Under the pieces are notes generated by a model that made no database searches, was not told the DNA's origin, and was given only the letters and a program-made list of their open reading frames with translations. This document shows, piece after piece, positions 1 through 64,000 of a stretch of 64,000 bases of DNA. Numbering within the stretch: position 1 is the first letter of the stretch; each line of letters begins with the position of its first letter. Origin of the DNA: Escherichia phage 121Q; sequence record NC_025447.1; one strand, given 5' to 3'. Both the position numbers and the translations under genes were made by a program.

Positions 1-80
1 AAACATTTAATAATCATGATATTTGCATTACATTAAAAACACCTATTAGTATTGTAATTAAAAAAAATAAAGATGATGAA

Positions 81-383
81 TTGACATTATCTATTGGTCG
101 TGATAAAATCATTTTAAGTAATTTGTCTGAAGAAGAATTCTTTCAAAGAAGTACTATTATCGATATGAAAGATTTCACATATGAATCATTGGTTGAACTC
201 AATACACGTTTTAACGATATTCAGGAACGATTGCGACCAATTCTTCGTATCGAAGAAGAAGCCTGGATTGAAAGTATTAGGAAGATGCAAGAAATGTTGA
301 AAGAAAATATTAACAATCTGGGTAAAGCTACAATGGAATTTGGTAAAACTTTTAAACTGAACTTTTCAAAGGATCGTAAATGA
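81..383 (+). CDS. hypothetical protein, EExFFQxST-motif family
   Basis: ORF track; product contains EEEFFQRSTI. Confidence 0.45.
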   Translation: MTLSIGRDKIILSNLSEEEFFQRSTIIDMKDFTYESLVELNTRFNDIQERLRPILRIEEEAWIESIRKMQEMLKENINNLGKATMEFGKTFKLNFSKDRK

Positions 384-835
384 AAATTGATAATTTGATT
401 CATGTTTTAGGATCTTTACATAAAATATTATCACATCTACATGAGATAAAGAAACTGGGATTTAACATCTCAAATTCAATTGAAACTACATTTAAATATC
501 AATCAATTACTGGTGATGGTTATTACATAATCGAATATACCTATGAAACCGATCCAGACTTCTATCCTCTTACGTTGAGAATTTATCCAACAAATCCGAG
601 AGGAATTCACGACATATCATCAATTTCACTTGATCCAGATGGTGAAACGAGTATTGAATACAATAATGATTCAAAACCAGAATTTTACATTGATGATATT
701 AAAATGATGTTCAACGATGAATATGTGTTCCAGCAAAGTACTGTGCATGATGTTGGAAGTACTAATGGACAATTTTGGAATACATGTTATTATCATATGA
801 TTGAAATTTGTAAATTACTAAAAGGCGATGATTAA
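380..835 (+). CDS. hypothetical protein, EExFFQxST-motif family
   Basis: ORF track; product contains DEYVFQQSTV; start overlaps upstream stop. Confidence 0.45.
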   Translation: MKIDNLIHVLGSLHKILSHLHEIKKLGFNISNSIETTFKYQSITGDGYYIIEYTYETDPDFYPLTLRIYPTNPRGIHDISSISLDPDGETSIEYNNDSKPEFYIDDIKMMFNDEYVFQQSTVHDVGSTNGQFWNTCYYHMIEICKLLKGDD

Positions 836-1218
836 TGAAATACAGCATTGAAGTACATTACACTACAGGGGACACTGAAAATTGTTATGACGTTCTTAAT
901 ACAATTGATATTCAATGGTCTTCTAAAGAGGAAGCAGTTGCTGCTTTACAGTGCCTAAAAGAGCATTGGGTGTTTTATATGAAGCAAGATAATTGCTATA
1001 CTAAAGAACACGAAACTATCGTTGAAAATGCTAAACAAAAAGAGTGGTTTGACCCAATATCACCAGAATATTCATTCTTGGTTAAAGTTGGCGATGTGAC
1101 AGTTCCATTACGAACACCGTGGAACGGCTACTTTGAAACTCTTCATAATGCACGAGTTGTCGCTGTTGATAATCCTGAGCAAATCGATTTCGATTCATTG
1201 GACTGGAAAAAACTATGA
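835..1218 (+). CDS. hypothetical protein
   Basis: ORF track; ATGA overlap with upstream gene. Confidence 0.45.
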   Translation: MKYSIEVHYTTGDTENCYDVLNTIDIQWSSKEEAVAALQCLKEHWVFYMKQDNCYTKEHETIVENAKQKEWFDPISPEYSFLVKVGDVTVPLRTPWNGYFETLHNARVVAVDNPEQIDFDSLDWKKL

Positions 1219-1658
1219 CAGTACTGCACCAATTGAAGAAGGTTAAGCATCCAGTTGTATACGAGGATTGGAAACGACAGAAATTGATGGGTGATTTTTA
1301 TTTCCCAAAATCTAAAGTTCTTGCGAATTCAAGATGTACATATGTCACACATAATTATAAAGATACAGTATTTGTTGAAATGGGTTTCAATCCATCAAAT
1401 ACAATGTTCAGTACTAACCAGACATTTTACAAATTTCATATCAATAAAGATTCATTTTCTATTATGATTATAAAATTTTTAGTTGAAGATCTGGTATACA
1501 GTGAAGAAAGAGTTCCTTTATCATTAGTGGATATTCCTTATGATAATTTAGAGGAAATGTACTTCCAACAGTTGACAGTGCAAGAAAACTTCGGTATGAT
1601 AGGACTTCAAGAGTTAGAGATGATTAAGCAAATTCGTGATATCTACTTTAAGGAGTAA
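1215..1658 (+). CDS. hypothetical protein, EExFFQxST-motif family
   Basis: ORF track; product contains EEMYFQQLTV. Confidence 0.45.
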   Translation: MTVLHQLKKVKHPVVYEDWKRQKLMGDFYFPKSKVLANSRCTYVTHNYKDTVFVEMGFNPSNTMFSTNQTFYKFHINKDSFSIMIIKFLVEDLVYSEERVPLSLVDIPYDNLEEMYFQQLTVQENFGMIGLQELEMIKQIRDIYFKE

Positions 1659-2191
1659 CTATGCCAGTACGTAACAGTACTTCACGCTTTACGCTTCAAC
1701 AGAAAGCAGATCTTTTGAATATGGCTAACAAAGATTCTAATTTTTACTATCTAGTACTCGGTGGGTCAGTAGAAAAGATTGACCTACGTGAGTGTATGAA
1801 ATAACAAAAGGGGACTAAAAATGAGTCTACGTGAATCATGGGAACAATTTAAAGAAGAGATTGGTTATCGTGGTGTTAAGATTGAAAAAATCAATCGAAC
1901 CGAAAGCATCAAAGCCAGTACTAATGGCACTACCTATGATCGTTATGATGAAAAGTATGGTTTGCATTCTAAACCGAAGGATACTGAATAATGGTATACA
2001 CTAACATTTTTACTGGTATTATGCGTAAATTTATTAATGGTACTGGATACGTATCTAATGACAACGGTAGTACATGGGTAAAAAATAATACGTCTGAATC
2101 TTTAGTAAAAAGTCTTCCGTATTATAAAGCTTGACACATGAAAATGGAGTATATATAATACTCCTATATTAATTAAACGAGGATATACGAA

Positions 2192-2764
2192 ATGGCTGGT
2201 GTTGATAAAATTTGTGAATTCAGTTCAGATTATGAAGGTTACGAGATGTACAAGTCCAAGCGTAATCACATTCAAGTACTGTCAAAGTACCGTAAAGAAT
2301 TCCGAGGCCACAAAGCAACATTGTATGTTTTTGAGAATGGATATTCTGAAGTTTTCACAAGTGGTGGGTACAGTACAGCTAACATGGCACATATCAACCC
2401 AAACCCAACTGAAGATGATTGGAATAGTGGTAACGCTTTTCGTATTTCAATTTTGAATAAAATGAATCGTTACGACCGTTATTGTACATTCTTTGAAAAT
2501 ATTTCAGAATACAAACAAGCATTAAAGAAATATAATCAACGCTTACTAATGAATTATGATTACATTCTTCATGTGCCAACTGTTCCAGGTCAGGTTAATG
2601 GTCTGTATACGAATAGTACACATGATTTAACTGCGGTGAAGCGTCGCCTCAAACGTATGTTGGGTTGTCGTAATTTAACAATCAAGGTTATGCGTAATGA
2701 ATCAATGTATAACTTTTTAGATGTACTACACTACACACTGAAGGATAATAATGGAAACGATTAA
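2192..2764 (+). CDS. hypothetical protein
   Basis: ORF track; preceded by TTGACA...TATATAAT promoter-like sequence near 2130-2160. Confidence 0.45.
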   Translation: MAGVDKICEFSSDYEGYEMYKSKRNHIQVLSKYRKEFRGHKATLYVFENGYSEVFTSGGYSTANMAHINPNPTEDDWNSGNAFRISILNKMNRYDRYCTFFENISEYKQALKKYNQRLLMNYDYILHVPTVPGQVNGLYTNSTHDLTAVKRRLKRMLGCRNLTIKVMRNESMYNFLDVLHYTLKDNNGND

Positions 2765-2944
2765 GTTTATGTTTGAGGTGTTTGTTGCATTCATCTTATG
2801 TGCTGTGTCTCTTACTATTGCTTTAATCCCAGTAATCGTTTACCAAGTTAATGGTGGGACAGATCCAACAATTGATATTTTACTTCGTTGTTTCGGCTTT
2901 TTTATATGGTTGGCGATGTTTATGTACTACATGCATCTTGAGGA

Positions 2945-3781
2945 TTGATTATGTCATTAGAAAAAATAATCATTTCTGAATTCCGAAAGTATATCATGGA
3001 TTGTGATAGAGATGTGCAGCGTAAGTTCAATGAGTACCTTGACAAATATCCGTATTTGATGTTTAATCCGTTTGAAACTGATGATGATTTATATCTTGGT
3101 TTTTACATAGGATTTACTCAACGAATTCTTCATAAAGATGAAATGAAACAATCTGAGATTTGGGTAGAAACTGACTCATCAGAGTCTAATGTTTTTTATC
3201 TTTATACATATTATGCCGAAATTGTTAGAGATACGACACCTGATGGTTGTCTATTTATACAATCGTCTGATATTGAAAGAATATATATCGAACCTGTATC
3301 TTTAGATATGGTTGCCCAGCTTCCAACTATCCAACAGTTAGGTGCAGACGAATTAACTTATTCTGTATTTGAATATCTAGGTAGAGATGATTTGACTCAA
3401 GAAATTGATAAAATGGTTTCTAAATATACTTCATCACTTATTTCAAATGGTAAACTTAAATTAGAATTAATTTTTGAAGATACTAGTATTAATCCAGTAA
3501 GAGGGGTAACAATTGGAAAAGTTACCATACGTGTTGTTTACGATAATGAAGTATTAGGATATATTTCAAAACGTGGACATGATTTATGTATAATTAGTAC
3601 ATTCGTTGTTTCTCGTAAAAAATGGAATGATTTAATGCAAAAAATCGTGGACGGTAGTAAAATTCGTGATATAATATGTAATGACATGGTAATTATTAAT
3701 CCTGATGTTGACTGTGATGTATATTTTCCAGTTCCTGGATTTACACGAGAAAACTTTAGTAAATTGAAGGATAAGAAATGA
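2945..3781 (+). CDS. hypothetical protein
   Basis: ORF track; 278 aa; co-directional tight packing. Confidence 0.5.
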   Translation: MIMSLEKIIISEFRKYIMDCDRDVQRKFNEYLDKYPYLMFNPFETDDDLYLGFYIGFTQRILHKDEMKQSEIWVETDSSESNVFYLYTYYAEIVRDTTPDGCLFIQSSDIERIYIEPVSLDMVAQLPTIQQLGADELTYSVFEYLGRDDLTQEIDKMVSKYTSSLISNGKLKLELIFEDTSINPVRGVTIGKVTIRVVYDNEVLGYISKRGHDLCIISTFVVSRKKWNDLMQKIVDGSKIRDIICNDMVIINPDVDCDVYFPVPGFTRENFSKLKDKK

Positions 3782-4068
3782 AAATTTTAGAAGTCTTGCT
3801 AGAAAAAGATGCATCTGGTACTCTTTATGTTGGTAATGAGTTCAGTCCAGATCCAATTGATATGTTACAGAGAATCCAAACACTGACTCAAAACATCTCG
3901 GTTAAAAAACCGTTTCAGAAAGAATTGGAAATCTTTTGTGATAAAGATATTGAACAGCATGATAATGTGATTTCAGATATTAAAAGTCTATTGACAAAAA
4001 ATGGTTATGTAGAGTATAATCCTCCTATCGTAATCGTTATTCCAGACTTCATGAAAGGAACAATTTAA
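3778..4068 (+). CDS. hypothetical protein
   Basis: ORF track; ATGA overlap with upstream gene. Confidence 0.4.
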   Translation: MKILEVLLEKDASGTLYVGNEFSPDPIDMLQRIQTLTQNISVKKPFQKELEIFCDKDIEQHDNVISDIKSLLTKNGYVEYNPPIVIVIPDFMKGTI

Positions 4069-4337
4069 TGACTAAAGAAGAAATGAAATCTCGCTTAAGC
4101 GAACTGAAGAAAGAACGTAAACTAGTACGTTTAGACTGGGATATCCTTAACAGGAAAGATGAGCAATCATATGCTAACTGGAGTTCTGATAAAGTACGAA
4201 ATGACCGTTCTAAAGAAGATGCAAAGCAATTCATGGCATTATCGAAGCGACTATCATCTTTGAACAGTGAAATTACTGGCCTTCAGAAAGAGATTATTTC
4301 CATTCTTAAAGCGGAGATTGAATCACTCTATGAATAA
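4068..4337 (+). CDS. hypothetical protein (Lys/Glu-rich, coiled-coil-like)
   Basis: ORF track. Confidence 0.4.
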   Translation: MTKEEMKSRLSELKKERKLVRLDWDILNRKDEQSYANWSSDKVRNDRSKEDAKQFMALSKRLSSLNSEITGLQKEIISILKAEIESLYE

Positions 4338-4626
4338 ACATGAAGTAATTCATTTTGATGATAAGATCTATATTCCAAATATTGATAGTACTGAAACATA
4401 TTACCTAATCAATAAGATTATGGCTGAAACAAATACGTGTTGTCGTCAACAGCCAGGAAAATATGAGTTCAGTCAGACTATTGGTTATTACCGATATGAT
4501 ATGTTAGAATCATTTACAATTGATAAGTCTAAAGTTATTGACATTCTTGTACAGAATGGATATAATGAACAACGTGTAAATAATACAGATTTACCAGTTT
4601 CAAAAATTGTTCTTTCTAATAATTAA
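4330..4626 (+). CDS. hypothetical protein
   Basis: ATG at 4330 (MNKHEV...) overlapping upstream stop; track ORF 4267-4626 trimmed to this start. Confidence 0.4.
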   Translation: MNKHEVIHFDDKIYIPNIDSTETYYLINKIMAETNTCCRQQPGKYEFSQTIGYYRYDMLESFTIDKSKVIDILVQNGYNEQRVNNTDLPVSKIVLSNN

Positions 4627-4629
4627 AAA

Positions 4630-4713
4630 TTGGACAAGAACAGATATTGTGATATAATGTTTGTTATCGGCAGATATTAAAATGCAAACCATTCCTCAAT
4701 GATGAGGGTTTTT
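4630..4713 (+). promoter_or_regulatory. sigma70-like promoter (TTGGACA / TGTGATATAAT) followed by leader stem-loop CCTCAatgaTGAGG + T-run
   Basis: -35/-10-like hexamers with extended TG; hairpin at 4694-4707 then GTTTTT; upstream of ORF 4742. Confidence 0.4.
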
Positions 4714-4741
4714 CATAAAAAAGAAATAAAAGGGTATTAAA

Positions 4742-4951
4742 ATGGCTAAAGAAACTAACGCACAAGTACTAGATATCACCGACTTCGACCGCACTGTGAA
4801 CTACATTCAATTCCAGATTCATCAAGCAGAAGAAGCTCTAGCAGTATTCCACGGTACTGGTGCAAGGCCAATCCGTTTTGCTCACTTGATTGCATGGAAG
4901 AAAAGTCTTCAAGAAGAACTATCTGAACTGCGTAAAGCAAATCGTAAGTAA
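4742..4951 (+). CDS. hypothetical protein
   Basis: ORF track; RBS-like AAAGGG upstream. Confidence 0.45.
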   Translation: MAKETNAQVLDITDFDRTVNYIQFQIHQAEEALAVFHGTGARPIRFAHLIAWKKSLQEELSELRKANRK

Positions 4952-5016
4952 TTTATCTTACCGCCTCATCATTTTTGATGGGGCATTTTAATCATATAAA
5001 GTAAGAGGATTTATAA

Positions 5017-5523
5017 ATGAGTGTTGAATATTGGTTTTTGTTTGTGTGTATTGGTACACTTGCATTAATCACCATTGGATTGATTTTCAATACCATGATT
5101 AGTGGAAGTAAGTACTTTAAGACATTCCAACTTTTAATGTCTGCTATGCCATATAGTGCTGATGCCGAAAAAACAATTTCTCTAATTTTAGATAAGTTCG
5201 ATGCAAATCTTTTGGTGGCTAAAATTTCAGCATGTGATACAAATATTTCATTTTACACTGTAGAGACAGAACAGAATGGGATTGATACACAATACTCAAA
5301 TCCAGTAGTTGCTGAAATTTTCATTGGTTCAAAATATTATGCCTATGGATATGTAAGAAAATATTATTCAGAAGCAAAAGCTGAGTTGACGAAGAAGCGA
5401 CCATCAATAAAAACTTTAAAACGCATCATTGCGTTGGAAAAATCACTTCGTGGTCAAACAAGCGTTAATGAGCCACCATCAGTGATTAAATCCAAAAAAA
5501 GTAATGTTGTGGAGTTGGAGTAA
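5017..5523 (+). CDS. hypothetical protein with N-terminal transmembrane helix
   Basis: ORF track; hydrophobic N-terminus FLFVCIGTLALITIGLIF. Confidence 0.45.
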   Translation: MSVEYWFLFVCIGTLALITIGLIFNTMISGSKYFKTFQLLMSAMPYSADAEKTISLILDKFDANLLVAKISACDTNISFYTVETEQNGIDTQYSNPVVAEIFIGSKYYAYGYVRKYYSEAKAELTKKRPSIKTLKRIIALEKSLRGQTSVNEPPSVIKSKKSNVVELE

Positions 5524-5813
5524 TGGAACCAGAAAAATCAAGAAAAATTCTTATTGATGTCCAAACTAAATTATTAGATATTATGGAAATCATCAATGAG
5601 TTACCACAGGGTTATCAGTACAAAGTTCGTGAAATGTTATCTTGTGCCGAAACCGTTGTTTCTATGTACGATGATATTCAACATGGTATTATCCCTGATA
5701 TTCTCAAAGATGACGTAAATATTAACACTGAGGTAAAAGAAACTAAATTAGAATCAGAAACAGTATCTAATAAAAAAGTTCTAGACCTTAGTGGTATAAA
5801 AATTAATATCTAA
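5523..5813 (+). CDS. hypothetical protein
   Basis: ORF track. Confidence 0.4.
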   Translation: MEPEKSRKILIDVQTKLLDIMEIINELPQGYQYKVREMLSCAETVVSMYDDIQHGIIPDILKDDVNINTEVKETKLESETVSNKKVLDLSGIKINI

Positions 5814-6001
5814 AAAACATCCAATAGGAGAAGTAATGAGTAATCAAAAAATCGACTTAGTAGTAAAACTTCAAGAGATTCAAGCACTAGCTAAAGACCT
5901 TGATAACACACGTGCATCAGTAGTTGATTCACTATGTGCAACAATCCTGACTGTTTTTACAGATTACGAAAAGAAATCTGATTAAACGTTACTTTGTAAA
6001 T

Positions 6002-6028
6002 ACCCAGTCAAGTACTGGGTATTTTTTT
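6002..6028 (+). terminator. rho-independent terminator-like hairpin
   Basis: ACCCAGTcaagtACTGGGT followed by ATTTTTTT. Confidence 0.5.
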
Positions 6029-6039
6029 AAGGAAATAAA

Positions 6040-6432
6040 ATGACTGAATCAGAACTACACGAAATGATAGATTTCATTTATGAAATGGTGCAAGATAAAA
6101 ATAACATCAATACAATTACTACTGGACCAAGACAAATTGGTAACCAAATGACCTATTCGTTGTCTTTATGGTTACACCCGAACTTCAAGGTTGATTGTTT
6201 GTATTTCCGTCCTGATATTGATGCTTATTATTTTGTAAATCATGATGCATTAATGAAACCAAATAAGCGTACAGTTGATGATACCTTTGTGACACACCCA
6301 TTTTACCTGGCTGATTCCGAAGAAGATGAGTTTCAAAAGAACACAACGTTAAACCTAGGTGAAATTTGCATCCCTCACGAACTTAAAGATAAAATGAATC
6401 ACATCACAGAAGTTATGAAAACATGCTTGTAA
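6040..6432 (+). CDS. hypothetical protein, EExFFQxST-motif family
   Basis: ORF track; product contains EEDEFQKNTT. Confidence 0.45.
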   Translation: MTESELHEMIDFIYEMVQDKNNINTITTGPRQIGNQMTYSLSLWLHPNFKVDCLYFRPDIDAYYFVNHDALMKPNKRTVDDTFVTHPFYLADSEEDEFQKNTTLNLGEICIPHELKDKMNHITEVMKTCL

Positions 6433-6480
6433 GTGCAATGAATCTCTAGTATAATACTATGACTTTTTTAAGGAGAACAT

Positions 6481-7050
6481 ATGAACTTTATTAAATTCAA
6501 CACATCTGAGTTAGAAGCATACTTTAATACAAATAATAAATTCAATATTATTCTTAAAGACGGAACAACTGTTATCGGAGTATCATTGCTTTCATTTGAT
6601 GGCGAAAAACTCAAAACTGTTTATAAATTCACCAATCTTGATGGTGATTACTGGGATACATCAGATGTATCTAAAATTTGTACACATTATGTATTTGAAT
6701 CAATTGAAGTTGGTGATGGATGGGCATTGACCTGTAATGGTAATAAAGTATTTTCTGGTAACATATTTGGGGTAATTTCAAGTAAAGAAATCGTAGACCA
6801 TCATCTTCATGTTCTCAATAATAACGCCAACACTTATACACCTGATAATATCAAAATTCACGATATTGTAACATATACTGATTATAATGGTTTCAGTCAT
6901 AAAGCAATCGTAACTGAAGTTAAAAAACCAAAAAATTATTTCGACCACGGTTTAATTGAAGTATATATGGTAGGTGGCGACACACAATACTTTGAACATT
7001 TCACTTATACTGGTTGGGATAGATTTCTAACCGTTATTGAGGAATACTAA
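6481..7050 (+). CDS. hypothetical protein
   Basis: ORF track; GGAGAA RBS-like upstream. Confidence 0.5.
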   Translation: MNFIKFNTSELEAYFNTNNKFNIILKDGTTVIGVSLLSFDGEKLKTVYKFTNLDGDYWDTSDVSKICTHYVFESIEVGDGWALTCNGNKVFSGNIFGVISSKEIVDHHLHVLNNNANTYTPDNIKIHDIVTYTDYNGFSHKAIVTEVKKPKNYFDHGLIEVYMVGGDTQYFEHFTYTGWDRFLTVIEEY

Positions 7051-7051
7051 C

Positions 7052-7540
7052 ATGCCTATTCGTGGTGTACCAGAGCCATTAAATGAAGTATTAAAATATG
7101 TTAATATTGAACTGCGAGATGTAAATCTTCGAAGAAATAATATATATTACTTTAAATCAACTGAAATGTGTTCAGTGCAAGTAATTATAGGTACATCTGT
7201 TAAGATAACTCGTGTACTTGATGGTAGTACAGATTTCGTCGAATACAACGTACTTACTAACAAAGTAACACACACATATAAATGGAGTGGGTATAAAACT
7301 ATTAAGTATGAGTTTGATGTTGCTAGAACTGAAGAAGAACGATTTATGTTAAGTACTATCAATCCAGCAAACTACCCTGAACTTGATACATTTTTGCTAA
7401 TTTTAAAACTGTATAATGAAGCAAATGGGAAAGCTAAGGAGTATGATAGAATTATGTATGAACGCAAAAAAGAACGTGCTCAGAAAAGTTATGATCTTTA
7501 TGATAACCCATATGTAAAATATAATAAGGGGAGAAAATGA
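7052..7540 (+). CDS. hypothetical protein
   Basis: ATG at 7052 directly after upstream stop (track starts at alternative codon 7037). Confidence 0.45.
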   Translation: MPIRGVPEPLNEVLKYVNIELRDVNLRRNNIYYFKSTEMCSVQVIIGTSVKITRVLDGSTDFVEYNVLTNKVTHTYKWSGYKTIKYEFDVARTEEERFMLSTINPANYPELDTFLLILKLYNEANGKAKEYDRIMYERKKERAQKSYDLYDNPYVKYNKGRK

Positions 7541-7941
7541 ATAACGAAGTTGAAATTATCATAACTCCACCTATACAAAGTCTTGATGTATCTATTAGTG
7601 ATTTTTTAGAAAAATATTATGAATGGTTTAATAATGATAATATCATTTATAATCATACATTACCAGATGGTTTCGTGGAGCTTATAGAATTAAATTCAAA
7701 ATCACTATACTTCTGTGTTGAATACAATGATTATATGACAGATGAAGCTTATCGTTTTCGTTGTACATTGTATCCGAATTATTTTTCAATAGGTTATAAA
7801 GACTACCAGTACTGCACCACTAACTACAGTGTAGAGGAAGAATTTCAGTACAATTTACTTTATCCAGATTTAGATTATACTATTGCAGTACTGTTATCTA
7901 AAATTATGGATTTTTATAAAGGTAAATACAGTGCAGCCTAA
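7537..7941 (+). CDS. hypothetical protein, EExFFQxST-motif family
   Basis: ORF track; product contains VEEEFQYNLL. Confidence 0.45.
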   Translation: MNNEVEIIITPPIQSLDVSISDFLEKYYEWFNNDNIIYNHTLPDGFVELIELNSKSLYFCVEYNDYMTDEAYRFRCTLYPNYFSIGYKDYQYCTTNYSVEEEFQYNLLYPDLDYTIAVLLSKIMDFYKGKYSAA

Positions 7942-8116
7942 AACATTTGACGAGTGGTATCAAATGCATTACAATATAAATGCAGGTGATGTATACTTCT
8001 TTAAGTTGGAGTTGTTTTTATTGTTAAATGATCCCGAATCGTACTATAACAATATCATTTATTGTGATGATTTTAGTACATATTTTAGTATTGCAGTTAT
8101 GGATATAAAAAGATGA
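7883..8116 (+). CDS. hypothetical small protein, possibly related to MTHEEW family (start uncertain)
   Basis: ORF track; contains TFDEWYQMHY resembling the MTHEEW N-termini; real start may be GTG near 7932. Confidence 0.3.
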   Translation: MQYCYLKLWIFIKVNTVQPKTFDEWYQMHYNINAGDVYFFKLELFLLLNDPESYYNNIIYCDDFSTYFSIAVMDIKR

Positions 8117-8477
8117 CACATGAAGAATGGTTGGTACAAACTGAACACTTGGTTATAGCAAGTATGAAATTTTGAAATGAACAGTTGATGCACTTGGTAA
8201 GTAATAAAGCGTATTACGATGCATTCTTTGGGAAAAATGCTACAATTGAGGTTCATGTGTATTATGCTATTACATTTGGTGATTAATTTATGAAATATGA
8301 ACATTTAAAATACTATGCTGATAGAATAAATTATTATCCCTTTTATATAAGATTAGATGCATTAATATCAAAAAAAGTTGTATATAAACGTTCTCAAGCT
8401 GATCTAACCAATATAGCATTCATTCTTGCAGTACTGTCTAAAATGGGATAATATTAAATTAAGATGGATATTAAGAG

Positions 8478-8654
8478 ATGACACATGAAGAATGGTTAGA
8501 TGAACTAAAATTCAAACATAATCCTTTTGGTTTTGGTATACGCCAAGGTCATTATGATGTGTTAAAAGATAAACAACTTTTCAAATCATTTGTACTTGAT
8601 GCGGATAGCAACCACTGGTTCATCTATGAGCTTGCAATTAGAGACAAAAAATAG
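8478..8654 (+). CDS. small protein, MTHEEW family
   Basis: ATG-initiated 58-codon ORF starting MTHEEWLDEL...; below the track size cut-off. Confidence 0.4.
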   Translation: MTHEEWLDELKFKHNPFGFGIRQGHYDVLKDKQLFKSFVLDADSNHWFIYELAIRDKK

Positions 8655-8659
8655 TAAGA

Positions 8660-8995
<336 letters not shown>

Positions 8996-8996
8996 A

Positions 8997-9179
8997 ATGA
9001 CACACGAAGAATGGATGTACAAACAGCATAAAGAACATGACTGCTTTGGGAATGGTATTCGTCAGGTACATTATGATATTCTCAAAGATATAAATTTATT
9101 CATAAAATATGTTTTGGATGAAAATAAACATTGGTTTATATATGAGATTGCATATAGAAACTCAAATAAACAAAAATAA
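8997..9179 (+). CDS. small protein, MTHEEW family
   Basis: Product MTHEEWMYKQ...; track ORF 8979-9179 trimmed to the family ATG. Confidence 0.4.
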   Translation: MTHEEWMYKQHKEHDCFGNGIRQVHYDILKDINLFIKYVLDENKHWFIYEIAYRNSNKQK

Positions 9180-9193
9180 ATAAGGAATATATT

Positions 9194-9412
9194 ATGGAAA
9201 CAACGTTATTTGAAGTTATTCAAGCATTAAAAACTGGTGATGACATTCAAGTATTGCTACATGGTTATCGTTTAAAAGGCACTGTGGTTTTAGTTAATGA
9301 CACAACGTTAGTTATTGCCGAAACAAATCCATATGATAGTAATCAAGTTGCTAATATCCATATTGATATTAAAAGCATTATTGGTGTAGGCGTAAATAAA
9401 AATCAAGAATAA
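9194..9412 (+). CDS. hypothetical protein
   Basis: ORF track; AAGGAA RBS-like upstream. Confidence 0.4.
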   Translation: METTLFEVIQALKTGDDIQVLLHGYRLKGTVVLVNDTTLVIAETNPYDSNQVANIHIDIKSIIGVGVNKNQE

Positions 9413-9490
9413 CAAATGTTTTTGAAAAAAACCAGAAAATGAATGATTTTTTTGGACAACTCAAAAATATATGATATAATAATTAGTACA

Positions 9491-9580
<90 letters not shown>

Positions 9581-9584
9581 ATAT

Positions 9585-9680
<96 letters not shown>

Positions 9681-9689
9681 CTAAAAACC

Positions 9690-9854
9690 ATGACGCATGA
9701 AGAATGGATGAATGATATTAATTTTAGATATTCGGGTATCGGTAGTTGGCGAAAATATCATTGGGAAATTATTTCAGACCCAGCAGAATACGATAAACTT
9801 ATAAACCATGAAGTATATCCGTGGTTCTTTATTGAAATAATGGTACGAATATGA
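9690..9854 (+). CDS. small protein, MTHEEW family
   Basis: 54-codon ORF MTHEEWMNDINFRYSGIGSW...; stop overlaps next ATG (ATGA). Confidence 0.45.
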   Translation: MTHEEWMNDINFRYSGIGSWRKYHWEIISDPAEYDKLINHEVYPWFFIEIMVRI

Positions 9855-10011
9855 CGCATGAAGAATGGATGAATGACATTAATTTTAGATATTCGGGTAT
9901 CGGTAAATGGCTAAAGTATCATTGGGAATTCATTTCAGAGCCACATATGTATGATAAACTTATCAACGATCCAGCATATGAAATGTACTTAATTGAACTA
10001 CTGGTACGAAT

Positions 10012-10015
<4 letters not shown>
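9851..10015 (+). CDS. small protein, MTHEEW family
   Basis: 54-codon ORF MTHEEWMNDINFRYSGIGKW...; ATGA overlaps at both ends. Confidence 0.45.
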
Positions 10016-10595
<580 letters not shown>

Positions 10596-10599
<4 letters not shown>

Positions 10600-10627
10600 C
10601 TAAATAATTCAGTACTGAGGATATTAA
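10596..10627 (+). promoter_or_regulatory. sigma70-like promoter variant (TTGACT ... TATTAAT)
   Basis: Same TTGACTAAATAxTTCAGTACTG core as neighbouring promoters. Confidence 0.4.
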
Positions 10628-10656
10628 TATGTTTAAAGATGAACGTCCAGATTTGT

Positions 10657-10694
<38 letters not shown>

Positions 10695-10699
10695 GAATT

Positions 10700-11040
10700 C
10701 CACAATCAGACGTATATGGTGTAAGCTACGTCGATGCAATCCAGAACAAGATCTCTGGTACTCTAGGAAGTGGTGAATGTTAACCTAGACGGGTTTGATA
10801 ATTGGACGATAGGCAATTATTACTTGACTAGCAGGTTGAAACTAGAGGTGACAGTCCTTCACCAAACTGGAAAACCGGATGGACTTTTATTTAAAAGGGT
10901 AAGGCGTGGAAATATGTTTACAGAAGTTGCTTTTAGTAGCCTGTACGCCCCACGACAAGGTAGCCGAAAGGTAAGTTAAAACGGGTGGTTATAAAGCTGA
11001 ATTAACAGCGGCGTTTAAAAGCGTCACCATCCATTTTTTT
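10700..11040 (+). ncRNA. candidate structured non-coding RNA (unclassified)
   Basis: About 340 nt with no ORF, GC-richer than flanks, just downstream of a consensus promoter; GNRA-type hairpins (e.g. CCGAAAGG); ends in a T-run. Confidence 0.25.
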
Positions 11041-11056
11041 AATTAAAGTTGGCGAT

Positions 11057-11809
<753 letters not shown>

Positions 11810-11826
11810 TTCACATGATATAGGGA

Positions 11827-12088
<262 letters not shown>

Positions 12089-12096
12089 GAATCTTC

Positions 12097-12498
12097 ATGA
12101 AAAAGAATGACTTGATCAAAATGCTCCAAGAGATTGACGGCAATCCAGAGATTGTTATTTGGAATGGCTATGTCGATGATTATATGAACATCGAAAAAGG
12201 CTTGACTAAAATCACACTAGTCAAAGAAACTGAACAGTTCCTTCTGAACGCATTAGAGCATGAATGGTGCGAACGTAACAAGACATTCGACATTCCAGAA
12301 GACCAACGAACTAAGATTGCAGAACGTGCTAAAGAACTTCATAAGAAGCGTGAATACGATTTCCAGAACCCATATGTTACTGAAGAAGAATTCAATCGCT
12401 GGTACGGAAAAAGAAAGTTGACAAAGTATGTTCTTTCACCTAAACTACGTGGTAAGACTTCTCTTGGTGTATTCAATGCATCTGACTTAGATTACTAA
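12097..12498 (+). CDS. hypothetical protein (paralog of 13138-13353)
   Basis: ORF track; N-terminus MKKNDLIKMLQEIDGNPEIVIW resembles MKAKDLISILQKNPEADILIH. Confidence 0.45.
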   Translation: MKKNDLIKMLQEIDGNPEIVIWNGYVDDYMNIEKGLTKITLVKETEQFLLNALEHEWCERNKTFDIPEDQRTKIAERAKELHKKREYDFQNPYVTEEEFNRWYGKRKLTKYVLSPKLRGKTSLGVFNASDLDY

Positions 12499-12508
12499 GG
12501 AAAACAAA

Positions 12509-12829
12509 ATGATGTGGTATTCAAATGTACCGTGTGAACCTAAATATATTCAGATTTCACATAATGCACTGAAAGCGTTCTGTGATAATTGCAGTACTAA
12601 AGATTATCACTTCGAAGACTTCAGAACGTTGATTTATGACCATCACTGTCAGCCAGCAACCAAAGATGGTATGTTTGTAATTGAACAATTCTTTCATGGT
12701 AAGGTATTGCAAATTGTTGCTGATTATCTGAAAGCAATGGGATATATTATCAAAGATGATTATCTTGATTTAGAAGGTGAATGCATTGTTGATGGTTATG
12801 ATGGTGTACTGATGAATTGGACATGGTGA
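12509..12829 (+). CDS. hypothetical protein
   Basis: ORF track. Confidence 0.45.
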   Translation: MMWYSNVPCEPKYIQISHNALKAFCDNCSTKDYHFEDFRTLIYDHHCQPATKDGMFVIEQFFHGKVLQIVADYLKAMGYIIKDDYLDLEGECIVDGYDGVLMNWTW

Positions 12830-12833
12830 TGAA

Positions 12834-13136
12834 ATGATTGCAACAATGATGATTGTACTTATCCCAATAGTACTAGTAATTCTAGTGACTTCATATGGTG
12901 CAACCACAACTATTGAAGATCTAAAAACACATTACGCTATCGTCTTTAGTGAAGCACATGAAGACTTTGGTACAGTACTGACCGATAAGACTTATATTGC
13001 AACTAAATGTAAGTACTACCGATTCTGGGAACGTTCTGACAAATACCACTACAGAGATGAGAAAGGCGTGAATCAGTACTTAGACGTACTGGATGCATTC
13101 TTGAAACCTTACTATACAGTAACCGAGGTAAAATAA
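12834..13136 (+). CDS. hypothetical protein with N-terminal transmembrane segment
   Basis: ORF track; hydrophobic N-terminus. Confidence 0.4.
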   Translation: MIATMMIVLIPIVLVILVTSYGATTTIEDLKTHYAIVFSEAHEDFGTVLTDKTYIATKCKYYRFWERSDKYHYRDEKGVNQYLDVLDAFLKPYYTVTEVK

Positions 13137-13137
13137 C

Positions 13138-13353
13138 GTGAAAGCTAAAGATTTGATTTCAATTTTACAGAAAAACCCAGAAGCAGATATTCTTATTCAT
13201 GCTTCGCCTTATGATGACTATGCGATTGGTAGTTGCGAAACTGCTCATTCATATCAAGCAGGGGACACCGCTGTTGAAGAGTCTGGTGAAGATTTTTCGG
13301 AATCATTTGATGAAGATGGAAAACTCTTAGTACCAGTCATCATTCTCTCATAA
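13138..13353 (+). CDS. hypothetical protein (paralog of 12097-12498)
   Basis: ORF track; likely GTG start. Confidence 0.4.
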   Translation: MKAKDLISILQKNPEADILIHASPYDDYAIGSCETAHSYQAGDTAVEESGEDFSESFDEDGKLLVPVIILS

Positions 13354-13360
13354 AAGAACG

Positions 13361-13393
<33 letters not shown>

Positions 13394-13442
13394 CAGGGGA
13401 GGTTGTAATTCCCGATTCAGTAGCTTTTTAAGCTGTTCCGTG

Positions 13443-13543
<101 letters not shown>

Positions 13544-13562
13544 AGAGGTACTTCGAGTATGC

Positions 13563-13629
<67 letters not shown>

Positions 13630-13704
13630 TAATTGACATAACTTTGAATGGAGTGTATTATGTTCCAAGAAGAAAACTGGGGTTTTTAACATAACGGGGA
13701 ATGT

Positions 13705-13750
<46 letters not shown>

Positions 13751-13755
13751 GTGCT

Positions 13756-13794
<39 letters not shown>

Positions 13795-13795
13795 A

Positions 13796-13837
<42 letters not shown>

Positions 13838-13838
13838 G

Positions 13839-13889
<51 letters not shown>

Positions 13890-13895
13890 TAATTA

Positions 13896-13968
13896 GCCGA
13901 CTTAGCTCAGTAGGTAGAGCGTTCCTCTTGTAAGGGAAATGTCACCAGTTCAATTCCGGTAGTCGGCA
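13896..13968 (+). tRNA. tRNA-Thr (anticodon TGT) candidate
   Basis: Acceptor GCCGACT/AGTCGGC, D-arm GCTC-AGTAGGTAG-AGCG, anticodon loop CTTGTAA, T-loop TTCAATT; one T-stem mismatch. Confidence 0.65.
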
Positions 13969-13980
13969 CAAAATAAAGGT

Positions 13981-14421
<441 letters not shown>

Positions 14422-14429
<8 letters not shown>

Positions 14430-14787
14430 TCTAATAGTACGTATAATGCAAGATGTTTGTAATAACCTTTATACAGGCAATTTTGACGATCCGAACATAA
14501 AAATATTATGTTATGATGGTTTTACAATGGTACATCCAGCCTATTCAAATAATATCTACGTAGCATATACAGGTGAAAATCTATTGTATCAATTTGATAT
14601 ATATAGTACAATGACAAAGATAATTTTGGATGCATCTAAACCAGCAATCTTTATTGCTTCTCATGATTACCATTACACGGAAGAATCACTATTTCAGTAC
14701 TCAATGATTAATGACATTGGTGGGTTGACATTGGATGAGGTTAATGCTATACTAGCTGTCTCACGTTTGGTTAAAACCCACAATTAG
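14422..14787 (+). CDS. hypothetical protein, EExFFQxST-motif family
   Basis: ORF track; product contains EESLFQYSMINDIGGLT. Confidence 0.45.
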
Positions 14788-14987
14788 GAGATTCATATGT
14801 TCTGGAATTTATTATGCTTGTTTGGTCGCACATTAGTACTTGCAATTATTCATACACCTGGCATTCGTAATTATGTTTCTTATGAATTTAAGAAAGATTA
14901 TCACAACGGTACTGAAGTACGTGCCACTAAAATGTGCAAAGACTTCAATGTATCCGTTCCTCCATTTAAGAAGTACGAGGATGAATA

Positions 14988-15272
14988 ATGGAATTCATTG
15001 TTGCACCTGATGAACTTAAAACATTCACGTTCAGAGATAATAATAATTATCCTTATACAAATCATTCATTGAATTCATTACATGTTATTTCAATCATTGC
15101 ATCTGAATATAGAGATAATCCATGTATTGATTTTAAAACCACTGATGGTGAATATACATGGGTGATCCCAAAAGATAAATATAGTTATCAAGGGGCAGTA
15201 GATATTCGTGACTCGATTCTAAAACAAATCGAAGATGGAAATACTCATCCTAAACTAAAAACTCAGTACTGA
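14988..15272 (+). CDS. hypothetical protein
   Basis: ORF track. Confidence 0.4.
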   Translation: MEFIVAPDELKTFTFRDNNNYPYTNHSLNSLHVISIIASEYRDNPCIDFKTTDGEYTWVIPKDKYSYQGAVDIRDSILKQIEDGNTHPKLKTQY

Positions 15273-15427
15273 AATCGTTTAACCCGATAGCTTCTAGTCA
15301 GTACTGATTCCTCCTTATGTATAGAAGCTATCACTTTTTACGTATAATGATATTACCCTCAAATTCATTATATTCGTTACCCTCTAACAGTATCTTTTTA
15401 TTCCTCTTGGATGCTGTAATTTAGAAG

Positions 15428-15487
15428 TTGACATTTTAACTTCTTATATGTTATACTTAAGGCTGATTCAATGAATCGGCCTTTTTT
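15428..15487 (+). promoter_or_regulatory. promoter-like TTGACA element followed by terminator-like hairpin (GGCTGATTCA/TGAATCGGCC + T-run)
   Basis: Hexamer and hairpin read directly; immediately upstream of ORF 15497. Confidence 0.35.
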
Positions 15488-15496
15488 CTTATATAG

Positions 15497-15925
15497 GTGA
15501 ATGCAATGAGTTATTTGTTTACTTTAATTGATAAGTATGTTGACATTGTATACCGTCAAGTTTGTAGTGATACGTTTGAAACAAAAAACCCAATTAGAGA
15601 TGGAATTTTTGATGTTGCCGTTGGATCATTTTTGAATGGGTACACCGAGTCATTATACAACAGTAATAATATTTTTATTTCAGTTCAATCAAGGCATACA
15701 TCAGACTATGCTGTTAGCATTGATATTTGGGAAAATAATATAGAAATAGACATAACGGAACATACTAACATTTGTGTTGATGATACATTTAATCAATTAA
15801 CTGAAGAAATGTACTTGCAGTTGAATTTTGTACATGATCTTACAAATATCAGTTATGATACATTAAGGAAAATATGTTTTCTTAGTGGGGTGATTCGTAG
15901 TAATATGAGTAAGTATGGGAAGTGA
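15497..15925 (+). CDS. hypothetical protein, EExFFQxST-motif family
   Basis: ORF track; product contains EEMYLQLNFVHDL. Confidence 0.45.
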   Translation: MNAMSYLFTLIDKYVDIVYRQVCSDTFETKNPIRDGIFDVAVGSFLNGYTESLYNSNNIFISVQSRHTSDYAVSIDIWENNIEIDITEHTNICVDDTFNQLTEEMYLQLNFVHDLTNISYDTLRKICFLSGVIRSNMSKYGK

Positions 15926-16343
15926 AATGTTAAAAATTCCACCTAAGTCGTTAACACATCTTATTGAATGTGGTGTAATATTTTCCGAAGGTGATACCTC
16001 ATCATACACATCGGTCGATGAACCTTATAATTTTTCATACCAATCTTATAAAAATAATTCTAAAATTTCTTGTAGAGAGGCTGAAAACATATTAATAGAT
16101 GTTTCGTTACATAATGTTCCGAAATTTTACATTGATATCTTTGGTGATTCTTTGACAATTCGAACATATGATTATTTTATTAACAAAGACCTCTTGAATC
16201 TTCCAATTGAACATGATAGTATAGATTCAGAACTTTTCTTTCAACTATCAACTGTTTATGATTTACAGGGTTTAACTGTTGAACAGTTGAATGGTATTTT
16301 TGAGATTTCACGAAACATACGAAGCAGGAACACAAATGTCTAA
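15915..16343 (+). CDS. hypothetical protein, EExFFQxST-motif family
   Basis: ORF track; product contains SELFFQLSTVYDLQGLT. Confidence 0.45.
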   Translation: MGSEMLKIPPKSLTHLIECGVIFSEGDTSSYTSVDEPYNFSYQSYKNNSKISCREAENILIDVSLHNVPKFYIDIFGDSLTIRTYDYFINKDLLNLPIEHDSIDSELFFQLSTVYDLQGLTVEQLNGIFEISRNIRSRNTNV

Positions 16344-16746
16344 TATTTTAAATGAAAAAACAGTTGATGTTGCTATTGGCGTTCTTAACACCGCAACTTC
16401 ATTTCAGAAGAAACACAGTGTTGTATACTTTGGTGAAGATTGTTGGCTGAACTATACTAATAATTCGTTTATAATTCGTGTAGAGGCTGATGATATTGGA
16501 TTAACCGTTCAGGTAGGATATACCAAAACTGGTAAACAAATCACTGTCATTGTCGATAAACTTACGTCTTCTTTTTATGATAGTATAAATGATTGTGAAC
16601 ACTATAGTTCAACATTTTATGATACCGAAGAAGAACATTTTATGGATAGTACTGTTAAAGAGTTAGCTATTCCATATAATCTAATGAAAGCCGTGAGTGA
16701 TTTAATTTTAAAATATAAAAAAATAGGAGTTACTAATGCAATTTAA
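16336..16746 (+). CDS. hypothetical protein, EExFFQxST-motif family
   Basis: ATG at 16336 (MSNILNEK...) overlapping upstream stop; product contains EEEHFMDSTV. Confidence 0.45.
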   Translation: MSNILNEKTVDVAIGVLNTATSFQKKHSVVYFGEDCWLNYTNNSFIIRVEADDIGLTVQVGYTKTGKQITVIVDKLTSSFYDSINDCEHYSSTFYDTEEEHFMDSTVKELAIPYNLMKAVSDLILKYKKIGVTNAI

Positions 16747-17182
16747 TGGTAAAGTTTCCAAAGTAGGTTTGGTTTTTGAAAACTGTGAATTTGTTGATAT
16801 TGATGTAAAGAATGTTTTATGGATGCATATTGCTGATGAGAAGACTCTTTGTAGCCGTTTTTCAAACGGACTGACAATTAGTACTGTTATCGGTGAGTTT
16901 GGTATTGCTTTACGCAGCAATACACCATCTGATTTCATGGATAACTCTACATTGTTGGAACGTTTGAAAATGCGTGACGTGACACACGTTTATCTTTATG
17001 ATACTAACGGTGTTATTCAACGTTATGTAGTCGAATGGGCTGATTACAACCTTAATGGGCAATATTCAGTTAACCAGCGTGTTCAACTAACGCCCGGTGG
17101 AAATATTGTGTTTGTTAGTTCAACTGGCAAATTAATCAGTGTAGATGATAAAAACATTGACCTATTCACAGCATATAACTAA
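16736..17182 (+). CDS. hypothetical protein
   Basis: ORF track. Confidence 0.45.
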   Translation: MQFNGKVSKVGLVFENCEFVDIDVKNVLWMHIADEKTLCSRFSNGLTISTVIGEFGIALRSNTPSDFMDNSTLLERLKMRDVTHVYLYDTNGVIQRYVVEWADYNLNGQYSVNQRVQLTPGGNIVFVSSTGKLISVDDKNIDLFTAYN

Positions 17183-17193
17183 TACGAGCTTCT

Positions 17194-17613
17194 ATGAAAA
17201 CAATCAAAATTCATTTCAAAGACACTTGGACAGAAGTAAGTACTGGTAATATTCAGGATATTTTATATAGTACTGAAACTATTCATGTTTATGATGAAGA
17301 AACTGGTGCCGAGCAGTTAAAAGTTTTGCATCGTAGTGTTGGTGAGCACACTGAATATGGAATTAAACATACTCGTGAATTACTTAATACTAATCACATT
17401 GAAACCCGTAAAGCAAACTTATCAAAAGAAGAAATGTTTGATTTCATCCTGAACCATAAAGTTCATATTGAACCTGATGGGTCGATATGGGAGAACACTG
17501 CTGGACAAAAAGTGCTGAAAAAATATCATGTTTCTATTGATAATGTAAAAATGTCAGGGTATGATTTGGAAGATGCAATTAATGAATATGTATCTAGGCA
17601 GAGGGCAAATTGA
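17194..17613 (+). CDS. hypothetical protein
   Basis: ORF track. Confidence 0.45.
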   Translation: MKTIKIHFKDTWTEVSTGNIQDILYSTETIHVYDEETGAEQLKVLHRSVGEHTEYGIKHTRELLNTNHIETRKANLSKEEMFDFILNHKVHIEPDGSIWENTAGQKVLKKYHVSIDNVKMSGYDLEDAINEYVSRQRAN

Positions 17614-17984
17614 TGAGCTTGATCACATTTACAATTATTTGTTGCATTACTATTGTACTTTGTCGCCTGATTCATGTATACTCATATCATAAAGCGTTGC
17701 GAATCGAACAAGAGATTTACAACGAAAACCGAGAACCAGAACCAGTCAAGAAGCCACCTTCCCCTTATGGGTTGAAACGTGAGATGCATTCTCAAAGTAA
17801 AAAGTGGGGTTATGCAATTACTAAAAATGGCTACATCTACACTGCAAGTAATGGTTATTTTCAAATTCACCACGAATTAGAAGTGGCAGTTCAAATTTTG
17901 TGGGAGATGGAGGACATTGGTGGTTATGAGCGTACTAAGTTTGAATTCATATCAAATGATCCAGGAACTTCACGAGAAACATGA
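17610..17984 (+). CDS. hypothetical protein with N-terminal transmembrane helix
   Basis: ORF track; ATGA overlap. Confidence 0.4.
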   Translation: MMSLITFTIICCITIVLCRLIHVYSYHKALRIEQEIYNENREPEPVKKPPSPYGLKREMHSQSKKWGYAITKNGYIYTASNGYFQIHHELEVAVQILWEMEDIGGYERTKFEFISNDPGTSRET

Positions 17985-18129
17985 TATAATTGTTGATGTG
18001 GAGAAGAAGGAAGTCGTTATGAAAACGCAAGCATATAGAATTTTAGAAGACTTCCATCTAAAAGCATTTATAATGAAGTTCTGTACAGATGAACATCTTA
18101 CCGGACGAGTAATACGTAAGGAGTTGTAA

Positions 18130-18471
18130 ATGAACTTAAGTTCAACAATTCAGTACTTGAGCAGTAACTTCGAGAAAATTATTTCTCGCGGTGGGATGAT
18201 TGTACACCCAGAAACAGAGGAAATGTACATCATTGGATTTGATAAAAATTCTTATGATCAAGTACTTGTAATTTCCAAGTTAGAAAGTTATAATGAAGTT
18301 GTTCAGTTTTGCTGTACCGAATTTGGTATCTATATTAAAGACGCTGAAACTAATACAATTTCGCATTATTTTTACCACACACTGATGGGTACTAAAGATT
18401 TCGGATTGAAGTTCAATGATTTAGTACAATGTCACTATATGTTTAAAACCTTCCCAGCTAGTGGGCACTAA
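18130..18471 (+). CDS. hypothetical protein
   Basis: ORF track. Confidence 0.45.
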   Translation: MNLSSTIQYLSSNFEKIISRGGMIVHPETEEMYIIGFDKNSYDQVLVISKLESYNEVVQFCCTEFGIYIKDAETNTISHYFYHTLMGTKDFGLKFNDLVQCHYMFKTFPASGH

Positions 18472-18484
18472 GGAGTATATCAAT

Positions 18485-19273
18485 ATGAGCAACATTTTCT
18501 TCAAAACTATTTCTTTCAAAAAAGCATCTTACTCCTACGCCTACGTTGATGGTAAAGTGCTTAATATTGTACTGGATGGTGTTGATGTACCAGTTGAATT
18601 TAAAACACATGAAGAAGCAGTTGAAGGTGCTAAAGAATTGAATTCAATTCTTAATGGTGAAGTAAGTCAAAAACAAAATGTAAAATCTGATTTAGATGTA
18701 CTTTTGGAAAAAATCAAAACTGGTGAAGTATTAGAAATTTTAGACAACTGTAATGAAAAACTTCGTAATGTAGTTAATAATGTTCGTGACCAGATTCAAG
18801 AAAAAGCACTAGAGCAAGCATTCAAACATGTATCCAAGAATGCTGAATCTCGTATTGATGGTATGGTTAAAAATCTTGATGATGTACTATCCCATCTCTT
18901 TACTAAAGAATACGAACAAGAAGTTGAAGAAGAACCAGTAAAAGAAACCAAAAAAGAAAAACGTAGCTTTGGTTCAGGTGATGATGTGTTTGGCTTTACG
19001 AATGTCCGAACAAGTGCAGATGAACCAAAAGAAATTAGTGAGATGCTCATTGGTGACATGACAACTAAGCAGCTTCGTAATGAAATTGACAAGTTTGTAA
19101 CTAGTTGTATCAAATCAGAACGTGCACAAAGTATGTTTAAAAGCATTAGTGAGAACTTTGGTCCAGAAGCAACTGAGCAGGCACTAACTGCATTTAAAGA
19201 ATTGATTTATAATGTAGCCATTAGCAATCCAGATAAAACACTTGAAGAAGTTCTACGTGACAATTTCAAATAA
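18485..19273 (+). CDS. hypothetical protein
   Basis: ATG at 18485 after AAGGAG RBS; track ORF 18461-19273. Confidence 0.5.
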   Translation: MSNIFFKTISFKKASYSYAYVDGKVLNIVLDGVDVPVEFKTHEEAVEGAKELNSILNGEVSQKQNVKSDLDVLLEKIKTGEVLEILDNCNEKLRNVVNNVRDQIQEKALEQAFKHVSKNAESRIDGMVKNLDDVLSHLFTKEYEQEVEEEPVKETKKEKRSFGSGDDVFGFTNVRTSADEPKEISEMLIGDMTTKQLRNEIDKFVTSCIKSERAQSMFKSISENFGPEATEQALTAFKELIYNVAISNPDKTLEEVLRDNFK

Positions 19274-19286
19274 TTAGATAAAATTA

Positions 19287-19315
19287 AAGCCACTACAATG
19301 TAGTGGCTTTTTTTA
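19287..19315. terminator. bidirectional rho-independent terminator
   Basis: Hairpin GCCACTAC/GTAGTGGC flanked by A-run upstream and T-run downstream; sits between convergent genes. Confidence 0.6.
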
Positions 19316-20470
19316 TTATGCGTTGTAACCAACTATTACGACTGAGCAGTCAAGCGGTTCTACTACTTTTAAAATCACATTATCATCTTCATCCACTTGT
19401 ATTTCGCTATGAACTACATGATTGTCTGAAGAATATAATTGAACTTGTGGTAGTGCTTTACCATGTTCAGTTACTGGAACTGAGATAGAGTACATAGAGT
19501 CTTCACCGAGAACCCACTCACTTAAAGTATATTCTTTATGGAAAGGAGTAGTATGCAGTGTTTTTCCGATTATACTCAAAGAAACAGGTAAATTATCAGT
19601 TTGATACACAGTAATATTACCTTCTGCGTCTACAGAAAGATCTACACCAACTTGATATAAGTCACCACTGTATGCTTGAAGTGCTAAGTACTGTCCACGA
19701 TCATGAACATCAAATGGAACAACCGCAGAAAATACACCTTCCGAAACAGGTTCAAATTGGGATAGAAGAACTGATGTAACAAAATCAATATCCTCACCAC
19801 TTTCAAGAACATCAAATTCCACCACTTTAGTGTTATAATATGGAGAAGTGAGCGTAGCAGTACCTTTCCCTGATTGTGTGATAACATCAACTGGAATTGT
19901 AAATGCATCATTAACAAATTGGGTAGTAAAGTATTCTGTCCCGTCTGGTAATACGATTGTTATTACCATACCGTTAGTATCAATTTCTGAACCAGTGTTG
20001 AATAATTTACCACTAATTGAGTCATTACCAACAAATACTGGTGAAATGAGAATATTATCTATATCACGATCTATAATACCACATTCAGGTGTATACATAT
20101 GATACAAGGTTTGTGAACTACCTAAAATTGTTTTATGTAGCATGAATTTATATACAAATCCAGTATCAGTTTCTTGTGGCTCTTCGGAATATCCACGAAC
20201 AAAGAAACAATTTTTATTAATTTCACTTAATAGTTGGTCATTAGTTTTATTGTAATTTAATAGATAACCTTTATTATCTTTAGTTGTTATTTGTACTTTA
20301 CGATATATTATATTAGTTCTGGGATCAACTAAATCATATAATCTATGGCTTCTTTGGCGATAGATTCTAATATTTTTTAGTCTAGTTCCATCGTTGAGGA
20401 TTGCACCATCAACAACATAACCACATTCACCAAACTTATAGCGTCCAGCCGCAGCAATTGACCTTGACAT
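19316..20470 (-). CDS. hypothetical protein (384 aa), lone minus-strand gene
   Basis: Long ORF; GGAGGG RBS 5 nt upstream of ATG; AATAAATA late-promoter-like motif upstream on minus strand. Confidence 0.55.
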   Translation of the reverse strand: MSRSIAAAGRYKFGECGYVVDGAILNDGTRLKNIRIYRQRSHRLYDLVDPRTNIIYRKVQITTKDNKGYLLNYNKTNDQLLSEINKNCFFVRGYSEEPQETDTGFVYKFMLHKTILGSSQTLYHMYTPECGIIDRDIDNILISPVFVGNDSISGKLFNTGSEIDTNGMVITIVLPDGTEYFTTQFVNDAFTIPVDVITQSGKGTATLTSPYYNTKVVEFDVLESGEDIDFVTSVLLSQFEPVSEGVFSAVVPFDVHDRGQYLALQAYSGDLYQVGVDLSVDAEGNITVYQTDNLPVSLSIIGKTLHTTPFHKEYTLSEWVLGEDSMYSISVPVTEHGKALPQVQLYSSDNHVVHSEIQVDEDDNVILKVVEPLDCSVVIVGYNA

Positions 20471-20586
20471 TTATCCCTCCATTGGTATAATTATTATAAC
20501 GTATTTATTATGCATATCCAAAAAATGAGCTTGACTGGTGTATGATTTGGTGTTATCATGTAGTGAATGAATAATGAGGTGTTTTT

Positions 20587-21171
20587 ATGAATGTTATTGA
20601 TAATAGATTAGTACTGAAAAATGGAAAAATGACTGTTAAGTTATATAAAGATGAAGCAGATTCTTTCATGGCAAAAGCGATTGAAAAATCAGAACGATAT
20701 AAACTTTTGGCTCCAGCCAGTAAATCGCCATATGGTTTTAATCATGCACATAGTCATTTTGTTGGTATGGTATGTGAGCACGCATCTTTAGTACTTTTTA
20801 ATGAAATTGAAAACAATACTGGTATTAAACTTAATATCGATCCAGCATTCCAAAATGAAGCACGTGACGGTGAATGTGATATTAAGGTAAACAACCTTCG
20901 TATTGAAGTAAAAGGTATCAAGTATAAATCATGGACTGACTTTGGACCATGTGTTAGTACTCGACAGTTAAAAAATATCCAGAAAAAAGCTGACGTAATA
21001 CTATGGGTATTGTATAATGAGAAAAAACAAGAGTTCACGTTTGAGGGATTCAACTATGTAAAAGATATTAGTTCTATCCCAGTTATCCTCACTGGTGTAC
21101 CAGGGCGACCAATGATTGAAAATCACCCAGTACTCGGTATTATGAAACCACTACAGGAGTTACCATTGTGA
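20587..21171 (+). CDS. hypothetical protein
   Basis: ORF track; TTGACT promoter-like element near 20529-20560. Confidence 0.5.
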   Translation: MNVIDNRLVLKNGKMTVKLYKDEADSFMAKAIEKSERYKLLAPASKSPYGFNHAHSHFVGMVCEHASLVLFNEIENNTGIKLNIDPAFQNEARDGECDIKVNNLRIEVKGIKYKSWTDFGPCVSTRQLKNIQKKADVILWVLYNEKKQEFTFEGFNYVKDISSIPVILTGVPGRPMIENHPVLGIMKPLQELPL

Positions 21172-21395
21172 TTACTGCAACTGTATATCAAGATATCAAT
21201 GAAGAATTTCATTCTAAAATTGCGTTCTTATCATTTCCTGTACTCCCAGCAGTTGGGTCAACGTTGAATCTTACCATTTGTGGTTTTGAGAAATATTATA
21301 AAGTACTAGATATTGAGTACTGTGCTGATGTATATTCATGTAATAGTGAAATTGCAATTCCAGTATCAATCGATATTATTGTAAAAGAGGTTTGA
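21168..21395 (+). CDS. hypothetical protein
   Basis: ORF track; ATGA overlap. Confidence 0.4.
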   Translation: MITATVYQDINEEFHSKIAFLSFPVLPAVGSTLNLTICGFEKYYKVLDIEYCADVYSCNSEIAIPVSIDIIVKEV

Positions 21396-21397
21396 TT

Positions 21398-21853
21398 ATG
21401 TTTAAGAATTTTATGGTTATCGTAGCAGTACTGTTTGGTACATCATGTTTCATTTCCCCAGTACACGCAGAAGAACAACGTCAAACTATTAAAACTATTG
21501 GGACTGGTAAAACTCCCCCTAAACGTACTGCTGAAGAATACATGCCTGAAATGCGTGAACGTTATCGTCAGACATACAGGGAAAAACATGCTAATGATAA
21601 ACCCATCAAGAAGCATAAATGGGAAGTTGTTAAATCTCCTTCATTTTGTGCTGGATATGCTAAAGTAAAGATTGAGCAGCACAAAAACCAGTACTATAAA
21701 GATATGTATTCCTTCTATGACTCCAGAATTTCTGACACAGATATGATGGCAGGGAAGGTTGATAAAGAAGAATTTCTACAAGGCTATGATATGATGGACG
21801 ATGACAAAATCATGGAATGCGTTGAAGTGTATGAAAAATACAGAGGCTTCTGA
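21398..21853 (+). CDS. hypothetical secreted protein (signal peptide)
   Basis: ATG after AAAGAGG; N-terminus MFKNFMVIVAVLFGTSCFISPVHA. Confidence 0.45.
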   Translation: MFKNFMVIVAVLFGTSCFISPVHAEEQRQTIKTIGTGKTPPKRTAEEYMPEMRERYRQTYREKHANDKPIKKHKWEVVKSPSFCAGYAKVKIEQHKNQYYKDMYSFYDSRISDTDMMAGKVDKEEFLQGYDMMDDDKIMECVEVYEKYRGF

Positions 21854-22329
21854 TGTTAACAATAGTGTTGTTGGTTAGTCCATTTGTGTATTTTGTGCTG
21901 TATAATATTTTTAGTAATGCTAATCATTTTAAATATGCACAAACAATTGCAAAGCATGAAGGTTTTTGGAATTTTTTCCCAGCATTACTATGCTCATATC
22001 TATACCATGAACGCTATTTCATTTTTCCTGAATATAAAAATTATGGTTATGATTCTAAAGTAAATGGTATAATTGAGTACTGTATAAGAAATTATATTAA
22101 TAATAATGATAACGTCCAAGTAAGAATAGGAAATGGTAATATATCAAGAATAGTTTTCATACCTGATATACAAGACCCAATATACTTATATCCATATGAT
22201 TATAGTATTAGTGTAGGTTGTTCGATACATGGTAGTAAATCTATGTACGATTATTTTATCTTACCACCAACACAAATTAGATTAATAGAAAAATATTTGA
22301 GGGAAAAGTTTGACAACAAAGATTCTTAG
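21853..22329 (+). CDS. hypothetical membrane protein
   Basis: ORF track; hydrophobic N-terminus. Confidence 0.4.
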   Translation: MLTIVLLVSPFVYFVLYNIFSNANHFKYAQTIAKHEGFWNFFPALLCSYLYHERYFIFPEYKNYGYDSKVNGIIEYCIRNYINNNDNVQVRIGNGNISRIVFIPDIQDPIYLYPYDYSISVGCSIHGSKSMYDYFILPPTQIRLIEKYLREKFDNKDS

Positions 22330-22370
22330 TATTATAATTAACACACCAAGTAACCCAAGGGGGATGGAAA

Positions 22371-22829
22371 ATGGATGTATTAGCTACAAATTTCAAACGT
22401 AACACAGAAGAGCGTGAAGGTTATTTGAGTATTAGTGAAGTTGTCGATGACAATTTTAAACAATACATTTTTAATAGTGCAATTAAATTAAAATGCACAA
22501 AAGATTCACCTGATCGTAGCTTTACTAAATGGATTGCGTATTGGGAAGATTCACCAGTTGCAATTGAAATGACTGTGATTACAACAGTACTTGAAACAGG
22601 TTACATCAAAGCCATTATAGTTGATAAGAAAGTCCGTACTCTTGATGAAATTAATCCATATACAGCCCGAAATTCTAAAGTTTTTGGTGTGTTGGTTGAT
22701 GGTAAATTTATGATAGAAAAAGATGCAAAGGAATATGTAATTAATAAACTTCAAACTACATCAGAAAAAAAGGAAGTAGTGGACCAAAACTCTGTTGATG
22801 CAATCAAAAAAGCATGGGGACTAAAGTAA
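22371..22829 (+). CDS. hypothetical protein
   Basis: ORF track; GGGGGA RBS-like upstream. Confidence 0.45.
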   Translation: MDVLATNFKRNTEEREGYLSISEVVDDNFKQYIFNSAIKLKCTKDSPDRSFTKWIAYWEDSPVAIEMTVITTVLETGYIKAIIVDKKVRTLDEINPYTARNSKVFGVLVDGKFMIEKDAKEYVINKLQTTSEKKEVVDQNSVDAIKKAWGLK

Positions 22830-22830
22830 T

Positions 22831-23253
22831 ATGTTCACACTAAGTAATGCAAAATATCTTTTTCTTATTAGTATTATTGGTTGGGTTATGGCTCCAGTGC
22901 TAAATGCACTGGGGTTTTCCGATGAACATAAACTTTTAAATGTTTCAGGTTTAATTCAGGGTATTTCATGGTATACATTAATTATATTTTCAGTGTGCAT
23001 CAATACATTTGCCCGTGATTATCGACGTTTGTTATATCTGAAAGTATTTGGAACTACACGATATAGTTTTGTTTACACTTTCATTTTAGTACCGTGTATG
23101 TTATATGCATTTGTATTTGATTACTATACATATCTATGGGTATGTGGAACTATGTTTGTTATGTTGGAATACATCAGAACTGTTCAAAACTCATATGCCG
23201 ATGAGTTTCATGATCTAGAAGTTAAACGAAAATTAACGGAGCTAAACAAATGA
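22831..23253 (+). CDS. hypothetical polytopic membrane protein
   Basis: ORF track; multiple hydrophobic segments. Confidence 0.45.
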   Translation: MFTLSNAKYLFLISIIGWVMAPVLNALGFSDEHKLLNVSGLIQGISWYTLIIFSVCINTFARDYRRLLYLKVFGTTRYSFVYTFILVPCMLYAFVFDYYTYLWVCGTMFVMLEYIRTVQNSYADEFHDLEVKRKLTELNK

Positions 23254-23675
23254 GAGGCTATAATAAGATTTGTATTTTTGTATTTTTAGTTTGTGCATTC
23301 AATTCGTTTGGTTACTACTGTACAGAAAATAATATTTCATATGGTTTAAATCCTTTGTGGTTTACAATTTCCAATGTAGCACAAATTGGTATTGCTCTTA
23401 TGTCTGCACTTATGTTCTGTCCAATTGTCACTATGGATACTGATCATGAAAGGCTTGGATTTCTCCGTGATACTGGAGACGAACCTTACAGTAGATTGAT
23501 TGTGTTGTATCCATTTATTGTTATTTTAGGTACTAACATCCAACTTGGGTCATTATCTAATAGTGTTACATCAGCAGCTATTGCTATATTTGCATTCACA
23601 TTTTTTATGGTACACAAATCAGTACTTAATTGGTATATCACAAAAATGGCAGAAGAAGGTACTAAAAATACTTGA
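23250..23675 (+). CDS. hypothetical polytopic membrane protein
   Basis: ORF track; ATGA overlap. Confidence 0.45.
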   Translation: MRGYNKICIFVFLVCAFNSFGYYCTENNISYGLNPLWFTISNVAQIGIALMSALMFCPIVTMDTDHERLGFLRDTGDEPYSRLIVLYPFIVILGTNIQLGSLSNSVTSAAIAIFAFTFFMVHKSVLNWYITKMAEEGTKNT

Positions 23676-23734
23676 CATAATTTAGTATGTTATATATAAT
23701 TATTTTGTTAAAAACAAATTAGAGTAAGGAACTT

Positions 23735-23986
23735 ATGAACATCGATAAGGTCAAAGAACTTAGTGCTGCACTAATTAAGAATGAAGAAGTTTGTGAAGAA
23801 CTTCGCAGTACTATCAAAGTTGAGTACGCACGACTCCAAGGTATGCTTCAAGAATCAGAATGGGTAGTAACTAAATCTATCGAAGCAATCTATAAGGATA
23901 TCGAATCCCTTTTCAACAAGAAAAGTAAGATTGAATCTGATTCATATAACAAACGTAAAGAGTTATCTACTGCACTTGGTATCTAA
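23735..23986 (+). CDS. hypothetical protein
   Basis: ORF track; TTGACA promoter-like at 23672. Confidence 0.45.
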   Translation: MNIDKVKELSAALIKNEEVCEELRSTIKVEYARLQGMLQESEWVVTKSIEAIYKDIESLFNKKSKIESDSYNKRKELSTALGI

Positions 23987-24060
23987 AAGTATTTGACATA
24001 ACAAATAATATGGAGTACAATGTGCTCCTAATTTAATTATCAGCTAAAAAGGAAAACATT

Positions 24061-24321
24061 ATGAAATCTATTCTCGTTGCAGTTAACCTGGTTGCTTCCC
24101 CATCTTTCAACTTCAAACAAGTTGTTGCTGATAATCTGAAGAAGATCTGTCCAAACGCTGAATTGACTTTCTGTGTATTTGATTCAGAAAAAGTAACTAA
24201 AGTTGATCTAAACTATCTTTTGAACGAAGTACAAAGCGTTTCTGGTGAAAGTAACTTAAAAGTTCTTCATGAGATTGCAGAAGATTATGATGACACTCTA
24301 GTAATTTCGGAGAAATTCTAA
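24061..24321 (+). CDS. hypothetical protein
   Basis: ORF track. Confidence 0.45.
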   Translation: MKSILVAVNLVASPSFNFKQVVADNLKKICPNAELTFCVFDSEKVTKVDLNYLLNEVQSVSGESNLKVLHEIAEDYDDTLVISEKF

Positions 24322-24326
24322 ATCAA

Positions 24327-24746
24327 ATGATTACATTCATTCAGTACTTAATCATTAAATTTTTTGGCTATTATACGATTGAGGGCAAAGCTACGCTTGC
24401 ACATAAAATCTTTGTAGCATTATGTACGGGTGATTATGACGTATTGAATAAGTACTGTAAATCTAAAGAATGTATTGATATAATGGCACTTCGTATCTAT
24501 GAGTGCCGATCCAATAGATACAATTTTTACCAGTACAGATTTGATAAAGAAGAATTTGATAGCATCAAAATGCTAAAGAATTTATGTAACAATAAAAAGA
24601 ATATGCATATATCAGAATTTGTTGCTTTGTATTTTTATTTAAAAAGTTCATTGTATATGAACACGATGCAAAGATTCGATACTAGAATTAATGTATTCAC
24701 CGATAAAGAATTTTATATATACGATAAATTCTTAGATAAGGTTTAA
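24327..24746 (+). CDS. hypothetical protein
   Basis: ORF track. Confidence 0.4.
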   Translation: MITFIQYLIIKFFGYYTIEGKATLAHKIFVALCTGDYDVLNKYCKSKECIDIMALRIYECRSNRYNFYQYRFDKEEFDSIKMLKNLCNNKKNMHISEFVALYFYLKSSLYMNTMQRFDTRINVFTDKEFYIYDKFLDKV

Positions 24747-24747
24747 T

Positions 24748-25245
24748 ATGACAACTGTTTATATTGATAAACGATTAAATTTATTGATTACCGATTCTAG
24801 AGTTACGTCAACTATACCACGAAACTTATTTGGTTTTTTCCCACTAAGACCAAAATATCAATATGGAGTTGTTAATCAAAAAACTTTATATGTACATGAC
24901 CGTTTATTCAGTGCTAGTGGGTCAGTAAGTGAAATTGATAAAGTACTGGATTGGTTAATTAATAAAGTACCAGTTATACCTGACAGAAAGTTAAGTTGCC
25001 ATTGTGTGCTTCTTTCTAAAGATTATGTTATTCATATGATTTTAACTAAAGGAAAGTTTATTAAAAAACTTGAATATCTACATGAAGACTACACTTTCTT
25101 TATGGGAAGTGGTGGAGAATACATGGTAGATGCTGCTATTCATGAAGAACATACAACTTTATATGATAAAGTGTTTAGTACTTTCATGGATGTGCATAAC
25201 CATGATTGCTTCACAGATGATAATATTAATGTATATCGATTTTGA
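24748..25245 (+). CDS. hypothetical protein
   Basis: ORF track. Confidence 0.45.
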   Translation: MTTVYIDKRLNLLITDSRVTSTIPRNLFGFFPLRPKYQYGVVNQKTLYVHDRLFSASGSVSEIDKVLDWLINKVPVIPDRKLSCHCVLLSKDYVIHMILTKGKFIKKLEYLHEDYTFFMGSGGEYMVDAAIHEEHTTLYDKVFSTFMDVHNHDCFTDDNINVYRF

Positions 25246-25266
25246 TTTCGTCATTAGGAGATGTAA

Positions 25267-26232
25267 GTGAAAAAGCTTGATTTAAATACAATTGCCGAAG
25301 AAGTTCTGGATGAATGTTTTTCTAATGAAGAAGTCAACACACTAGAAGCCTTAGATTTCGTTGAAGATAAAGATGAAAATGAAGGTAAAGTACAAAGCAG
25401 TTTCAAATATAATATTACACTTAAGCGACCACCAAATGTTTCCAATGAAGATCTAATTCGTGATATTCAAGCTGGTATCAATGTAAAGAAAAACACTGAA
25501 CTGTTAGTTCGTTACAATTATGGACTTATTATTGATGTAGCAAGTAAATGTACTTGTTATATCCCATTTGAAGATAAGATTTCATATGGTGTTGAGGGGT
25601 TCATGAGAGCACTAAAAACCTTTGATCTTAATAAGAATGTGAAGTTCATTACCTATGCTTCTTCTAGTATTTACATGACAGTTTATAACGAAAGTTCTGA
25701 CGCTAACTATATGGTACACTTCCCACGTTATATGAGTGTTCATAAGATCAAAGTAAAAAGATTCTGTCAGGAATATATGCGTAAACATGGTGTTCGCCCA
25801 ACTCCTGAAATAATCTCAGAGGGTACTGGGATTGAGATTCAGCATGTTAATAACTGTTTGTTATTTCAAAGCGAATACACTTCTCTGGATGCACCATTAG
25901 ACGGTGTTACCGATGGTACACTAGGTGACATTATTCATTCACCTGCTTCTGATTTTAACCTCAATGTTGATAGTATTCGTGCACCTTTACGTTATGCTAT
26001 CAATGAACTGACTAACGAATTGAGTACTAAAGAACGTGAGATTATCCAGCGTGTTCATGGTCTAGGTGAATATGAACCTGAAACGCTTCGTGAGATTGCT
26101 GATAATGGTTTTGTTGATGATAATGGAAAATATGTTAAATCCCGTTCATCAATACATCGAAAGTACAGTGAAGCTATGCAAAAGCTTAAGAAGCTAGTAC
26201 TTGCAAAAGGGTACGAATACGAAGATTTCTAA
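25267..26232 (+). CDS. sigma-70 family RNA polymerase sigma factor-like protein
   Basis: GTG start after AGGAG; region-2-like LVRYNYGLIIDVASK...GVEGFMRALKTFD...KFITYASSSIY and region-4-like C-terminus; motif match by eye only. Confidence 0.55.
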   Translation: MKKLDLNTIAEEVLDECFSNEEVNTLEALDFVEDKDENEGKVQSSFKYNITLKRPPNVSNEDLIRDIQAGINVKKNTELLVRYNYGLIIDVASKCTCYIPFEDKISYGVEGFMRALKTFDLNKNVKFITYASSSIYMTVYNESSDANYMVHFPRYMSVHKIKVKRFCQEYMRKHGVRPTPEIISEGTGIEIQHVNNCLLFQSEYTSLDAPLDGVTDGTLGDIIHSPASDFNLNVDSIRAPLRYAINELTNELSTKEREIIQRVHGLGEYEPETLREIADNGFVDDNGKYVKSRSSIHRKYSEAMQKLKKLVLAKGYEYEDF

Positions 26233-26238
26233 AGAAAA

Positions 26239-26266
26239 AAGGTTGGCTTATGCCAACCTTTTTTTA
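26239..26266 (+). terminator. rho-independent terminator
   Basis: AAGGTTGGC-TTAT-GCCAACCTT followed by TTTTTT. Confidence 0.6.
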
Positions 26267-26289
26267 TGGGATGAAGTAAAAGTTTGTGA

Positions 26290-26880
26290 TATAATTATCT
26301 TGTACAATTCTGTTGGCATGATATTCATGTACCTGATCCACTCGAAAACGTAGAGGGCAGTTGAGCAGTCCGACAGTGCGAACAGCAAAAGAAACCCGTT
26401 AGATGTGGGCATAGTTTGAACCCCTCACGGCAATGCGGCTGTATAAAGAACCACGTTAGGATAGCTGGTGGTTCCTTGATAGACATATAAGGATAACACC
26501 TTACGAATTATCTAAGGGAGAGTTATCAAATTTTGTACAGGAAAGTTGCGTCCAGAATTTGAGTACTCACATTAAGTATTTGATTGCATAGATACTTAAT
26601 GAAGATACACTATGTTTAAAAGTGTAGACCGTCATATGAAACTGAAGTAGAGAGAAACAGGATGACCCGCTTTCGCACTCGTTATGAGTAATCTTCAATG
26701 CAATAGCTCTGATACCATCAGCGTCAAATTTCCCTCCTTGTGGGGGGAAGAAAAATCCCTTCCTCAAATCCCGTCAATATTAAAAGTCCTTGACAGTTAT
26801 TAATCATTCGCGTAGAATACGTAGTATTAGAAGCGAACAGACATCTCGAAGAGATGGATGATTAACCATTAAGGAATATC
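26290..26880 (+). ncRNA. candidate large structured non-coding RNA (unclassified)
   Basis: About 590 nt without a plausible ORF in a densely coding genome; GC-richer than flanks; TGTGATATAAT promoter-like at 26285-26296. Confidence 0.25.
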
Positions 26881-26882
26881 CA

Positions 26883-27092
26883 ATGAATTCAGTAATCTTT
26901 TTAGTAGTCGCTTTCTCTGTTAATTCCGGTATACAAATAACCCCAATGAATTCCATGAATCAATGCATAGCAGTACGTGATAGTACATACGAACAAGTAA
27001 ACAAAGATATTTGGATTACAGTTAATAAAGAACAAATGTGGTGTTACAATAGTAATACTAACACAAAGCTTATTGTAGGACAAACTCAATGA
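26883..27092 (+). CDS. hypothetical protein
   Basis: ORF track. Confidence 0.4.
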   Translation: MNSVIFLVVAFSVNSGIQITPMNSMNQCIAVRDSTYEQVNKDIWITVNKEQMWCYNSNTNTKLIVGQTQ

Positions 27093-27319
27093 GTTATGGT
27101 GTTCGTTTTGAGATTCGTTCTATTGTCATCGATGCAGAGAAACAAGTATCGTTAGATGGTGATATACGTGAAATTTATCTATCATGTATCCGTGCGAAAT
27201 CTGAAGCAGATGCCTTAGTACAAATGTATAGTTTTAACTTTTCAAATGGATTCTATTTGGTACGAGTTGTTGAAGTTAAAAAAGTAATTCTTGGTTGTTG
27301 CATAGAAGGAATAATGTAA
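27089..27319 (+). CDS. hypothetical protein
   Basis: ORF track; ATGA overlap. Confidence 0.4.
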   Translation: MSYGVRFEIRSIVIDAEKQVSLDGDIREIYLSCIRAKSEADALVQMYSFNFSNGFYLVRVVEVKKVILGCCIEGIM

Positions 27320-28108
27320 ATGAGCACTATCGATGAACTGATTCAACGGAATTCAAAATATTACCAACCATCAGAAATTGTGGATAACATTACTAAATCT
27401 GAGTTTGGACCGAACACACGCAAACTCATTCATGTAATGTCACGTGATGGCTTTAAATGTGATTGTTGTGGTGAATCAAATGTAGTATTCACTTTACACA
27501 AGCACAGTACTAAAGAACGTTATAAATTCAGACCTTATGTACTTAAAGGGAAACGCCTTGTACGCATGACGTTAGACCATAATGTACTGGACTGTCTTCA
27601 GGGCGGTAATGATAAAGAGAACATGACTGCATTGTGTGAAGATTGTAACGCATTACGCCAGCATAAGTTTGCTGAGTACAGTGAGTTTAAACACTGGTAT
27701 CATAACGCGGATCGTTCAATCGAGCCTGACGTTAACTACTGCTTCATTGAGTACATTAAGAATGCCAAAGATACATACATTCTTAAATCAATGTCACCTA
27801 TTACCGTGTTTCCTGAGAACCTATTCACTACATTAAAGAATAGTTTTATTGTCGGTGATATTGATGCATTCAAGTATTTTGACAAAGGTGCAAAACATTT
27901 TGAAATTCAATGTCTTAGTACTGCACTATGTAAACTCATTAAAATTTACATAAAAGAGTATTTGGGTATTGACAATGTACGTGTACCAGAGTATACTTTT
28001 TCTATTGAATTCGATTGTGAATCAATTAAAGAGTTTGGAATTCTTTTCAATAAACAAATAGAACTTGCAATTCAAAACGAAATCAAGTACTATACTACTA
28101 ACATTTAA
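27320..28108 (+). CDS. HNH endonuclease (putative homing endonuclease)
   Basis: CDCCG ... TLDHNVLDCLQGGNDKENMTALCEDCNALRQHK matches the HNH catalytic motif. Confidence 0.7.
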   Translation: MSTIDELIQRNSKYYQPSEIVDNITKSEFGPNTRKLIHVMSRDGFKCDCCGESNVVFTLHKHSTKERYKFRPYVLKGKRLVRMTLDHNVLDCLQGGNDKENMTALCEDCNALRQHKFAEYSEFKHWYHNADRSIEPDVNYCFIEYIKNAKDTYILKSMSPITVFPENLFTTLKNSFIVGDIDAFKYFDKGAKHFEIQCLSTALCKLIKIYIKEYLGIDNVRVPEYTFSIEFDCESIKEFGILFNKQIELAIQNEIKYYTTNI

Positions 28109-28123
28109 TCAGAGGAAATTATC

Positions 28124-28306
28124 ATGCAAATTATCATTCTTATCGTTGGCATCATGCTGGGTGTTTACGGTCACTCCTGGATGAACGAGAAGTTTCCTAA
28201 TACGCGTCCTGAGTATTGCAGTACTAATGTATTCCAGAATGGTGAGAAACCAAAGGAAAGTATTGGTAAAAAGCTGGACAAAGTACTTGATGTGATCAAT
28301 GAATAA
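28124..28306 (+). CDS. small membrane protein
   Basis: ORF track; hydrophobic N-terminus. Confidence 0.35.
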   Translation: MQIIILIVGIMLGVYGHSWMNEKFPNTRPEYCSTNVFQNGEKPKESIGKKLDKVLDVINE

Positions 28307-28517
28307 GGGCCATAAAATGTTTAAACCGAATTCCAATGTTGGAAAGAAAGTTCAATTACTTGAGGATGTATCCACTCTGAGTGGAATTTTCCCAAGAGGT
28401 CACATCATGACTATTATTGCCGAAACATCCCGTGGTTGGGACTTGGAAGATGCTGATGGTAATCGCATCCTTGAAGCTGGCTTCTATGGTCATCGTGAAT
28501 ATAAAATTATCGATTAA
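28299..28517 (+). CDS. hypothetical protein
   Basis: ORF track. Confidence 0.4.
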   Translation: MNKGHKMFKPNSNVGKKVQLLEDVSTLSGIFPRGHIMTIIAETSRGWDLEDADGNRILEAGFYGHREYKIID

Positions 28518-28614
28518 GGATATAAAATGATGTTAGAGGCTATCGTTGGTATTGTTAGTTTTAGTCATCTGTGTTGCTTGCTTTGGGTATATGATGATTT
28601 TTGGTGATTAATAC

Positions 28615-28642
28615 TTGACAGAAGATATCAGTACTGTATAAT
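28615..28642 (+). promoter_or_regulatory. sigma70-like early promoter (TTGACA - 16 nt - TATAAT)
   Basis: Spacer contains CAGTACTG directly upstream of -10. Confidence 0.5.
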
Positions 28643-28687
28643 GTTTATATCAAACGAAATCCACTTTAACAAATGATAGGAAATATT

Positions 28688-28966
28688 ATGTCTTTTTCTA
28701 AAGAAGAACGTGACCTTATTAAAAAAGCAATTTGGTTTTATGCTAATGAAGGGAAGTGCGATGAAGAAAAAGCACGTGAACTGTGTAATATCCTTGAGAA
28801 GAAACAAGAACTGAAAGTGTATCGTATCCGTGATTTGGATGAAGGGGATCGTATTGTCCTAGCTGAAACAAAAGAAGAAGCAGAACAAATCTTCACTGAT
28901 AAAAACGAAAATCCACATTGGATGGAAGAAGTCTGTGATGTTAAAAAAGGTACTTATATCGATTGA
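28688..28966 (+). CDS. hypothetical protein
   Basis: ATG at 28688; track ORF 28673-28966. Confidence 0.45.
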   Translation: MSFSKEERDLIKKAIWFYANEGKCDEEKARELCNILEKKQELKVYRIRDLDEGDRIVLAETKEEAEQIFTDKNENPHWMEEVCDVKKGTYID

Positions 28967-28991
28967 CAGTACTGAATAATAGCAGTATAAT
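28963..28991 (+). promoter_or_regulatory. sigma70-like early promoter (TTGACA - 17 nt - TATAAT)
   Basis: Contains CAGTACTG; upstream of ORF 29085. Confidence 0.5.
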
Positions 28992-29084
28992 GTTTATATC
29001 AAAGGGAATGCAGTGAAAGGAAAGACAGCATAATCGTACTCGTCACTGCGTTCCCGCCCTTTTAAATTAAATGAGGAATTAACT

Positions 29085-29393
29085 ATGTTTCAAACTAACA
29101 CTCAAGGTTTTGTAATCATCGATTTGAATCAAAACAGCGGTTATTGGATGAAACCTACTGACGCATGTATGCAGTTTGATTTCTTAGGTTACAGAATTAG
29201 TGTAAGTACTGGTGCTTCTGTACTGAGAGGTGGTTGTATCGTTGAACATCTGGTAACTGATCCAGAAGGTCGTGAGTATGAAATCGCAGGTTCAGTACAA
29301 GATGCCATTATGTTTGTATGTCAGCGTGAAATGAATGGTTCGAACTCAAATGCACTGACTCATGCTCTTTCTCAAGAAGTGGAGGTTCGTTAA
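29085..29393 (+). CDS. hypothetical protein
   Basis: ORF track; GAGGAA RBS-like upstream. Confidence 0.45.
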   Translation: MFQTNTQGFVIIDLNQNSGYWMKPTDACMQFDFLGYRISVSTGASVLRGGCIVEHLVTDPEGREYEIAGSVQDAIMFVCQREMNGSNSNALTHALSQEVEVR

Positions 29394-29644
29394 TGAAATA
29401 CATTGTAGCAGTACTCGTCGCATTTTTACTCACTGCATGTGATGCTTCAACCAAAGAACGCACAAGTGATTTTGAACTCCCTACTGAATTAAAAGAAGCA
29501 GGATGTAAGATTTATCGTATGCAACAGGAAGGTGCTGGTGCAACGTTGTATACAGTTTATTGTCCTAATGCAAACACCAGTACTGGATACACTAGCGGAA
29601 AAACACGAATCAACACTTCAGTGATTAATGGAGTACAACAATGA
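29393..29644 (+). CDS. putative lipoprotein
   Basis: N-terminus MKYIVAVLVAFLLTAC (lipobox-like LTAC). Confidence 0.45.
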   Translation: MKYIVAVLVAFLLTACDASTKERTSDFELPTELKEAGCKIYRMQQEGAGATLYTVYCPNANTSTGYTSGKTRINTSVINGVQQ

Positions 29645-30009
29645 GCCTTGATACAACCCGTGCAACAGATTTATTCACTCGTCTGAATGATGAAGAATAT
29701 CTTGCTGAAATAAAGTACAAGCTTGAAAAACTGGCTCGAAGTGCTGAAGTAATTGAAGTTAAAGGTCATTTACCAATGGATCAATTCCATACGTTCAAAG
29801 AAGATATGGTTTATTATCCAAATGAAATTTGGATTGAGTGGGAACATTGGACTAACAAAACTCTACGCATTGAAGGTTATTGTGTGAATTATGAATCTGA
29901 ACCTGGTGATGTTACAAAAACTCTCTCCATTTGGTGTACAAAAACACATGAACTAGTTGAGGTGAATTTGAATTATATGAAAGGTTTCCGTTGGGGTGAT
30001 ATTCAATGA
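29641..30009 (+). CDS. hypothetical protein
   Basis: ORF track. Confidence 0.45.
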   Translation: MSLDTTRATDLFTRLNDEEYLAEIKYKLEKLARSAEVIEVKGHLPMDQFHTFKEDMVYYPNEIWIEWEHWTNKTLRIEGYCVNYESEPGDVTKTLSIWCTKTHELVEVNLNYMKGFRWGDIQ

Positions 30010-30281
30010 TTAAAAAACTATTGACAGTTGTCTTTGTATTCTGTACAATGTTTCTTACAGCATGTAATGATGACGGCAGGTTTAGTGCAAAAGACTTAGT
30101 TCGTCAGGATTGTACATTCACAGGCAAGTCTTTTATTAACGAGTATGAAATATGTACACAATCAGGTCGTATCTGTGGTGGTTGGGAAAAACGTCAGGAG
30201 CGATTGTATGTATATGAATGCCCTGGACATCACAACAAAGTACTAAGCACACACAAACTTGTTTATGATAAGGTTGAATAA
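30006..30281 (+). CDS. putative lipoprotein
   Basis: N-terminus MIKKLLTVVFVFCTMFLTAC (lipobox-like). Confidence 0.45.
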   Translation: MIKKLLTVVFVFCTMFLTACNDDGRFSAKDLVRQDCTFTGKSFINEYEICTQSGRICGGWEKRQERLYVYECPGHHNKVLSTHKLVYDKVE

Positions 30282-30496
30282 TGACTACCAATGAAATGAT
30301 GCAGGTTATTTGGGATAAAGGTTGTGATATTAAAATCACCAGTACTGAAGTTCGTGTATTCAAAACAGAATATATGGAGTACTTGGACCTTGATACTTAT
30401 AATAATATTGTATCAATTGAACACAAAGGTGCAGTACTGGAAACGATTGATGTAGTTCTCAAGAAAGCTACCGACCTATTAGGAGTGGTAGTGTGA
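30281..30496 (+). CDS. hypothetical protein
   Basis: ORF track. Confidence 0.4.
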   Translation: MTTNEMMQVIWDKGCDIKITSTEVRVFKTEYMEYLDLDTYNNIVSIEHKGAVLETIDVVLKKATDLLGVVV

Positions 30497-30647
30497 ATAA
30501 CAAAGAGTGGGAAGATTACCGCAAGAAGTGCCGAGAGTTTGATAAAGAACTCACAGGTGCAGTGAACGCGGTAATGTGGGTATCTGCAATTATTGCAGTA
30601 CTTGGTTTGGGTGCTATTATTATTAATAAATTATTCTAAGGACTAAT

Positions 30648-30848
30648 ATGTTTACTTTATATCTTGCAGTAGTACTAACTAATGGTGAAATCACTCGCAC
30701 CGTTGGTGAAGGTGTATATAAAACACCTGATCAGTGTTACTCTGCAACTCATTGGCCTCGTGATGCTGGTGATGAAACTCGCACTGAATACAAATGTATG
30801 AAGGTTAAAGGTGACTTTGTAAATCTAAAGGTTATTGAGACTAAGTAA
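30648..30848 (+). CDS. hypothetical protein with N-terminal hydrophobic segment
   Basis: ORF track. Confidence 0.4.
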   Translation: MFTLYLAVVLTNGEITRTVGEGVYKTPDQCYSATHWPRDAGDETRTEYKCMKVKGDFVNLKVIETK

Positions 30849-31366
30849 TGGATATTAATGAGTTGTTGAAATTAGTGTTTAATCGTGAACGCCGCGATAC
30901 AAGACCAATTGAATATCAAGATGTGATACGCATTGAAACTGATTTCTGTTATGGTAAAACAACTCATGATCTTTTGAATCTCTCTGGAAAACGCTATGCT
31001 GATGTTTGTTTTTCAGAGAGAAGTGATGGTTCAGAAATAACAAGTACTGATATTGTTTGTTACGCACGCAGTGCTGATAAATCTTATGAAATAGAACTTA
31101 TATATTCCCCTAGTTCTAAAACAAATCATCACCGCCATATTTTATATGATGTTTACACACCACCTGGTATTGCTGAATATTTTGTTATTGATTATAGTAC
31201 TGAAGAAAATGTGTTTCAACAAAGTTTGATTCATAACTTTGAGGTGAATGATCCATTAGTACCAAAGTTGTTCAAACTACTTGACACCATCGATGTTGAC
31301 TTTGAATTTGTTATGTGCATTAGAACTTCTTTATTCAATGAATTCATGGAACTTTTTAATATATGA
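30848..31366 (+). CDS. hypothetical protein, EExFFQxST-motif family
   Basis: ORF track; product contains EENVFQQSLI. Confidence 0.45.
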   Translation: MDINELLKLVFNRERRDTRPIEYQDVIRIETDFCYGKTTHDLLNLSGKRYADVCFSERSDGSEITSTDIVCYARSADKSYEIELIYSPSSKTNHHRHILYDVYTPPGIAEYFVIDYSTEENVFQQSLIHNFEVNDPLVPKLFKLLDTIDVDFEFVMCIRTSLFNEFMELFNI

Positions 31367-31584
31367 ATAGATACTATGTTGTGTATGAACACGTCTCTGA
31401 ATTTAATAACATACGCGGGTTTTCCAGAGTAGTCACCAAGATGGATGTATTCATTCGTGCTCTTAGTGAAGTAGATGCACTGTTTAAATTGTTTGATGAA
31501 ATTACAAAGTATAACACACCCAAAACACACCGCTATGTGGAAACTGTACATAGCATTATGCTAACTGAAAGTGATGAGGAATGA
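31363..31584 (+). CDS. hypothetical protein
   Basis: ORF track. Confidence 0.4.
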   Translation: MNRYYVVYEHVSEFNNIRGFSRVVTKMDVFIRALSEVDALFKLFDEITKYNTPKTHRYVETVHSIMLTESDEE

Positions 31585-31587
31585 TAA

Positions 31588-31806
31588 ATGAATTTATATC
31601 TAGTTGAAGGTTTAGTACAAGTCTATAAACCAGAAGGTGAAGGTCAACGTTTTTCACACGTAGAAGAATTTAAGTACGTTGTACAGGCTGATGGTCAGTA
31701 CGATGCGGAAATTCAAGTAGATGAATCATTCCGTAAGAAAAATGAAATTGGTAAATTTCAATACCAGAACTTACAATACAAAGTATGGCCTAGCATAAAT
31801 GACTAA
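31588..31806 (+). CDS. hypothetical protein
   Basis: ORF track. Confidence 0.4.
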   Translation: MNLYLVEGLVQVYKPEGEGQRFSHVEEFKYVVQADGQYDAEIQVDESFRKKNEIGKFQYQNLQYKVWPSIND

Positions 31807-32014
31807 GATGTGGTGGTGTCATGGTGTATATAACGTGTATGTAAATGGTAGATATAAAATGTCTAGTACCTATGCAAGACGTGTTAATGCGAACAACCAA
31901 GTTGATGCTGCCTGTGAGATCATTGAGTGGTATGCTGAGTTCAATGCACCTGACTATATGTACGAAATAGTTACAATAAATGTTGTACAAATAGATACAT
32001 TTTTGATACAATAA
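31799..32014 (+). CDS. hypothetical protein
   Basis: ORF track. Confidence 0.4.
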   Translation: MTKMWWCHGVYNVYVNGRYKMSSTYARRVNANNQVDAACEIIEWYAEFNAPDYMYEIVTINVVQIDTFLIQ

Positions 32015-32045
32015 CCACATCAAAAAATTGCATCTGAGGATACTT

Positions 32046-32708
32046 ATGTTAGTTAATCTTAATTTCATCACTTCACCTGACTGGGCATTACGTGGGGTTT
32101 CTTTAAACTTCAAGGAAACTATGTTTGATTACATTGGTGAGTGTACATTGGTAAATGCAACTTTTGACCCAAATCATCCGTTCTGGGCTGAAATTCATGA
32201 TCCAACTGTAAACAACAATACATCTGTTATGACTATTGTCCAGACTAAACATGCAGGTATCCTTGCAGGTTATCGACCTGGACATGCAATTGAACACTTC
32301 ACTGATTACGATGTAGTGGATGAATACCCAATGATCCATGAAGATGGAAGTCTATACACATCTGAAGACTTCCGTGCTATCTTTAATAGTACTGATGATA
32401 TTCTACCAAGTGGACGTCCACGTCCTGAGTCTTATCTTATGCATCCATCTTATGGTGTAGCAGATACGCTTGAACAGATTATGAATAAGTACAAGAACCT
32501 AATTGAAGGTCCAGAAGAAATTGTCCTGTGCTATCACCCAGTACTTAAGTCTGAACAACCAAAGGATGGTGGATGGCGTTGGCATAAGAATGGTGAGTAT
32601 ATCGGTACTAAACGAAGTAAAGAACGTTTTGAGTACTTGTATGATGAACCAGATGTTGATGTGGTTTTGTGTTATAATTTTATTAAGGTGAAAAAGAAAT
32701 GTATCTAG
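32046..32708 (+). CDS. hypothetical protein
   Basis: ATG at 32046 after GAGGA; track ORF 32028-32708. Confidence 0.45.
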   Translation: MLVNLNFITSPDWALRGVSLNFKETMFDYIGECTLVNATFDPNHPFWAEIHDPTVNNNTSVMTIVQTKHAGILAGYRPGHAIEHFTDYDVVDEYPMIHEDGSLYTSEDFRAIFNSTDDILPSGRPRPESYLMHPSYGVADTLEQIMNKYKNLIEGPEEIVLCYHPVLKSEQPKDGGWRWHKNGEYIGTKRSKERFEYLYDEPDVDVVLCYNFIKVKKKCI

Positions 32709-32941
32709 TACTAAGTTTTGTTGTTGCACTATTGTTTATGTTCTATCCTACACTAGTGGCATTAGCCACTAGACGAACGATGGTAGATCTCACTACTGTA
32801 TTCTTGCTAAACGTGGCATTAGTACTGGTGTCTATTATCATTCCAGTGAGCTTTACAGTTATTGATATTATTTCGGTATTACTCTTCGTGTTAAGTTATC
32901 TTATGCTTATTGAAGAAACAAATGTTGACAAACGTTCGTAG
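32699..32941 (+). CDS. small membrane protein
   Basis: ORF track; two hydrophobic segments. Confidence 0.4.
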   Translation: MYLVLSFVVALLFMFYPTLVALATRRTMVDLTTVFLLNVALVLVSIIIPVSFTVIDIISVLLFVLSYLMLIEETNVDKRS

Positions 32942-32952
32942 TACTGTATAAT
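32925..32952 (+). promoter_or_regulatory. sigma70-like promoter (TTGACA - 16 nt - TATAAT)
   Basis: Spacer contains TAGTACTG; upstream of ORF 32999. Confidence 0.45.
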
Positions 32953-32998
32953 GGTTCCTGTAGTCTGAAACTTAACACTTAAACTTGAGGTAAAAAAT

Positions 32999-33325
32999 AT
33001 GCTATCAGTACTAATTTCAATTCCGTCTTTAATTCTGATTTGGCTTCTGGTTTACGAATGCTTTATTACTGATGATAATGATAAAAAAGAGTTCTCTGAG
33101 TTGTTTATGCTTGATTCACCGATTGTGCGTATTTTCTATACAGTCGTTGTGGTTTCAGTAATTGTATGGGTTTTGAGTTTTATCTTCCCACTCGGTGCAG
33201 TAGTTAAAACTTTGGATTTAGTTGAGAACTTTGTTGCAATTATGTGGCTAATCAAAGCACTATTTGCAGGAAATGTTAAAATTTGGATTGATATTATCAA
33301 ATTCAAGTTCACGAATAAGATGTAA
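32999..33325 (+). CDS. small membrane protein
   Basis: ORF track. Confidence 0.4.
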   Translation: MLSVLISIPSLILIWLLVYECFITDDNDKKEFSELFMLDSPIVRIFYTVVVVSVIVWVLSFIFPLGAVVKTLDLVENFVAIMWLIKALFAGNVKIWIDIIKFKFTNKM

Positions 33326-33403
33326 CAGTGAAAATATCTCTATAGTATTAAATACTTCTGTACATATATATAGTACAGAAGTATTTCTCGTTAGAGGTTT
33401 GTT

Positions 33404-33763
33404 ATGAAGAGTTATATAAAATTAATAGCACTTGTGTGTGCATTATTTTCATGTTTTAGTTATGGTGCAGCAGCAGAAACATATTGTCGTAGTACTAAGG
33501 GAACGTGGCATGTATTGACTAACGACCCTAGAAATGGTAAAAATATAGTTGTTGATGGTGTGATTTATCGTTTTAAAGTAGAAAGTATTATCGGTAATAA
33601 AAAAATCTCGACTTATAGAGATGATTCTGGTACATTAGCAAACGTAATATTAATTGTAGACCCAAGAACTGGTAATGGTGATATCTATATAGTAATTTAC
33701 TTGGACTCATCGGTACGCCGTGACCTAGATATAGATAAATTGAACTTACACTGTGAAATATAG
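33404..33763 (+). CDS. hypothetical secreted protein (signal peptide)
   Basis: N-terminus MKSYIKLIALVCALFSCFSYGAAA. Confidence 0.45.
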   Translation: MKSYIKLIALVCALFSCFSYGAAAETYCRSTKGTWHVLTNDPRNGKNIVVDGVIYRFKVESIIGNKKISTYRDDSGTLANVILIVDPRTGNGDIYIVIYLDSSVRRDLDIDKLNLHCEI

Positions 33764-33774
33764 GACTTAAAAAA

Positions 33775-34152
33775 ATGGTAAACACTATTTTACTTTTGTT
33801 GTTGAATATTCCAATTATTCTGTCTTTTTTAATTTCTATTTTTATGGCAGGATATTGTTTAGTTGCAGTAATTCATTTCATTTTAACAAACAAATATGTC
33901 CTAATTTCTAAGCTTGATTCTATTTTTGCTTGCGATTCGATTGCTTATAACTTGTGGTTAATTTGTTCTTGCATTATGGGAGTAACTTTCCTTCTGCATG
34001 TATTTGATGTCCTTGACCAAAAGTTCGTATACATCAGTACTGGATTGGCTCTTTATCCTGCTACGTGGTACTTGATTTACGTTGGTGATATATGGTATAG
34101 TACTTATAAAGAATATCAGTACAAGAAATCACTTAACGTTGGAGGAAAATAA
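33775..34152 (+). CDS. hypothetical membrane protein
   Basis: ORF track; polytopic hydrophobicity. Confidence 0.4.
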   Translation: MVNTILLLLLNIPIILSFLISIFMAGYCLVAVIHFILTNKYVLISKLDSIFACDSIAYNLWLICSCIMGVTFLLHVFDVLDQKFVYISTGLALYPATWYLIYVGDIWYSTYKEYQYKKSLNVGGK

Positions 34153-34154
34153 TC

Positions 34155-34505
34155 ATGAAAATTATTTTATTTTTTGTATGTATGTTAATGTGTGGATTGT
34201 CATATGCTGAACCATTGGAAGGTTTAGTTTGTACAGATGGTAATATTAAACATATCTATCAAGGTGATAGTGACGATAGAGATATTGTATATATTGATGG
34301 ACAATCATATACGTTTGTTAAAGAGCATACAGTAGGCGACATTAGCTTCACTGAGTTTTCTAACGACACAGACCCTAACTTCTTAGCGTTTATTGAAGTA
34401 GATGTATATGAAGATAGTAATGGTACACAATATGCTAAATTAGTTATGATGCGTCGTGGTGCTAAAGAAACTAGTTTTGGTGGCTTGTGTAAATATAAGG
34501 ATTGA
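34155..34505 (+). CDS. hypothetical secreted protein (signal peptide)
   Basis: N-terminus MKIILFFVCMLMCGLSYAEP. Confidence 0.45.
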   Translation: MKIILFFVCMLMCGLSYAEPLEGLVCTDGNIKHIYQGDSDDRDIVYIDGQSYTFVKEHTVGDISFTEFSNDTDPNFLAFIEVDVYEDSNGTQYAKLVMMRRGAKETSFGGLCKYKD

Positions 34506-34509
34506 TATT

Positions 34510-34701
34510 ATGTTGATTTATCAAGGTGATAATATTCGTGTTATGCAGCATCCCTACTTACAAATCTTTGATGTGCAGCAGTATATGGAAGGTGATGACC
34601 CAAGAACCTATGGTCGTAAGTATGATTACTTCACTGTAAAGCAGTGTAAAAATATTAACGAAGTACGACAATTAGTTCAAGAACTTCAAAACAAAGGTTG
34701 A
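34510..34701 (+). CDS. hypothetical protein
   Basis: ATG at 34510; track ORF 34456-34701. Confidence 0.35.
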   Translation: MLIYQGDNIRVMQHPYLQIFDVQQYMEGDDPRTYGRKYDYFTVKQCKNINEVRQLVQELQNKG

Positions 34702-34727
34702 CTTCGGTCAGCCTTTTTTGTTATAAT
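34695..34727 (+). promoter_or_regulatory. stem-loop terminator overlapping promoter (PeSL-like cassette)
   Basis: AAGGTTGAC-TTCG-GTCAGCCTT + T-run; TTGACT inside the stem and TATAAT 18 nt downstream. Confidence 0.55.
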
Positions 34728-34755
34728 TCTCTTAATAAATTAGAGGATTTTAATT

Positions 34756-35196
34756 ATGTATGTATATCGTTTTGAACTTAAATTTAGTTACATTGAACCT
34801 AACTTAGATCCTGCACGAACTGTAGGTCCGTTTGCACGGTATTCAACCAGATACAGTACTAAAAATGGATTTGACCGTTTGCTCATGACTACACCTTCTC
34901 AATTCCAACCTGAACCAACTGAGGATGGGATCTATTCAATCAAAAGTGGATGGGTATTTGGCTGTCAAAGTTTGAAAGATTTGTTCAGATTCTTCACTAT
35001 GGACTTAGGTAAATTGCATCGTGCTGGGTTTGCTATATCTGTATATGAAGTTCCAGACCACCATGTAGACATTGGTCGTAATCAGGTTCAGTACTATTGC
35101 GGTAGTGCTAAATTAGTTCGTATCATGTCAGTTAAGGAAGCAAAGGATGAGTTCCGACAAAGTAAAAGAGAAACACATGAGGTAATATATGGATAA
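34756..35196 (+). CDS. hypothetical protein
   Basis: ORF track. Confidence 0.45.
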   Translation: MYVYRFELKFSYIEPNLDPARTVGPFARYSTRYSTKNGFDRLLMTTPSQFQPEPTEDGIYSIKSGWVFGCQSLKDLFRFFTMDLGKLHRAGFAISVYEVPDHHVDIGRNQVQYYCGSAKLVRIMSVKEAKDEFRQSKRETHEVIYG

Positions 35197-35533
35197 AACT
35201 CAAATAGAATTAAAGAAATTTGTTTCATTCTATCTTCCTGATGACCCACGTAATTCACAAAAAGATATTGAATATTATAATATCCTATCTAAACAGTTAA
35301 TGAGAAAGTTTCAACAGTGTTTAACTATATTCAATACAGATGGAAGACGTAGATACCGAATCGTTTCAATGAATGATGAAAACGCAAATTTCTTTGATTA
35401 CGATGTGGTTTTTAGAGCATATAATGATGATCGTATAAAATTAAATTATGATCAAATTATACTTGACCTGAATGTTATATGTGTTATAATCACTCACGTA
35501 GCCGAACTTAATGGTTTTAAAGAATGGTATTGA
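35189..35533 (+). CDS. hypothetical protein
   Basis: ORF track. Confidence 0.4.
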   Translation: MDKTQIELKKFVSFYLPDDPRNSQKDIEYYNILSKQLMRKFQQCLTIFNTDGRRRYRIVSMNDENANFFDYDVVFRAYNDDRIKLNYDQIILDLNVICVIITHVAELNGFKEWY

Positions 35534-35547
35534 ATAAAGGATAACAT

Positions 35548-35814
35548 ATGAAGCTTAAATTACAATATAATGGATTTACTTTACGTAATGATACTGAATT
35601 TATTAATCGTTCTCCTGGTGCTGAACTGTTTTTACGAGAGATGAACATTCCTTTCATCATTACTACAGTGGGCGACCGTGAAGTTCTACAATACGCAGAG
35701 CATCCGATCATTGATGTTCCTTGGTACTCTGAGCATATGTACATGGATATGGCACGTCGCTACAACTGTAAGTTCGTAGTTGAAGGTGATAAAATTACAG
35801 TCGAATTTAAATAA
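35548..35814 (+). CDS. hypothetical protein
   Basis: ORF track. Confidence 0.4.
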   Translation: MKLKLQYNGFTLRNDTEFINRSPGAELFLREMNIPFIITTVGDREVLQYAEHPIIDVPWYSEHMYMDMARRYNCKFVVEGDKITVEFK

Positions 35815-35825
35815 GGTAAATTAAA

Positions 35826-36119
35826 ATGATCAGTACTTCAGTTAATGAAAGCATCGTCGCTGACGTAGAAATGGTTAAAGAATGTGCAGATGAAACTCTT
35901 CGTGATATGTACATTAATGATTTAATTACTGAATACGGTAGTCGTGGTGTACACGAATTTATTCGTTTAAGTGGAGAGTTGATGAAAAATCGAATTCGTA
36001 TGAAGCTTAACGTACATCCAAAAGCATGGGCATTTACATTAAAATACGCAGAAGATATTGTGAATTTGCGTCGAACTGAAGTATATGAACGTTTACACAA
36101 TGGTATGTTAGATAAATGA
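35826..36119 (+). CDS. hypothetical protein
   Basis: ORF track. Confidence 0.4.
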   Translation: MISTSVNESIVADVEMVKECADETLRDMYINDLITEYGSRGVHEFIRLSGELMKNRIRMKLNVHPKAWAFTLKYAEDIVNLRRTEVYERLHNGMLDK

Positions 36120-36171
36120 TTGTAAAATAGGAATTCTTAAATGAATTCCTTTTTGTTTATAAGGTATAGTA

Positions 36172-36393
36172 ATGAAATATATAGTACTTGTACTGATATT
36201 ATTCAGTACTGTTGTAAGTGCTAAACAAAAAGAATATGTTAAATGTATAAATTACGAAGAGAAATATGTTGAAACATATAAAAAAAGTATAATTAAAAAC
36301 GTTTCTATTACTGACCGAGGAACAATCATTGTACTTAAAAATGGGTTAATTATGTTATATAAACCACACGTTAAATGTGAAATTATTAATTGA
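36172..36393 (+). CDS. hypothetical secreted protein (signal peptide)
   Basis: N-terminus MKYIVLVLILFSTVVSA. Confidence 0.4.
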   Translation: MKYIVLVLILFSTVVSAKQKEYVKCINYEEKYVETYKKSIIKNVSITDRGTIIVLKNGLIMLYKPHVKCEIIN

Positions 36394-36400
36394 GGAAATT

Positions 36401-36973
36401 ATGAATCGTAAAGGTCGTTTTAAAGTATCAAAAAAGAACAAAAGTTCTAGGTTTAAACCTATTGTTTTAACAGTTAAATCTAACAAAGATTTAACTGCAC
36501 TTAGTAAAAAGATAATTTCATCTAAGATTGAAGTATCATACGTAAATTCATTAAAATATATGAATGTCAAACCACTGGACCAACTCATTTCACTTATATT
36601 TGAACGTAATGATTTTGAGATATCAGTAGATGATTATAGAGCCTATAATGCTGGTTTCATTAATGTTACTTGTAATAAAAAACTAACTGAGTTGGAAAAT
36701 TTGTCATGTATAATAAATCTAGATAAAGGTGTTGTGAAGTACCATTTTGTACATTTCACTAATATCAATAATGGAATGGGTGTACAATCCAGACCTATAG
36801 TGCCTACGTGTGATGTTACTAAATTAGCAAAGCTCAATGATGAAGAATATTTTCAAGAAAGCATTGTAACTGAGCATTTAGATGATATAATAGCTACTTA
36901 CAAAGAATGCATATGGGTGTTGAATGCTATAAAACCTAAATTGTGTTTAATGAATATTGTTCGTGATTTATGA
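36401..36973 (+). CDS. hypothetical protein, EExFFQxST-motif family
   Basis: ATG at 36401 after GAGGAAA; product contains DEEYFQESIV. Confidence 0.45.
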   Translation: MNRKGRFKVSKKNKSSRFKPIVLTVKSNKDLTALSKKIISSKIEVSYVNSLKYMNVKPLDQLISLIFERNDFEISVDDYRAYNAGFINVTCNKKLTELENLSCIINLDKGVVKYHFVHFTNINNGMGVQSRPIVPTCDVTKLAKLNDEEYFQESIVTEHLDDIIATYKECIWVLNAIKPKLCLMNIVRDL

Positions 36974-36986
36974 ATGGGGAATCGTA

Positions 36987-37430
36987 ATGAGTTGGGTAAA
37001 TGTTAATAGTATTGAACTTAACGAACAAGATATTTTTGCATTTGTAAATTTAACTAATAACACAGTACTAAAAGGGCGTTTGTTCAGTGCTAGTGATGGG
37101 TACAAATGGATCTCTTTGATGGATGATAGTGGTGTGATTTATAATGTAATGCAATTACCCCAATGGGTATATAGTAACACTGCTGACGATGTTCTTACCG
37201 CAGTTATGCGTGAGTTTGAAAAACTCCCAGGTGGTGATATCAAAAACAAAGTTTTTAATGCAGAACGTAAAAATTATACAGCACAGCAATTGGAATCCCT
37301 TGCCATTGCTGCTTATCAAGCTGCTATTAAGAAGCCAGAGTGCGTTATTCTTAAGTATGTACCAGACTTAAAACTTACGTTGGAAGACATGGATGCATTC
37401 ATTTTTACATCTGAACTTGAACAGTACTAA
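36987..37430 (+). CDS. hypothetical protein
   Basis: ATG at 36987; track ORF 36957-37430. Confidence 0.45.
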   Translation: MSWVNVNSIELNEQDIFAFVNLTNNTVLKGRLFSASDGYKWISLMDDSGVIYNVMQLPQWVYSNTADDVLTAVMREFEKLPGGDIKNKVFNAERKNYTAQQLESLAIAAYQAAIKKPECVILKYVPDLKLTLEDMDAFIFTSELEQY

Positions 37431-37545
37431 TTTAACTTTGGGACAACCATTCTTATTATGATATAATGTTTTATGTCATTCGATATAAATGACAACGGAA
37501 CTATAAATATTATAGTAAAATTTATCTCTTATAGGAGTTATAAAA

Positions 37546-37929
37546 ATGGTTGATAAATGGAATAAGAAAGATCCATCACATGATGTTGATATTTCTGGTC
37601 TAGACAATGCACATAAGCACAAGTATCTAGATTCACTAGGTCTTCTAAAACCAGACCAAAGTCTTGCACATGATCGTCCATCCCGTGAAAAAGCATTTAG
37701 CCTAGAATCACTAGGTCATGAGCTTAATCGTGTGTTTGAGGATCACCCAATCTATGTACGTGATATTATCGAGAAACTTAAAGTAACTCCTAAAGAGCAC
37801 TTTAAAGCAACTGTACACTCTGCATTCCGTGCATTACATGAATCTCTAAAGAAAACTCACAATCTTCGTAAAATTCATGATGAAATCGTGAATGCAATCG
37901 AAAGTGAAAAACATAAGTTCAAGAAGTAA
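37546..37929 (+). CDS. hypothetical protein (shares motifs with 38175-39686)
   Basis: ORF track; YLDSLGLLKPDQ and VTPKEHFKATVHSAFRAL resemble segments of the downstream 503-aa protein. Confidence 0.5.
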   Translation: MVDKWNKKDPSHDVDISGLDNAHKHKYLDSLGLLKPDQSLAHDRPSREKAFSLESLGHELNRVFEDHPIYVRDIIEKLKVTPKEHFKATVHSAFRALHESLKKTHNLRKIHDEIVNAIESEKHKFKK

Positions 37930-37935
37930 TAAAAA

Positions 37936-37968
37936 GGGTTGACTAAGGTCAGCCCTTTGTTGTATCAT
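37936..37968 (+). promoter_or_regulatory. stem-loop terminator overlapping promoter (PeSL-like cassette, variant)
   Basis: GGGTTGAC-TAAG-GTCAGCCC hairpin, then TTTGTTG and TATCAT. Confidence 0.45.
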
Positions 37969-38117
37969 AACTTCTCAATATAACTGAGGTATCATATATG
38001 CAAGGTTTAAAATTTGTAGTTGCTGCACTCATCGCCGCAGTACTGGTTGGTGGTGTATTCTATGTAGTGGATCAAAAAGTAAATCCACCTGCACAAGAAC
38101 AATCTAAGTAACAAAAT

Positions 38118-38150
38118 AAGGTTGACTTCGGTCAGCCTTTTCTTTATACT
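38118..38150 (+). promoter_or_regulatory. stem-loop terminator overlapping promoter (PeSL-like cassette)
   Basis: AAGGTTGAC-TTCG-GTCAGCCTT + T-rich; TATACT downstream. Confidence 0.5.
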
Positions 38151-38174
38151 ATAAATATAGACATAGAGAAAAAA

Positions 38175-39686
38175 ATGAAATCTATGGAGAGAAATCAAAT
38201 GCCAAGTAATTTTACTGATAAAAATGGTGGTAACATGGCTGGTCACTCTGATAAATGGAGTGAACGCAACCGCCGTCCAAATAGTTATCAAGCAGGTCAA
38301 GGTTCACGTGGGTCACGTAACCAAGGAACTGGTCTAGCTGGTAAAGCAAACGCAGAAGCAGGTGAAGTTAAGAGTACTGAGAACATGACTGAGCTAGAAA
38401 AGCTACGTTATGTTAACTCATTAGGTCTTCTTAACGCAACACAAAAACAACGCCTTGCTGATATGGAACGTGCTGAGAAAGAACAAGCAGTTCCTAAAGA
38501 AGAACCAAAAGCAGAAGTACCTAAAGCTGCTAACCCTGTTAAAGAGTTATCAGATAACTTAGGTAAGATCTTTGCTAACAAACCACAGTTGATTCAGGGT
38601 ATTGTCAAAGCACTACAGGCAGTTCCTAAAGAAGAACTCAAAGGTAAAGCACAAGCTGTACTTGATGTAATGAAAGGTAATAAGAGCACTGAACCAACTG
38701 AAGTATTCAGTACTATCATGCGTGCACTTGAAGGTACACACAAAGAAGATTCCAAAGAACCTGAACAGGGTGAAGCAAGTCTTGATGGTATTCTTAAAAC
38801 TTTTGATAATATTGGTAAAGCAGACCGTGCTAATGCCCAGCAAGTCAAGAATGTACTGGCTAAACTTGAAAACCGTTTAGAAGGTAAAGACGATAAGGTT
38901 AAGCTCGTATCAGATGCAGTTAACAGTGCACTTAAATCTTATGTACAAGGTGAGAAAAGTCGCTTCGTAACAGCTATGGATGCTGCATTCAACACTATGA
39001 AAAAGTATGAAGCAGAACATGGTGAGAAGGTAACACCAGATGGTTATCTAAAGCGTGCAGATGAAGAGGGTGCAGTTGAACAGAAAGATGTTGAGCCTGA
39101 GCAAGAAGAAATACCTGATACCGTTGATATGGATGGATACATTCATCGTCCTGAGATGGAAGAGTTTGGGTCAGATAAAGAAGGTTTTGAACATGCAATG
39201 GCAGTATATAAAGCATTAGTTAAAAATCCAGATTATGCTAACCGTTTTGTTGACGAGTTTGATAGTGCATGGAATAACTACAAAGAGAAAGGTTATGACT
39301 TCCCTGCTGAAGCTGCATTCTTTGAACTTGGTAAACTATTAGCTAAACATGGAATTGACGTTGGTTCATCTGATTCCGAAGGTATGGAAGAAGAACATCT
39401 TGAAATGACCGATAAATCAATTCATGAACTTCAAAAGCTAATGATGTGGATATCCGAGATTGGCAAAAAAGCAGGTGCTGATCGTAAAAGTATCAACAAA
39501 AACATTAGTTGGATTAAAGATAATGTTGGTAACAATGCTCGTAAACTTCAAAAGGCGTGGGCTGATTTAGTAAATGGTGCAGATGATGTTGACATTGAAT
39601 CACCAGAAGCATATGAGTATGCACTAACTACACTTGATAACTCATTCAAAGAGTACGACAGTGGTGTTGGAAAGGATAAAAAATAA
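38175..39686 (+). CDS. hypothetical acidic protein (503 aa) with internal repeats
   Basis: Long ORF flanked by terminator cassettes; repeated NSLGLL and AVPKEE/VPKEELK segments. Confidence 0.55.
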   Translation: MKSMERNQMPSNFTDKNGGNMAGHSDKWSERNRRPNSYQAGQGSRGSRNQGTGLAGKANAEAGEVKSTENMTELEKLRYVNSLGLLNATQKQRLADMERAEKEQAVPKEEPKAEVPKAANPVKELSDNLGKIFANKPQLIQGIVKALQAVPKEELKGKAQAVLDVMKGNKSTEPTEVFSTIMRALEGTHKEDSKEPEQGEASLDGILKTFDNIGKADRANAQQVKNVLAKLENRLEGKDDKVKLVSDAVNSALKSYVQGEKSRFVTAMDAAFNTMKKYEAEHGEKVTPDGYLKRADEEGAVEQKDVEPEQEEIPDTVDMDGYIHRPEMEEFGSDKEGFEHAMAVYKALVKNPDYANRFVDEFDSAWNNYKEKGYDFPAEAAFFELGKLLAKHGIDVGSSDSEGMEEEHLEMTDKSIHELQKLMMWISEIGKKAGADRKSINKNISWIKDNVGNNARKLQKAWADLVNGADDVDIESPEAYEYALTTLDNSFKEYDSGVGKDKK

Positions 39687-39693
39687 ACATTTA

Positions 39694-39730
39694 AAAGGTT
39701 GACTTCGGTCAACCTTTTTTTGTAAATATA
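39694..39730 (+). promoter_or_regulatory. stem-loop terminator overlapping promoter (PeSL-like cassette)
   Basis: AAAGGTTGAC-TTCG-GTCAACCTTT + TTTTTT. Confidence 0.55.
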
Positions 39731-39757
39731 AAAGAGGAATTAAGAAGAGGGATTACA

Positions 39758-40009
39758 ATGAAAAAATATATTATATTTGGAATTGTATTATTTTCCAGTA
39801 CTAGTTATGGTGCAGATTATCATTGCTCCGTAGCAAGACAGGATTTCAGAAATGGGGATTTCTATACCACTTCATACACAAAAGGAATAATACACGACAT
39901 CGACACAACTATTGGATTTAATGCATTTGATAACAAAGATTCATATACTTCAGGTATACTATCTGAGCGTAAGACTGATGTAATGGGAATAGAAAAAGAG
40001 TTCCGGTGA
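39758..40009 (+). CDS. hypothetical secreted protein (signal peptide)
   Basis: N-terminus MKKYIIFGIVLFSSTSYGA. Confidence 0.45.
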   Translation: MKKYIIFGIVLFSSTSYGADYHCSVARQDFRNGDFYTTSYTKGIIHDIDTTIGFNAFDNKDSYTSGILSERKTDVMGIEKEFR

Positions 40010-40019
40010 TTCAGTAGCA

Positions 40020-40343
40020 ATGTGCAATGACATTGAAAGTACTAAAACAATTTATTATAATAATGAACGTAATTATCGTTTTCATAATTTAACCACAAAT
40101 AAAAGTTTACTATTTTACAATTGTAAAGAAGTAAAACTCCCACCCGACAATAGCTGTAACCCGACGAACCCATCACCAGCACAATGTAATACTCAATCTG
40201 AACCTGATAACAATAAAAAAGACAAAGATAAAGATAAAAAAGAAGACAAAAAACCTTTAAAAGATAAAAAGAAAGATAAAAAACCTAATCCGTTTAAAAA
40301 TAATAAACCAGCACAACCCGATATGACGTGTAAAATAAAATAA
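40020..40343 (+). CDS. hypothetical Lys/Asp-rich protein
   Basis: ORF track; KDKDKDKKEDKK low-complexity tract. Confidence 0.35.
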   Translation: MCNDIESTKTIYYNNERNYRFHNLTTNKSLLFYNCKEVKLPPDNSCNPTNPSPAQCNTQSEPDNNKKDKDKDKKEDKKPLKDKKKDKKPNPFKNNKPAQPDMTCKIK

Positions 40344-40352
40344 GGATATATA

Positions 40353-40772
40353 ATGAAAAAGATTTTTTTAAGTATTATTTTAGTACTTTTTAGTTTTAAT
40401 GTATATGCAGCAGATGCTAAACAGGTTGCAAATACAGTAAAAGATGTTATAGTAGATAATGCTCCTACATTAGAGGAAATTGGGGTAAAAACTTGTGATA
40501 TTGTAATATATAATTTAGTTAATGATGAACGAGTTATGTTGAATACGTATGAACAAGTAGTCCCATTGGTTGAATCTGGTGATGCTTTTAGCTTTACATA
40601 TAAAGTTAAATTAACAGGAGGGGTTGAAGTTAATCTTGACATTGATACCGCTTCAGTACTAAAAGATAAACTAGGATATGTGTTCAATCGTATTCGTGAA
40701 GAAGGTCATCTTAAGTATGTTTATGAAAGTAAAATACTAAAACGTGCAATAGTTATAGAAAACTGTAAATGA
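40353..40772 (+). CDS. hypothetical secreted protein (signal peptide)
   Basis: N-terminus MKKIFLSIILVLFSFNVYAA. Confidence 0.45.
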   Translation: MKKIFLSIILVLFSFNVYAADAKQVANTVKDVIVDNAPTLEEIGVKTCDIVIYNLVNDERVMLNTYEQVVPLVESGDAFSFTYKVKLTGGVEVNLDIDTASVLKDKLGYVFNRIREEGHLKYVYESKILKRAIVIENCK

Positions 40773-40779
40773 TAATAAA

Positions 40780-40813
40780 AGGGTTGACTTCGGTCAGCCT
40801 TTTTTGTTATGAT
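40780..40813 (+). promoter_or_regulatory. stem-loop terminator overlapping promoter (PeSL-like cassette)
   Basis: GGGTTGAC-TTCG-GTCAGCC + TTTTTT; TATGAT downstream. Confidence 0.5.
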
Positions 40814-40841
40814 GTTGATATTAACTACAGAGGATAAAGTA

Positions 40842-41483
40842 ATGACTAAGCAAGAAATATTCAAAACTTTAATTGACATTTTGCGTCCATCAAAAACTCG
40901 TTGTGCGATGGAGTTTGATATTCCTTATGCTGAACGCGTAATCTTTCCACAAGTTAAAGCTGCTGGACTTACTTTGCTTGGAATGGGGATGTACTCTGTA
41001 GTAGTTGAACATAAAAACTATCCTGGGCGTGCATTTAAAGTAACCACTTCACGCTGGGATGGTTTTCGTGCTTATGCAAAGTACTGCATTGAAAACGCAG
41101 GAACCAAGTTTCTTCCAGTGATCTACAGTGCCAACGAACAAGGAAACTTTGGATGGTATGAGATGGACAAGTACTATCCTATAATTAAACAAAAAAATAA
41201 TTATGATGACTTTGTTAGTACTAAAATTGGAGATTTATATTCTTATGCACATGCTGGTCAGTACGCTACTTCAGTGAATGATATGCGTGGTAATTCTGAA
41301 GAGATTGCTATTGCAACGGTCGCTGCTAACATCATGAAAGAGTTTCACGGGCGTTTTGTACCAGACATTCATTCAAGTAATGTAATGATGGATAAAGATG
41401 GGAATGTATTCATTACTGATCCTCTTTCGTGTGATGTGCGTAGAGAAATACCAATTACTGAAGAAGATCCAGTTTTTTATTGA
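40842..41483 (+). CDS. hypothetical protein
   Basis: ATG at 40842 after AGAGGA; track ORF 40809-41483. Confidence 0.45.
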   Translation: MTKQEIFKTLIDILRPSKTRCAMEFDIPYAERVIFPQVKAAGLTLLGMGMYSVVVEHKNYPGRAFKVTTSRWDGFRAYAKYCIENAGTKFLPVIYSANEQGNFGWYEMDKYYPIIKQKNNYDDFVSTKIGDLYSYAHAGQYATSVNDMRGNSEEIAIATVAANIMKEFHGRFVPDIHSSNVMMDKDGNVFITDPLSCDVRREIPITEEDPVFY

Positions 41484-41544
41484 CAGAACTGATGTTCTGG
41501 TGTATTCTTAATAAACCATAAAAATTGCGGTAAAGGATAAAATC

Positions 41545-41826
41545 ATGCGTTCATTTGAAAACTTAATAGGTAAGCATCTTTTATCTGAAATTGATGCAGA
41601 CGTTAAAGAATTATCCAAATCAAAAAGTTACATTCATTTGGATGAACTGTTTATTAAGTACGGTGAGATTGGTTTTAAGTCATTATTTGTTTTTACTATG
41701 AAAGTACATAGTTTAAAGTACTTCGATTTGAGTACTAAAGATGGTGAACCGAATCTATATTACATGTATTACCTTAAGAACAAAGATGAAGCTAATACAT
41801 TACTCTCTGAATATATATTGGGGTAA
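41545..41826 (+). CDS. hypothetical protein
   Basis: ORF track. Confidence 0.4.
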   Translation: MRSFENLIGKHLLSEIDADVKELSKSKSYIHLDELFIKYGEIGFKSLFVFTMKVHSLKYFDLSTKDGEPNLYYMYYLKNKDEANTLLSEYILG

Positions 41827-41828
41827 AA

Positions 41829-42167
41829 ATGGAACAATATTTTGAATTAATAAACAAAGTATCATTTTATGTAGTATCTTTGGTTTGGGTGTATTATATG
41901 TTTTGCTATATTATTGCATTCTTCCGATATACTACTTTATATGAACGTATCTACTATGATGCCCCAATTTCATTCTTGATGTTTTGTGCCTGTACGTGGG
42001 GAATATTAGAAGTACTGATATGTGGGTATAGTACTGATGAATTAAATCTGGTATCGGTGTTGACTGGGTTTTCATTTGTTGTTATGATAGCTGCCGTTCC
42101 AGTATGGTTGTTCTTTGGACTAGTTCATCGCATTGATATATGGCGTTCTAATATCCCTGAAAAGTAA
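41829..42167 (+). CDS. small polytopic membrane protein, paralog family (C-terminal RxNIPEK-type motif)
   Basis: Hydrophobic segments; ends HRIDIWRSNIPEK. Confidence 0.45.
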   Translation: MEQYFELINKVSFYVVSLVWVYYMFCYIIAFFRYTTLYERIYYDAPISFLMFCACTWGILEVLICGYSTDELNLVSVLTGFSFVVMIAAVPVWLFFGLVHRIDIWRSNIPEK

Positions 42168-42176
42168 GGATTGGTA

Positions 42177-42518
42177 ATGATTTATTACACTAACATGTTT
42201 GCCTATGCTGTTGCTTGCATTTACATTGTTTACTTCTTATTCGGTGGAGTACTGTGCTTCTTTAAGTACAAAACGTTGTTCAACCGAATGTACCCAAATC
42301 ATCCAATTGTAGTTGTACTTTTGATTCTTTCAGTTTCTCAAATAATCGTTGAAACTACAATGGGTATCAGTAGTGTACATTATAGTTTTGGTACTATAGT
42401 AATTATTACTATGCTTATTGCATACATTTTAGTACTTGGATATGGTATCTTTGGTAATATTGGTATGAAAATGTATCATCGAATTAAAACATTACGTGAT
42501 AATCTACCGGAGCGTTGA
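42177..42518 (+). CDS. small polytopic membrane protein, paralog family
   Basis: ATG at 42177; ends HRIKTLRDNLPER. Confidence 0.45.
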   Translation: MIYYTNMFAYAVACIYIVYFLFGGVLCFFKYKTLFNRMYPNHPIVVVLLILSVSQIIVETTMGISSVHYSFGTIVIITMLIAYILVLGYGIFGNIGMKMYHRIKTLRDNLPER

Positions 42519-42519
42519 T

Positions 42520-42864
42520 ATGTATAATTTGAACCTAATCTCATATATTATAACAACACTGTTTACATTCTATGCCTTTGTTGGTATAATCCTACTGTAC
42601 TTTAAATTTTATAAAGTGTTTAACCGTTTCTATCCTTCAATGGAGAATGAGTTTTTCTTTGTGTTGTACGTAGGTTACACATTAATGGCTACATGTTTCA
42701 CTGTAGCCGATGGTGTCATCGGCATTAAAACTGATTCCCCAAATGGTAGTACGCTGGTTGCATTTATTCTTACTGGATTCCTTGCAACTTATATTGCCTT
42801 CATTACAACATGGTCAGTGGTTGAATTTCTCTTGCGACTACGAAAGAATATGCCGAATCGATAG
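42520..42864 (+). CDS. small polytopic membrane protein, paralog family
   Basis: ATG at 42520; ends LLRLRKNMPNR. Confidence 0.45.
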   Translation: MYNLNLISYIITTLFTFYAFVGIILLYFKFYKVFNRFYPSMENEFFFVLYVGYTLMATCFTVADGVIGIKTDSPNGSTLVAFILTGFLATYIAFITTWSVVEFLLRLRKNMPNR

Positions 42865-42873
42865 GAGACATAT

Positions 42874-43128
42874 ATGTTTGCGTTGCGTAATAAAAACACT
42901 AAAGAATTATTATGTATTGATACCGTATGGGATTGTGCGGGTTCAACTACAGTTCTTGAAGAAGGAACTGGATATTGCGTGTTTGTTGTACATGATAGGA
43001 ATGAACTCGAATTATTACTTGCTGAGTTCAATGCTGGTGGTAATCCTAACAGTACTGAATACCCTGAGATTATCAATCCAGCACCTCCAGGTTCATATGA
43101 AATCCTACCACTATGGGTGTTGAAATAA
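42874..43128 (+). CDS. hypothetical protein
   Basis: ORF track. Confidence 0.4.
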   Translation: MFALRNKNTKELLCIDTVWDCAGSTTVLEEGTGYCVFVVHDRNELELLLAEFNAGGNPNSTEYPEIINPAPPGSYEILPLWVLK

Positions 43129-43508
43129 TGCGACAAATGTACAAAGTAACCGAGCTAAACAAGCGTCTGGTTAAACAATCTATGTTTGAGGATAAAGAGT
43201 CTTACTATAACTTTAAACGTGCTGTAGAGGCTGCTATCCACATTCAGAAGCTTAAAGAACGTGGTTGTATTATTCTGGAAAATGGTTCGGAAGTTGTAAC
43301 GGATGACTTTAGTGTAGCGTTTGATGTTTCACCTGATGGGACGCTATCAATGCCCCGCTTAGGAACTGGAAACATGACTGTTTGGGTTGGCTTCACTATG
43401 GGGAATGTACCTGGTACTGTGTACGTAGATGATGCGGAATTGAAAGACAGTTTCAAAAACTTATCTTATCTTGAACCACAATACGCACATGAAATGAATT
43501 TATTTTGA
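43126..43508 (+). CDS. hypothetical protein
   Basis: ATG at 43126 immediately after upstream stop. Confidence 0.45.
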
Positions 43509-43509
43509 G

Positions 43510-43537
43510 TTGACAAACACATTCAGTACTGTATAAT
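43510..43537 (+). promoter_or_regulatory. sigma70-like early promoter (TTGACA - 16 nt - TATAAT)
   Basis: Spacer contains CAGTACTG. Confidence 0.5.
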
Positions 43538-43584
43538 GCTTATCAAGGGGATGAACTTCTCATCCCTACAATCGAGGAACTACC

Positions 43585-44139
43585 ATGATTACTTTTAAGA
43601 AAACTGCTAACCACATCCATGAAATCTACATTAACGGTCATAAAGCTGGCCTTCTTCGTTTACTCGCCCATCACCCTGATGCTACCGTATCTGATAATGA
43701 ACCTAAAGATTGGCGTGTCTTTTTCTTTGGAAAGTACAGTGATTTTCAAGTATCAAACCTGAAGAACATTCGTTCAGTATGCACGTTAACTGAAATTAAA
43801 GAAAAGTTAGCACAAGCATTGAAAACTAATCCAGATGGTGTTCTTCCACCTGATAACTTTGTAGAGAAAGGTTATGCCTTAGCTCATTTCAAAGATGGTA
43901 CTATTCAATCTATCAGTACTGAATATGAATATCATTGGACTGAGTACTTCACTTATGGTTCGAGTAATACATTGATGGATTCACGTAGTAAATTGGAAGA
44001 AGTACTGACTCGTATGAATGAACGCGAGCGTCAGTTATATGACAAACCAGAAATGTGGAGTTCAACTTACATTGACCGTATTGACTATGTTATTATGACT
44101 CCAATCTTTGACACTGCTTACTATGATTCTTTGAAATAA
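43585..44139 (+). CDS. hypothetical protein
   Basis: ORF track. Confidence 0.5.
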   Translation: MITFKKTANHIHEIYINGHKAGLLRLLAHHPDATVSDNEPKDWRVFFFGKYSDFQVSNLKNIRSVCTLTEIKEKLAQALKTNPDGVLPPDNFVEKGYALAHFKDGTIQSISTEYEYHWTEYFTYGSSNTLMDSRSKLEEVLTRMNERERQLYDKPEMWSSTYIDRIDYVIMTPIFDTAYYDSLK

Positions 44140-44366
44140 GGATAACTTATATGAAACTACGTACTCGTAATCGACTGATGGATGCACTGTACCATGAACA
44201 GCTTTCACTGAATGAAGTGAAGCGTCAGTTAATGTACACATATCAGTTTCCCGCTCGCATTGCAAAACAACGTGCTAAAGAATTGCTGAAAGAAGCAATC
44301 GAGTACTGGGAATCTGATTCGTACTAATATTACGTGATATGTCACGTTAATTAAGTGAGGCGATAA

Positions 44367-44618
44367 ATGAAAATATTATTAGTTCTAATACTACTAATAG
44401 TTTTACCATTTACTTTAGTATCCCCTGGACTTGCATGGAATGTATTTGTGTACTTAGTATGTACTATTGTAGTAAATGGTATCTTGTTCTTAGTTCTATT
44501 CATAAATGGAATAGGACACGGTGGAGGATGGACCAGTACTGCTGATATTGTACATAAAACCACTATGTCTTTATTTGTAATGTGGAATTTGTTCTGGACT
44601 TGGTTTGTGTTCTTCTAA
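44367..44618 (+). CDS. small membrane protein
   Basis: ORF track; hydrophobic throughout. Confidence 0.4.
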   Translation: MKILLVLILLIVLPFTLVSPGLAWNVFVYLVCTIVVNGILFLVLFINGIGHGGGWTSTADIVHKTTMSLFVMWNLFWTWFVFF

Positions 44619-44626
44619 TTAAAAAT

Positions 44627-44998
44627 ATGAATATAGATTTGAAAGGTGCAACACGAACTGTTATCCTCATTGGGGAATATGCTATCAAGATTCCAACCTT
44701 TAAAAGTTGGAAGCTATTCTTAACAGGGATGATAGCTAACCTCAATGAACGTTCGTGGATGCAGTACTCCAATCGTAGTGATAGTAGTATCTGTCCTACG
44801 TTGTGGTCATCATGTACTGGACTAGTAACTGTACAGAAACGTTGTAAGCCAGTGCAACATAGGGGTTTATTTTGGGTGGAGTTGTGTGCATTAGCATCTA
44901 AATCAGAGTTGAGTACTGACTTCTTCTATTCAGATGCGAAGCCAGAAAACTTTGGGTATCTGGGTGGTAAGTTAGTTAAACTTGATTATGGAGATTAA
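44627..44998 (+). CDS. hypothetical protein
   Basis: ATG at 44627; track ORF 44582-44998. Confidence 0.4.
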   Translation: MNIDLKGATRTVILIGEYAIKIPTFKSWKLFLTGMIANLNERSWMQYSNRSDSSICPTLWSSCTGLVTVQKRCKPVQHRGLFWVELCALASKSELSTDFFYSDAKPENFGYLGGKLVKLDYGD

Positions 44999-44999
44999 T

Positions 45000-45269
45000 A
45001 TGTACGCACTGTATAATAAAGAAAAGAAACGATTTGCTAAGGTTGAAATTTCGATTGATACATTTGATATGTTGGAGTACTGTATTGTAACTGACCTATA
45101 TGCTAACTTGTATTACGTTCTTGATGACGTATCAGTACTGCAACGATTGCTTGAGAATTCCAAAAGTCAATGCCAGGGCATCCATGATGGTTCATCTTAT
45201 GAAACACCTGAGTGTTCCTACGGCTATCTGGACGGGTATGAGATTGTGAAGTTGGGGATCATTGAATAA
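45000..45269 (+). CDS. hypothetical protein
   Basis: ATG at 45000; track ORF 44982-45269. Confidence 0.4.
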   Translation: MYALYNKEKKRFAKVEISIDTFDMLEYCIVTDLYANLYYVLDDVSVLQRLLENSKSQCQGIHDGSSYETPECSYGYLDGYEIVKLGIIE

Positions 45270-45273
45270 AGAA

Positions 45274-45309
45274 AAGGGTTGACTTCGGTCAGCCCTTTTT
45301 GCTATAATT
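45274..45309 (+). promoter_or_regulatory. stem-loop terminator overlapping promoter (PeSL-like cassette, canonical copy)
   Basis: AAGGGTTGAC-TTCG-GTCAGCCCTT + TTTT; TTGACT in stem, TATAAT 18 nt downstream; near-identical to copies at 46561 and 48723. Confidence 0.6.
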
Positions 45310-45336
45310 ATTTCATCAAGACGAGAGGATGAATAC

Positions 45337-45852
45337 ATGACACGCATTAACTTAGTACACGTTAAAGAACTTGCTGACCAACATCTGATGGCTGAATATC
45401 GTGAACTCCCACGTGTATTTGGTGCTGTACAAAAACACGTTCAAGCACGTAAGCGTGTACGTGATTTCAAAATTAATAGTACTTATCTGTTAGGTTCAGG
45501 TCATGTGACATTCTTTTACGACAAGTTATTGTACTTACAGAAGCGTCATATTGATATTGTCAACGAATGTCTGCGTCGTGGTATGAAGATTCAAAACACT
45601 GAAGTAAACGACATTAGCGGCTTCCCTGCTGAGTTTTGTAATGACTACGTACCAACGGAGTCAGAGATTAAAATGTCTCGTGATCGTTTGATTGAGAAGC
45701 TCCAGATGAAGCCTACGTGGTATAAGTTTACTGATGTTGAATGTCCACAGTACGTTAAAGATATGCAGAACGTAAGTAGTAAGAACGAATCTAGTACTGA
45801 TATGTTCGACGAAATTGAAGAACAAATCAAAGATGAAATGAATAATTATTAA
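45337..45852 (+). CDS. denV: endonuclease V (pyrimidine-dimer DNA glycosylase) homolog
   Basis: N-terminal about 130 aa closely match phage T4 DenV as recalled (MTRINL...[21 protein letters not shown]...KRVRDFKI...[10 protein letters not shown]...PTWYK); extra acidic C-terminal tail; not alignment-verified. Confidence 0.85.
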
Positions 45853-45856
45853 AGGA

Positions 45857-45877
45857 AAGGGTTGACTTCGGTTACAC
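45857..45877 (+). promoter_or_regulatory. degenerate copy of the stem-loop cassette
   Basis: GGGTTGACTTCGGTTAC: 5' half conserved, 3' half diverged. Confidence 0.3.
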
Positions 45878-45890
45878 AAAGGAACATAAC

Positions 45891-46085
45891 ATGTTATTAG
45901 TATATTCAACGCGTTTCTGGATTTCTTTTATTGTACTATCGCTAATCGGCTTCGGTTTGAGTATACTCTTTTCGTGGGATGAATTGGGTACATGGTATTA
46001 TGAAGTCCCGTGGTACATGAAGATAGCTCCTTGTTATGCGGCATTGTTCGTGTCATTCCTTATTGTTGTCTTCAGCGAGGATTAG
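45891..46085 (+). CDS. small membrane protein
   Basis: ORF track; two hydrophobic segments. Confidence 0.4.
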   Translation: MLLVYSTRFWISFIVLSLIGFGLSILFSWDELGTWYYEVPWYMKIAPCYAALFVSFLIVVFSED

Positions 46086-46191
46086 TTGATGTAGTATGTG
46101 CTACACCAAAGTATTTGGATATTTTAGATATAAACATTGACACCTGTTATATCTTTCTGTATTATGTACATCACCAAATGAGGAATACAAC

Positions 46192-46551
46192 ATGGCATCT
46201 TTAAGTGAAATCGCAGAATACAACCCACTAACAATCTCAACAATTCAACGTACAAAAACTTTTTATTTCCGTCCTGCTGATGGATGGAAACGTGGAATGA
46301 ATGGTGACTATCGAGTACTGGAAGATTCACTAATCGAGCGTATCAACTCTGAACTACAGAAGTATGAAGGTGTTAAAGTTGTGCGTTCAACTTCTCGTTA
46401 TTTTGAGTACTACATTGAGTCTTCAACTGTAAATGAAAACTCATCATTCTCGGTGGACAACACTGATATTCTTCGTAATGCAGTTGGTCTGTTATGCAAC
46501 ATTGCAGAAGAAATGGGCTTAACTATTACTACTATGAGTGAATTAGAATAA
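46192..46551 (+). CDS. hypothetical protein
   Basis: ORF track. Confidence 0.45.
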   Translation: MASLSEIAEYNPLTISTIQRTKTFYFRPADGWKRGMNGDYRVLEDSLIERINSELQKYEGVKVVRSTSRYFEYYIESSTVNENSSFSVDNTDILRNAVGLLCNIAEEMGLTITTMSELE

Positions 46552-46560
46552 CATAAAGGG

Positions 46561-46596
46561 TTGACTTCGGTCAGCCCTTTTTGCTATAATTATTTC
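46561..46596 (+). promoter_or_regulatory. stem-loop terminator overlapping promoter (PeSL-like cassette, canonical copy)
   Basis: AAGGGTTGACTTCGGTCAGCCCTTTTTGCTATAATTATTTCATCAA. Confidence 0.6.
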
Positions 46597-46616
46597 ATCA
46601 ACACAAGAGGTAACAA

Positions 46617-46856
46617 ATGAAACTATCTTTTATACGATTAGCTGAATTCTTCGGTACTGATATCATTACTTTACAACAAATTGCAGACAATACTTCATTA
46701 AGTATACAAGAAGTACTTGACTTAGATGTAATTCAGTGCGATAATACTTCAATCGATTTCAAAGAAGGTCTTGTCGAAAAAGATAAGATTCAGGCTAAGA
46801 TTAATGGTGCTGGACGGGTTCAGTACTGGAAAGGTATATTATCAAATTCAATTTGA
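46617..46856 (+). CDS. hypothetical protein
   Basis: ORF track. Confidence 0.4.
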   Translation: MKLSFIRLAEFFGTDIITLQQIADNTSLSIQEVLDLDVIQCDNTSIDFKEGLVEKDKIQAKINGAGRVQYWKGILSNSI

Positions 46857-46899
46857 AATTTTTTGTTATTCATCATATGATAATGAATGGGAACCATAA

Positions 46900-48363
46900 A
46901 TGTATAAAGTATATCGTTCAATTGAAGTTGAAAATGCATTAAGCTTGGCAAAAAGTGAAGAAGCATTTAGAATTTCGTTATTCATTCTTCGTGAAAAGCA
47001 TCCACAATTGCCAATTCCTGATTCATTTGATCAATTGGAGCAGGATACTAATACAGAATGTGATGAAAGTCTGTTGGGATTAATTCGAAATCCAAAGACC
47101 AAAGCTAAGTTCTATCTTAAAATTTGTAAAATTTGTGCAAATGATGTTCAATTGCATGGTTTGGGTGTGTATATTATTGCACAATCGTCATATTTGAATT
47201 CAATAATTCCATGTGGTTGTAGTGAGATACCAAAATGGACTCGTTATCAATATATTATTCGAATAGAAAGAAAAATTTCAAAAACTGGAAAGAAATTATT
47301 ATCAATACCAACTGGTATAATTAAAAGTAATACATATAAACCAACTCTTGTATGTGAACATCACCCAGATGAACTCATGAACAGTGCAACTATAAATGGT
47401 ATTTTATTTGGTTCGAATGGTACAAATGATGGATGTGTTAAATGTGGGAATGAAAGAAAGAAACAGTATCATCGTGAAAGTAATAACGGATTGGAAAATC
47501 ACATTAACGAAATAATGAATACTGGTAAGTTTCATCCAAAGACCACGTTCAAGCGTAGTGATACAGTTAATGATTATGGGAGATTTAGTAAACTTGTATA
47601 CTCATGTCCAATTTGTGCAAACGATGAATATACAAAAAATGGTTTATGTACTGGTGAATTTGAGCAAGAAATGCACACACTCAAACAGGGGCATTTAAGT
47701 TGTCGCTGTACTGGCGGGTTTCGTTGGACAAAAGAACAGCGTGAATATCAAATTAAAAAAGAATTATGTAATCGCTCAACTGATGAAGTGATGTTTACAT
47801 TTATTGGCTGGGACGGTGAATACACTAATTCCCGTAGTGTGTTTTTATATTCACGTAGTGATAGTTCAATTCAACAAAAAATTAATATTGCAGATTTTTT
47901 CAGTTTTGAATATGGTTTTTCAATGTATAATGAGTACGGGTTTAAGAAAAACAAACCTACACGTTCATATATGAACGTTGATCAAACAAACGAATCGGAT
48001 AAATTCGGAATAACCCAACAGGGTAACAGTATCAAACCCCGACTTAAAAAAATTAACAAATCTTTTTTAGAAGAGTATGGTGTTGATAATTTTTGGACTA
48101 ATGTATTAGTTATTTTTTTTCACACCGAAGAAGGGGGATTTTTGGCATCGGAGTTGGAAACACAAGTCCATACTGTTGCATTGTGTGGAAAACCACATAA
48201 AAATATTGGCTATTATAAAAGAGGTGATGGTTATACTGAAACATACAACAACATACATCGTCAAAATGTAATTGAAGTAATAAAACAATTCTTAGCCAAA
48301 CATGAAGGTGAGTACATTATTGAACGTGATATTAATGGTATTTTTGGTGAAGTAATTTTATAA
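46900..48363 (+). CDS. Cys-rich hypothetical protein (487 aa), possible zinc-binding nuclease-like protein
   Basis: Repeated Cys pairs (CKICAND, CGCSEIP, CVKCGNE, CPICANDEY, CRCTGG); no catalytic motif identified. Confidence 0.5.
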   Translation: MYKVYRSIEVENALSLAKSEEAFRISLFILREKHPQLPIPDSFDQLEQDTNTECDESLLGLIRNPKTKAKFYLKICKICANDVQLHGLGVYIIAQSSYLNSIIPCGCSEIPKWTRYQYIIRIERKISKTGKKLLSIPTGIIKSNTYKPTLVCEHHPDELMNSATINGILFGSNGTNDGCVKCGNERKKQYHRESNNGLENHINEIMNTGKFHPKTTFKRSDTVNDYGRFSKLVYSCPICANDEYTKNGLCTGEFEQEMHTLKQGHLSCRCTGGFRWTKEQREYQIKKELCNRSTDEVMFTFIGWDGEYTNSRSVFLYSRSDSSIQQKINIADFFSFEYGFSMYNEYGFKKNKPTRSYMNVDQTNESDKFGITQQGNSIKPRLKKINKSFLEEYGVDNFWTNVLVIFFHTEEGGFLASELETQVHTVALCGKPHKNIGYYKRGDGYTETYNNIHRQNVIEVIKQFLAKHEGEYIIERDINGIFGEVIL

Positions 48364-48383
48364 AATAAAAGAGGTTAATTAAA

Positions 48384-48710
48384 ATGAAAAAGTTAATGTT
48401 AGTTATGTTAATGTGTTTATCAACAACAGTGAATGCAAAAAATGAATCATCAACTACTTGTAAATCTTCAAAAACTGATACGATTTATCAACTGTATTTG
48501 GATGTTTCAACAAAAACTGCTAAAATTGATGGAAAGAAATTTATGTTCGAAAGTCAAGAAGTTTTTAAAGACGGGAGTGGTTCATATACTATTTTTTCAA
48601 ATGATAAATTAAATCAAAAATTAAAAGTTTTTGTTATAAAACCAAATAAGATAAAATATATAATTACCTATAATGGTAAAAATATTGATATGGGTAATTG
48701 TGTGTATTAA
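48384..48710 (+). CDS. hypothetical secreted protein (signal peptide)
   Basis: N-terminus MKKLMLVMLMCLSTTVNA. Confidence 0.45.
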   Translation: MKKLMLVMLMCLSTTVNAKNESSTTCKSSKTDTIYQLYLDVSTKTAKIDGKKFMFESQEVFKDGSGSYTIFSNDKLNQKLKVFVIKPNKIKYIITYNGKNIDMGNCVY

Positions 48711-48722
48711 ATATGTTTATAA

Positions 48723-48757
48723 AAAGGGTTGACTTCGGTCAGCCCTTTTTGCTATAA
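48723..48757 (+). promoter_or_regulatory. stem-loop terminator overlapping promoter (PeSL-like cassette, canonical copy)
   Basis: AAAAAGGGTTGACTTCGGTCAGCCCTTTTTGCTATAATTATTTCATCAA. Confidence 0.6.
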
Positions 48758-48786
48758 TTATTTCATCAACTGATGAGGATAACGAA

Positions 48787-49557
48787 ATGACCAGAGAAGC
48801 ACGCAGCATTCAAATTCAGAAAAACTTCAACTCCATGATGGTTGCTCTTGAGTGTTTGCTCGATGATAGCAGTACTGTAAAAAGTATGGTTGTCAGTGGT
48901 GCTCCTGGTGTTGGCAAGACTTACACCCTGTCTAAACGCCTCCAGAAAGCTCATGACGCAGCAGAATGGAACGTAGCTACCATCAGTGGTAAAATGACTA
49001 CTCTGGCTCTGTACGAAGTTCTGTACAAGAATCGTCATAGCACCAACGTATTAGTACTGGACGATATGGACAGTATTTTTGATTCTGAAGACGGTATGAA
49101 CCTGCTCAAAGCAGTACTGGATAGTGGTAAGCGTACCGTGTCTTATATGACTAGCTCTAAGTACTTGAGCACTAACGGAATTCCTAATAGCTTTGATTTT
49201 AATGGTCGCATCGTATTCATTACTAACAAAGATTTAGCGTTAGATGCTAAAGCTAAAACTAAAATGTCTGCTCATTATGCTGCTCTTATGTCTCGTTCTG
49301 TGTACGTGGATTTACAGATTCAGACTAAAAGTGATATCATGATTCATATTGAGAACGTGATGAATCAGACTAACATTTTAGAATCTAAGGGTATTAACCG
49401 TAATGGTAGTAAAGCAATTCTGAACTGGATGTTGAAGCACGAAGATTCTCTTCGTTCACCTTCACTGCGTATGCCACTGTTGATTTCGGCAGTATATAAC
49501 AACAACCCATACGATTGGGAAGAACAGTGCGAAAACTTGTTCCTTGAGAAAATTTAA
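48787..49557 (+). CDS. P-loop NTPase (AAA-like ATPase)
   Basis: Walker A GAPGVGKT and Walker B-like VLVLDDMD read from the product. Confidence 0.6.
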   Translation: MTREARSIQIQKNFNSMMVALECLLDDSSTVKSMVVSGAPGVGKTYTLSKRLQKAHDAAEWNVATISGKMTTLALYEVLYKNRHSTNVLVLDDMDSIFDSEDGMNLLKAVLDSGKRTVSYMTSSKYLSTNGIPNSFDFNGRIVFITNKDLALDAKAKTKMSAHYAALMSRSVYVDLQIQTKSDIMIHIENVMNQTNILESKGINRNGSKAILNWMLKHEDSLRSPSLRMPLLISAVYNNNPYDWEEQCENLFLEKI

Positions 49558-49564
49558 TTCAATA

Positions 49565-49596
49565 TTGACAGTACTAACAACGTGTAGTACTATAAC
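49565..49596 (+). promoter_or_regulatory. sigma70-like promoter (TTGACA ... TATAAC)
   Basis: Spacer contains AGTACT twice; upstream of membrane-paralog array. Confidence 0.4.
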
Positions 49597-49622
49597 AAAA
49601 GTTTAATCACTGGAGACACTCA

Positions 49623-49964
49623 ATGCGTGAGTTTTTTGAATCTAATATAATGCTTGGTATCACACTGATATACATGTTTGTATTCTTGTTTTATCATTCA
49701 ATTGTAATTAGTCTTTGGTATTTTAAAAGGAAAGTTGTTTTTAAATTGTATTCATATAATAATGTATTCTTGGTTGTATATAGCATTATACAAGGTGGAT
49801 TTATTTTATTTGGTGTGATGACATATGTGATTTACATGTTACAAATTGATAACACACCACACATTACACAATATGTTGTGTTTTCAGGACTAATCGTCTG
49901 GTTATTGGTGTGTACTATGTACTTTATTATTAAAGCTCGTGATAACTTTAAATGGGGATTCTAA
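49623..49964 (+). CDS. small polytopic membrane protein, tandem paralog 1
   Basis: ORF track; related to next copy (…FFESNIMLGITLIYMFVF… vs …FFKSDTMISITLIYLFGF…). Confidence 0.45.
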   Translation: MREFFESNIMLGITLIYMFVFLFYHSIVISLWYFKRKVVFKLYSYNNVFLVVYSIIQGGFILFGVMTYVIYMLQIDNTPHITQYVVFSGLIVWLLVCTMYFIIKARDNFKWGF

Positions 49965-50302
49965 TGTTAGAATTTTTTAAATCAGATACAATGATTAGTA
50001 TTACTTTGATTTATCTTTTTGGTTTTTTCTTTTATCATGCACTAGTTGTAGTACTATGGTATTTTAAAAAGAAAATTGTTTTTAAACTGTATCCAGTGAG
50101 GAATTCATCACTAGTTCTTTACACACTTGTTCAAGGTTTGTTTGCAATTGTTGGTCTTATGGCACACTTAATTTATTGTGCTAATCCTCACTTGAACTCA
50201 ATCTCACAATATATTGTATTCTTTGGATTGTTCATTTGGTTAGTTGCATACTTAATCCATCTCATTATTCATGGTAGAGATAAAATTCGCGGAGACTTCT
50301 AA
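49955..50302 (+). CDS. small polytopic membrane protein, tandem paralog 2
   Basis: ATG at 49955; ends HGRDKIRGDF. Confidence 0.45.
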   Translation, partial: GILMLEFFKSDTMISITLIYLFGFFFYHALVVVLWYFKKKIVFKLYPVRNSSLVLYTLVQGLFAIVGLMAHLIYCANPHLNSISQYIVFFGLFIWLVAYLIHLIIHGRDKIRGDF

Positions 50303-50649
50303 TGTTTGAAGCTTATCTTGAGTTTTTAAGGAGTAGTCCAGTTGCACATTCACTTGCAGGGATTATTCTAACAACTTATGTATCATTTTGGGTAGTTATG
50401 TTTCTAGGATGGTATTTTAAACGACAATTCTATAAACGTAATGGTGAAGATTTTATGAATTCTGTCATTAATCAATCGTTGTTTGCATCAACATTGATTG
50501 CATGTATTGTAGCAACACTCACAGGAAAGGTACTACCAGCTTTTTCCGCAGTTTACGGCACACTTGGGATGATATGTTTAACTTTTATATTGACCATTAA
50601 AATTTGTTGTGTTATGATTGAACTTCGAAATAAGATACCGGAGGAATGA
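50302..50649 (+). CDS. small polytopic membrane protein, tandem paralog 3
   Basis: ORF track; ends ELRNKIPEE. Confidence 0.45.
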   Translation: MFEAYLEFLRSSPVAHSLAGIILTTYVSFWVVMFLGWYFKRQFYKRNGEDFMNSVINQSLFASTLIACIVATLTGKVLPAFSAVYGTLGMICLTFILTIKICCVMIELRNKIPEE

Positions 50650-50984
50650 TGGAGTACTTTATTGATTTACTGCCGTGGTATATGAAAGTTAGTACCATGT
50701 ACTATATTATTAGTGCTGGATTCTACTTTCTGATGTGGTTCTTTAAACGACCAATTTCAGTATTCATCGCTGATAACATGCTGCAATTAAAATTACACGC
50801 ATGGTTTGGTATGGCGATGATTATGCCTATTATTCACTACTCAATGATTAGTAGAGGTTTCCGTTCTAATGGTGAACCAATTGTATTAGTATTCTATTGG
50901 GGTTCAACTATTGCATATGTAAGTTTGTTGTTGTTCCCAGTCGTTCATAAGTTACGTGCTAAAGTTCCTGATGCGAGGTACTAA
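50646..50984 (+). CDS. small polytopic membrane protein, tandem paralog 4
   Basis: ORF track; ATGA overlaps. Confidence 0.45.
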   Translation: MMEYFIDLLPWYMKVSTMYYIISAGFYFLMWFFKRPISVFIADNMLQLKLHAWFGMAMIMPIIHYSMISRGFRSNGEPIVLVFYWGSTIAYVSLLLFPVVHKLRAKVPDARY

Positions 50985-51300
50985 TGGATATAGTAACATT
51001 GATTTACACGTTGTATTCATTCTATTTCATTATGTGTTGGGTTGGATTTTTATTTGTACTCAAGATGTTTGATTATGTTGAAAAACAGATAAAAGAATTT
51101 TGTATTCCTTTTATCGGTTCAACCATTATTAGTGTTTCTTGTGTGTATTTTTTTGGTTTTTGATCCACCAGATAACACTGCAATGATTGACTTGATGTTA
51201 CTACCAACAACTGTTACTTTTTTATGTAGTCTGATGCCGCCGATTAGCCGTGGACTAACAGAATTTAGACGCAATCAAAAGCGTAAACGAGGGATGTAAT
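50984..51300 (+). pseudogene. membrane-protein paralog apparently disrupted by a frameshift
   Basis: 59-codon N-terminal ORF (MDIVTLIYTLYSF...) stops at about 51163; a second frame continues to ...RRNQKRKRGM, matching the C-terminus of the next paralog. Confidence 0.3.
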
Positions 51301-51667
51301 GGAAATTGCTCTTATTATCTTAACTGCTATGCTGTTTATTAGTACTGTGGTTATAATTGGTAAATTCTTTTGTGTATCATTTTTAGAAACGGTATACGAT
51401 GAAATTGCTGATGATTATGAATTCCAAGCCGGATTTTTCATTACGTATTGGCTTAGTTTATTTTGTCTAGTCATTGCTTGGATTTTACATATCTTTAAAT
51501 GGGGTATGGTAGACGGTGATCCTATTATGGCAATTATTGTTCTAGTGTTTGGTATCCTTGGTGGTGCAGTGCATAATCTAATGGTTATCTGGCAAACTGT
51601 TCAATATGTTTTGGTTCCCTATTTCGAAAAGATGCACAGTACAATTAAAAAACGTAAACGAGGTTAG
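51299..51667 (+). CDS. small polytopic membrane protein, tandem paralog 6
   Basis: ORF track; ends TIKKRKRG. Confidence 0.45.
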   Translation: MEIALIILTAMLFISTVVIIGKFFCVSFLETVYDEIADDYEFQAGFFITYWLSLFCLVIAWILHIFKWGMVDGDPIMAIIVLVFGILGGAVHNLMVIWQTVQYVLVPYFEKMHSTIKKRKRG

Positions 51668-51668
51668 T

Positions 51669-52031
51669 ATGAACGGGATAGAATTATCTTTCGTTGGTCA
51701 ATTACTAGTAATGGCGTATACATTTATCTTCTCACTGAATGCATTCGTGTGCATTGGGAAGTACTTCCATAAGCGACCATTATCAAATATATATGATGTA
51801 ATCCAAAAGAGATATAGTCCAGCATATACTGTGTTGGGTACAGTATTCAATTTTGGTTTTATTGTATTAATAATTGGACTGTTCACATCCTCTTTGAATA
51901 CAATAACCTTCGGTCTTATGATATGTTCATTGGTATTAGCCGTAATTATATGTTGTTTAGTACTGCACCTTGTGGTACTATTGTATATAAAGATCTCTGA
52001 AATCCACCAACGTTTGGGTATGAGGAAATAA
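51669..52031 (+). CDS. small polytopic membrane protein, tandem paralog 7
   Basis: ATG at 51669; track ORF 51606-52031. Confidence 0.4.
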   Translation: MNGIELSFVGQLLVMAYTFIFSLNAFVCIGKYFHKRPLSNIYDVIQKRYSPAYTVLGTVFNFGFIVLIIGLFTSSLNTITFGLMICSLVLAVIICCLVLHLVVLLYIKISEIHQRLGMRK

Positions 52032-52032
52032 T

Positions 52033-64000: not shown

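Follow-up and report, generated by a model that had tools for sequence, protein, structure and literature searches.

Why should a strong sigma70-type promoter stand directly in front of a hairpin and a T-run, ahead of the gene that it serves? The window (the whole stretch of phage DNA analyzed here, 64 kb) contains only two strong promoters with a hairpin and a T-run downstream of the -10, beginning at 4631 (locus 1) and 15428 (locus 2). A sequence-only reading had pointed out the promoter-plus-hairpin arrangement at both sites, where it is indeed present with promoters that each score 11/12, and had treated the two as one phenomenon, namely a stabilizing 5' hairpin, an attenuator, or an antitermination-dependent control point. 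A single phenomenon is not supported by our results. With a probability of about 0.55, locus 1 and locus 2 are different devices, the first a conserved and structured mRNA leader and the second a terminator overlapped by a promoter.

Genomic context and background structure

The phage of the window is an Asteriusvirus, a PBECO4/121Q/G17-like jumbo phage of E. coli. Positions 4000-6000 are 100% identical to Escherichia phage vB_EcoM_CRJP21 and at least 99% identical to about twenty other Asteriusvirus genomes (PBECO4, 121Q-like, G17, and phAPEC6), and the collinearity of CRJP21 with the window is incomplete. Rak2-like jumbo phages are candidates for phage therapy, and about 80% of their genes are unannotated; to our knowledge, almost nothing is known about the control of their early genes. 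The neighborhood of locus 1 is a series of small plus-strand ORFs with strong sigma70-like promoters, and the literature on Rak2-like phages has predicted regions of this kind as early-gene sites. No transcript-end maps (5' or 3') for Rak2-like phages were found in the literature searched, and all start sites given here are predictions.

Promoter-like matches were no more common in the window than expected from shuffles (104 vs. 108.8), and the DNA after strong promoters showed no excess of structure, with a mean z of +0.11 for 34 promoters vs. -0.24 for random controls. A general class of promoters followed by hairpins was therefore rejected, and each site needs its own explanation. The two hairpins were also far apart in strength when folding was compared with 200 shuffles, with -14.6 kcal/mol and z -5.37 at locus 2 and -6.2 kcal/mol and z -0.56 at locus 1. 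Another explanation would be a chance co-occurrence of consensus matches, without function, in AT-rich intergenic DNA, and the ordinary number of promoter-like matches and the locus 1 hairpin of the window, which does not exceed its shuffles, would agree with it. We consider this extremely improbable, since the comparative data already contradict it: conservation and covariation across genera are seen for promoters, pseudoknot, and hairpins, and the z value of the locus 2 hairpin also stands against it.

The leader of the 69-aa gene

The following features were identified at locus 1:

4631-4658, plus strand: sigma70-type promoter of the 69-aa gene (11/12 with extended -10)
4665-4685, plus strand: predicted 5'-terminal H-type pseudoknot, 21 nt (covariation in 23 distinct sequences)
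4693-4708, plus strand: leader hairpin B, TCCTCA / ATGA / TGAGGG (6 pairs, 4-nt loop)
4709-4713, plus strand: T5 run after hairpin B (lineage-specific)
4714-4741, plus strand: A/U-rich unstructured stretch with the SD AAGGG at 4730-4734 (read from the sequence)
4742-4951, plus strand: 69-aa gene with ATG at 4742, 121Q_106 homologue, phrog_15704 (common to Rak2-like jumbo phages)
4963-4984, plus strand: strong intrinsic terminator after the 69-aa gene (-15.1 kcal/mol, z -5.79; ARNold annotation in G17)

The promoter is composed of a -35 TGGACA (4631-4636), a 16-nt spacer, a TG (4650-4651), and a -10 TATAAT (4653-4658). Sigma70 promoters usually start transcription 7-8 nt after the -10 with a preference for a pyrimidine-purine step. 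The predicted start of the locus 1 transcript is A4666 or T4665; by the usual spacing and this preference it would be A4666, and the RNA would thus open with the knot itself.

We collected the homologous gene and its upstream DNA from 11 GenBank phages, 12 IMG/VR contigs, and 5 metagenome contigs, the GenBank set consisting of Asteriusvirus lineages down to 68% DNA identity, Salmonella 7t3, Klebsiella fENko-Kae01, Erwinia Hallingskeid, and RaK2. The leader follows a common order in all collected relatives (promoter, 4-bp hairpin, UAAAA, trinucleotide, second hairpin, A/U-rich stretch, AAGG, and ATG), with a total length of 81-102 nt. The -35, TG, and -10 are kept upstream of the gene in all relatives, the spacers being different, and the first hairpin, which is TATC-GGCA-GATA in the window, is CATC-GACG-GATG in relatives. 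The A-rich stretch and the AAGG before the start codon are also conserved, the unstructured part of the leader amounting to only 22 nt after hairpin B, and a GC-rich hairpin follows the gene at the same place in all relatives. These results suggest that the locus 1 leader is an undescribed, well-supported RNA element, which would be known in kind (structured, 5'-terminal, and gene-specific) and new in form.

The 69-aa product contains no Pfam domain and belongs to a PHROG without an assigned function. Its AlphaFold model, obtained with 12 database homologues, is a two-helix hairpin (pLDDT 79), for which the best PDB structure match had an E-value of 1.7. The homologue of fENko-Kae01 has been detected by LC-MS/MS of a concentrated lysate, indicating that the gene is expressed.

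The predicted 5'-terminal pseudoknot

In 23 distinct sequences, the last three bases of the first loop complement the trinucleotide located 5-6 nt past the stem. In the window, stem 1 (S1) consists of TATC (4665-4668) with GATA (4673-4676), loop 1 (L1) of G4669, stem 2 (S2) of GCA (4670-4672) with TGC (4683-4685), and L3 of TTAAAA (4677-4682); across relatives, S1 has 3-4 bp, L1 is an invariant single G, S2 has 3 bp, and the A-rich L3 has 5-6 nt. If S1 and S2 are both formed, an H-type pseudoknot is the only way for them to coexist. The majority combination of loop and partner is GACG:CGU (14 sequences), followed by GGCA:UGC in the window clade (7 sequences), GUCG:CGA in EJP2, and GACA:UGU in Hallingskeid.

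In the alignment of the 23 distinct sequences (A2; structure .....((((.[[[))))......]]]....), 99.4% of the cells are paired overall and 100% in S2. Pair 11-26 is AU in 15 sequences, GC in 7, and UA in 1, and pair 13-24 is GC in 15 and AU in 8. None of 500 shuffles reached the observed values, slid controls were 1-42% paired, and only some 3-4 independent events would account for the compensatory changes. As a background control, we searched IMG/VR for this stem and linker, leaving the loop unspecified; of 120 unrelated hits, 10 had a loop complementary to its partner, several of them trivial TTT/AAA cases, which is about the chance rate, and the broader pattern CATCGNNNGATGTAAAA matched unrelated chance hits alone. 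With 7 bp the knot is tiny, and it is predicted from the pairing pattern, the energy models used (ViennaRNA) having no pseudoknot term. In the RaK2 lineage, the loop is 7 nt long and an S2 is not evident.

The S1 sequence is nearly unvarying across lineages. In most of the lineages scored, the first base of S1 lies 4-8 nt after the -10, which corresponds to the usual start position, all starts being predicted; EJP2, and Hallingskeid if the inner stem alone is counted, carry about 6 additional bases ahead of S1. Nine jumbo-phage contigs contain the exact motif CATCGACGGATGNAAANCGT once each, in every case about 80 nt in front of the homologous gene, and the remaining 21 matches fall in one near-identical GC-rich contig family and look like chance. 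A regulon sharing the motif was rejected, as the window has a single ATCGRCRGAT, its near-matches being at chance level, and each relative genome has one exact copy. In Rfam, only tRNAs reach the gathering score, the regions of locus 1 and locus 2 having best E-values of 0.067 or worse, and no PreQ1, riboswitch, antiterminator, or phage cis-regulatory family matched the leader. Separately, CATCGACCGATGTAAAAGGT was found in an unrelated phage group (L090, L106, and L146), where it lies about 95-98 nt ahead of a 200-aa gene, at a chance-level frequency.

Hairpin B and its T-run

Hairpin B begins 35 nt after the -10 and about 7 nt past the knot, in line with the distance of about 40 nt given by the sequence-only reading, which does not hold for locus 2, where the stem begins one base after the -10. 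The window copy of hairpin B alone is not significant, as 50 of 200 shuffles fold equally well, and its reality is supported by the comparison with relatives: a hairpin lies 1-10 nt after the second strand of S2 in 16/16 lineages, with all z values negative and a Fisher combined p of 2e-9. The test was made by folding each lineage against shuffles; MAFFT gave no in-register alignment, and the stems are unrelated between lineages (CCUCA, CUCUCAA, CAUUCAA, GCGUUCAA, GUUCUCA, GGUACUUA, GGUAACUUC, and others).

A T run of at least 4 after this hairpin is present in five separate lineages, namely the window clade, L026/27, L028, L029, and L036, and absent from A4, JNE01, EJP2, 7t3, Hallingskeid, RaK2, L024, L025, L030-L034, and L037. 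In A4 (GGGTTCTAT) and JNE01 (GGACTTTCAT), which belong to the same genus as the window phage, the T-run is gone and all other leader parts are kept. Judged by this comparison, hairpin B is a conserved leader structure whose terminator-like look is lineage-specific.

The attenuator named by the sequence-only reading would make hairpin B and its U5 a premature terminator, with read-through set by the knot (put- or riboswitch-like) or by a phage antiterminator. This reading fits the position of the hairpin and T5, 28 nt after the predicted start, the recurrence of T runs in five lineages, and the genes from 5017 onward, which have no promoter of their own at a scan score of at least 9/12 and would thus depend on read-through. 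However, the stem is weak, and ARNold called the terminators at 4963 and near 6001 in the identical sequence of G17 without calling hairpin B. Of the properties of an intrinsic terminator, neither a stability above shuffles nor a U-tract kept in relatives was found. The weak stem and the loss of the T-run in most relatives make a conserved role as terminator or attenuator unlikely, and we regard this reading as quite improbable, although some termination may occur at hairpin B, since the T run recurs in five separate lineages.

Leader-peptide attenuation was also rejected: a 6-codon leader ORF (ATG 4682, stop in the hairpin loop) that could serve it is found in the window clade only, most lineages having AAAACGU at the site of its ATG, and the Rfam search described above adds no riboswitch or antiterminator. 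Antitermination, which had been suggested for locus 1, is not supported in its lambdoid Q/PR' form: the -10-like TAAAAT (4678-4683), a candidate pause element, is altered to TAAAAC or TAAAGC in most lineages, and the U-tract is not conserved. A pairing of hairpin B with the terminator of the gene involves 10 complementary nt in the window and is not conserved.

Possible roles of the locus 1 leader

The role of the locus 1 leader is most likely 5'-end protection or gene-specific post-transcriptional control, not termination. In E. coli, 5'-terminal stem-loops block decay by RppH/RNase E, and the leader of T4 gene 32 acts as a stabilizer. We propose that the locus 1 mRNA would start at about A4666 and open directly with a compact H-type pseudoknot, whose base-paired 5' end could shield the mRNA from RppH/RNase E 5'-end-dependent decay and so yield a long-lived, highly expressed monocistronic message. 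The T-run after hairpin B would then be a lineage-specific accident, with at most minor leakage-type termination. The stabilizing 5' hairpin of the sequence-only reading thus comes closest for this locus, but the structure at the predicted 5' end is the pseudoknot at 4665-4685, and the hairpin that had been flagged is the weak one.

A purely structural stabilizer would not need the near-fixed sequence of S1, which counts against a pure-stabilizer reading. The near-invariance of the knot suggests a trans-acting reader, and a trans-acting factor might therefore also read the knot in the proposed mechanism. In its stronger form, this idea makes locus 1 a translational or stability operator, at which a factor of the phage, perhaps the protein of the 69-aa gene, would bind the knot and spread over or occlude the A/U-rich RBS region in a gene-specific feedback. 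The knot is nearly invariant in sequence and not only in pairing while the proteins are 42-57% identical; each genome has one copy, always before the 69-aa gene; and an A/U-rich tract leads to the SD, as in T4 gene 32, where a 5' pseudoknot is followed by an A/U-rich operator. Nevertheless, hairpin B breaks the tract between the knot and the SD, and the 69-aa protein is a plain two-helix hairpin without a Pfam domain or a match to a nucleic-acid-binding fold. We consider the operator possible, though rather unlikely. More broadly, a factor that recognizes the leader, as in gene 32 autoregulation, is a serious alternative that is inseparable from the stabilizer reading, and attenuation or antitermination is the least supported.

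Comparison of the leader with known systems

The T4 gene 32 leader resembles that of locus 1 in several respects: both are phage mRNA leaders with a 5' H-type pseudoknot (predicted here) tens of nt ahead of the start codon, a loop 1 of a single nucleotide, and an A/U-rich sequence reaching the SD, and both are conserved among related phages and serve a single gene. The locus 1 knot is, however, smaller (4 + 3 bp, 21 nt), and hairpin B stands between knot and SD. In addition, the encoded protein is a 69-aa helical hairpin rather than an ssDNA-binding protein, and the two leaders have no sequence similarity. Therefore, of the marks of a gene 32-type leader, the 5' H-type pseudoknot is found, with its 5' position predicted, and the uninterrupted A/U-rich tract is not.

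A resemblance to 5' stabilizers of the ompA type would lie in the position of the locus 1 structure, which is predicted to begin no more than about 2 nt from the 5' end of a strongly transcribed mRNA, and the locus 2 transcript would likewise begin with a blunt 5-bp hairpin. Unlike the hairpin of the ompA 5' UTR, locus 1 has a pseudoknot, and the conservation of its sequence goes far beyond the needs of a generic stabilizer. The minimal knots of luteoviruses (BWYV type) and of preQ1-I riboswitches are compact H-type structures with a 3-bp second helix and a loop 1 of 1-2 nt. The locus 1 knot shares with them the 3-bp S2, the short loop 1, and an A-rich loop so positioned that it could occupy the stem 1 minor groove, but it is located at the 5' end of an mRNA, its role differs, and its 4-nt loop has no ligand pocket. 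Finally, lambda PR'-tR' (Q) and HK022 put also combine a strong promoter with close structured RNA and a terminator-like element; at locus 1, in contrast, neither the U-tract nor a sigma-dependent pause element is conserved, and no similarity to put was found.

The leader element offers a testable handle, as it combines a very small knot and clean compensatory changes with one conserved gene in at least five phage genera. If the leader does stabilize the mRNA, it could also be used as a small module in the engineering of gene expression.

The terminator overlapped by a promoter at locus 2

The following features were identified at locus 2:

15286-15444, plus strand: conserved hairpins H1 (15286-15332), H2 (15387-15417), and H3 (15423-15444), from comparison and folding
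15428-15457, plus strand: sigma70-type promoter, P15428 (11/12 with TG; predicted start G15465)
15459-15487, plus strand: intrinsic terminator, with hairpin 15459-15483 (core G15461-C15481) and T-run 15482-15487 (annotated in G17 and UE-S1)
15506-15925, plus strand: downstream gene, 139 aa, phrog_35192, with ATG at 15506 and SD AGGTG at 15495-15499

The promoter consists of a -35 TTGACA (15428-15433), an 18-nt spacer, a TG (15449-15450), and a -10 TATACT (15452-15457). The -10 ends at 15457 and the stem begins at 15459, with one base between them. The hairpin has 11 pairs, none of 200 shuffles folds equally well, and its strength is similar to that of the terminator after the gene at 4742. The -10, hairpin, and T-run (block TGTTATACTTAAGGCTGATTC-loop-GAATCGGCCTTTTTTC) are the best conserved part of the 225-330-nt intergenic region in six Asteriusvirus lineages, the loop being variable. 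The T-run of 5-6 T is kept in 6 lineages, and so are the -35 core and TGTTATACT; the spacer and the upstream DNA diverge in A4, where the upstream part is largely replaced. JNE01 shows a compensatory T/A swap in the stem of the terminator, which is otherwise near-invariant in relatives. With a stable GC-rich stem, an immediate U-tract, and conservation, locus 2 has the properties of an intrinsic terminator and is, in terms of its sequence, an ordinary one, unusual only in the way a promoter overlaps it.

The predicted start of the P15428 transcript, G15465, lies 8 nt after the -10, is preceded by a T, and falls inside the 5' arm of the terminator. Folding gave different outcomes according to where the RNA begins. 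RNA from upstream forms the full 11-bp stem adjoining U6, whereas RNA from 15464-15466 retains 0-6 pairs (0 to -3.1 kcal/mol) with 3-4 unpaired bases before the U-tract. From G15465, the lower 6 stem pairs are gone and a residual 5-bp stem is left, 4 unpaired bases away from the U-tract, and this residual fold is no better than shuffles (z -0.26). RNA from G15462 has an 8-bp stem (-9.1 kcal/mol) adjoining the U-tract, and a start at this base could leave a stem that is still able to terminate.

On the simplest reading, which is also the most likely, the hairpin terminates RNA arriving from upstream and does not act on the transcript of its own promoter. In the proposed mechanism, RNA initiated upstream would stop at the full stem and U-tract, and RNA polymerase from P15428 would initiate at about G15465, within the 5' arm. 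As its transcript lacks the 5' arm and its residual stem is detached from the U-tract, it should escape termination and would read through into the next gene, so that one palindrome would insulate two transcription units. The roles that had been proposed at this site (stabilizer, attenuator, or antitermination point) therefore fit less well than a canonical terminator abutting the -10, with the predicted start within its 5' arm.

If the hairpin were instead the leader of the P15428 transcript, it would be a 5' stabilizer or a self-attenuator. The 5-bp hairpin at the beginning of RNA from G15465 has no unpaired 5' base and could protect the end, and a start at G15462 would keep the 8-bp stem beside the U-tract. 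The full 11-bp stem, however, needs the bases 15459-15463, located 2-6 nt after the -10, where sigma70 holoenzyme rarely starts, and the residual fold from G15465 is indistinguishable from shuffles. In addition, strict conservation of the whole stem and U-tract is sensible only for RNA that contains both arms and comes from upstream. We thus find this reading very unlikely.

Hairpins upstream of the locus 2 terminator

H1-H3 are located upstream of the terminator and would therefore belong to the RNA ending there, possibly a small RNA or a 3' UTR with structure. H3 overlaps the -35 of P15428 and is kept in A4 with changed sequence (GGTATTGA/TCAATGCC). Accordingly, 15273-15487 might be a separate structured small RNA, or an RNA processed from a 3' UTR, that ends at the terminator, the promoter overlap being secondary. 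The region folds at -57.9 kcal/mol, its four consecutive hairpins are conserved in 6 lineages, some with changed sequence, and loops and linkers contain C/U-rich anti-SD-like motifs (UUCCUCCUU, UUACCCUC twice, and UUCCUCUU). However, no convincing promoter is found inside the region (best candidate 9/12), Rfam gives no match above noise, and the covariation is thin in six moderately diverged sequences. We hold a separate small RNA to be unlikely; it is compatible with, and not opposed to, the terminator reading.

Relation to promoter-coupled terminators

In promoter-coupled terminators, the -35 lies in the stem-loop and the T-tract forms the spacer just upstream of the -10, with termination sites at most 35 bp upstream of the start and a peak at about 10 bp (Fletcher et al., bioRxiv 10.64898/2026.08.19.745784). 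As in these elements, a terminator and the next promoter share DNA between tandem genes at locus 2. Unlike them, locus 2 has the reversed register, with the -10 before the hairpin and the predicted start in the 5' arm, so that termination would occur about 20-25 nt downstream of the start, the transcripts would overlap, and escape would be achieved by truncation of the stem. Locus 2 extends the idea of promoter-terminator coupling to a register where the promoter would escape the terminator that it overlaps, which affects how transcription units are drawn in the annotation of phage genomes.

A bolder reading goes further at each site. At locus 1, the near-invariant 21-nt knot would represent a new class of phage cis-regulatory RNA with a trans partner. 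The partner could be RNA polymerase, which in a put-like manner would pass hairpin B and the terminator at 4963-4984 and thereby allow expression of the promoterless genes from 5017 onward; alternatively, the 69-aa product could be the partner, in a feedback like that of gene 32. Separately, at locus 2, the start inside the 5' arm of a terminator may be a general but undescribed means of insulating adjacent units. We regard this bolder reading as speculative and doubtful.

The geometry of promoter-coupled terminators, which is not that of locus 2, was found elsewhere in the window, at 34693-34727. This canonical form recurs in the window as a repeated cassette, AAAGGTTGACTTCGGTCAGCCTTTTTTGTTATAAT.

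Promoters overlapping or followed by hairpins

A recurring cassette, AAAGGTTGACTTCGGTCAGCC(T/C)TTTTTG(T/C)TATAAT, in which a terminator and a promoter are fused, was identified in the window, together with related hairpins:

34693-34727, cassette
40784-40813, cassette
45279-45308, cassette
46561-46590, cassette
48729-48758, cassette
38118-38139 and 39693-39718 (minus strand), hairpins related to the cassette

The terminator stem-loop of the AAAGGTTGACTTCGGTCAGCC cassette contains the -35 element TTGACT, and the T-run serves as the spacer to the -10, a geometry that is that of the canonical 'promoter-coupled terminator' (Fletcher et al., bioRxiv 10.64898/2026.08.19.745784). Additionally, two strong promoters, at 2131-2164 and 23993-24028, have the -10 hexamer within a hairpin (GGAGTATATATAATACTCC and GGAGTACAATGTGCTCC), each followed by a T/A-rich tail, and constitute a third register of promoter/hairpin overlap. 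Two further 12/12 promoters in the window, at 28963-29060 and 43510-43575, are each followed by a strong leader hairpin. One of these leaders has a 13-pair stem that starts about 13 nt 3' of the -10, with GCCCTTTTAAATT after it; this leader segment folds with -24.3 kcal/mol, and the other leader with -16.2 kcal/mol.

Sequences related to locus 1

A perfect 12/12 promoter match (TTGACA-17-TATAAT) was found at 4538-4566, within the coding sequence of the preceding gene and 92 nt 5' of the promoter at 4631 that belongs to locus 1 (the promoter and structured leader of a 69-aa gene). Its hexamers are kept in relatives, yet they also code for the conserved residues I-D-I and G-Y-N-E.

A 10-nt stretch of hairpin B in the locus 1 leader (AATGATGAGG, 4698-4707) is perfectly complementary to one in the 5' arm of the terminator that follows the gene (CCTCATCATT, 4964-4973). 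This complementarity was not conserved in the relatives A4, JNE01, or 7t3, and the pairing is therefore probably a coincidence.

Three IMG/VR contigs unrelated to the window (L090, L106, and L146) carry CATCGACCGATGTAAAAGGT, with the same stem and linker as the predicted locus 1 pseudoknot and a complementary loop and partner (ACC:GGU). These contigs belong to a different phage group with a higher GC content, and the motif is intergenic in them, about 95-98 nt 5' of a gene of 200 aa. Its frequency does not exceed the chance rate seen in the control, i.e., unrelated contigs with the same stem and linker, though the context is similar.

Intergenic RNA upstream of locus 2

The intergenic RNA at 15273-15427, 5' of locus 2 (a promoter overlapping an intrinsic terminator), contains three conserved hairpins and several C/U-rich motifs resembling anti-Shine-Dalgarno sequences:

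UUCCUCCUU, in the loop of hairpin H1
UUACCCUC, two copies
UUCCUCUU, in the loop of hairpin H2

The region may correspond to a small RNA or, alternatively, to a structured 3' UTR. The 25-aa ORF annotated at the equivalent position in the relative G17 looks spurious.

tRNA gene promoters and a repeated palindrome

Strong promoters that share a common type (TTGACTAAATAGTTCAGTACTGATATAAT) lie upstream of tRNA genes in the window:

9453-9480, 10187-10214, 10666-10694, 11425-11453, TTGACTAAATAGTTCAGTACTGATATAAT-type promoters
9491-9577, 11464-11554, 11563-11634, 11728-11799, 13896-13968, tRNA genes

The palindromic 8-mer CAGTACTG occurs in 38 copies in the window (e.g., at 10201, 10680, 11439, 15264, 15299, 28629, 28967, and 43524), against 0.93 expected from shuffled sequences (shuffle maximum, 4). 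Several copies lie in promoter spacers, immediately 5' of the -10; one lies in the H1 loop at locus 2, and another spans the stop codon of the upstream gene. In the minus-strand paralogue array (52-64 kb), the terminator stems (GCCAGTAC...GTACTGGC) are built from this palindrome, which may be bound by a phage factor or be an element of a promoter class.

Follow-up and report, generated by a model that had tools for sequence, protein, structure and literature searches.

Two structured RNA modules, one with a covariation-supported double-pseudoknot fold, beside the tRNA cluster of Escherichia phage 121Q

Results

An ORF-free segment behind a tRNA-type promoter

The stretch of DNA analysed here, referred to as the window, comprises 64,000 nt of Escherichia phage 121Q (NC_025447.1), a jumbo phage of E. 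coli of the Asteriusvirus type. On the plus strand, no ATG-initiated ORF of 50 or more amino acids is found between 10600 and 11056. In this gap of 457 nt an original prediction, made from the letters alone, had placed a non-coding segment of about 340 nt (10700-11040) with an early promoter in front of it, an elevated GC content, GNRA-type hairpins and a T-run at its end. In most respects this description was borne out. The locus contains the following elements:

10666-10694, + strand: sigma-70-type promoter; TTGACT, 17 nt, TG-TATAAT; near-consensus, 11 of 12 positions
10696-10884, + strand: unit A, a structured RNA of 189 nt, from 5' AAUUCCACAA to the 3' GGAC of pseudoknot 2
10885-10896, + strand: U/A-rich spacer UUUUAUUUAAAA between the units; RaK2 and K64-1 have a promoter in the equivalent stretch
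10897-11040, + strand: unit B, a second structured RNA module including its own terminator; delimited by nhmmer and alignments

The promoter at 10666-10694 has the -35 and -10 hexamers at the 16-18 nt spacing of sigma-70 promoters, and its activity is predicted. The same 29-mer is repeated exactly at 11425-11453, directly 5' of the genes for tRNA-Ser, tRNA-Met and tRNA-Asn, where zero matches were expected by chance, and the homologous units in the metagenomic contig L020 and in Asteriusvirus JNE01 carry equivalent promoters. In 121Q the promoter probably drives unit A and, via read-through, unit B. The GC content of the segment 10700-11040 is 0.42 versus a window mean of 0.34, a value that resembles the tRNA cluster; only 2.4% of all 341-nt pieces of the window are equally GC-rich. 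The T-run consists of seven T (11034-11040). SP27 and PBECO4 are 99% identical to the 121Q window across the ORF-free region.

The energy of folding of the single sequence is not significant, neither for unit A (z = -1.1, 10696-10884) nor for unit B (z = -1.5, 10897-11040), and in unit A the minimum free energy (MFE) fold is even in conflict with the fold supported by covariation. The case against chance therefore rests on conservation and covariation.

ARAGORN finds six tRNAs in the window and none within 10696-11046. Neither ARAGORN nor Rfam RF00005 detects a cloverleaf there, and the Rfam tRNA matches are confined to the annotated tRNAs. The Infernal/Rfam scan that had been proposed as a check was carried out with Rfam 15; no family matched in 10696-11046, whether gathering thresholds were applied or E values up to 10 were admitted under permissive filters. 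The families covered include tmRNA, RNase P RNA, group I and group II introns, 6S, SRP, Y RNA, GOLLD and ROOL as well as the small self-cleaving ribozymes, in agreement with the earlier failure to recognise tmRNA, RNase P or group I intron signatures. Five homologous loci likewise gave no family in a scan at E up to 1.

The segment consists of two modules

Comparison by BLAST with 50,697 phage records splits the segment into independently distributed pieces. Unit A is found without unit B between tRNAs in T4-like, T5-like and other phages. Unit B has a promoter of its own in RaK2, K64-1, L021 and JNE01; in RaK2 and K64-1 this is a TTGAAC-N17-TATAAT promoter between A and B, and in JNE01 a promoter is followed by unit B, with unit A missing. 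Judging by this distribution, the ORF-free stretch is two separate structured RNA genes that are evolutionarily independent and here share one promoter. What had been predicted as one RNA of about 340 nt is, as foreseen, structured and ORF-free with a terminator-like end, but it falls into two modules.

A single 340-nt RNA closed by pairing of its 5' and 3' parts was considered, as the MFE fold pairs the 5' end with unit B. This pairing was rejected because it is impossible in phages that have unit A alone. The 121Q window has no promoter in the spacer 10885-10896; for this reason units A and B are presumably co-transcribed in 121Q, with transcription ending at the terminator of unit B.

Unit A has a conserved fold with two pseudoknots

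RNAalifold, applied to an unfitted MAFFT alignment of 14 sequences, gave 30 pairs, 15 of them with compensatory changes. A covariance model, R1, was then built; it combines a nested structure derived by hand with 11 sequences that aligned well. It scores 239 bits at unit A and 61-239 bits in 18 homologues, and detects no second copy in the window. The fold was evaluated on alignment A5, which holds 19 sequences and is itself fitted to most of the tested (nested) helices. The final fold has 50 pairs in 10 helices (H1, H2, H3, two in H4, S1, S2, H6, a weak H7 and PK2):

10705-10735, + strand: H1; AUC-(A)-GACGUA / UACGUC-GAU; 9 of 9 pairs compensatory; 94% paired
10741-10758, + strand: H2, hairpin of variable length; CCAGA / UCUGG; 4 of 5 pairs compensatory
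10762-10789, + strand: H3; UCUAGG / CCUAGA; 16-nt loop with conserved AGUG; 6 of 6 pairs compensatory; 99% paired
10797-10821, + strand: H4; GAUAAUUG / CAAUUAUU; 6 of 8 pairs compensatory
10822-10845, + strand: pseudoknot 1, H-type, with stems S1 and S2; both 100% paired, two compensatory pairs each
10822-10826 with 10832-10836, + strand: stem S1 of pseudoknot 1; ACUUG/CAGGU
10828-10831 with 10842-10845, + strand: stem S2 of pseudoknot 1; CUAG/CUAG
10847-10863, + strand: H6; GGUGA / UCACC; 7-nt loop CAGUCCU; 100% paired
10854-10884, + strand: pseudoknot 2 (PK2); GUCC of the H6 loop (10854-10857) with the 3'-terminal GGAC (10881-10884)
10867-10878, + strand: H7, weak hairpin inside pseudoknot 2; CUGG-AAAA-CCGG

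Among the 19 sequences 97.1% of the cells pair, versus 26-39% when the partners are slid by 1-3 columns; the 19 sequences amount to about 8 independent lineages with many near-identical members, so that cell counts overstate the number of independent events. Compensatory changes occur in 32 of the 50 pairs, and none of 500 shuffles reached the observed values. The covariation analysis with homologous regions, which had also been suggested as a check, thus supports the fold: as read from these alignments, unit A is made up of seven well-supported stem-loops or helices and two pseudoknots. H6 contains one pair that alternates between G-C, A-U and U-A. H2 is shorter in Proteus phage 1, in SdyM006 and in the second copy of the metagenomic contig L022. 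H7 shows no compensatory change, is broken in the AP1 lineage and is kept as weak.

Covariance models cannot hold pseudoknots. S2 was left out when R1 was built and PK2 was discovered later, in an all-against-all scan of columns; both helices are therefore independent checks, since neither was part of the model used for the alignment. S2 pairs in 100% of cells, with exchanges of U-A to A-U and of A-U to G-C in three lineages. For PK2 the value is 98.6%, the pair types being GC (9), AU (5), GU (1) and UA (1), and UA (12), CG (6) and UG (1). Many pairs are G-U when read on the plus strand, for example columns 112-145 (GU in 14) and 148-158 (UG in 18). Such pairs become A-C mismatches on the other strand, which identifies the plus strand as the transcribed one.

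Several unpaired motifs of unit A are invariant, namely the 5' CACAA, YGRYGUR in the loop of H1 (UAUGGUGUAAGC in 121Q), AGUG in H3, GACGAUA in H4 (19 of 19 sequences), CGGG after H3 and GAUGG ahead of PK2. Their conservation suggests tertiary contacts or a binding surface. Inspection by eye and the column scan revealed nothing that covaried for tertiary contacts of the H1, H3 and H4 loops, nor for Shine-Dalgarno-like, CCA-binding or CsrA-type GGA motifs. The features that define the segment are the two covarying pseudoknots and several conserved loops of unit A, and not the GNRA hairpin of the original prediction.

Two further helices were tried and discarded. A closing helix P1 (UCCA/UGGA) is 88% paired and is displaced by the covarying PK2, which uses overlapping bases; the 5' AAUUCCACAA is left without a supported pairing partner. 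Helix Y (UAG/CUG around H6), a replacement for S2, is 96.5% paired and broken in both L022 copies, versus 100% for S2. Helix Y may be a conformational alternative to S2, as the AP1 lineage has changed all three strands consistently.

Unit A is a mobile module with constant borders

The length of unit A varies between 186 and 196 nt among homologues. Carriers are found in Asteriusvirus, Alcyoneusvirus, Bragavirus (T4-like), Novosibvirus (T5-like), a Stephanstirmvirinae phage, Aeromonas Emmerichvirinae and metagenomic contigs; T4 itself is empty with R1. Unit A occurs alone, at 86-92% identity, in the Bragavirus phages PM2, Pm5461 and SdyM006, in Morganella phage Mm5 and in the Novosibvirus Proteus phage 1. 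More diverged copies are present in Stephanstirmvirinae phage KP13-16 and in the Aeromonas Emmerichvirinae phages 65, avDM6, AP1, CC2 and P19. Both units are present, at about 80% identity, in the Klebsiella Alcyoneusvirus phages RaK2 and K64-1. The identity of unit A to that of 121Q is 92% in Bragavirus, 86% in Novosibvirus and 80% in Alcyoneusvirus, and the similarity ends at the borders of the RNA. Pattern scans of IMG/VR, metagenomes and GTDB genomes widened the family by four metagenomic loci; the single GTDB pattern match was rejected by the covariance model as a chance match. Among 5,426 complete E. coli genomes and the plasmids in PLSDB, blastn gave no chromosomal or plasmid match to unit A or unit B.

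In tRNA-rich phages unit A always lies on the tRNA strand. It is located between same-strand tRNA genes for Gly and Asp in PM2 and SdyM006, for Leu and Ser in Proteus phage 1 and KP13-16, and for Pro and Thr in the Aeromonas phages; in Mm5 it lies between an ORF and tRNA-Glu. L022, a metagenomic contig rich in AT, has a diverged copy on either side of tRNA-Arg. In the tRNA-flanked lineages only 1-3 nt separate the upstream tRNA from AAUUCCACAA, where similarity begins; it ends at GGAUGGNN, and the next tRNA follows after 10-15 nt. This correspondence between the borders of unit A and the ends of tRNAs is seen in PM2, Proteus phage 1, KP13-16, SdyM006, the Aeromonas phages and L022. Where there is no upstream tRNA, as in the 121Q window and in L020, the promoter sets the predicted start at the same 5' sequence. 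Functional unit A should therefore have the same ends in both settings.

These patterns, taken from alignments of phage genomes, show that unit A has been exchanged horizontally, as a module, across at least four phage families of Enterobacterales and Aeromonas. Homing endonuclease genes lie in the tRNA islands of several of the phages compared (segB in T4, an HNH gene in RaK2, one in P19), and in SdyM006 a segD-like gene adjoins unit A. Such genes would offer a route for the spread of unit A (PMC2330249).

Unit B ends in a branched terminator

The analysis of unit B is based on 6-7 similar sequences, six of which have a mean column identity of 89%. Its elements are:

10903-10956, + strand: B1, rod-like hairpin; base GGCGUGG/CCACGAC, then UACAG/CUGUA and GUUGC/GUAGC
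10963-10972, + strand: GAAA-tetraloop hairpin; GCC-GAAA-GGU
10983-11040, + strand: B2, Y-shaped (three-way junction) terminator; closing stem GGGUGGU/ACCAUCC, followed by A and seven U

B1 comprises 19 pairs, which are 96.5% paired in the six sequences, with four compensatory pairs. The few substitutions are equally compatible with a different basal stem, GGCG/CGCC. B1 also occurs in the Kuravirus phages XT32 and FH3. A kinship of unit A with the Kuravirus RNA was considered, since both contain GGACGAUA and AGAUGGA, and was abandoned when the covariance model found nothing with filters off. The GAAA hairpin is the GNRA-type hairpin that had been noticed before; it is present but a minor feature, invariant except for one change of G-C to G-U, and carries little information either way.

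Ahead of its A and seven U, B2 (10983-11032) consists of the closing stem and two inner hairpins, GCUG-AAUUAA-CAGC and GGCG-UUUAAAAG-CGUC. Seven copies, one each in the window and in L020, three in RaK2 and two in L021, are 99% paired, and 5 of 15 pairs are compensatory. In the tRNA region of the RaK2 type B2 is found three times, ahead of unit A, closing unit B and behind a tRNA-Ser. Because it recurs in this way, B2 is predicted to be a reusable branched intrinsic terminator. It has the stable stem and subsequent U-run of intrinsic terminators, with a covarying closing stem of 7 bp, and its activity is a prediction. A simple terminator scanner missed it because the "loop" is a branched insert of 36 nt.

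The RNAs are non-coding and dispensable

Two short reading frames overlap the segment in the window, one of 27 aa that begins with an ATG in the -10 box (10693-10776) and one of 69 aa that begins with GTG (10770-10979). Neither is conserved in the homologues. In most homologues of unit A stops interrupt all six frames, and the indels are not multiples of three. A short translated ORF, named in the original prediction as the alternative to look for, was sought, and the homologues have no conserved ORF.

Asteriusvirus G17 retains the promoter and 36 nt from the start of unit A, after which the sequence continues directly with the ribosome-binding site that belongs to the downstream ORF; in Asteriusviruses of this type both units are deleted. 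Similar short matches suggest the same deletion in phAPEC6, Sharanji and EC22.5-2. Such losses of both units in some Asteriusviruses mark A and B as accessory and as dispensable for basic growth.

Discussion

The comparisons described above establish the structure and coding strand of the RNAs, their boundaries and modularity, their horizontal spread and their dispensability. The reading that we prefer, and to which we assign a probability of roughly 0.7, is that two structured RNAs, small, stable and acting in trans, are encoded in the segment as part of the tRNA island and are expressed like tRNAs. According to this model, the early promoter, identical to that of the neighbouring tRNA operon, would give rise to a transcript of about 345 nt with unit A followed by unit B. 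Unit A would fold into five or six hairpins and two pseudoknots, and unit B would form the rod, the GAAA hairpin and the branched terminator. Where tRNAs flank unit A, it would be freed by RNase P at the downstream tRNA and by 3' trimming of the upstream tRNA. By pairing the H6 loop with the four terminal bases, pseudoknot 2 may seal the 3' end of unit A against exonucleases. Transcription, processing and stability of the two units, and their host target, are what we infer in this model.

Unit A would act in trans. Its carriers are unrelated phages that have only their host range in common, and it is not accompanied by any phage protein gene. As the carriers share hosts and not ancestry, as no gene travels along and as unit A can be deleted, a target in the host is more likely than one in the phage. 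No particular RNA or protein site of the host could be shown to be complementary to, or mimicked by, these RNAs. Our best guess, made with low confidence, is that the target belongs to tRNA or translation biology, or that unit A is a decoy or binder directed against a tRNA- or RNA-directed defence. Increasingly, the tRNA islands of phages are viewed as counter-defence arsenals. In an anti-defence role, unit A would bind, or act as a decoy for, a tRNA-directed nuclease of the host or another of its conserved RNA-handling factors. It is conceivable, and put forward only tentatively, that unit A founds a new functional class, be it an exchanged anti-defence or translation-hijacking RNA or a new tRNA-acting ribozyme.

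Unit A could instead be a cis-acting, self-cleaving or otherwise catalytic RNA that matures neighbouring tRNAs, for example by freeing the 3' CCA of the upstream tRNA. In at least six lineages it directly adjoins the CCA end of a tRNA that lies upstream, and a compact fold with two pseudoknots and invariant nucleotides in junctions and loops, as in unit A, is typical of ribozymes. There is also a precedent: theta ribozymes are HDV-like RNAs with a double pseudoknot that are located immediately 3' of phage tRNAs (PMC10879173). However, the copies in 121Q and L020 are promoter-driven and have no upstream tRNA, so there is nothing to process, and a ribozyme family of Rfam does not match even at E = 10. 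Theta ribozymes are cis-acting RNAs of about 50-70 nt whose pseudoknot uses the 5' end at the cleavage site, whereas the pseudoknots of unit A lie in its 3' third (10822-10884), with no supported 5'-terminal P1 and no match to an HDV-type model; unlike theta ribozymes, unit A also exists as a stand-alone, promoter-driven gene. With 189 nt it is 2-3 times the size of known small self-cleavers. Altogether, we consider this explanation unlikely.

The order of promoter, structured RNA, terminator and ORF is also what would be expected of a cis-regulatory leader, in which a riboswitch or attenuator would control the 123-aa gene at 11057-11428 by means of a regulated Y-shaped terminator. G17 indeed fuses the same promoter straight to the homologous ORF, and an ORF is also found 3' of unit B in JNE01 and RaK2. 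Elsewhere, however, unit A precedes tRNAs or another promoter and no ORF, and B2 appears as a general terminator that in RaK2 also closes the tRNA-Ser unit and the unit ahead of A. A conserved alternative pairing that could act as anti-terminator is lacking. The leader is therefore possible for unit B only and not for unit A, and as an account of the segment it is quite unlikely.

An element that works as DNA (an origin or a site of recombination or homing, for example), or a set of decayed tRNA pseudogenes, either of them without a function as RNA, would agree with the mosaic nature of these islands and the homing endonuclease genes in them. Strand-specific G-U pairing and two covarying pseudoknots are unexpected for a DNA site or pseudogenes, a dedicated promoter and terminator are present, and there is no similarity to tRNA by ARAGORN or Rfam; we regard this explanation as highly improbable. 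Next to no weight is given to encoded small proteins as the source of conservation: the two short frames exist, but the ATG of the first sits in the -10 box and is missing where a tRNA precedes unit A, the second crosses two modules that are separate elsewhere, the homologues have the stops and indels described above, and the substitutions in the helices are compensatory.

With its 189 nt, its well-defined fold and its two testable pseudoknots, unit A should be tractable. Its carriers are culturable phages of E. coli, Klebsiella, Proteus and Aeromonas, T4-like and T5-like ones included, and natural deletion variants (G17, JNE01) exist alongside intact relatives. The role of extra RNAs in phage tRNA clusters thereby becomes directly testable. 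Units A and B are also examples of features that annotation pipelines miss or label as hypothetical proteins.

Comparison with known systems

The searchable literature yielded no description of unit A, which may nevertheless sit unnamed in catalogues of candidates (for example PMC10690425). The jumbo phage PA5oct, related to the 121Q/PBECO4/RaK2 group, produces abundant ORF-free transcripts, ncRNA001 and ncRNA002, that were seen by RNA-seq (PMC7318152). These are encoded outside any tRNA island, and R1 gave no match to them with filters off.

GOLLD and ROOL are phage or prophage RNAs near tRNA islands that are elaborately folded, pseudoknotted, supported by covariation and without a known protein partner (PMC12286853). 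Unit A resembles them in being phage-encoded, in its position near a tRNA island and in its covariation-supported pseudoknotted fold. GOLLD and ROOL, with about 580 to more than 800 nt, are 3-4 times larger, and unit A neither matches their Rfam models nor reaches the size of more than about 500 nt of this class. The hosts also differ, being Lactobacillales, rumen, mycobacterial and marine in the case of GOLLD and ROOL.

The species I and II RNAs of T4 are cut from a tRNA precursor transcript (PMC2330249). Encoded by rnaC and rnaD, they are small (119-139 nt) and stable, and lie inside the phage tRNA cluster on the tRNA strand. Unit A is placed likewise, and the two systems share the same genomic logic and the same presumed biogenesis. 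R1 gave no match in the T4 locus, and the sequences have no motifs in common. The rnaC RNA ends in a tRNA-like T-arm and acceptor that is missing in unit A, and unit A has two pseudoknots.

For T4 species I and II, GOLLD and ROOL, we know of no function, in some cases after as much as 50 years. Units A and B are best read as analogous to the T4 species I and II RNAs and to GOLLD and ROOL. Unit A is, in this company, a new family within an old, unsolved category, that of the extra RNAs in phage tRNA islands.

Related elements in other phages

The double-pseudoknot RNA of 189 nt (unit A) and the second structured RNA module that follows it (unit B) recur, whole or in part, outside the window.

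Elements in the comparison loci
L028 (phage G17), 900-960: deletion junction of unit A
L020 (JACCDR011713278.1), ~560-770, minus strand: ORF-free segment of ~170 nt after unit A
L022 (ERZ808232 contig), 2090-2610, minus strand: two diverged copies of unit A with a tRNA-Arg(ACG) between them
L013, 1343-1424, and L014-L016, 1343-1427 (Aeromonas phages): 3' extension of unit A, ~85 nt
L007 (Kuravirus XT32), 1564-1639: RNA-like module 3' of a hairpin resembling B1, the rod hairpin of unit B

In G17, an Asteriusvirus without units A and B, a deletion has fused position 36 of unit A, which lies inside its hairpin H1, to the downstream ORF's ribosome-binding site, and what is left of the RNA gene is the promoter-proximal piece. 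The extension in the Aeromonas phages is conserved, adds two hairpins and lies upstream of tRNA-Thr. In the Asteriusvirus-like metagenome contig L020, a further promoter comes after unit A, and behind it lies the differing ORF-free segment, which is closed by a stem of 20 bp (AUCAAUGGUGAGUAACAUUG / CAAUGUUACUCACCAUUGAU) and looks like a third RNA cassette. For the AT-rich contig L022 no closer relative was found in the phage collection. In many GenBank entries (public records H4-H14 and others), one of the two units is covered by 'hypothetical protein' CDSs, which are probably spurious calls.

Other features of the window

Features around the two units
9690-10176: tandem array of three paralogous ORFs of 54 aa (MTHEEWM...), successive ORFs overlapping by 4 nt (ATGA)
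10199, 10608, 10678, 11437, 13378/13380 and 13499/13501: sites of TTCAGTACTG, part of the 18 copies
11464-11555: tRNA-Ser with the unusual anticodon ACT (ARAGORN; Rfam tRNA score 49.9 bits)
11642-11715: cloverleaf-like element (predicted fold) within the 90-nt tRNA-Met/tRNA-Asn spacer
13354-13632: ORF-free stretch of ~280 nt (no plus-strand ORF of at least 50 aa)

The 18 copies of TTCAGTACTG in the window compare with 0.19 expected; the early promoters that recur here carry the motif in their spacer, where it may serve as an operator or mark a class of promoters. The ~280-nt stretch contains two palindromes, ATTCAGTACTGAAT, ends in a T-run, is followed by a promoter and tRNA-Thr, and may be a further non-coding RNA or regulatory region.

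The spacer element is predicted to fold into a four-way junction (z = −2.9), and neither ARAGORN nor Rfam called a tRNA there. Two hairpins, CCGAAAGG and CUUG-AAUUAA-CAAG, are common to this element and the 3' portion of unit B. In G17 the element is missing, tRNA-Met and tRNA-Asn almost abut, and the annotation carries the same tRNA-Ser(ACT) call.

The module in Kuravirus XT32 is 88-95% identical to N4-like phages (N4, Gamaleyavirus and others), and it is labelled tRNA-Undet, tRNA-OTHER or tRNA-Cys in some records. This adds a further small RNA-like module to those exchanged among phage families.

Follow-up and report, generated by a model that had tools for sequence, protein, structure and literature searches.

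A predicted late gene for a virion-associated protein with Ig-like domains lies reversed within the early block of Escherichia phage 121Q

Gene identity, neighbours and origin

A single gene of Escherichia phage 121Q runs against the plus-strand early block that surrounds it, which raises the question of whether it is an insertion or a resident gene with its own expression signals. We analyzed this locus within a 64,000-nucleotide stretch of the genome (NC_025447.1; hereafter, the window), derived from an Asteriusvirus jumbo coliphage (slurp01 identity 99.8%). The range 19287-20580, singled out in an initial annotation, corresponds to a minus-strand ORF of 384 aa with an ATG start (19316-20470) plus its flanks, and every element listed for it was found. 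The features of the locus are:

18485-19273, plus strand: convergent upstream gene, orthologue of phAPEC6 gp078c and CBB_494 (PHROG 14991, 'virion structural protein')
19286-19310, both strands: hairpin separating the convergent genes 18485-19273 (+) and 19316-20470 (-), an intrinsic terminator for both directions
19316-20470, minus strand: coding sequence of the 384-aa virion-associated protein, orthologue of phAPEC6 gp077, PBECO4 gp368 (YP_009150682) and CBB_496
19319-20068, minus strand: three predicted tandem Ig-like beta-sandwich domains, codons 135-384 (~135-225, 226-305 and 306-384)
20087-20470, minus strand: conserved N-terminal module, codons 1-128, putatively docking on the virion
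20464-20491, plus strand: perfect sigma70-type promoter TTGACA-16-TGnTATAAT (12/12), overlapping the start codon and RBS of the minus-strand gene
20475-20480, minus strand: Shine-Dalgarno sequence GGAGGG, 4 nt before the ATG, as read from the sequence
20502-20509, minus strand: putative T4-type late-promoter motif AATAAATA, 31 nt upstream of the ATG, with the invariant core TAAATA at 20502-20507
20531-20559, plus strand: second rightward sigma70-type promoter TTGACT-17-TGnTATCAT (10/12, extended -10), assigned to ORF 20587-21171
20587-21171, plus strand: divergent early-block gene, 194 aa (PHROG 16175, unknown function)

The gene was initially described as opposite to its neighbours, and in our analysis no other credible minus-strand gene emerged in the plus-strand block, which extends from ~1 to 53 kb. 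Near-consensus sigma70 promoters number 35 on the plus strand of the window and 1 on the minus strand, as compared with ~2.4 per strand in shuffled sequences, and 11 perfect sigma70 promoters are present on the plus strand. A further long minus-strand ORF (40193-40642) was considered as a second reversed gene and rejected as spurious because it overlies plus-strand genes annotated in phAPEC6 (gp031c/gp032c).

The reversed gene encodes an ordinary, already catalogued virion protein, referred to here as gp077 after its phAPEC6 orthologue. The PHROG 10468 profile 'virion structural protein' covers the protein over residues 1-383 (profile positions 1-384; E = 7.6e-184), and the closest known relatives in this family also include GAP32_475. 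The protein is 100% identical in PBECO4, slurp01 and G17; its identity is 99.5-100% across Asteriusvirus and 38% with CBB_496. Published records stop at 'virion/structural protein'; the domain architecture and the promoter analysis described below are new relative to them.

The product of the convergent gene has also been detected by virion mass spectrometry (MS), with 4 peptides and 21.4% coverage for gp078c and 1 peptide for CBB_494. The gp078c protein resembles an acidic coiled-coil protein. On the other side of the reversed gene, ORF 20587-21171 carries the name 'putative endonuclease' in fEgEco12.

The initial annotation had allowed for a moron-type insertion. Such a reading, in which recent horizontal transfer put a self-contained promoter-gene-terminator cassette into the early block, would fit a gene equipped with a promoter-like motif and a terminator of its own and lying against the direction of all neighbours. 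However, a synteny comparison revealed no patchy presence: each of the 59 phage records that contain a homologue has it at the same position and in the same reversed orientation. The flanking neighbours (~190 aa, divergent; ~270 aa, convergent) are likewise kept, in relatives that span 99% down to 31-38% protein identity. Conservation in place across relatives, which the initial annotation had itself named as counting against its proposals, is true of every relative examined, and the insertion idea was therefore removed. In addition, the G+C content along the gene (0.31-0.35) is typical of the window (0.339), and the gene encodes a component of the virion rather than a factor that modifies the host. 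We consider an insertion highly improbable; the comparative sequence data indicate that the gene is ancestral in the Rak2-like jumbo phages.

Transcription signals and predicted timing of expression

The bidirectional terminator reported between the convergent genes was called on both strands by our scan. The hairpin stem comprises 11 bp, including a G+C-rich core of 8 bp, and the loop is 3 nt long. RNA folding gave -18.2 kcal/mol on the plus strand and -16.6 kcal/mol on the minus strand (z ~-6), none of 200 shuffles being as stable. Its U-tract is a clean TTTTTTT on the plus strand and is broken on the minus strand (TTTAATTTT). A hairpin is present at the equivalent site in all relatives, with differing stem sequences, and the annotation of phage G17 places a terminator at the equivalent hairpin.

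Upstream of the gene, GGAGGG is present as first noted (20480->20475), and the relatives have a purine-rich RBS at the equivalent position. The late-type motif, said to be one mismatch from the T4 octamer, corresponds to AATAAATA at 20509->20502. The overlap of the 5' region with a divergent promoter is also borne out, given that the plus-strand promoter 20464-20491 spans the start codon and RBS. This promoter is present in fEgEco12 and is weaker or absent in more distant relatives; that at 20531-20559 retains its -35 and -10 at the equivalent position in relatives.

Among nine aligned, diverged upstream regions, TAAATA is the only invariant block. It should be noted that conservation upstream of the gene does not extend to the two leading bases of the T4 octamer. 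The motif has a length of six bases in an AT-rich genome, and the chance of a lone TAAATA in an upstream window of ~60 nt is ~0.02-0.06, which is weakly unlikely. The invariance of TAAATA in the nine regions, together with its association with virion genes genome-wide, is far beyond chance. The motif is depleted ~3-fold in the window (47 copies versus 135 +/- 11.6 expected), and 200 kb of phAPEC6 contain 141 copies versus ~388 expected. Of these 141 copies, 53 are located at -70 to -12 of a same-strand start, a space that makes up 3.4% of the strand space and in which 4.8 copies are expected. TAAATA precedes 30 of the 51 virion-MS genes of phAPEC6 versus 22 of the 181 others (odds ratio 10.3, p = 5e-11). 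Its flanking positions contain no longer consensus: A is favoured at -1 (17/29), and the A/T signals on the downstream side are weak. The related sequence ATAAATA was put forward earlier as the late motif of phages CBB and GAP32, and three of its nine copies in the window precede genes with products in the virion proteome. No TAAATA was found upstream of the convergent gene 18485-19273 or of gp078c.

A late sigma factor that could recognize such a motif was sought in the phAPEC6 genome, the gene lying outside the window; phAPEC6 is 99.5% identical over the 3-kb region compared. The phAPEC6 protein gp237c is annotated as a late sigma factor, and its profile match is to PHROG 234, 'late sigma transcription factor' (E = 8.4e-18). 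A literature search for Asteriusvirus promoters or transcriptomes returned nothing usable, and the Sharanji paper contains no RNA data.

An alternative is that the gene is expressed early, at middle times or throughout infection from an own-strand sigma70-type sequence, TGGATA-16-TATAAT (20520->20493), the TAAATA being incidental. This sequence matches the consensus at 10/12 positions, and its perfect -10 TATAAT (20498->20493) is located 3 nt downstream of TAAATA; several relatives likewise have a TATAAT-like element after TAAATA. Either host sigma70 or the RpoD-like sigma factor that the phage itself encodes (25267-26232) could serve this promoter. However, its -35 is weak and unconserved: three relatives (L006, L007 and L008) have no match of at least 9/12, and CBB and Yen9-04 reach only 9/12. 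Given the unconserved -35, we gave the late motif precedence over this sequence as the promoter of the gene; across the relatives compared, no conserved -35 or sigma70-type promoter was found on the gene's own strand. The invariant element is TAAATA and not TATAAT, and it is TAAATA that tracks virion genes genome-wide. The scarcity of near-consensus promoters on the minus strand, one against 35, points in the same direction. Thus, the sequence evidence does not favour early sigma70 transcription, which we regard as unlikely; some sigma70-dependent expression of the gene may occur.

Late expression of the gene, as the initial annotation had suggested, is supported by the presence of its product in two published virion proteomes, by the upstream TAAATA core that marks virion genes, and by the lack of a conserved sigma70 promoter, a timing we infer from sequence. 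Under this late-gene model, rightward early transcription would end at the hairpin 19286-19310 and resume from the sigma70-type promoters 20464-20491 and 20531-20559. The reversed gene would be read leftward from a T4-type late promoter devoid of a -35 (core TAAATA, 20507->20502), presumably used by host RNA polymerase with the gp55-like late sigma of the phage, with a predicted start at ~20494-20497. Translation would begin from the strong GGAGGG, and the leftward transcript would end at the same hairpin. The reversed orientation and the two-way terminator could thereby prevent early read-through from expressing the gene, and early polymerase on the overlapping consensus promoter 20464-20491 would cover the late promoter too.

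Domain architecture and virion association

Published MS data place gp077 in the phAPEC6 virion, with 10 unique peptides and 37.8% coverage (PMC7247149), and CBB_496 in the CBB virion, with 4 peptides and 17.5% coverage (PMC5259590). The phAPEC6 list also includes the non-structural thymidylate synthase, RecA-like and SSB proteins (PMC7247149), and presence in the MS list alone is therefore no proof of a structural role.

An AF2 model of the full protein (pLDDT 80) has values of ~85-95 in the Ig region and low values for residues 1-17 and 94-134. Foldseek searches with this model retrieved tandem-Ig adhesins, filamin and S-layer proteins (E = 2e-5 to 1e-3), a resemblance to generic tandem-Ig proteins only. 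Ig-like folds are themselves generic. A Pfam scan of the full protein gave sub-threshold matches only (Ig_NUP210_4th, E = 0.018), and PDB sequence searches with the protein and with a 37-sequence profile of the N-module gave chance matches only; for the N-module, no Pfam or PDB relative was found. A tblastn search of the protein against the window detected no paralogue there. A 298-aa paralogue with a tailspike-type N-terminus shows 30% identity to residues 225-338. Among 72 representatives, the N-module is always N-terminal and is fused to Big_2, Big_1 or Invasin_D3 arrays.

This architecture suggests that the N-module of ~125 aa docks the protein on the virion, with the three Ig-like domains forming a short rod behind it that would extend outward from the particle, as in T4 Hoc and other phage surface proteins with Ig domains. 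The protein probably serves as a decoration or an adhesin arm on the virion surface. Instead, it could be virion-associated in some other way: as an internal head or ejected protein, a bound assembly factor or a co-purifying contaminant. The non-structural proteins in the phAPEC6 MS list are consistent with this alternative, as are the virion association of the coiled-coil-like neighbour gp078c and the fact that no structural homologue was found that would place the N-module on capsid or tail. Against it stand two independent detections of the protein, in phages with orthologues only 38% identical, and the fact that tandem Ig-like arrays after a conserved N-module are the usual design of outward-facing phage proteins. 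Moreover, members of the N-module family carry 1-7 Big_2 or invasin-type domains, and Ig domains 2-3 are common to the tailspike-adaptor paralogue, which adjoins a tailspike-like ORF for colanic acid degradation. We therefore give such a non-decorating role little credence.

Taken as a whole, an ancestral late gene encoding a virion accessory protein, with a late promoter, a docking module and an Ig arm, is in our judgement the likely explanation of the locus. Binding of host or mucosal glycans by the Ig arm, should it occur, could have a bearing on host range and on the engineering of therapeutic coliphages.

Comparison with known phage systems

In T4, late genes typically lie on the strand opposite to the early genes. 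They are transcribed from gp55-dependent TATAAATA promoters (Geiduschek and Kassavetis, 2010, as cited in PMC5259590). The gene described here resembles them in several respects: it encodes a virion protein, it is opposite to the early block, the phage encodes a gp55-like sigma, and the putative promoter is a -10-type A/T motif that ends in TAAATA and has no conserved -35. Its distance from the start codon (31 nt for AATAAATA) falls within the 20-50 nt of a TATAAATA-type -10 element that lacks a -35. In contrast to T4 late promoters, only the last six bases of the octamer are conserved (here within AATAAATA), and the related phage CBB has no reported gp33 or gp45 homologues. The significance of these observations is chiefly one of annotation, in that strand inversion plus TAAATA may flag late virion genes that are hidden in the extended early blocks of Rak2-like jumbo phages.

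Tail fibres and tailspikes of Rak2-like phages share an N-terminal adaptor (MAVFSN.EGTM...), which docks on the fibre network and is carried by the 298-aa paralogue and by a 713-aa tailspike-like ORF. This adaptor is absent from the gp077-type protein, whose N-module differs.

T4 Hoc is among the Ig-domain proteins of phage surfaces (Fraser et al., 2006, as cited in PMC5259590). According to the model, gp077 is similar to Hoc in being a non-enzymatic, virion-associated protein of ~40 kDa with tandem Ig-like domains and one non-Ig attachment domain. The attachment domain of T4 Hoc is C-terminal, whereas the putative attachment module of gp077 is N-terminal, and the Ig domains of gp077 are closest to CarboxypepD_reg/NUP210-type profiles. 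In the Pfam, PHROG and PDB sequence searches, no match relates the two proteins. The capsids of 121Q and phAPEC6 have a protein or fibre at each hexamer centre without an assigned gene, for which gp077 is a candidate.

Finally, phAPEC6 gp347 and paralogues in CBB, GAP32, BF and RaK2, the latter annotated as 'major tail protein' or 'structural protein with Ig domain', have in common with gp077 the N-terminal module of ~120 aa (33% identity, E = 1e-15). Each is, like gp077, a virion-associated product of a lone reversed gene with a two-way terminator. They differ in their locus (PhoH-NUDIX-Sir2 ... ClpP) and in what follows the module: gp347 (14.1 kDa) is the stand-alone module without any Ig domain, and the CBB, GAP32, BF and RaK2 paralogues carry Big_2 arrays in place of the three domains of gp077. 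No TAAATA was found within 70 nt of the gp347 start, and a perfect TATAAATA is located ~190 nt upstream. The gp347 protein has the highest coverage in the phAPEC6 virion MS table (75.2%; PMC7247149). Together, gp077 and gp347 are concrete candidates for the decoration and fibre densities seen on the particles of 121Q and phAPEC6, a pair that structural biologists could check against existing maps. More speculatively, and with considerable doubt on our part, the bare 14-kDa gp347 and the Ig-armed gp077, two forms of the module made by Asteriusviruses, could together form the capsid decoration layer and the hexamer-centre fibres, as a Soc/Hoc-like pair derived from one module that bears Ig arrays of variable length in other genera.

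The reversed gene and the early block around it

The 3-kb stretch around the 384-aa minus-strand ORF shares 99.8% identity with Escherichia phage vB_Eco_slurp01 and 98.9-99.5% with phAPEC6, G17, Sharanji, PBECO4 and other Asteriusvirus jumbo coliphages (~350 kb), and a second coliphage group matches it at ~78%. A greedy ORF map of the window (G+C = 0.339) places plus-strand genes across ~1-53 kb and bore out the initial annotation of a lone minus-strand ORF of this size within a plus-strand block. The only other long minus-strand ORF of the block (40193-40642) overlies opposite-strand genes annotated in phAPEC6 and was discarded as spurious, so that the 384-aa ORF is taken as the single reversed gene of the block. 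The features of the locus are:

19286-19310, both strands: hairpin terminator (terminator scan)
20470 to 19316, minus strand: reversed gene (ATG start, 384 aa)
4 nt 5' of its ATG, minus strand: RBS GGAGGG
20509 to 20502, minus strand: late-type motif AATAAATA, 31 nt upstream of its ATG
20464-20491, plus strand: perfect TTGACA-16-TGnTATAAT promoter, overlapping the start codon and RBS of the reversed gene
20531-20559, plus strand: second rightward promoter
25267-26232: RpoD-like sigma gene, within the early block

The hairpin, which scored on both strands in agreement with the two-way terminator proposed initially, folds with -18.2 and -16.6 kcal/mol, and none of 200 shuffles was as good. The previously noted GGAGGG and late-type motif are both present upstream of the gene, and its suspected overlap with a divergent promoter was located at 20464-20491: the -35 TTGACA of this promoter coincides with the first codons of the gene (ATG TCA AG), and the spacer spans its RBS. 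This promoter, which has an extended -10, is kept in fEgEco12, whereas more distant relatives have degenerate versions.

On the plus strand, 35 promoters match the sigma70 consensus at 11/12 positions or more (11 of them perfectly), all between 81 and 48,729; the whole minus strand has one such near-consensus promoter, and shuffles yield ~2.4 per strand. This extreme strand bias marks the early block which, with its promoters, RpoD-like sigma gene and six tRNA genes, is consistent with what has been described as the early region in the related phage CBB (PMC5259590). The tRNA genes (Gly, two Ser, Met, Asn and Thr) lie at 8682-13969. At 10187-11450, within this cluster, TTGACTAAATAGTTCAGTACTGA with a -35-like TTGACT recurs on the plus strand at 10187, 10666 and 11425 and in variant form at 10596; it probably represents a repeated promoter unit for the tRNA/small-ORF region.

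Conservation of the locus and nature of the product

A tblastn search identified the gene in 59 phage records, all of Rak2-like jumbo phages, with hosts in Escherichia, Salmonella, Erwinia, Yersinia, Pectobacterium, Cronobacter, Serratia, Xanthomonas and Klebsiella. We inspected the loci of PBECO4, G17, fEgEco12, CBB, fHe-Yen9-04 and three metagenome/assembly contigs (53%, 42% and 38% identity). At every one of them the gene stands alone on the opposite strand inside a long co-directional run, with a ~190-aa gene divergent and a ~270-aa gene convergent to it; in CBB and fHe-Yen9-04 one additional ORF, annotated as a methyltransferase in CBB, separates it from the convergent gene. Wherever the locus extends far enough, the RpoD-like sigma gene is found at a distance of a few kb. 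A moron-type insertion had been considered in the initial annotation. This reading is refuted by the synteny comparison, which found the gene conserved in place and in reversed orientation across the inspected relatives, together with the unremarkable G+C along the gene. We regard it as an ordinary gene of ancestral origin, probably late and structural.

The product is covered end to end by PHROG 10468 "virion structural protein" (E = 7.6e-184) and is 100% identical to PBECO4 gp368, a virion structural protein in RefSeq. Its phAPEC6 orthologue, gp077 (42.88 kDa), was detected by ESI-MS/MS in purified particles with 10 unique peptides and 37.8% coverage (PMC7247149), and CBB_496, a 38%-identical orthologue, was detected in virions of Pectobacterium phage CBB with 4 peptides (17.5%; PMC5259590). 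Since some non-structural proteins are also in the phAPEC6 virion list (PMC7247149), MS alone is no proof of a structural role; independent detection in two phages, across such evolutionary distance, is persuasive. The convergent neighbour gp078c was also found in phAPEC6 virions (4 peptides, 21.4% coverage; PMC7247149). Its orthologue in the window (18485-19273, plus strand; CBB_494 in CBB, PHROG 14991), virion-associated by MS, is the last gene of an early operon and has no TAAATA upstream. In Salmonella phage SD-6_S16 (OR699182.1 176021-177114) the reversed gene is in two pieces, the 242-aa P0009 and a second ORF; this split, a frameshift or sequencing error, was seen in one isolate and, if true, would make the gene dispensable for plaque formation.

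An AF2 model built on a 14-sequence alignment (mean pLDDT 80) has a small N-terminal beta-rich domain (residues 18-93) and three confident beta-sandwich domains (residues 135-384), whereas residues 1-17 and 94-134 are highly conserved yet of low confidence. Foldseek matched solely tandem-Ig proteins (biofilm/streptococcal adhesins, filamin and S-layer domains) and, among viral models, orthologues along with Ig-bearing proteins encoded by other jumbo phages. Residues 225-338 are 30% identical to a 298-aa phAPEC6 ORF (188038-188934) of the same PHROG 10468, whose N-terminus "MAVFSNLEGTM..." is common to the adjacent 713-aa tailspike-like ORF (PHROG 6117, colanic acid degradation). That these distal domains also occur behind a tail-fibre adaptor speaks for an outward-facing position. 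Both ORFs, which begin with MAVFSN(F/L)EGTM, lie without annotation between gp253 and gp256 (MK817115.1 185880-188934, plus strand; L009:35880-38934 in our phAPEC6 stretch).

The first 140 residues, used as a phmmer query against 1.84 billion representatives, retrieved 72 proteins of 102 to 1551 aa, all 72 matching at their N-terminus, with Big_2, Big_1 or Invasin_D3 arrays making up the rest. Among isolated phages this N-terminal module is restricted to Rak2-like jumbo phages (one to three copies per genome), and its proteins are often annotated "major tail protein" or "structural protein with Ig domain". The phAPEC6 paralogue gp347 (125 aa, 14.1 kDa; 33% identical, E = 1e-15) consists of the module alone:

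MK817115.1 260690-261067 (L017:4191-4568), plus strand: gp347, lone reversed gene with a two-way hairpin terminator

It is flanked by PhoH/NUDIX/Sir2 genes on one side and ClpP on the other, and has the top coverage of the phAPEC6 virion table (75.2%, 8 peptides; PMC7247149). As gp347 is module only, yet the best-covered virion protein, the module appears to associate with the virion even without Ig domains. No TAAATA lies within 70 nt of the gp347 start, and a perfect TATAAATA is found ~190 nt upstream. Positional counterparts of gp347 with 2-5 Big_2 domains occur in two uncultured large phages (L014, ENA ERZ27235505 k119_279171, 8001-13074; L016, 8001-8906), running against a NAMPT/NUDIX/Sir2/ClpP metabolic block, with TAAATA 35-40 nt upstream; L014 has two more plus-strand genes with TAAATA nearby, one carrying Big_2 domains.

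The proposed late-promoter motif

For CBB and GAP32, in which a gp55-like sigma was also noted, the late motif proposed earlier is ATAAATA followed by A/T-rich sequence (PMC5259590). Aligning the upstream regions of nine lineages, two being distant paralogues from other large phages, revealed TAAATA, 25-40 nt 5' of the ATG, as the only invariant block, the rest having diverged. The motif is depleted both in the window (TAAATA, 47 vs 135 +/- 11.6 in shuffles; ATAAATA, 9 vs 45 +/- 6.4) and in 200 kb of phAPEC6 (141 TAAATA vs ~388 expected), where 53 of the 141 copies fall within -70..-12 of a same-strand annotated start (4.8 expected, p ~1e-40), a zone comprising 3.4% of strand-space. It precedes 30/51 MS-detected phAPEC6 genes vs 22/181 others (odds ratio 10.3, Fisher p = 5e-11); many motif-bearing genes among the others are clearly late, for example the large terminase and head/baseplate neighbours, and many MS genes without it are operon-internal. 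Its flanks hold little information except A at -1. Three of the nine ATAAATA copies in the window precede virion-proteome orthologues, namely the reversed gene, 37546-37929 (gp037c) and 38175-39686 (gp035c). The annotated late sigma of phAPEC6, gp237c, matches PHROG 234 "late sigma transcription factor" (E = 8e-18).

On its own strand, the best sigma70-type match of the reversed gene is 10/12 (TGGATA-16-TATAAT); such matches reach 9/12 at most in CBB and Yen9-04, and none of at least 9/12 was found in three other relatives' loci (L006, L007 and L008). The opposite strand carries one to three strong promoters in each relative. A literature search found no Asteriusvirus transcript data. Taken together, motif conservation, depletion, placement and virion-gene association make late expression well supported by sequence, and on this promoter-motif evidence the initial "late" call appears right.

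The gp037c and gp035c orthologue regions (37503-37929 and 38151-39686, plus strand) have TATAAATAT 17-36 nt before each start, suggesting that late promoters are embedded co-directionally in the early block too. At 53089-63797 (minus strand) lies an array of genes with RCC1 repeats ("DNA condensation proteins"), several of which are represented in the phAPEC6 virion proteome; most genes of the array share a nearly identical upstream cassette of a hairpin (GCCAGTAC...GTACTGGC), a T-run and then TATTAAATATAGTATAATGAATAAAGGAGGG, which amounts to a repeated terminator, late-promoter and RBS unit.

Possible place on the particle and proposed regulatory logic

Several densities on the outside of the particle were left without an assigned protein in cryo-EM of phAPEC6 and 121Q: a layer decorating the capsid, a protein/fibre at each hexamer centre, long hairs, and twelve elongated decorations at collar and distal tail. 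By our own estimate the three-Ig arm measures ~10-12 nm, which does not reach the length of the hairs (119 nm in CBB; PMC5259590) and is compatible with the other densities. The protein is probably a surface decoration or adhesin arm; a location on the capsid specifically is rather unlikely, and it is more doubtful still that the N-terminal module represents a novel docking domain behind the capsid decorations left unassigned. The gene is already catalogued and its product detected experimentally as a virion protein, and the late motif is already described in sister genera. Our analysis adds the invariance of TAAATA, a measure of how strongly the motif is linked to virion genes in an Asteriusvirus, a family defined by an uncharacterised N-terminal module and the gp077/gp347 paralogue pair.

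In the arrangement we propose, the two-way hairpin would end the upstream early unit, early transcription would resume at 20464-20559, and the antisense late gene would occupy the gap between early units, its orientation making it not expressible by early read-through. Transcription is predicted to start at ~20498 rightward (early) and ~20496 leftward (late); given the overlap of consensus early and late promoters, polymerase on one would exclude the other. The design of a lone reversed gene with a two-way hairpin recurs at gp347 and in the distant relatives L014 and L016. In T4-type genomes, late genes standardly lie opposite the early-gene strand, and the reversed gene of 121Q would likewise be late and on the strand opposite the early genes.

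Follow-up and report, generated by a model that had tools for sequence, protein, structure and literature searches.

A three-domain sigma-70-family protein of a Rak2-like jumbo coliphage and a candidate promoter class for it

The window, that is, the whole stretch of 64,000 nucleotides from Escherichia phage 121Q (NC_025447.1) that was analysed here, is 99.5% identical to the Asteriusvirus jumbo coliphages (G17, phAPEC6 and PBECO4), and its source is a Rak2-like jumbo coliphage of this genus. The gene under study (Table 1) is preceded by four small ORFs, which correspond to the hypothetical proteins gp070c-gp067c in the phAPEC6 annotation and are probably co-transcribed with it; the consensus promoter at the head of the string recurs at 330,633 in a near-identical whole genome. 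A Pfam search of the neighbouring ORFs 24748-25245, 27320-28105, 19319-20470 and 38175-39683 returned no match. The gene sits among short ORFs with many consensus promoters, and an early region of short ORFs dense in such promoters has likewise been described in the literature on CBB. In addition, its product is absent from the phAPEC6 virion proteome. The consensus promoter, the Shine-Dalgarno sequence, the terminator, the early-type region and the absence from the virion together point to early expression.

Table 1. Features of the sigma gene, its surroundings and related sites (positions in the window)
Feature	Position	Strand	Remarks
Weaker class-M box match	4630-4658		
Weaker class-M box match	9452-9480		11 nt 5' of tRNA-Ser
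Sigma-70 consensus promoter, TTGACA-17 nt-TATAAT	23672..23700	+	12/12; head of co-oriented string ending in sigma gene
Four small co-oriented ORFs	23735-23986, 24061-24321, 24327-24746, 24748-25245	+	5' of sigma gene
Second near-consensus sigma-70 promoter	23993-24021	+	in sigma gene string
Shine-Dalgarno AGGAG	25256..25260	+	6 nt 5' of GTG
Sigma-70-family gene, 321 aa	25267..26232	+	GTG start
N-terminal acidic region, residues 1-58	25267..25440	+	predicted disordered
sigma2 domain, residues ~59-147	25441..25707	+	profile, alignment, model
sigma3 domain, residues ~154-226	25726..25944	+	Pfam, model
sigma4 domain, residues ~234-313	25966..26205	+	Pfam, alignment, helices at 234-313 in model
Clade-specific ~10-aa insertion DNGFVDDNGKYVK, residues ~279-291	26101..26139	+	region 4.2 HTH turn
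Intrinsic terminator of sigma operon, AGGTTGGC-TTAT-GCCAACCT, T run	26240..26266	+	read from sequence; missed by simple scan
Class-M promoter TGGGATG-N13-TGATATAAT	26267..26295	+	directly 3' of sigma gene
Conserved structured RNA candidate, ORF-free	26303..26780	+	3' of class-M promoter 26267-26295
Class-M promoter TGGGACA-N13-TGATATAAT	37439..37467	+	7/7 box
MLPF array, RCC1-like repeat paralogues	53089..63797	-	probably late genes, not sigma targets

The product of this gene is a complete protein of the sigma-70 family with the three domains sigma2, sigma3 and sigma4, and the Pfam profiles Sigma70_r2, Sigma70_r3 and Sigma70_r4 are found in that order along the ORF. Sigma70_r3 matched residues 162-226 above its cut-off (E=2e-9, 37.8 bits vs 25.3), Sigma70_r2 narrowly missed its cut-off of 24 at residues 80-140 (E=7e-5, 22.9 bits), and Sigma70_r4 fell just short as well at residues 251-279 (E=3e-5, 23.9 bits vs 24.1); owing to the region 4.2 insertion, the last match stops halfway through the profile (positions 4-28 of 50). 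PHROG 351, 'RNA polymerase sigma factor', spans residues 1-317 (E=2.3e-60), and the score against the NCBIfam superfamily model TIGR02937 lies above the cut-off (44.7 bits vs 42.9). A phmmer search of the PDB retrieved 58 sigma chains, with RpoD at the top (5e-17). The AlphaFold2 model has a mean pLDDT of 70.5, with residues 50-220 and 240-315 mostly at 75-90, and among the best 50 PDB matches listed by Foldseek almost all were RNA polymerase sigma chains at probability 1.00, including sigmaS, sigmaA and RpoD. Profiles, PDB matches and model thus agree with the preliminary description of this DNA, which had seen in it a full sigma-70-family protein with region 2 and region 4: the two profiles that it named for a check both matched, just under their cut-offs, significant sigma matches were found, and the protein models as a sigma fold. 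Its statement that the protein is not of the T4 gp55 type also holds, as sigma2, sigma3 and sigma4 are all present and there is no similarity to gp55 (PHROG 234 / 12791). An ECF (group 4) sigma is ruled out by the sigma3 domain, which is present above the Pfam cut-off.

Despite its family membership, the 321-aa protein is not an orthologue of RpoD or RpoS. Its scores against the NCBIfam models RpoD_Cterm (E=6e-25, 88 bits vs an equivalog cut-off of 354) and rpoS_proteo (E=1.6e-19, 70.5 bits vs 378.7) are exceeded 4-5 fold by the equivalog cut-offs, and the labels given to it in sequence records, which vary among 'RpoD', 'RpoD subfamily' and 'RpoS', overstate the relationship as judged from sequence comparison. 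The E. coli proteins RpoD and RpoS are nonetheless its best PDB and fold matches; the part of sigma2 to sigma4 that can be aligned with them begins at region 2.1 and ends with the first region 4.2 helix (~20-25% identity), with D403, G408, G411, F419, F427, Y430 and R584 conserved, whereas regions 1.1 and 1.2 and the non-conserved domain are lacking in the phage protein.

The protein opens with MKKLDLN, as do all its homologues, and in its N-terminal region a variable acidic linker comes after a conserved KKLDLNxIxxEVLDECF; region 1.2 (PF00140) gave no match in the ORF at E<=1, and its second half is only loosely alignable. In sigma2, where the model has helices at residues 60-147 and the alignment covers RpoD residues 373-456, the equivalents of D403, F419, F427 and Y430 are retained. 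The W433/W434 dyad, which acts in melting, is replaced by S/S, these positions being S, T or A throughout the phage clade, and Q437 and T440, which recognize position -12, are replaced by M and Y, respectively. Among the core-binding residues of region 2.2, D403 and M413 are kept, and Q406, E407 and N409 are replaced. Sigma3 carries the changes H455 to Y and E458 to V. Alignments to solved sigmas end at residues 279-283, at the region 4.2 insertion; the recognition helix 3' of it (SRSSIHRKY vs TRERIRQIE in sigma70) is alignable past the insertion, and of the residues with which this helix reads the -35 element TTGACA in sigma70, R584 alone is kept (E585S, R586S, R588H, Q589R).

Orthologues that share the early-region position and the domain set with the sigma of the window are encoded by the Rak2-like phages, namely phAPEC6 gp066c, RaK2 ORF244, GAP32_490, CBB_513 and the 'RNA polymerase sigma factor' of PBECO4, G17 and slurp01. 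There is one in each Rak2-like genus, with identities of 99-100% in the Asteriusvirus records, 44% in RaK2, 37% in Munch, 35% in GAP32, CBB and BF, and 31% in XbC2. All close relatives come from phages or metagenomes, and none is cellular. The gene is already known: dozens of GenBank records carry its annotation, the literature on RaK2, GAP32, CBB and phAPEC6 and a comparative jumbo-phage survey refer to it, and the clade has been reported to lack an RNA polymerase of its own and to carry an RpoD-like sigma together with a gp55-like late sigma. A full sigma encoded by such a phage, which had been called unexpected, is therefore a published feature of the Rak2-like clade. PA5oct, a relative of the clade, is rifampicin-sensitive. 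The literature searched contained no functional study of the clade sigma in any phage. As the Pfam scores of regions 2 and 4 fall just under the gathering thresholds, one might suspect a captured host sigma gene that is decaying or non-functional; we consider this most improbable, as the ORF is intact and has a Shine-Dalgarno sequence, promoter and terminator, the protein is almost invariant in the closest records and is present in all genera of the clade, where it keeps clade-specific motifs, and a close cellular relative is lacking.

The T4-type context that had been proposed for this DNA stands with regard to a wider set of T4-like genes in the genome (gp32-, UvsX-, gp46/47-, topoisomerase II- and gp55-like genes and DenV), but the phage is an Asteriusvirus of the Rak2-like group and not T4 itself. 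When the six-frame ORFs of the window and of the near-identical whole genome were searched by phmmer, neither AsiA and MotA nor gp55 and gp33 (residues 12-112) of T4 gave any match at E<=10; as to gp33, one source reports an orthologue in this phage group and another reports none. A gp55-like gene, detected only with CBB_244 as a bridge query, lies at 217,492-218,331 of the near-identical genome and matches the PHROG 'sigma factor for late transcription' at 3e-154. The RpoD-like sigma and the gp55-like late sigma thus coexist in one genome and are not alternatives.

Three promoter classes were found in the near-identical whole genome. Class E has the sigma-70 consensus and includes the sigma operon; class M has the form TGRRACR-N13-TGnTATAAT, with the box TGGGACA/TGAGACA in this phage; and class L (ATAAATA) precedes structural genes, i.e. 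those of the major head, tail tube, baseplate hub and tail fibre proteins. Class M precedes replication genes and the late sigma: the genes behind it are those of the late sigma, gp46/47-like proteins, SSB, a UvsX-like protein, primase, helicase, topoisomerase II and a methyltransferase, and it is also found 5' of tRNAs and of four structured-RNA copies. There are 25 strict class-M sites, all on the transcribed strand, vs 0-2 in each of 20 shuffled genomes. The distance between the box and TGnTATAAT is exactly 13 nt in 25 of 77 cases, and the nine other offsets tested between 9 and 25 nt gave none of the 77, save three at 14 nt; one case was found at 30 nt. Since a scored scan for the box at loose thresholds gave 51 sites vs a background of ~23 (~2-fold), the strict sites alone were used. 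The same geometry has been found independently in CBB and GAP32, the gp55-like genes of Asteriusvirus and of CBB each lie 3' of a class-M promoter, and RaK2 has an equivalent site after its own sigma gene. The CBB box TGAAACG itself was rejected as the box of this phage, as only one of its 50 sites is intergenic; the equivalent here is TGGGACA/TGAGACA.

The structured RNA that starts right after the sigma gene belongs to a covariation-supported family of ~450-540 nt with four copies. Support for its structure comes entirely from comparative data, the z-score of single-sequence folding being an unremarkable -1.5; two copies compared with Rfam 15 matched no family, either at the gathering threshold or at E<=1, and the literature searched contained no account of such an RNA. 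From its promoter, the RNA is predicted to be a member of the class-M regulon. Together with the same class-M promoter, the RNA also occurs in a small chromosomal island of E. coli, possibly a satellite or a defence element that is set up to detect infection by this phage.

We propose that the phage sigma would be made early by the unmodified host sigma-70 holoenzyme from the promoter at 23672-23700, and would then bind the E. coli core RNA polymerase, because the phage itself encodes no polymerase. By means of a remodelled region 4.2, it may direct the core to class M as a clade-specific 'middle' class, and the gp55-like late sigma would then read the ATAAATA promoters of the structural genes, giving a cascade from host sigma-70 to the phage sigma to the gp55-like sigma. 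The phage sigma would in this way take over the job of AsiA/MotA in T4, replacing sigma-70 instead of remodelling it. That it reads class M, the promoters of the replication stage, has in our estimate about an even chance of being right; the full chain, in which a dedicated class-M reader with a remodelled region 4.2 acts within a three-sigma cascade, the RNA belongs to its regulon, and RNA and promoter have been captured by the E. coli island, is somewhat doubtful when taken as a whole.

The pairing of sigma4 residues with box positions is consistent with this reading. The contacts of sigma70 reportedly follow from the genetics of Gardella and of Siegele, both of 1989; R584, which we take to contact -31C, is kept in the phage sigma, and the 'AC' of the class-M box hardly varies. 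At residue 588, Asteriusvirus has H and GAP32/XbC2 have S, and position -33 of the box is G in the former and A in the latter; 15 of the 16 members have R in place of Q589, together with a new conserved TG further upstream. This covariation spans two or three lineages only, which counts against the reading. Furthermore, the box of the GAP32/CBB group, TGAAACG, matches TTGACA at 2 of 6 positions and yet is strongly conserved, which implies a reader other than region 4 of sigma-70. On the other hand, TGnTATAAT is a textbook extended -10 of sigma-70, but the residues with which sigma-70 reads it are replaced here (Q437M, T440Y, H455Y, E458V and W433/W434 to S/S), and the same -10 motif is found in genera that differ at positions 436/437 (RQ vs YM), which is unexpected if these residues read the -10. 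The Asteriusvirus box also keeps GACA (4 of 6 positions of TTGACA), which along with TGn could be enough for host sigma-70 to use these promoters unaided; the replaced core-binding residues Q406, E407 and N409 weigh against the reading as well.

In an alternative, host sigma-70 reads class M, either alone through the extended -10, for which TGnTATAAT is optimal, or together with a MotA-like activator of TGRRACR, and the phage sigma is mainly a competitor or decoy that occupies the core or sequesters host factors, so that it contributes to host shut-off and not to promoter selection. The box could indeed be read by a separate DNA-binding activator, as GAP32, CBB and XbC2 each carry an HTH regulator gene two genes 5' of that for the sigma; the missing melting dyad and the missing contacts to -12 and to the extended -10 would also suit a decoy, and the acidic N-terminus recalls region 1.1. 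We nevertheless regard this alternative as unlikely. The sigma2-sigma3-sigma4 architecture is kept down to 31% identity across genera, and the -11A pocket (F419, D/E420, F427, Y430), R584 and the HTH geometry are conserved, which argues for DNA recognition and not for mere core binding. Homologues of MotA and AsiA were not found in the searches above, and many bona fide group-3 sigmas lack the WW dyad as well.

It had also been suggested that the sigma might drive the AT-rich boxes 5' of the MLPF array. At seven MLPF starts out of nine, the upstream sequence comprises a hairpin (GCCAGTAC..GTACTGGC), a T run and the complete box ATTAAATATAGTATAATGAATAA(A)GGAGG; a shortened variant (CTAAATATAAT) precedes the start at 54241, and nothing of the kind precedes that at 55431. 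Mass spectrometry of the phAPEC6 virion detected eight members of the array, which points to late expression of these MLPF/RCC1 proteins; the box holds a TAAATA core that resembles the late ATAAATA class, and the distance from its TATAAT to the ATG is only 16 nt, which would place a start from that TATAAT right at the ribosome-binding site. On these three grounds the suggestion is unsupported, the MLPF boxes being more likely late promoters, and TGRRACR-N13-TGnTATAAT is a better candidate for the regulon of the sigma. A broader alternative is that the phage sigma is functional on other promoters, be they the MLPF/RCC1 boxes (ATTAAATATAGTATAAT), a AGTACTTGCAA-N16-TATAAT subclass or a motif that escaped detection. 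The changed readers of -12 and of the extended -10 TG make a -10 other than TGnTATAAT plausible, the MLPF boxes are highly conserved and have no TTGACA-like -35, and ~14 promoters at 32-50 kb of the near-identical genome share an unusual CTTGCA/TTGCAA -35. However, apart from the virion proteins and the late-like core, tandem duplication of the entire MLPF cassette accounts for the conservation of the box, the box is found nowhere outside the array in the near-identical genome, and genera with one RCC1 gene, such as GAP32, would leave a conserved sigma without targets. The TTGCAA subclass, for its part, is located in early-type regions and has to be active before phage proteins are made. We thus think it improbable that the sigma serves such promoters in place of class M.

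For class M as the target, the analysis offers a testable wiring for timing in 350-kb phages that have neither an RNA polymerase nor AsiA/MotA: three promoter classes with coordinates, a late sigma behind class M, and sigma4 residues paired with box positions. If true, a relative of T4 would solve the switch to middle genes by replacement of sigma and not by its appropriation, and the phage sigma and its promoters would be an orthogonal pair usable with the E. coli core polymerase.

Phage sigmas that redirect the host core include gp28 of the Bacillus phage SPO1 and gp36 of the coliphage phiEco32. In both, as proposed here, an early phage product replaces the primary sigma and starts the next temporal class; unlike the sigma of this study, gp28 is small and divergent and gp36 is ECF-like, and both lack sigma3. 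The proposed analogue in T4 is AsiA together with MotA, where a sigma-70-type -10 is kept, a phage box replaces the -35, and replication genes and tRNAs are among the targets, as they are for class M; there is no homology between the two systems, and in the phage studied here a whole sigma would replace sigma-70, with no remodelling of its region 4. Finally, T4 gp55 is a phage-encoded specificity factor for the host core, as is proposed for the phage sigma, but it is a minimal factor of the sigma2 type, with TATAAATA as its recognition sequence.

The open reading frame (ORF) predicted by ORF calling at window positions 25267..26232 (+ strand) has a GTG start codon with AGGAG located 6 nt upstream, and encodes a protein of 321 aa that begins, as every one of its homologues does, with MKKLDLN. 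The preliminary description had taken this product for a full sigma-70-family protein, which both profile searches and structure prediction bear out. In Pfam, matches to Sigma70_r2 (residues 80-140, E=7e-5), Sigma70_r3 (residues 162-226, E=2e-9, exceeding the Pfam cut-off) and Sigma70_r4 (residues 251-279, E=3e-5, covering just the first half of the profile) run in canonical order. PHROG 351 'RNA polymerase sigma factor' covers the whole product (2e-60), the NCBIfam sigma-70 superfamily model is matched above its cut-off, and 58 sigma chains in the PDB were matched by phmmer (best 5e-17). Furthermore, the AlphaFold2 model (mean pLDDT 70.5), in which the N-terminal 49 residues and the 3.2 linker are disordered, resembles sigmaS and sigmaA chains with a probability of 1.0. 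By its sequence, the product is a three-domain member of the sigma-70 family, and it is very probably a functional, core-binding sigma.

An alignment was made of the protein, 15 further members of its family and the E. coli sigmas sigma-70 and sigma-S (kept and substituted residues are numbered as in sigma-70). The fold-defining glycines, D403, M413 and R584 are kept, as are the residues of the -11A pocket in the phage clade, i.e. F419, E420 (as D), F427 and Y430. Regions 1.1 and 1.2 are missing clade-wide, and in their place stands an acidic N-terminus, predicted to be disordered, with the conserved motif KKLDLNxIxxEVLDECF. W433/W434 are replaced by S, T or A in 16/16 phage members; absence of this WW dyad is also typical of group-3 sigmas, e.g. 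FliA and SigF. Q437 is changed to M and R436 to Y in the Asteriusvirus and RaK2 proteins, RQ being kept at these positions in GAP32, XbC2, Munch and P0012; other departures are T440 to Y, H455 to Y and E458 to V. The turn of the region 4.2 helix-turn-helix carries a clade-wide insertion of ~10 aa (residues ~279-291 of the phage protein), and the recognition helix reads SRSSIHRKY, versus TRERIRQIE in sigma-70 (E585S, R586S, R588H and Q589R), which explains why the phmmer alignments to solved sigmas all end at residues 279-283 and why the Pfam region 4 match is partial. Every defining feature of RpoD/RpoS-type sigmas that we tested is lacking, and the protein scores 4-5 fold under the cut-offs of the NCBIfam RpoD and RpoS equivalog models; 'RpoD' and 'RpoS' as database names for this gene are thus misleading.

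Given the consensus promoter that heads its gene string, the terminator that follows it (see table), and the absence of its product from the phAPEC6 virion proteome (62 proteins), the sigma gene looks like an early gene, presumably read by the unmodified host polymerase. Virion proteins are also encoded within this early-looking region: the lone minus-strand ORF 19316-20470 is the counterpart of phAPEC6 gp077, which mass spectrometry identified as a virion protein, and ORF 38175-39686 (+, 503 aa) matches a PHROG 'virion structural protein', with ATAAATA late-type and class-M sites (see below) upstream.

Features located in the window (NC_025447.1) and, where stated, in other records
Feature	Position	Strand	Basis or remark
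Six-tRNA cluster (Gly-tcc, Ser-tga, Ser-'act', Met-cat, Asn-gtt, Thr-tgt)	8682-13969	+	
Class-M-like promoter TTGGACA-N13-TGATATAAT	9452-9480	+	ends 11 nt before tRNA-Ser 9491
Sigma-70 consensus promoter TTGACA-17-TATAAT, 12/12	23672-23700	+	heads co-oriented small ORFs ending with the sigma gene
Second near-consensus sigma-70 promoter	23993	+	same gene string
Terminator, clean hairpin and T-run	26240-26266	+	after the sigma stop codon
Class-M promoter	26267-26295	+	directly after the sigma terminator; promoter scan
Structured RNA candidate, ~480 nt without ORF	26303-26780	+	comparative analysis
RNA paralogues, OR845138.1	~90,003-90,478; 143,390-143,926; 223,202-223,669		
RNA copy, complete, E. 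coli LR-29-1	NZ_AP027515.1 ~3,479,000; 6891-7541 of extracted locus		nhmmer E=5e-120
ORF, 262 aa, downstream of the sigma gene	27320-28108 (segment 27059-28099)	+	annotated HNH endonuclease in several records
Repeated module GGGTTGACTTCGGTCAGCCC-T run-TG(C/T)TATAAT	~34690-34727, 45270-45308, 46552-46590, 48720-48758	+	promoter scan
Two tandem arrays of 3-4 small (~112-122 aa) hydrophobic paralogues, similar N-termini	41829-42864, 49623-50984	+	
MLPF array, RCC1-like repeat paralogues	53089-63797	-	sequence analysis

The near-identical, unannotated genome OR845138.1 (351,992 bp), used as a proxy for the rest of the phage, was assembled, its ORFs were called and their upstream regions analysed, and three promoter classes stand out. 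Class E (TTGACA-like, a 16/17-nt spacer and (TG)TATAAT) is concentrated in short-ORF regions, including the window. For class M (TGRRACR-N13-TGnTATAAT), 25 sites are strict matches, and each of them lies on the transcribed strand; 20 shuffled genomes gave 0-2. The TGRRACR box lies exactly 13 nt from TGnTATAAT in 25 of the 77 sites with the latter motif; at nine other offsets tested (9-25 nt) it was absent except for three cases at 14 nt, and one case was found at 30 nt. The same architecture, as TGAAACG-N13-TGnTATAAT, was found with MEME in CBB and is given in the supplement of the CBB paper. Behind class M are found the genes for a gp55-like late sigma (PHROG 12791, 3e-154), a gp46/47-like nuclease and other exonucleases, SSB, a UvsX-like recombinase, primase, a DnaB-like helicase, both topoisomerase II subunits, a pyrophosphohydrolase and a DNA methyltransferase; the late-sigma gene has a class-M promoter both in the proxy genome (217,406) and in CBB (Porf_244). 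Class L, (T)ATAAATA, has 52 sites, 30 of them intergenic, co-oriented and <=120 nt before a start codon, mostly at 35-55 nt; behind it are the major head protein, tail tube, baseplate hub, tail and tail-fibre, and virion structural proteins.

Several other elements were seen. About 14 near-identical promoters, aaaaAGTACTTGCAA-N16-TATAATgttttacatcgagaggggaa, whose -35 is CTTGCA/TTGCAA and whose transcribed leader is conserved, lie at 32-50 kb of the proxy genome, outside the window, and the hexamer AGTACT recurs genome-wide in promoter spacers and terminator stems. In the GGGTTGACTTCGGTCAGCCC module, the stem of a terminator-like hairpin includes the -35 hexamer TTGACT, and an extended -10 follows at promoter spacing; the module looks like terminator and promoter in one, set between gene cassettes.

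The simplest reading, in which we place middling confidence, is a full cascade: host sigma-70 would transcribe the class-E genes, that of the phage sigma among them; this sigma would direct host core to class M; and the gp55-like factor, expressed from a class-M promoter, would direct class L. The changes in region 4 fit the class-M box. R584, the contact to -31C in sigma-70, is retained alongside a near-invariant 'AC' in the box; at residue 588, Asteriusvirus has H where GAP32/XbC2 have S, the aligned -33 base being G versus A; and Q589 is changed to R in 15/16 phage sigmas, alongside a new conserved TG upstream. The box of the GAP32/CBB group shares only 2/6 positions with TTGACA and yet is conserved, which argues for a reader other than sigma-70 region 4. 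Other observations speak against this reading. Host sigma-70 could use the Asteriusvirus class-M promoters unaided, as their box retains GACA; TGnTATAAT is the optimal sigma-70 extended -10, yet the phage sigma has other residues at the positions with which sigma-70 reads -12 and TG; and the -10 motif is unchanged between genera whose sigmas differ at 436/437. A separate activator could also read the box, as HTH regulator genes lie beside the sigma gene in GAP32, CBB and XbC2. As to the phage sigma itself, phmmer detected no homologues of T4 AsiA and MotA among the ORFs of the window and the proxy genome, which makes it the obvious candidate for the middle switch.

It had also been suggested that this sigma drives the AT-rich boxes in front of the MLPF genes, a tandem array of RCC1-like repeat paralogues, most of which have a terminator hairpin and then ATTAAATATAGTATAATGAATAAAGGAGG upstream. 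We consider this improbable from the box geometry, the late-like core, the restriction of the box to the array and the GAP32 genome. The TATAAT is only 16 nt from the ATG, which would place its transcription start on the Shine-Dalgarno sequence. TTAAATA, 6-7 nt 5' of the TATAAT, agrees with the late ATAAATA motif at 6/7 positions and lies ~32 nt from the ATG, close to the class-L distance; eight members of the array have been found in phAPEC6 virions. In the proxy genome scan the box was confined to the array, so its conservation reflects cassette duplication, and GAP32 has a single RCC1 gene, yet keeps the sigma.

More novel than the sigma gene is the structured RNA candidate downstream of it, for which we found no Rfam 15 family match and, in literature searches, no description. 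It is ~450-540 nt long across copies and ~70% identical in nucleotides across genera where the sigma protein is only ~35% identical. Each Asteriusvirus genome has four copies, each just downstream of a class-M promoter, and other Rak2-like jumbo-phage contigs have up to four; upstream DNA and a -10 were available at 18 of the 20 jumbo-phage loci, and at all of these TGRRACR-N13-TGnTATAAT precedes the RNA. An alignment of 15 copies has ~140 invariant columns, and its RNAalifold consensus contains 82 pairs in 18 helices, 40 pairs having compensatory double changes. Paired cells amount to 96.9% versus 83.0% in shuffles (0/500 reach the observed value), and double-change cells to 165 versus 48 in shuffles and <=32 in slid controls. 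A copy with the same class-M promoter as in the phage, TGGGATG-N13-TGATATAAT, lies within a 1.4-kb gap, free of ORFs, in a ~10-kb E. coli island between ffs and ybaA, which also holds an integrase fragment, IS3, a recombinase, DUF4326, DUF488 and dual-OB proteins. The island with the RNA occurs in only 2/5,426 complete E. coli genomes (NZ_AP027515.1 and NZ_CM130020.1), and may represent a satellite or a defence element coupled to the promoter class of the phage.

Elsewhere in the window, the 262-aa ORF in the segment 27059-28099 looks like a mobile homing-endonuclease insertion: it is missing from the otherwise collinear OR845138.1, and in GAP32 the sigma gene is immediately followed by an HNH gene. 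The ORF has no Pfam match. In the tRNA cluster, ARAGORN called the unusual anticodon ACT for the tRNA at 11464-11555.

A phage-encoded full sigma had been thought unexpected here, but the gene is annotated and published across the Rak2-like jumbo phages, and is thus known and to be expected in this clade. Over the 4 kb around it, identity reaches 99.5% with Escherichia phages vB_EcoM_G17, Sharanji and phAPEC6 and is 97-99% with slurp01, PBECO4, UB and others; in records of Asteriusvirus, whose genomes are 350-370 kb, it is already labelled 'RNA polymerase sigma factor', 'RpoD subfamily...' or similar. Every Rak2-like genus has an orthologue, with identities of 44% in RaK2/K64-1, 37% in Munch/SE_PL, 35% in GAP32/CBB/BF/Yen9-04 and 31% in XbC2. 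A collection of 5.8 billion proteins holds only 12 close clusters, all from phage-type or unnamed contigs, beyond which lie generic cellular sigmas (E 1e-11 or worse). The CBB paper places CBB_513, a sigma for which it describes regions 2, 3 and 4, in the presumed early part of the genome, and names a separate gp55-like late sigma. The interest of the gene now lies in its putative function and in the concrete, testable three-sigma model. The 'T4-type context' of the preliminary description holds for the T4-like replication, recombination and late-transcription genes, but not for the phage itself, which lies outside the Tevenvirinae.

Follow-up and report, generated by a model that had tools for sequence, protein, structure and literature searches.

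A probable new family of large structured non-coding RNAs encoded by RaK2-like jumbo phages

What does a phage encode in a gap that has no credible gene? This question is raised by positions 26267-26882 of the window, by which we mean the whole stretch analysed, 64,000 nt of Escherichia phage 121Q (record NC_025447.1). The window represents an Asteriusvirus (PBECO4/121Q-like) jumbo phage and is 99-99.8% identical to PBECO4, G17, phAPEC6, Sharanji and others. The gap lies behind the terminator of a sigma-factor gene (ORF 25267-26232, phrog_351) and an extended -10 promoter. A sequence-only reading had described it as a GC-richer, non-coding region and had proposed a structured RNA. The description was borne out: GC content over 26200-26900 is 0.39-0.455, compared with about 0.26-0.34 for the genes upstream, and the next credible ORF, one assignable to a phage protein family, begins only at 26883.

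Four ORFs can be drawn inside the gap, of 66, 54 and 53 aa on the - strand and of 39 aa on the + strand. None of the four matched a PHROG family; the flanking ORFs all did. The 66-codon minus-strand frame had already been noted as looking spurious, and we agree. Comparable gaps of 0.6-0.8 kb are unannotated in most genome records or have been given small hypothetical ORFs. Could the gap be a degenerate or unconventional protein-coding region, built for example on the 66-codon frame? Some automated annotations do place 3-6 small hypothetical proteins in the element, but most curated records leave it unannotated. In addition, indels that are not multiples of three occur throughout our alignment of 46 sequences (A2) and break the reading frames of homologues, and the substitutions in the helices described below are compensatory and lack codon periodicity. 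We therefore give a coding function next to no probability.

The upstream boundary of the element is a hairpin at 26235-26265 that closes the sigma-factor gene and lies outside the RNA. The earlier claim of a strong terminator here stands. Its layout is A6-GGTTGGC (26241-26247)-TTAT-GCCAACC (26252-26258)-T7 (26259-26265), and, with an A-run and a run of seven Ts on either side, it looks like a bidirectional intrinsic terminator. A terminator is also annotated at this position in the record of phage UE-S1. A simple terminator scan did not pick it up, probably because the A/T runs lengthen the stem.

Immediately downstream, on the + strand, 26267-26295 has the layout of an extended -10 promoter and probably works as one. 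An upstream element, TGGGAT (26267-26272), is followed by a 17-nt spacer, within which lies the TG at 26287-26288, and by TATAAT at 26290-26295; TGTGATATAAT occupies 26285-26295. This is the promoter-like site that had been noticed at the start of the gap, and comparison strengthens it, because TGnTATAAT is invariant across all copies of the element and, 17 nt upstream of it, TGGGAC or TGAAAC is conserved as well. For the extended -10 motif TGNTATAAT the window has 30 sites compared with 9.8 expected (3-fold), and 27 of the 30 sites are on the + strand. It thus seems to be the standard promoter type of the phage. Two of these sites sit immediately 5′ of tRNA genes (ARAGORN found six tRNAs, at 8.7-14 kb of the window). 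The host sigma70 RNA polymerase would transcribe the predicted RNA from this promoter and, as the same promoter class precedes at least two phage tRNA genes, would probably do so early in infection.

Judged from the spacing to the -10 element, the 5′ end of the RNA should lie near 26303. The 3′ end is placed at about 26780, where conservation stops after the second of two repeats. Between there and 26880 lie a second, sigma70-like promoter (TTGACA-17-TAGAAT, 26790-26818, + strand, 11 of 12 matches), which serves the ORFs from 26883, and the leader of the next ORF; this promoter is the downstream boundary of the RNA. A similar element, TTCTTGAC, is found downstream of several other copies.

The gene so delimited, a structured non-coding RNA of about 480 nt (26303-26780, + strand), was defined by nhmmer, alignment A2, covariation and CM R1. 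Cross-genome conservation with compensatory changes had been named as a check, and it was found abundantly across RaK2-like jumbo phages. About 26332-26785 is 68-74% identical to unannotated DNA of distant members of this group, including Serratia BF, Pectobacterium CBB, Cronobacter GAP32 and Salmonella 7t3/Munch, as well as Yersinia, Erwinia, Klebsiella and Xanthomonas jumbo phages. In the window, nhmmer gave one match (26261-26853, E=8e-124) and CM R1 with filters off scored 110.4 bits at 26568-26706; neither these two methods nor blastn revealed a second copy there.

The matches fell at 3-5 places per phage record, which suggested multiple copies per genome. The whole genome of PBECO4 indeed has four diverged paralogs on one strand, each within an unannotated gap of 0.6-0.8 kb. 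They lie at 37.9-38.6, 93.6-94.2, about 194.9-195.6 (the window copy) and 304.9-305.5 kb, and are thus spread over the 348-kb genome. Five loci each were found in CBB, GAP32 and fHe-Yen9-04, four in a 121Q-like contig, and at least two in a putative RaK2 genome (345,809 bp).

Among 50,697 phage records, the family was present only in about 60-69 RaK2-like jumbo phages. IMG/VR was searched with two independent motif scans, whose matches were confirmed by profile, and nearly all copies there were on contigs of about 350-380 kb or on what are probably pieces of such phage genomes. A metagenome scan added 81 stretches. Over all loci we obtained 112 near-full-length matches with 91 distinct sequences. 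The family is diverged: the first 47 sequences form 15 clusters at 80% identity, and their median pairwise identity is 0.63. The window copy belongs to it by the full-length profile and by the motif patterns, and it carries the family-defining blocks CGGCRAYRCGGC...AUAAA, GAUAGA, AAGGGA and GACCGU...AACCCGC.

No protein gene is a conserved neighbor across the phage loci and five bacterial loci. In CBB and GAP32, for example, the element adjoins denV-side small genes, and in 7t3 it adjoins genes for endonuclease VII and the baseplate hub. This bears on the idea that the element is a cis-acting leader or riboswitch that governs read-through into the genes downstream. Transcription may continue past the window copy, which lacks a clear terminator, and other copies have a terminator-like hairpin after the folded domain, as in the expression platforms of riboswitches. 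However, the downstream genes differ at every locus and are sometimes on the opposite strand, the element is followed by a separate promoter, and a conserved hairpin and a conserved repeat lie beyond the putative terminator. A cis-acting role is therefore highly unlikely.

Does the conserved sequence code for a folded RNA? Compensatory changes were visible already in an alignment of six sequences. For A2, which consists of 46 distinct sequences with the window copy first (parent set 47), helices were located with a column-pair scan and by inspection of the alignment blocks, and were then written onto the alignment. The resulting model has 114 base pairs in 23 helices. Among its cells, 91.1% are paired, compared with 75.0% after shuffling and 38-42% when the partner was slid by 1-3 columns. 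Both-side changes were seen in 78 of the 114 pairs (60 shuffled, 29-34 slid) and in 750 cells (217 shuffled, 86-129 slid). None of 500 shuffles matched the observed pairing and covariation values, though the sequences used for counting were also those from which the model had been built, a circularity that the controls remove only partly, and the counts pool paralogs and orthologs related by descent. Seven helices are 100% paired with both-side changes, and three of these seven are crossing helices. Four crossing (pseudoknot) helices were found in total; PKa, PKb and PKd are 100% paired and PKc 97.8%. A scan of the whole alignment for both-side covariation recovered the helices of the model and one extra pair, 26403-26425.

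The paired cells also include 289 G.U compared with 87 A.C combinations. This excess points to the + strand as the functional RNA. Folding energy was dropped as evidence: a nested-only fold, which ignores pseudoknots, gave an uninformative z = -1.27, with 12 of 100 shuffles folding equally well. RNAalifold on the raw MAFFT alignment gave a partial and partly wrong fold, which was not used for the helices.

On this comparative evidence, the predicted fold of each copy is compact, with two domains and about 20 helices, the four crossing ones among them. All coordinates below refer to the + strand. At the 5′ side, P1 (26310-16 with 26370-76; 96.7% paired) encloses a variable hairpin and P2 (26333-43 with 26353-60; 90.3% paired), which has the conserved loop GAAAAYGUA; in both P1 and P2, 7 of 8 pairs change on both sides. 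P1 is crossed by PKa (26365-67 with 26377-79), a 3-bp GNA/UN'C helix whose middle pair is UA in 22, AU in 14 and CG in 10 sequences. PKa is flanked by conserved UGA and GAA, which would allow tandem sheared G.A pairs on its sides.

P3 (26382-86 with 26438-42) and P4 (26396-99 with 26427-30) are both 100% paired. P3 encloses P4, the extra pair 26403-26425 (AU in 22 and GC in 19 sequences) and P5 (26407-09 with 26421-23; loop CAUAGUUUGWA). P5 occurs in a short or a long form, some paralogs having a larger element, and in the copy L044 P4 is capped by UUCG instead. PKb joins AUG within P3 (26433-35) to CAU (26484-86) in the invariant GAUAGACAUAU; one of its positions is GC in 33 and AU in 13 sequences, another UA in 44 and CG in 2. 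The P6 hairpin (26448-54 with 26468-74) changes on both sides in 7 of 7 pairs, with at most four pair types per position. The conserved strand GAUAGAYRUAU connects it to the P7 hairpin (26489-92 with 26499-502), and the invariant AAGGGA (26514-26519) follows 3′ of P7.

P8 (26520-23 with 26565-68; base 91% paired, 3 of 3 pairs covarying) bears a module hairpin (26528-35 with 26553-60) with a conserved 17-nt loop, UACARNAWAGWUSCGUC. The module varies in position: the window copy carries it on P8, other paralogs carry it on P12, and PBECO4 copy D has it on both helices. Peripheral elements that relocate between helices are typical tertiary-contact elements in large ribozymes and ornate RNAs, and by analogy the P8/P12 module may be such an element.

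The 3′ core (26570-26704) contains an invariant GACCGU. It starts with P9 (26570-79 with 26592-601), in which 10 of 10 pairs covary and whose loop (26583-89) pairs with 26698-704 to form PKc (5 of 7 pairs covarying). P10 (26606-10 with 26622-26) is followed by PKd (26631-35 with 26662-66; 3 of 5 covarying), which crosses both P11a (26643-47 with 26693-97) and P11b (26650-54 with 26670-74). P11a and P11b are each 100% paired with 4 of 5 pairs covarying. P12 (26677-80 with 26686-89) completes the core. The invariant junctions GAUAGAYRUAU, AAGGGA, GACCGU and AACCCGC are all single-stranded.

Beyond the core, two direct repeats flank a G-rich hairpin. Repeat 1 (26717-26728) reads CAUCAGCGUCAA, with the family consensus AUCAUCGUCAG; repeat 2 (26767-26778) reads AAAUCCCGUCAA, with the consensus AAAUCUCGUCAG, and is the final conserved block. 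The base 5′ of GUCA matches between the repeats (C/C or U/U) in every copy with readable repeats, and the YGUCA core is identical in both repeats across all 16 repeat combinations seen. The both-side covariation scan of the whole alignment found no pairing partner for the repeats. A local hairpin around repeat 1 (P13, 26711-15 with 26721-25) was only 74% paired with zero both-side changes, and it was rejected as unsupported in either register. The G/C-rich hairpin itself, P14 (26730-26749), has the form UUCCCUCC-UUGU-GGGGGGAA. It is 87.8% paired, two of its pairs change on both sides, and its changes are mostly one-sided, from C-G to U.G.

In about 45% of copies a terminator-like hairpin with a U-run is inserted between repeat 1 and P14. 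The window copy has no recognizable terminator, nor a U-tract anywhere. The presence in other copies of such an insert ahead of P14 and repeat 2 is awkward for one mature RNA. The simplest reading of the two YGUCAR repeats is that they are sites of recognition or processing by which the mature 3′ end is defined.

These features raise the possibility of a ribozyme, with a catalytic multi-pseudoknot core and with the GUC-A repeats as sites of self- or trans-cleavage or of ligation, by which a hairpin would be freed or the 3′ end set. The complexity is like that of large ribozymes (crossing helices that are fully paired, invariant junctions and a relocatable module), the repeats change together, and PKa has UGA and GAA on its flanks as hammerhead stem II does. 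The hammerhead is a three-way junction with CUGANGA, GAAA and an NUH cleavage site in canonical order. We tried a hammerhead reading of UGAG...CGAA with the GUC repeats and rejected it, as the canonical core is absent and no Rfam hammerhead matched. Just the UGA-helix-GAA arrangement is present. The 5′ junction has 4 nt rather than CUGANGA, GAAA is shortened or variable (the nucleotides after the helix are GAA, GAU, GCA, GGA or AAA), and the 3-bp 'stem II' encloses the 3′ strand of P1. As no Rfam ribozyme family matches and no guide sequence was seen to covary with the repeats, we regard a ribozyme as improbable.

The search for known classes was wider than ribozymes. The Rfam check proposed earlier was run with cmscan against all 4227 families of Rfam 15, on the window and on 13 other copies. 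No family reached its gathering score in the window, none appeared at E<=10 inside 26300-26790, and none at E<=5 on the element in the 13 other copies. The weak alignments trace only flanking terminator hairpins, including 26235-26265. Group I (RF00028) and group II introns, RNase P, tmRNA, 6S, HEARO and the known small ribozymes were accordingly set aside, none of them giving an Rfam match at the sensitivity of the models; ARAGORN likewise found no tmRNA in the window. The covariance models of GOLLD (RF01998) and ROOL (RF03087) matched none of the 14 copies. The sequence-only reading had cited these two RNAs as precedents while assigning no class, and this caution was sound, since no Rfam class fits. 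In the literature on jumbo-phage non-coding RNAs, PBECO4/121Q, GOLLD/ROOL and structured-RNA surveys we found no description of the element, and two Asteriusvirus genome papers, on UE-S1 and fEgEco12, do not mention the region. As neither its sequence nor its structure belongs to a catalogued family, we treat the element as a new class, and we judge it very probable that it represents a genuine, previously undescribed family of structured non-coding RNAs.

The family is not confined to phages. With a second motif, 4 of 185,579 species-representative genomes matched, all at full length (E 1e-86 to 1e-99): an Enterobacteriaceae MAG, Silvania hatchlandensis, Serratia sp. and a chromosome of S. 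fonticola. All four copies are found at the border of an integrated element, next to genes for a large serine recombinase, a CI-like repressor or ParB-like proteins; the S. fonticola copy adjoins ParB-like genes and a recombinase. The adjoining host genes include thiM, rof/tilS and a peptidase M20 gene (putatively dapE-like). Two of 5,426 complete E. coli genomes also carry the RNA, in an island of about 10 kb between ffs and ybaA that contains IS3, integrase remnants and the candidate defence genes PDC-M45 (DuOB, DUF488, mSLOG-DUF4326).

Within the context seen around the Serratia, Silvania and E. coli elements (8-40 kb), the RNA is the main sequence common to the bacterial loci; two loci have a second stretch in common, which overlaps the CI-like gene. 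In the E. coli island copy the promoter is arranged as in the phage copies. These two observations imply that promoter and RNA move as one cassette, without a dedicated protein. The location in lysogeny modules and defence islands weakly suggests a role in conflict between phage and host or between phages.

Both the ParB-like neighbors and the repeats could be explained if the element were a replication origin primed by a structured transcript in the style of ColE1 RNA II or T4 oriF. The repeats would then be iterons, and the G-run would aid an RNA-DNA hybrid. The copies in PBECO4 are spread around the genome (38, 94, 195 and 305 kb), each with a promoter, a G6 run lies close to the 3′ end near two direct repeats that change in parallel, and RNase H proteins are annotated in PBECO4. 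On the other hand, a primer has no need of about 20 covarying helices with four pseudoknots, and the excess of G.U over A.C indicates selection at the RNA level along the full length. Many copies have a terminator-like hairpin ahead of the G-run. No initiator protein co-occurs with the element, the cumulative GC skew has no inflection at the site, and no homologue was found among the 72,556 plasmids of PLSDB. Such an origin is very unlikely.

We thus return to an uncatalogued family of non-coding RNA genes, each with its own extended -10 promoter, whose product would act in trans as a folded RNA. We hold this overall account with a probability of roughly 0.6. The members would be genes of about 480-580 nt. 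The trans-acting particle as such has about even chances on the present comparative data. The RNA would act alone, as an oligomer, or bound to a component conserved among the gammaproteobacterial hosts; it would be neither an antisense RNA nor an mRNA leader, and the region would not work as a DNA site. As the bacterial copies share mainly the RNA, no dedicated protein partner seems to travel along. Given hosts that range from E. coli to Xanthomonas, the partner would then be a widely conserved host factor, or there would be none; candidates are the translation, RNA-processing or transcription machineries. The 4-5 anciently diverged paralogs per phage suggest specialization or hetero-assembly over simple dosage. 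Any specific biochemical function that might be named now is unlikely to be the right one.

The most far-reaching possibility is a new catalytic or self-assembling RNA class, deployed as 4-5 specialized paralogs, whose cassette is occasionally borrowed by prophages and defence islands for conflict. Examples would be a ribozyme cutting or joining RNA at the GUC-A repeats, or a hetero-oligomeric particle capturing a universal host machine. It is speculative, and we doubt it as a whole. To our knowledge, very few large (>400 nt) multi-pseudoknot RNAs exist in bacteria and phages, and those we know of (RNase P, group I/II introns, tmRNA, OLE, GOLLD, ROOL, raiA) have each proved to be either a machine or a puzzle, still unsolved, that is of wide interest. 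That 4-5 ancient paralogs have been retained across genera speaks for the importance of the RNA to these phages. Because the family occurs in cultivable E. coli phages (PBECO4, 121Q, phAPEC6, G17, Sharanji), knock-outs, RNA-seq, pull-downs and cryo-EM are immediately feasible, and such cultivable hosts set it apart from most orphan large RNAs.

How does the family compare with known systems? RNase P RNA, group I introns and tmRNA are of similar size and also have long-range crossing helices, invariant junction strands and mobile peripheral elements. They differ from the family described here, which gives no Rfam match and has no flanking exons or tag ORF. As far as we know, the helix order in which PKd crosses P11a and P11b fits neither the P3/P7 arrangement in group I introns nor P4 in RNase P. 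ColE1 RNA II and T4 oriF resemble the element as promoter-driven structured transcripts of about 0.5 kb, G-rich near the 3′ end and present in several copies in a large genome, but our RNA has a far more elaborate and better conserved tertiary structure and lacks plasmid homologues. PA5oct, a jumbo phage of the same broad clade, has four abundant ORF-free RNAs per genome (ncRNA001-004, 236-619 nt) that were defined by RNA-seq (PMC7318152). Its region with ncRNA001 and ncRNA002 showed no similarity to our family by nhmmer --max or by CM R1 with filters off.

The closest precedents are among the large ornate non-coding RNAs of phages, a category that is already established. It could be that our RNA, like ROOL and GOLLD, self-assembles into an RNA-only particle, homo- or hetero-oligomeric, with the paralogs as distinct subunits. 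According to PMC12286853, ROOL, GOLLD and OLE form RNA-only multimers, and several conserved paralogs per genome would fit a hetero-oligomer. Against this, the RNA is not homologous to ROOL or GOLLD, we identified no self-complementary loop that is conserved and covaries between copies, and the bacterial islands hold a single copy each, so that we give self-assembly a low probability. ROOL and GOLLD are from phages of Firmicutes and the rumen, whereas the present family is from jumbo myophages of Enterobacterales or Xanthomonas. It also differs in its 4-5 diverged paralogs per genome and in a window copy that is not adjacent to the tRNA cluster. In general character, the RNAs are nevertheless much alike: all are elaborately folded, stand-alone RNAs of similar size (500-800 nt for ROOL and GOLLD), encoded by phages or prophages and not tied to a neighboring protein gene.

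We found that the extended -10 motif TGNTATAAT occurred at 30 sites between positions 3667 and 60034 of the window, compared with 9.8 expected (a 3-fold enrichment), and that 27 of the 30 were on the plus strand. Examples are the sites at 9472-9480 and 11445-11453. Judging from these sequence counts, the motif appears to be the phage's main type of promoter for host RNA polymerase. Two of its sites had tRNA genes directly 3′ of them. ARAGORN identified a cluster of six tRNA genes at 8682-13969 (Gly, two Ser, Met, Asn and Thr); one tRNA-Ser was predicted to carry the unusual anticodon ACT.

The copies of the RNA family also had in common a conserved element, TGGGAC/TGAAAC, located 17 nt 5′ of the -10 hexamer. 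In some copies, namely PBECO4 copy B (43652-44194 of stretch L007) and the group L013, L037 and L046, the promoter -10 is directly followed by a stable hairpin and then a run of U residues, both at the extreme 5′ end of the transcript as predicted. One possibility is a stem-loop that protects the 5′ end; others are an attenuator and an overlap of the upstream gene's terminator with the promoter.

PBECO4 (NC_027364.1) has two other large unannotated gaps, at 151710-153706 (2.0 kb) and 156817-157841 (1.0 kb), the latter of which abuts the 3′ boundary of the window. The RNA family was absent from both. The abundant ncRNA001 and ncRNA002, defined by RNA-seq in the related jumbo phage PA5oct (MK797984.1, 8263-8498 and 21951-22401; PMC7318152), showed no relation to the family, and no classification of either was found.

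Downstream of the window RNA, a sigma70-like promoter separate from the RNA's own was predicted at 26790-26818. It is followed, within 26883-28108, by two small conserved ORFs (phrog_37707 and phrog_28392) and then by a gene for an HNH endonuclease of 262 aa (phrog_35175). None of these three genes was found next to the RNA at its other loci.

In E. coli LR-29-1 (NZ_AP027515.1, about 3474000-3484000), the RNA resides in an island of about 10 kb between ffs and ybaA, together with an IS3, integrase fragments, a small serine recombinase and the three genes of a candidate defence system, PDC-M45 (DuOB, DUF488 and mSLOG-DUF4326). A stretch of about 640 nt directly downstream of the RNA in this island likewise had no annotation. 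The copies in an Enterobacteriaceae MAG, Silvania hatchlandensis, Serratia sp. and S. fonticola (L106-L109) were located at the edges of integrated elements, adjoining large serine recombinases, CI-like repressors or two tandem ParB-like genes. The two Serratia elements (L108 and L109) differ in architecture and share a stretch of about 1 kb, 86% identical, with the RNA at its centre, as if the RNA were a cassette moving between elements.
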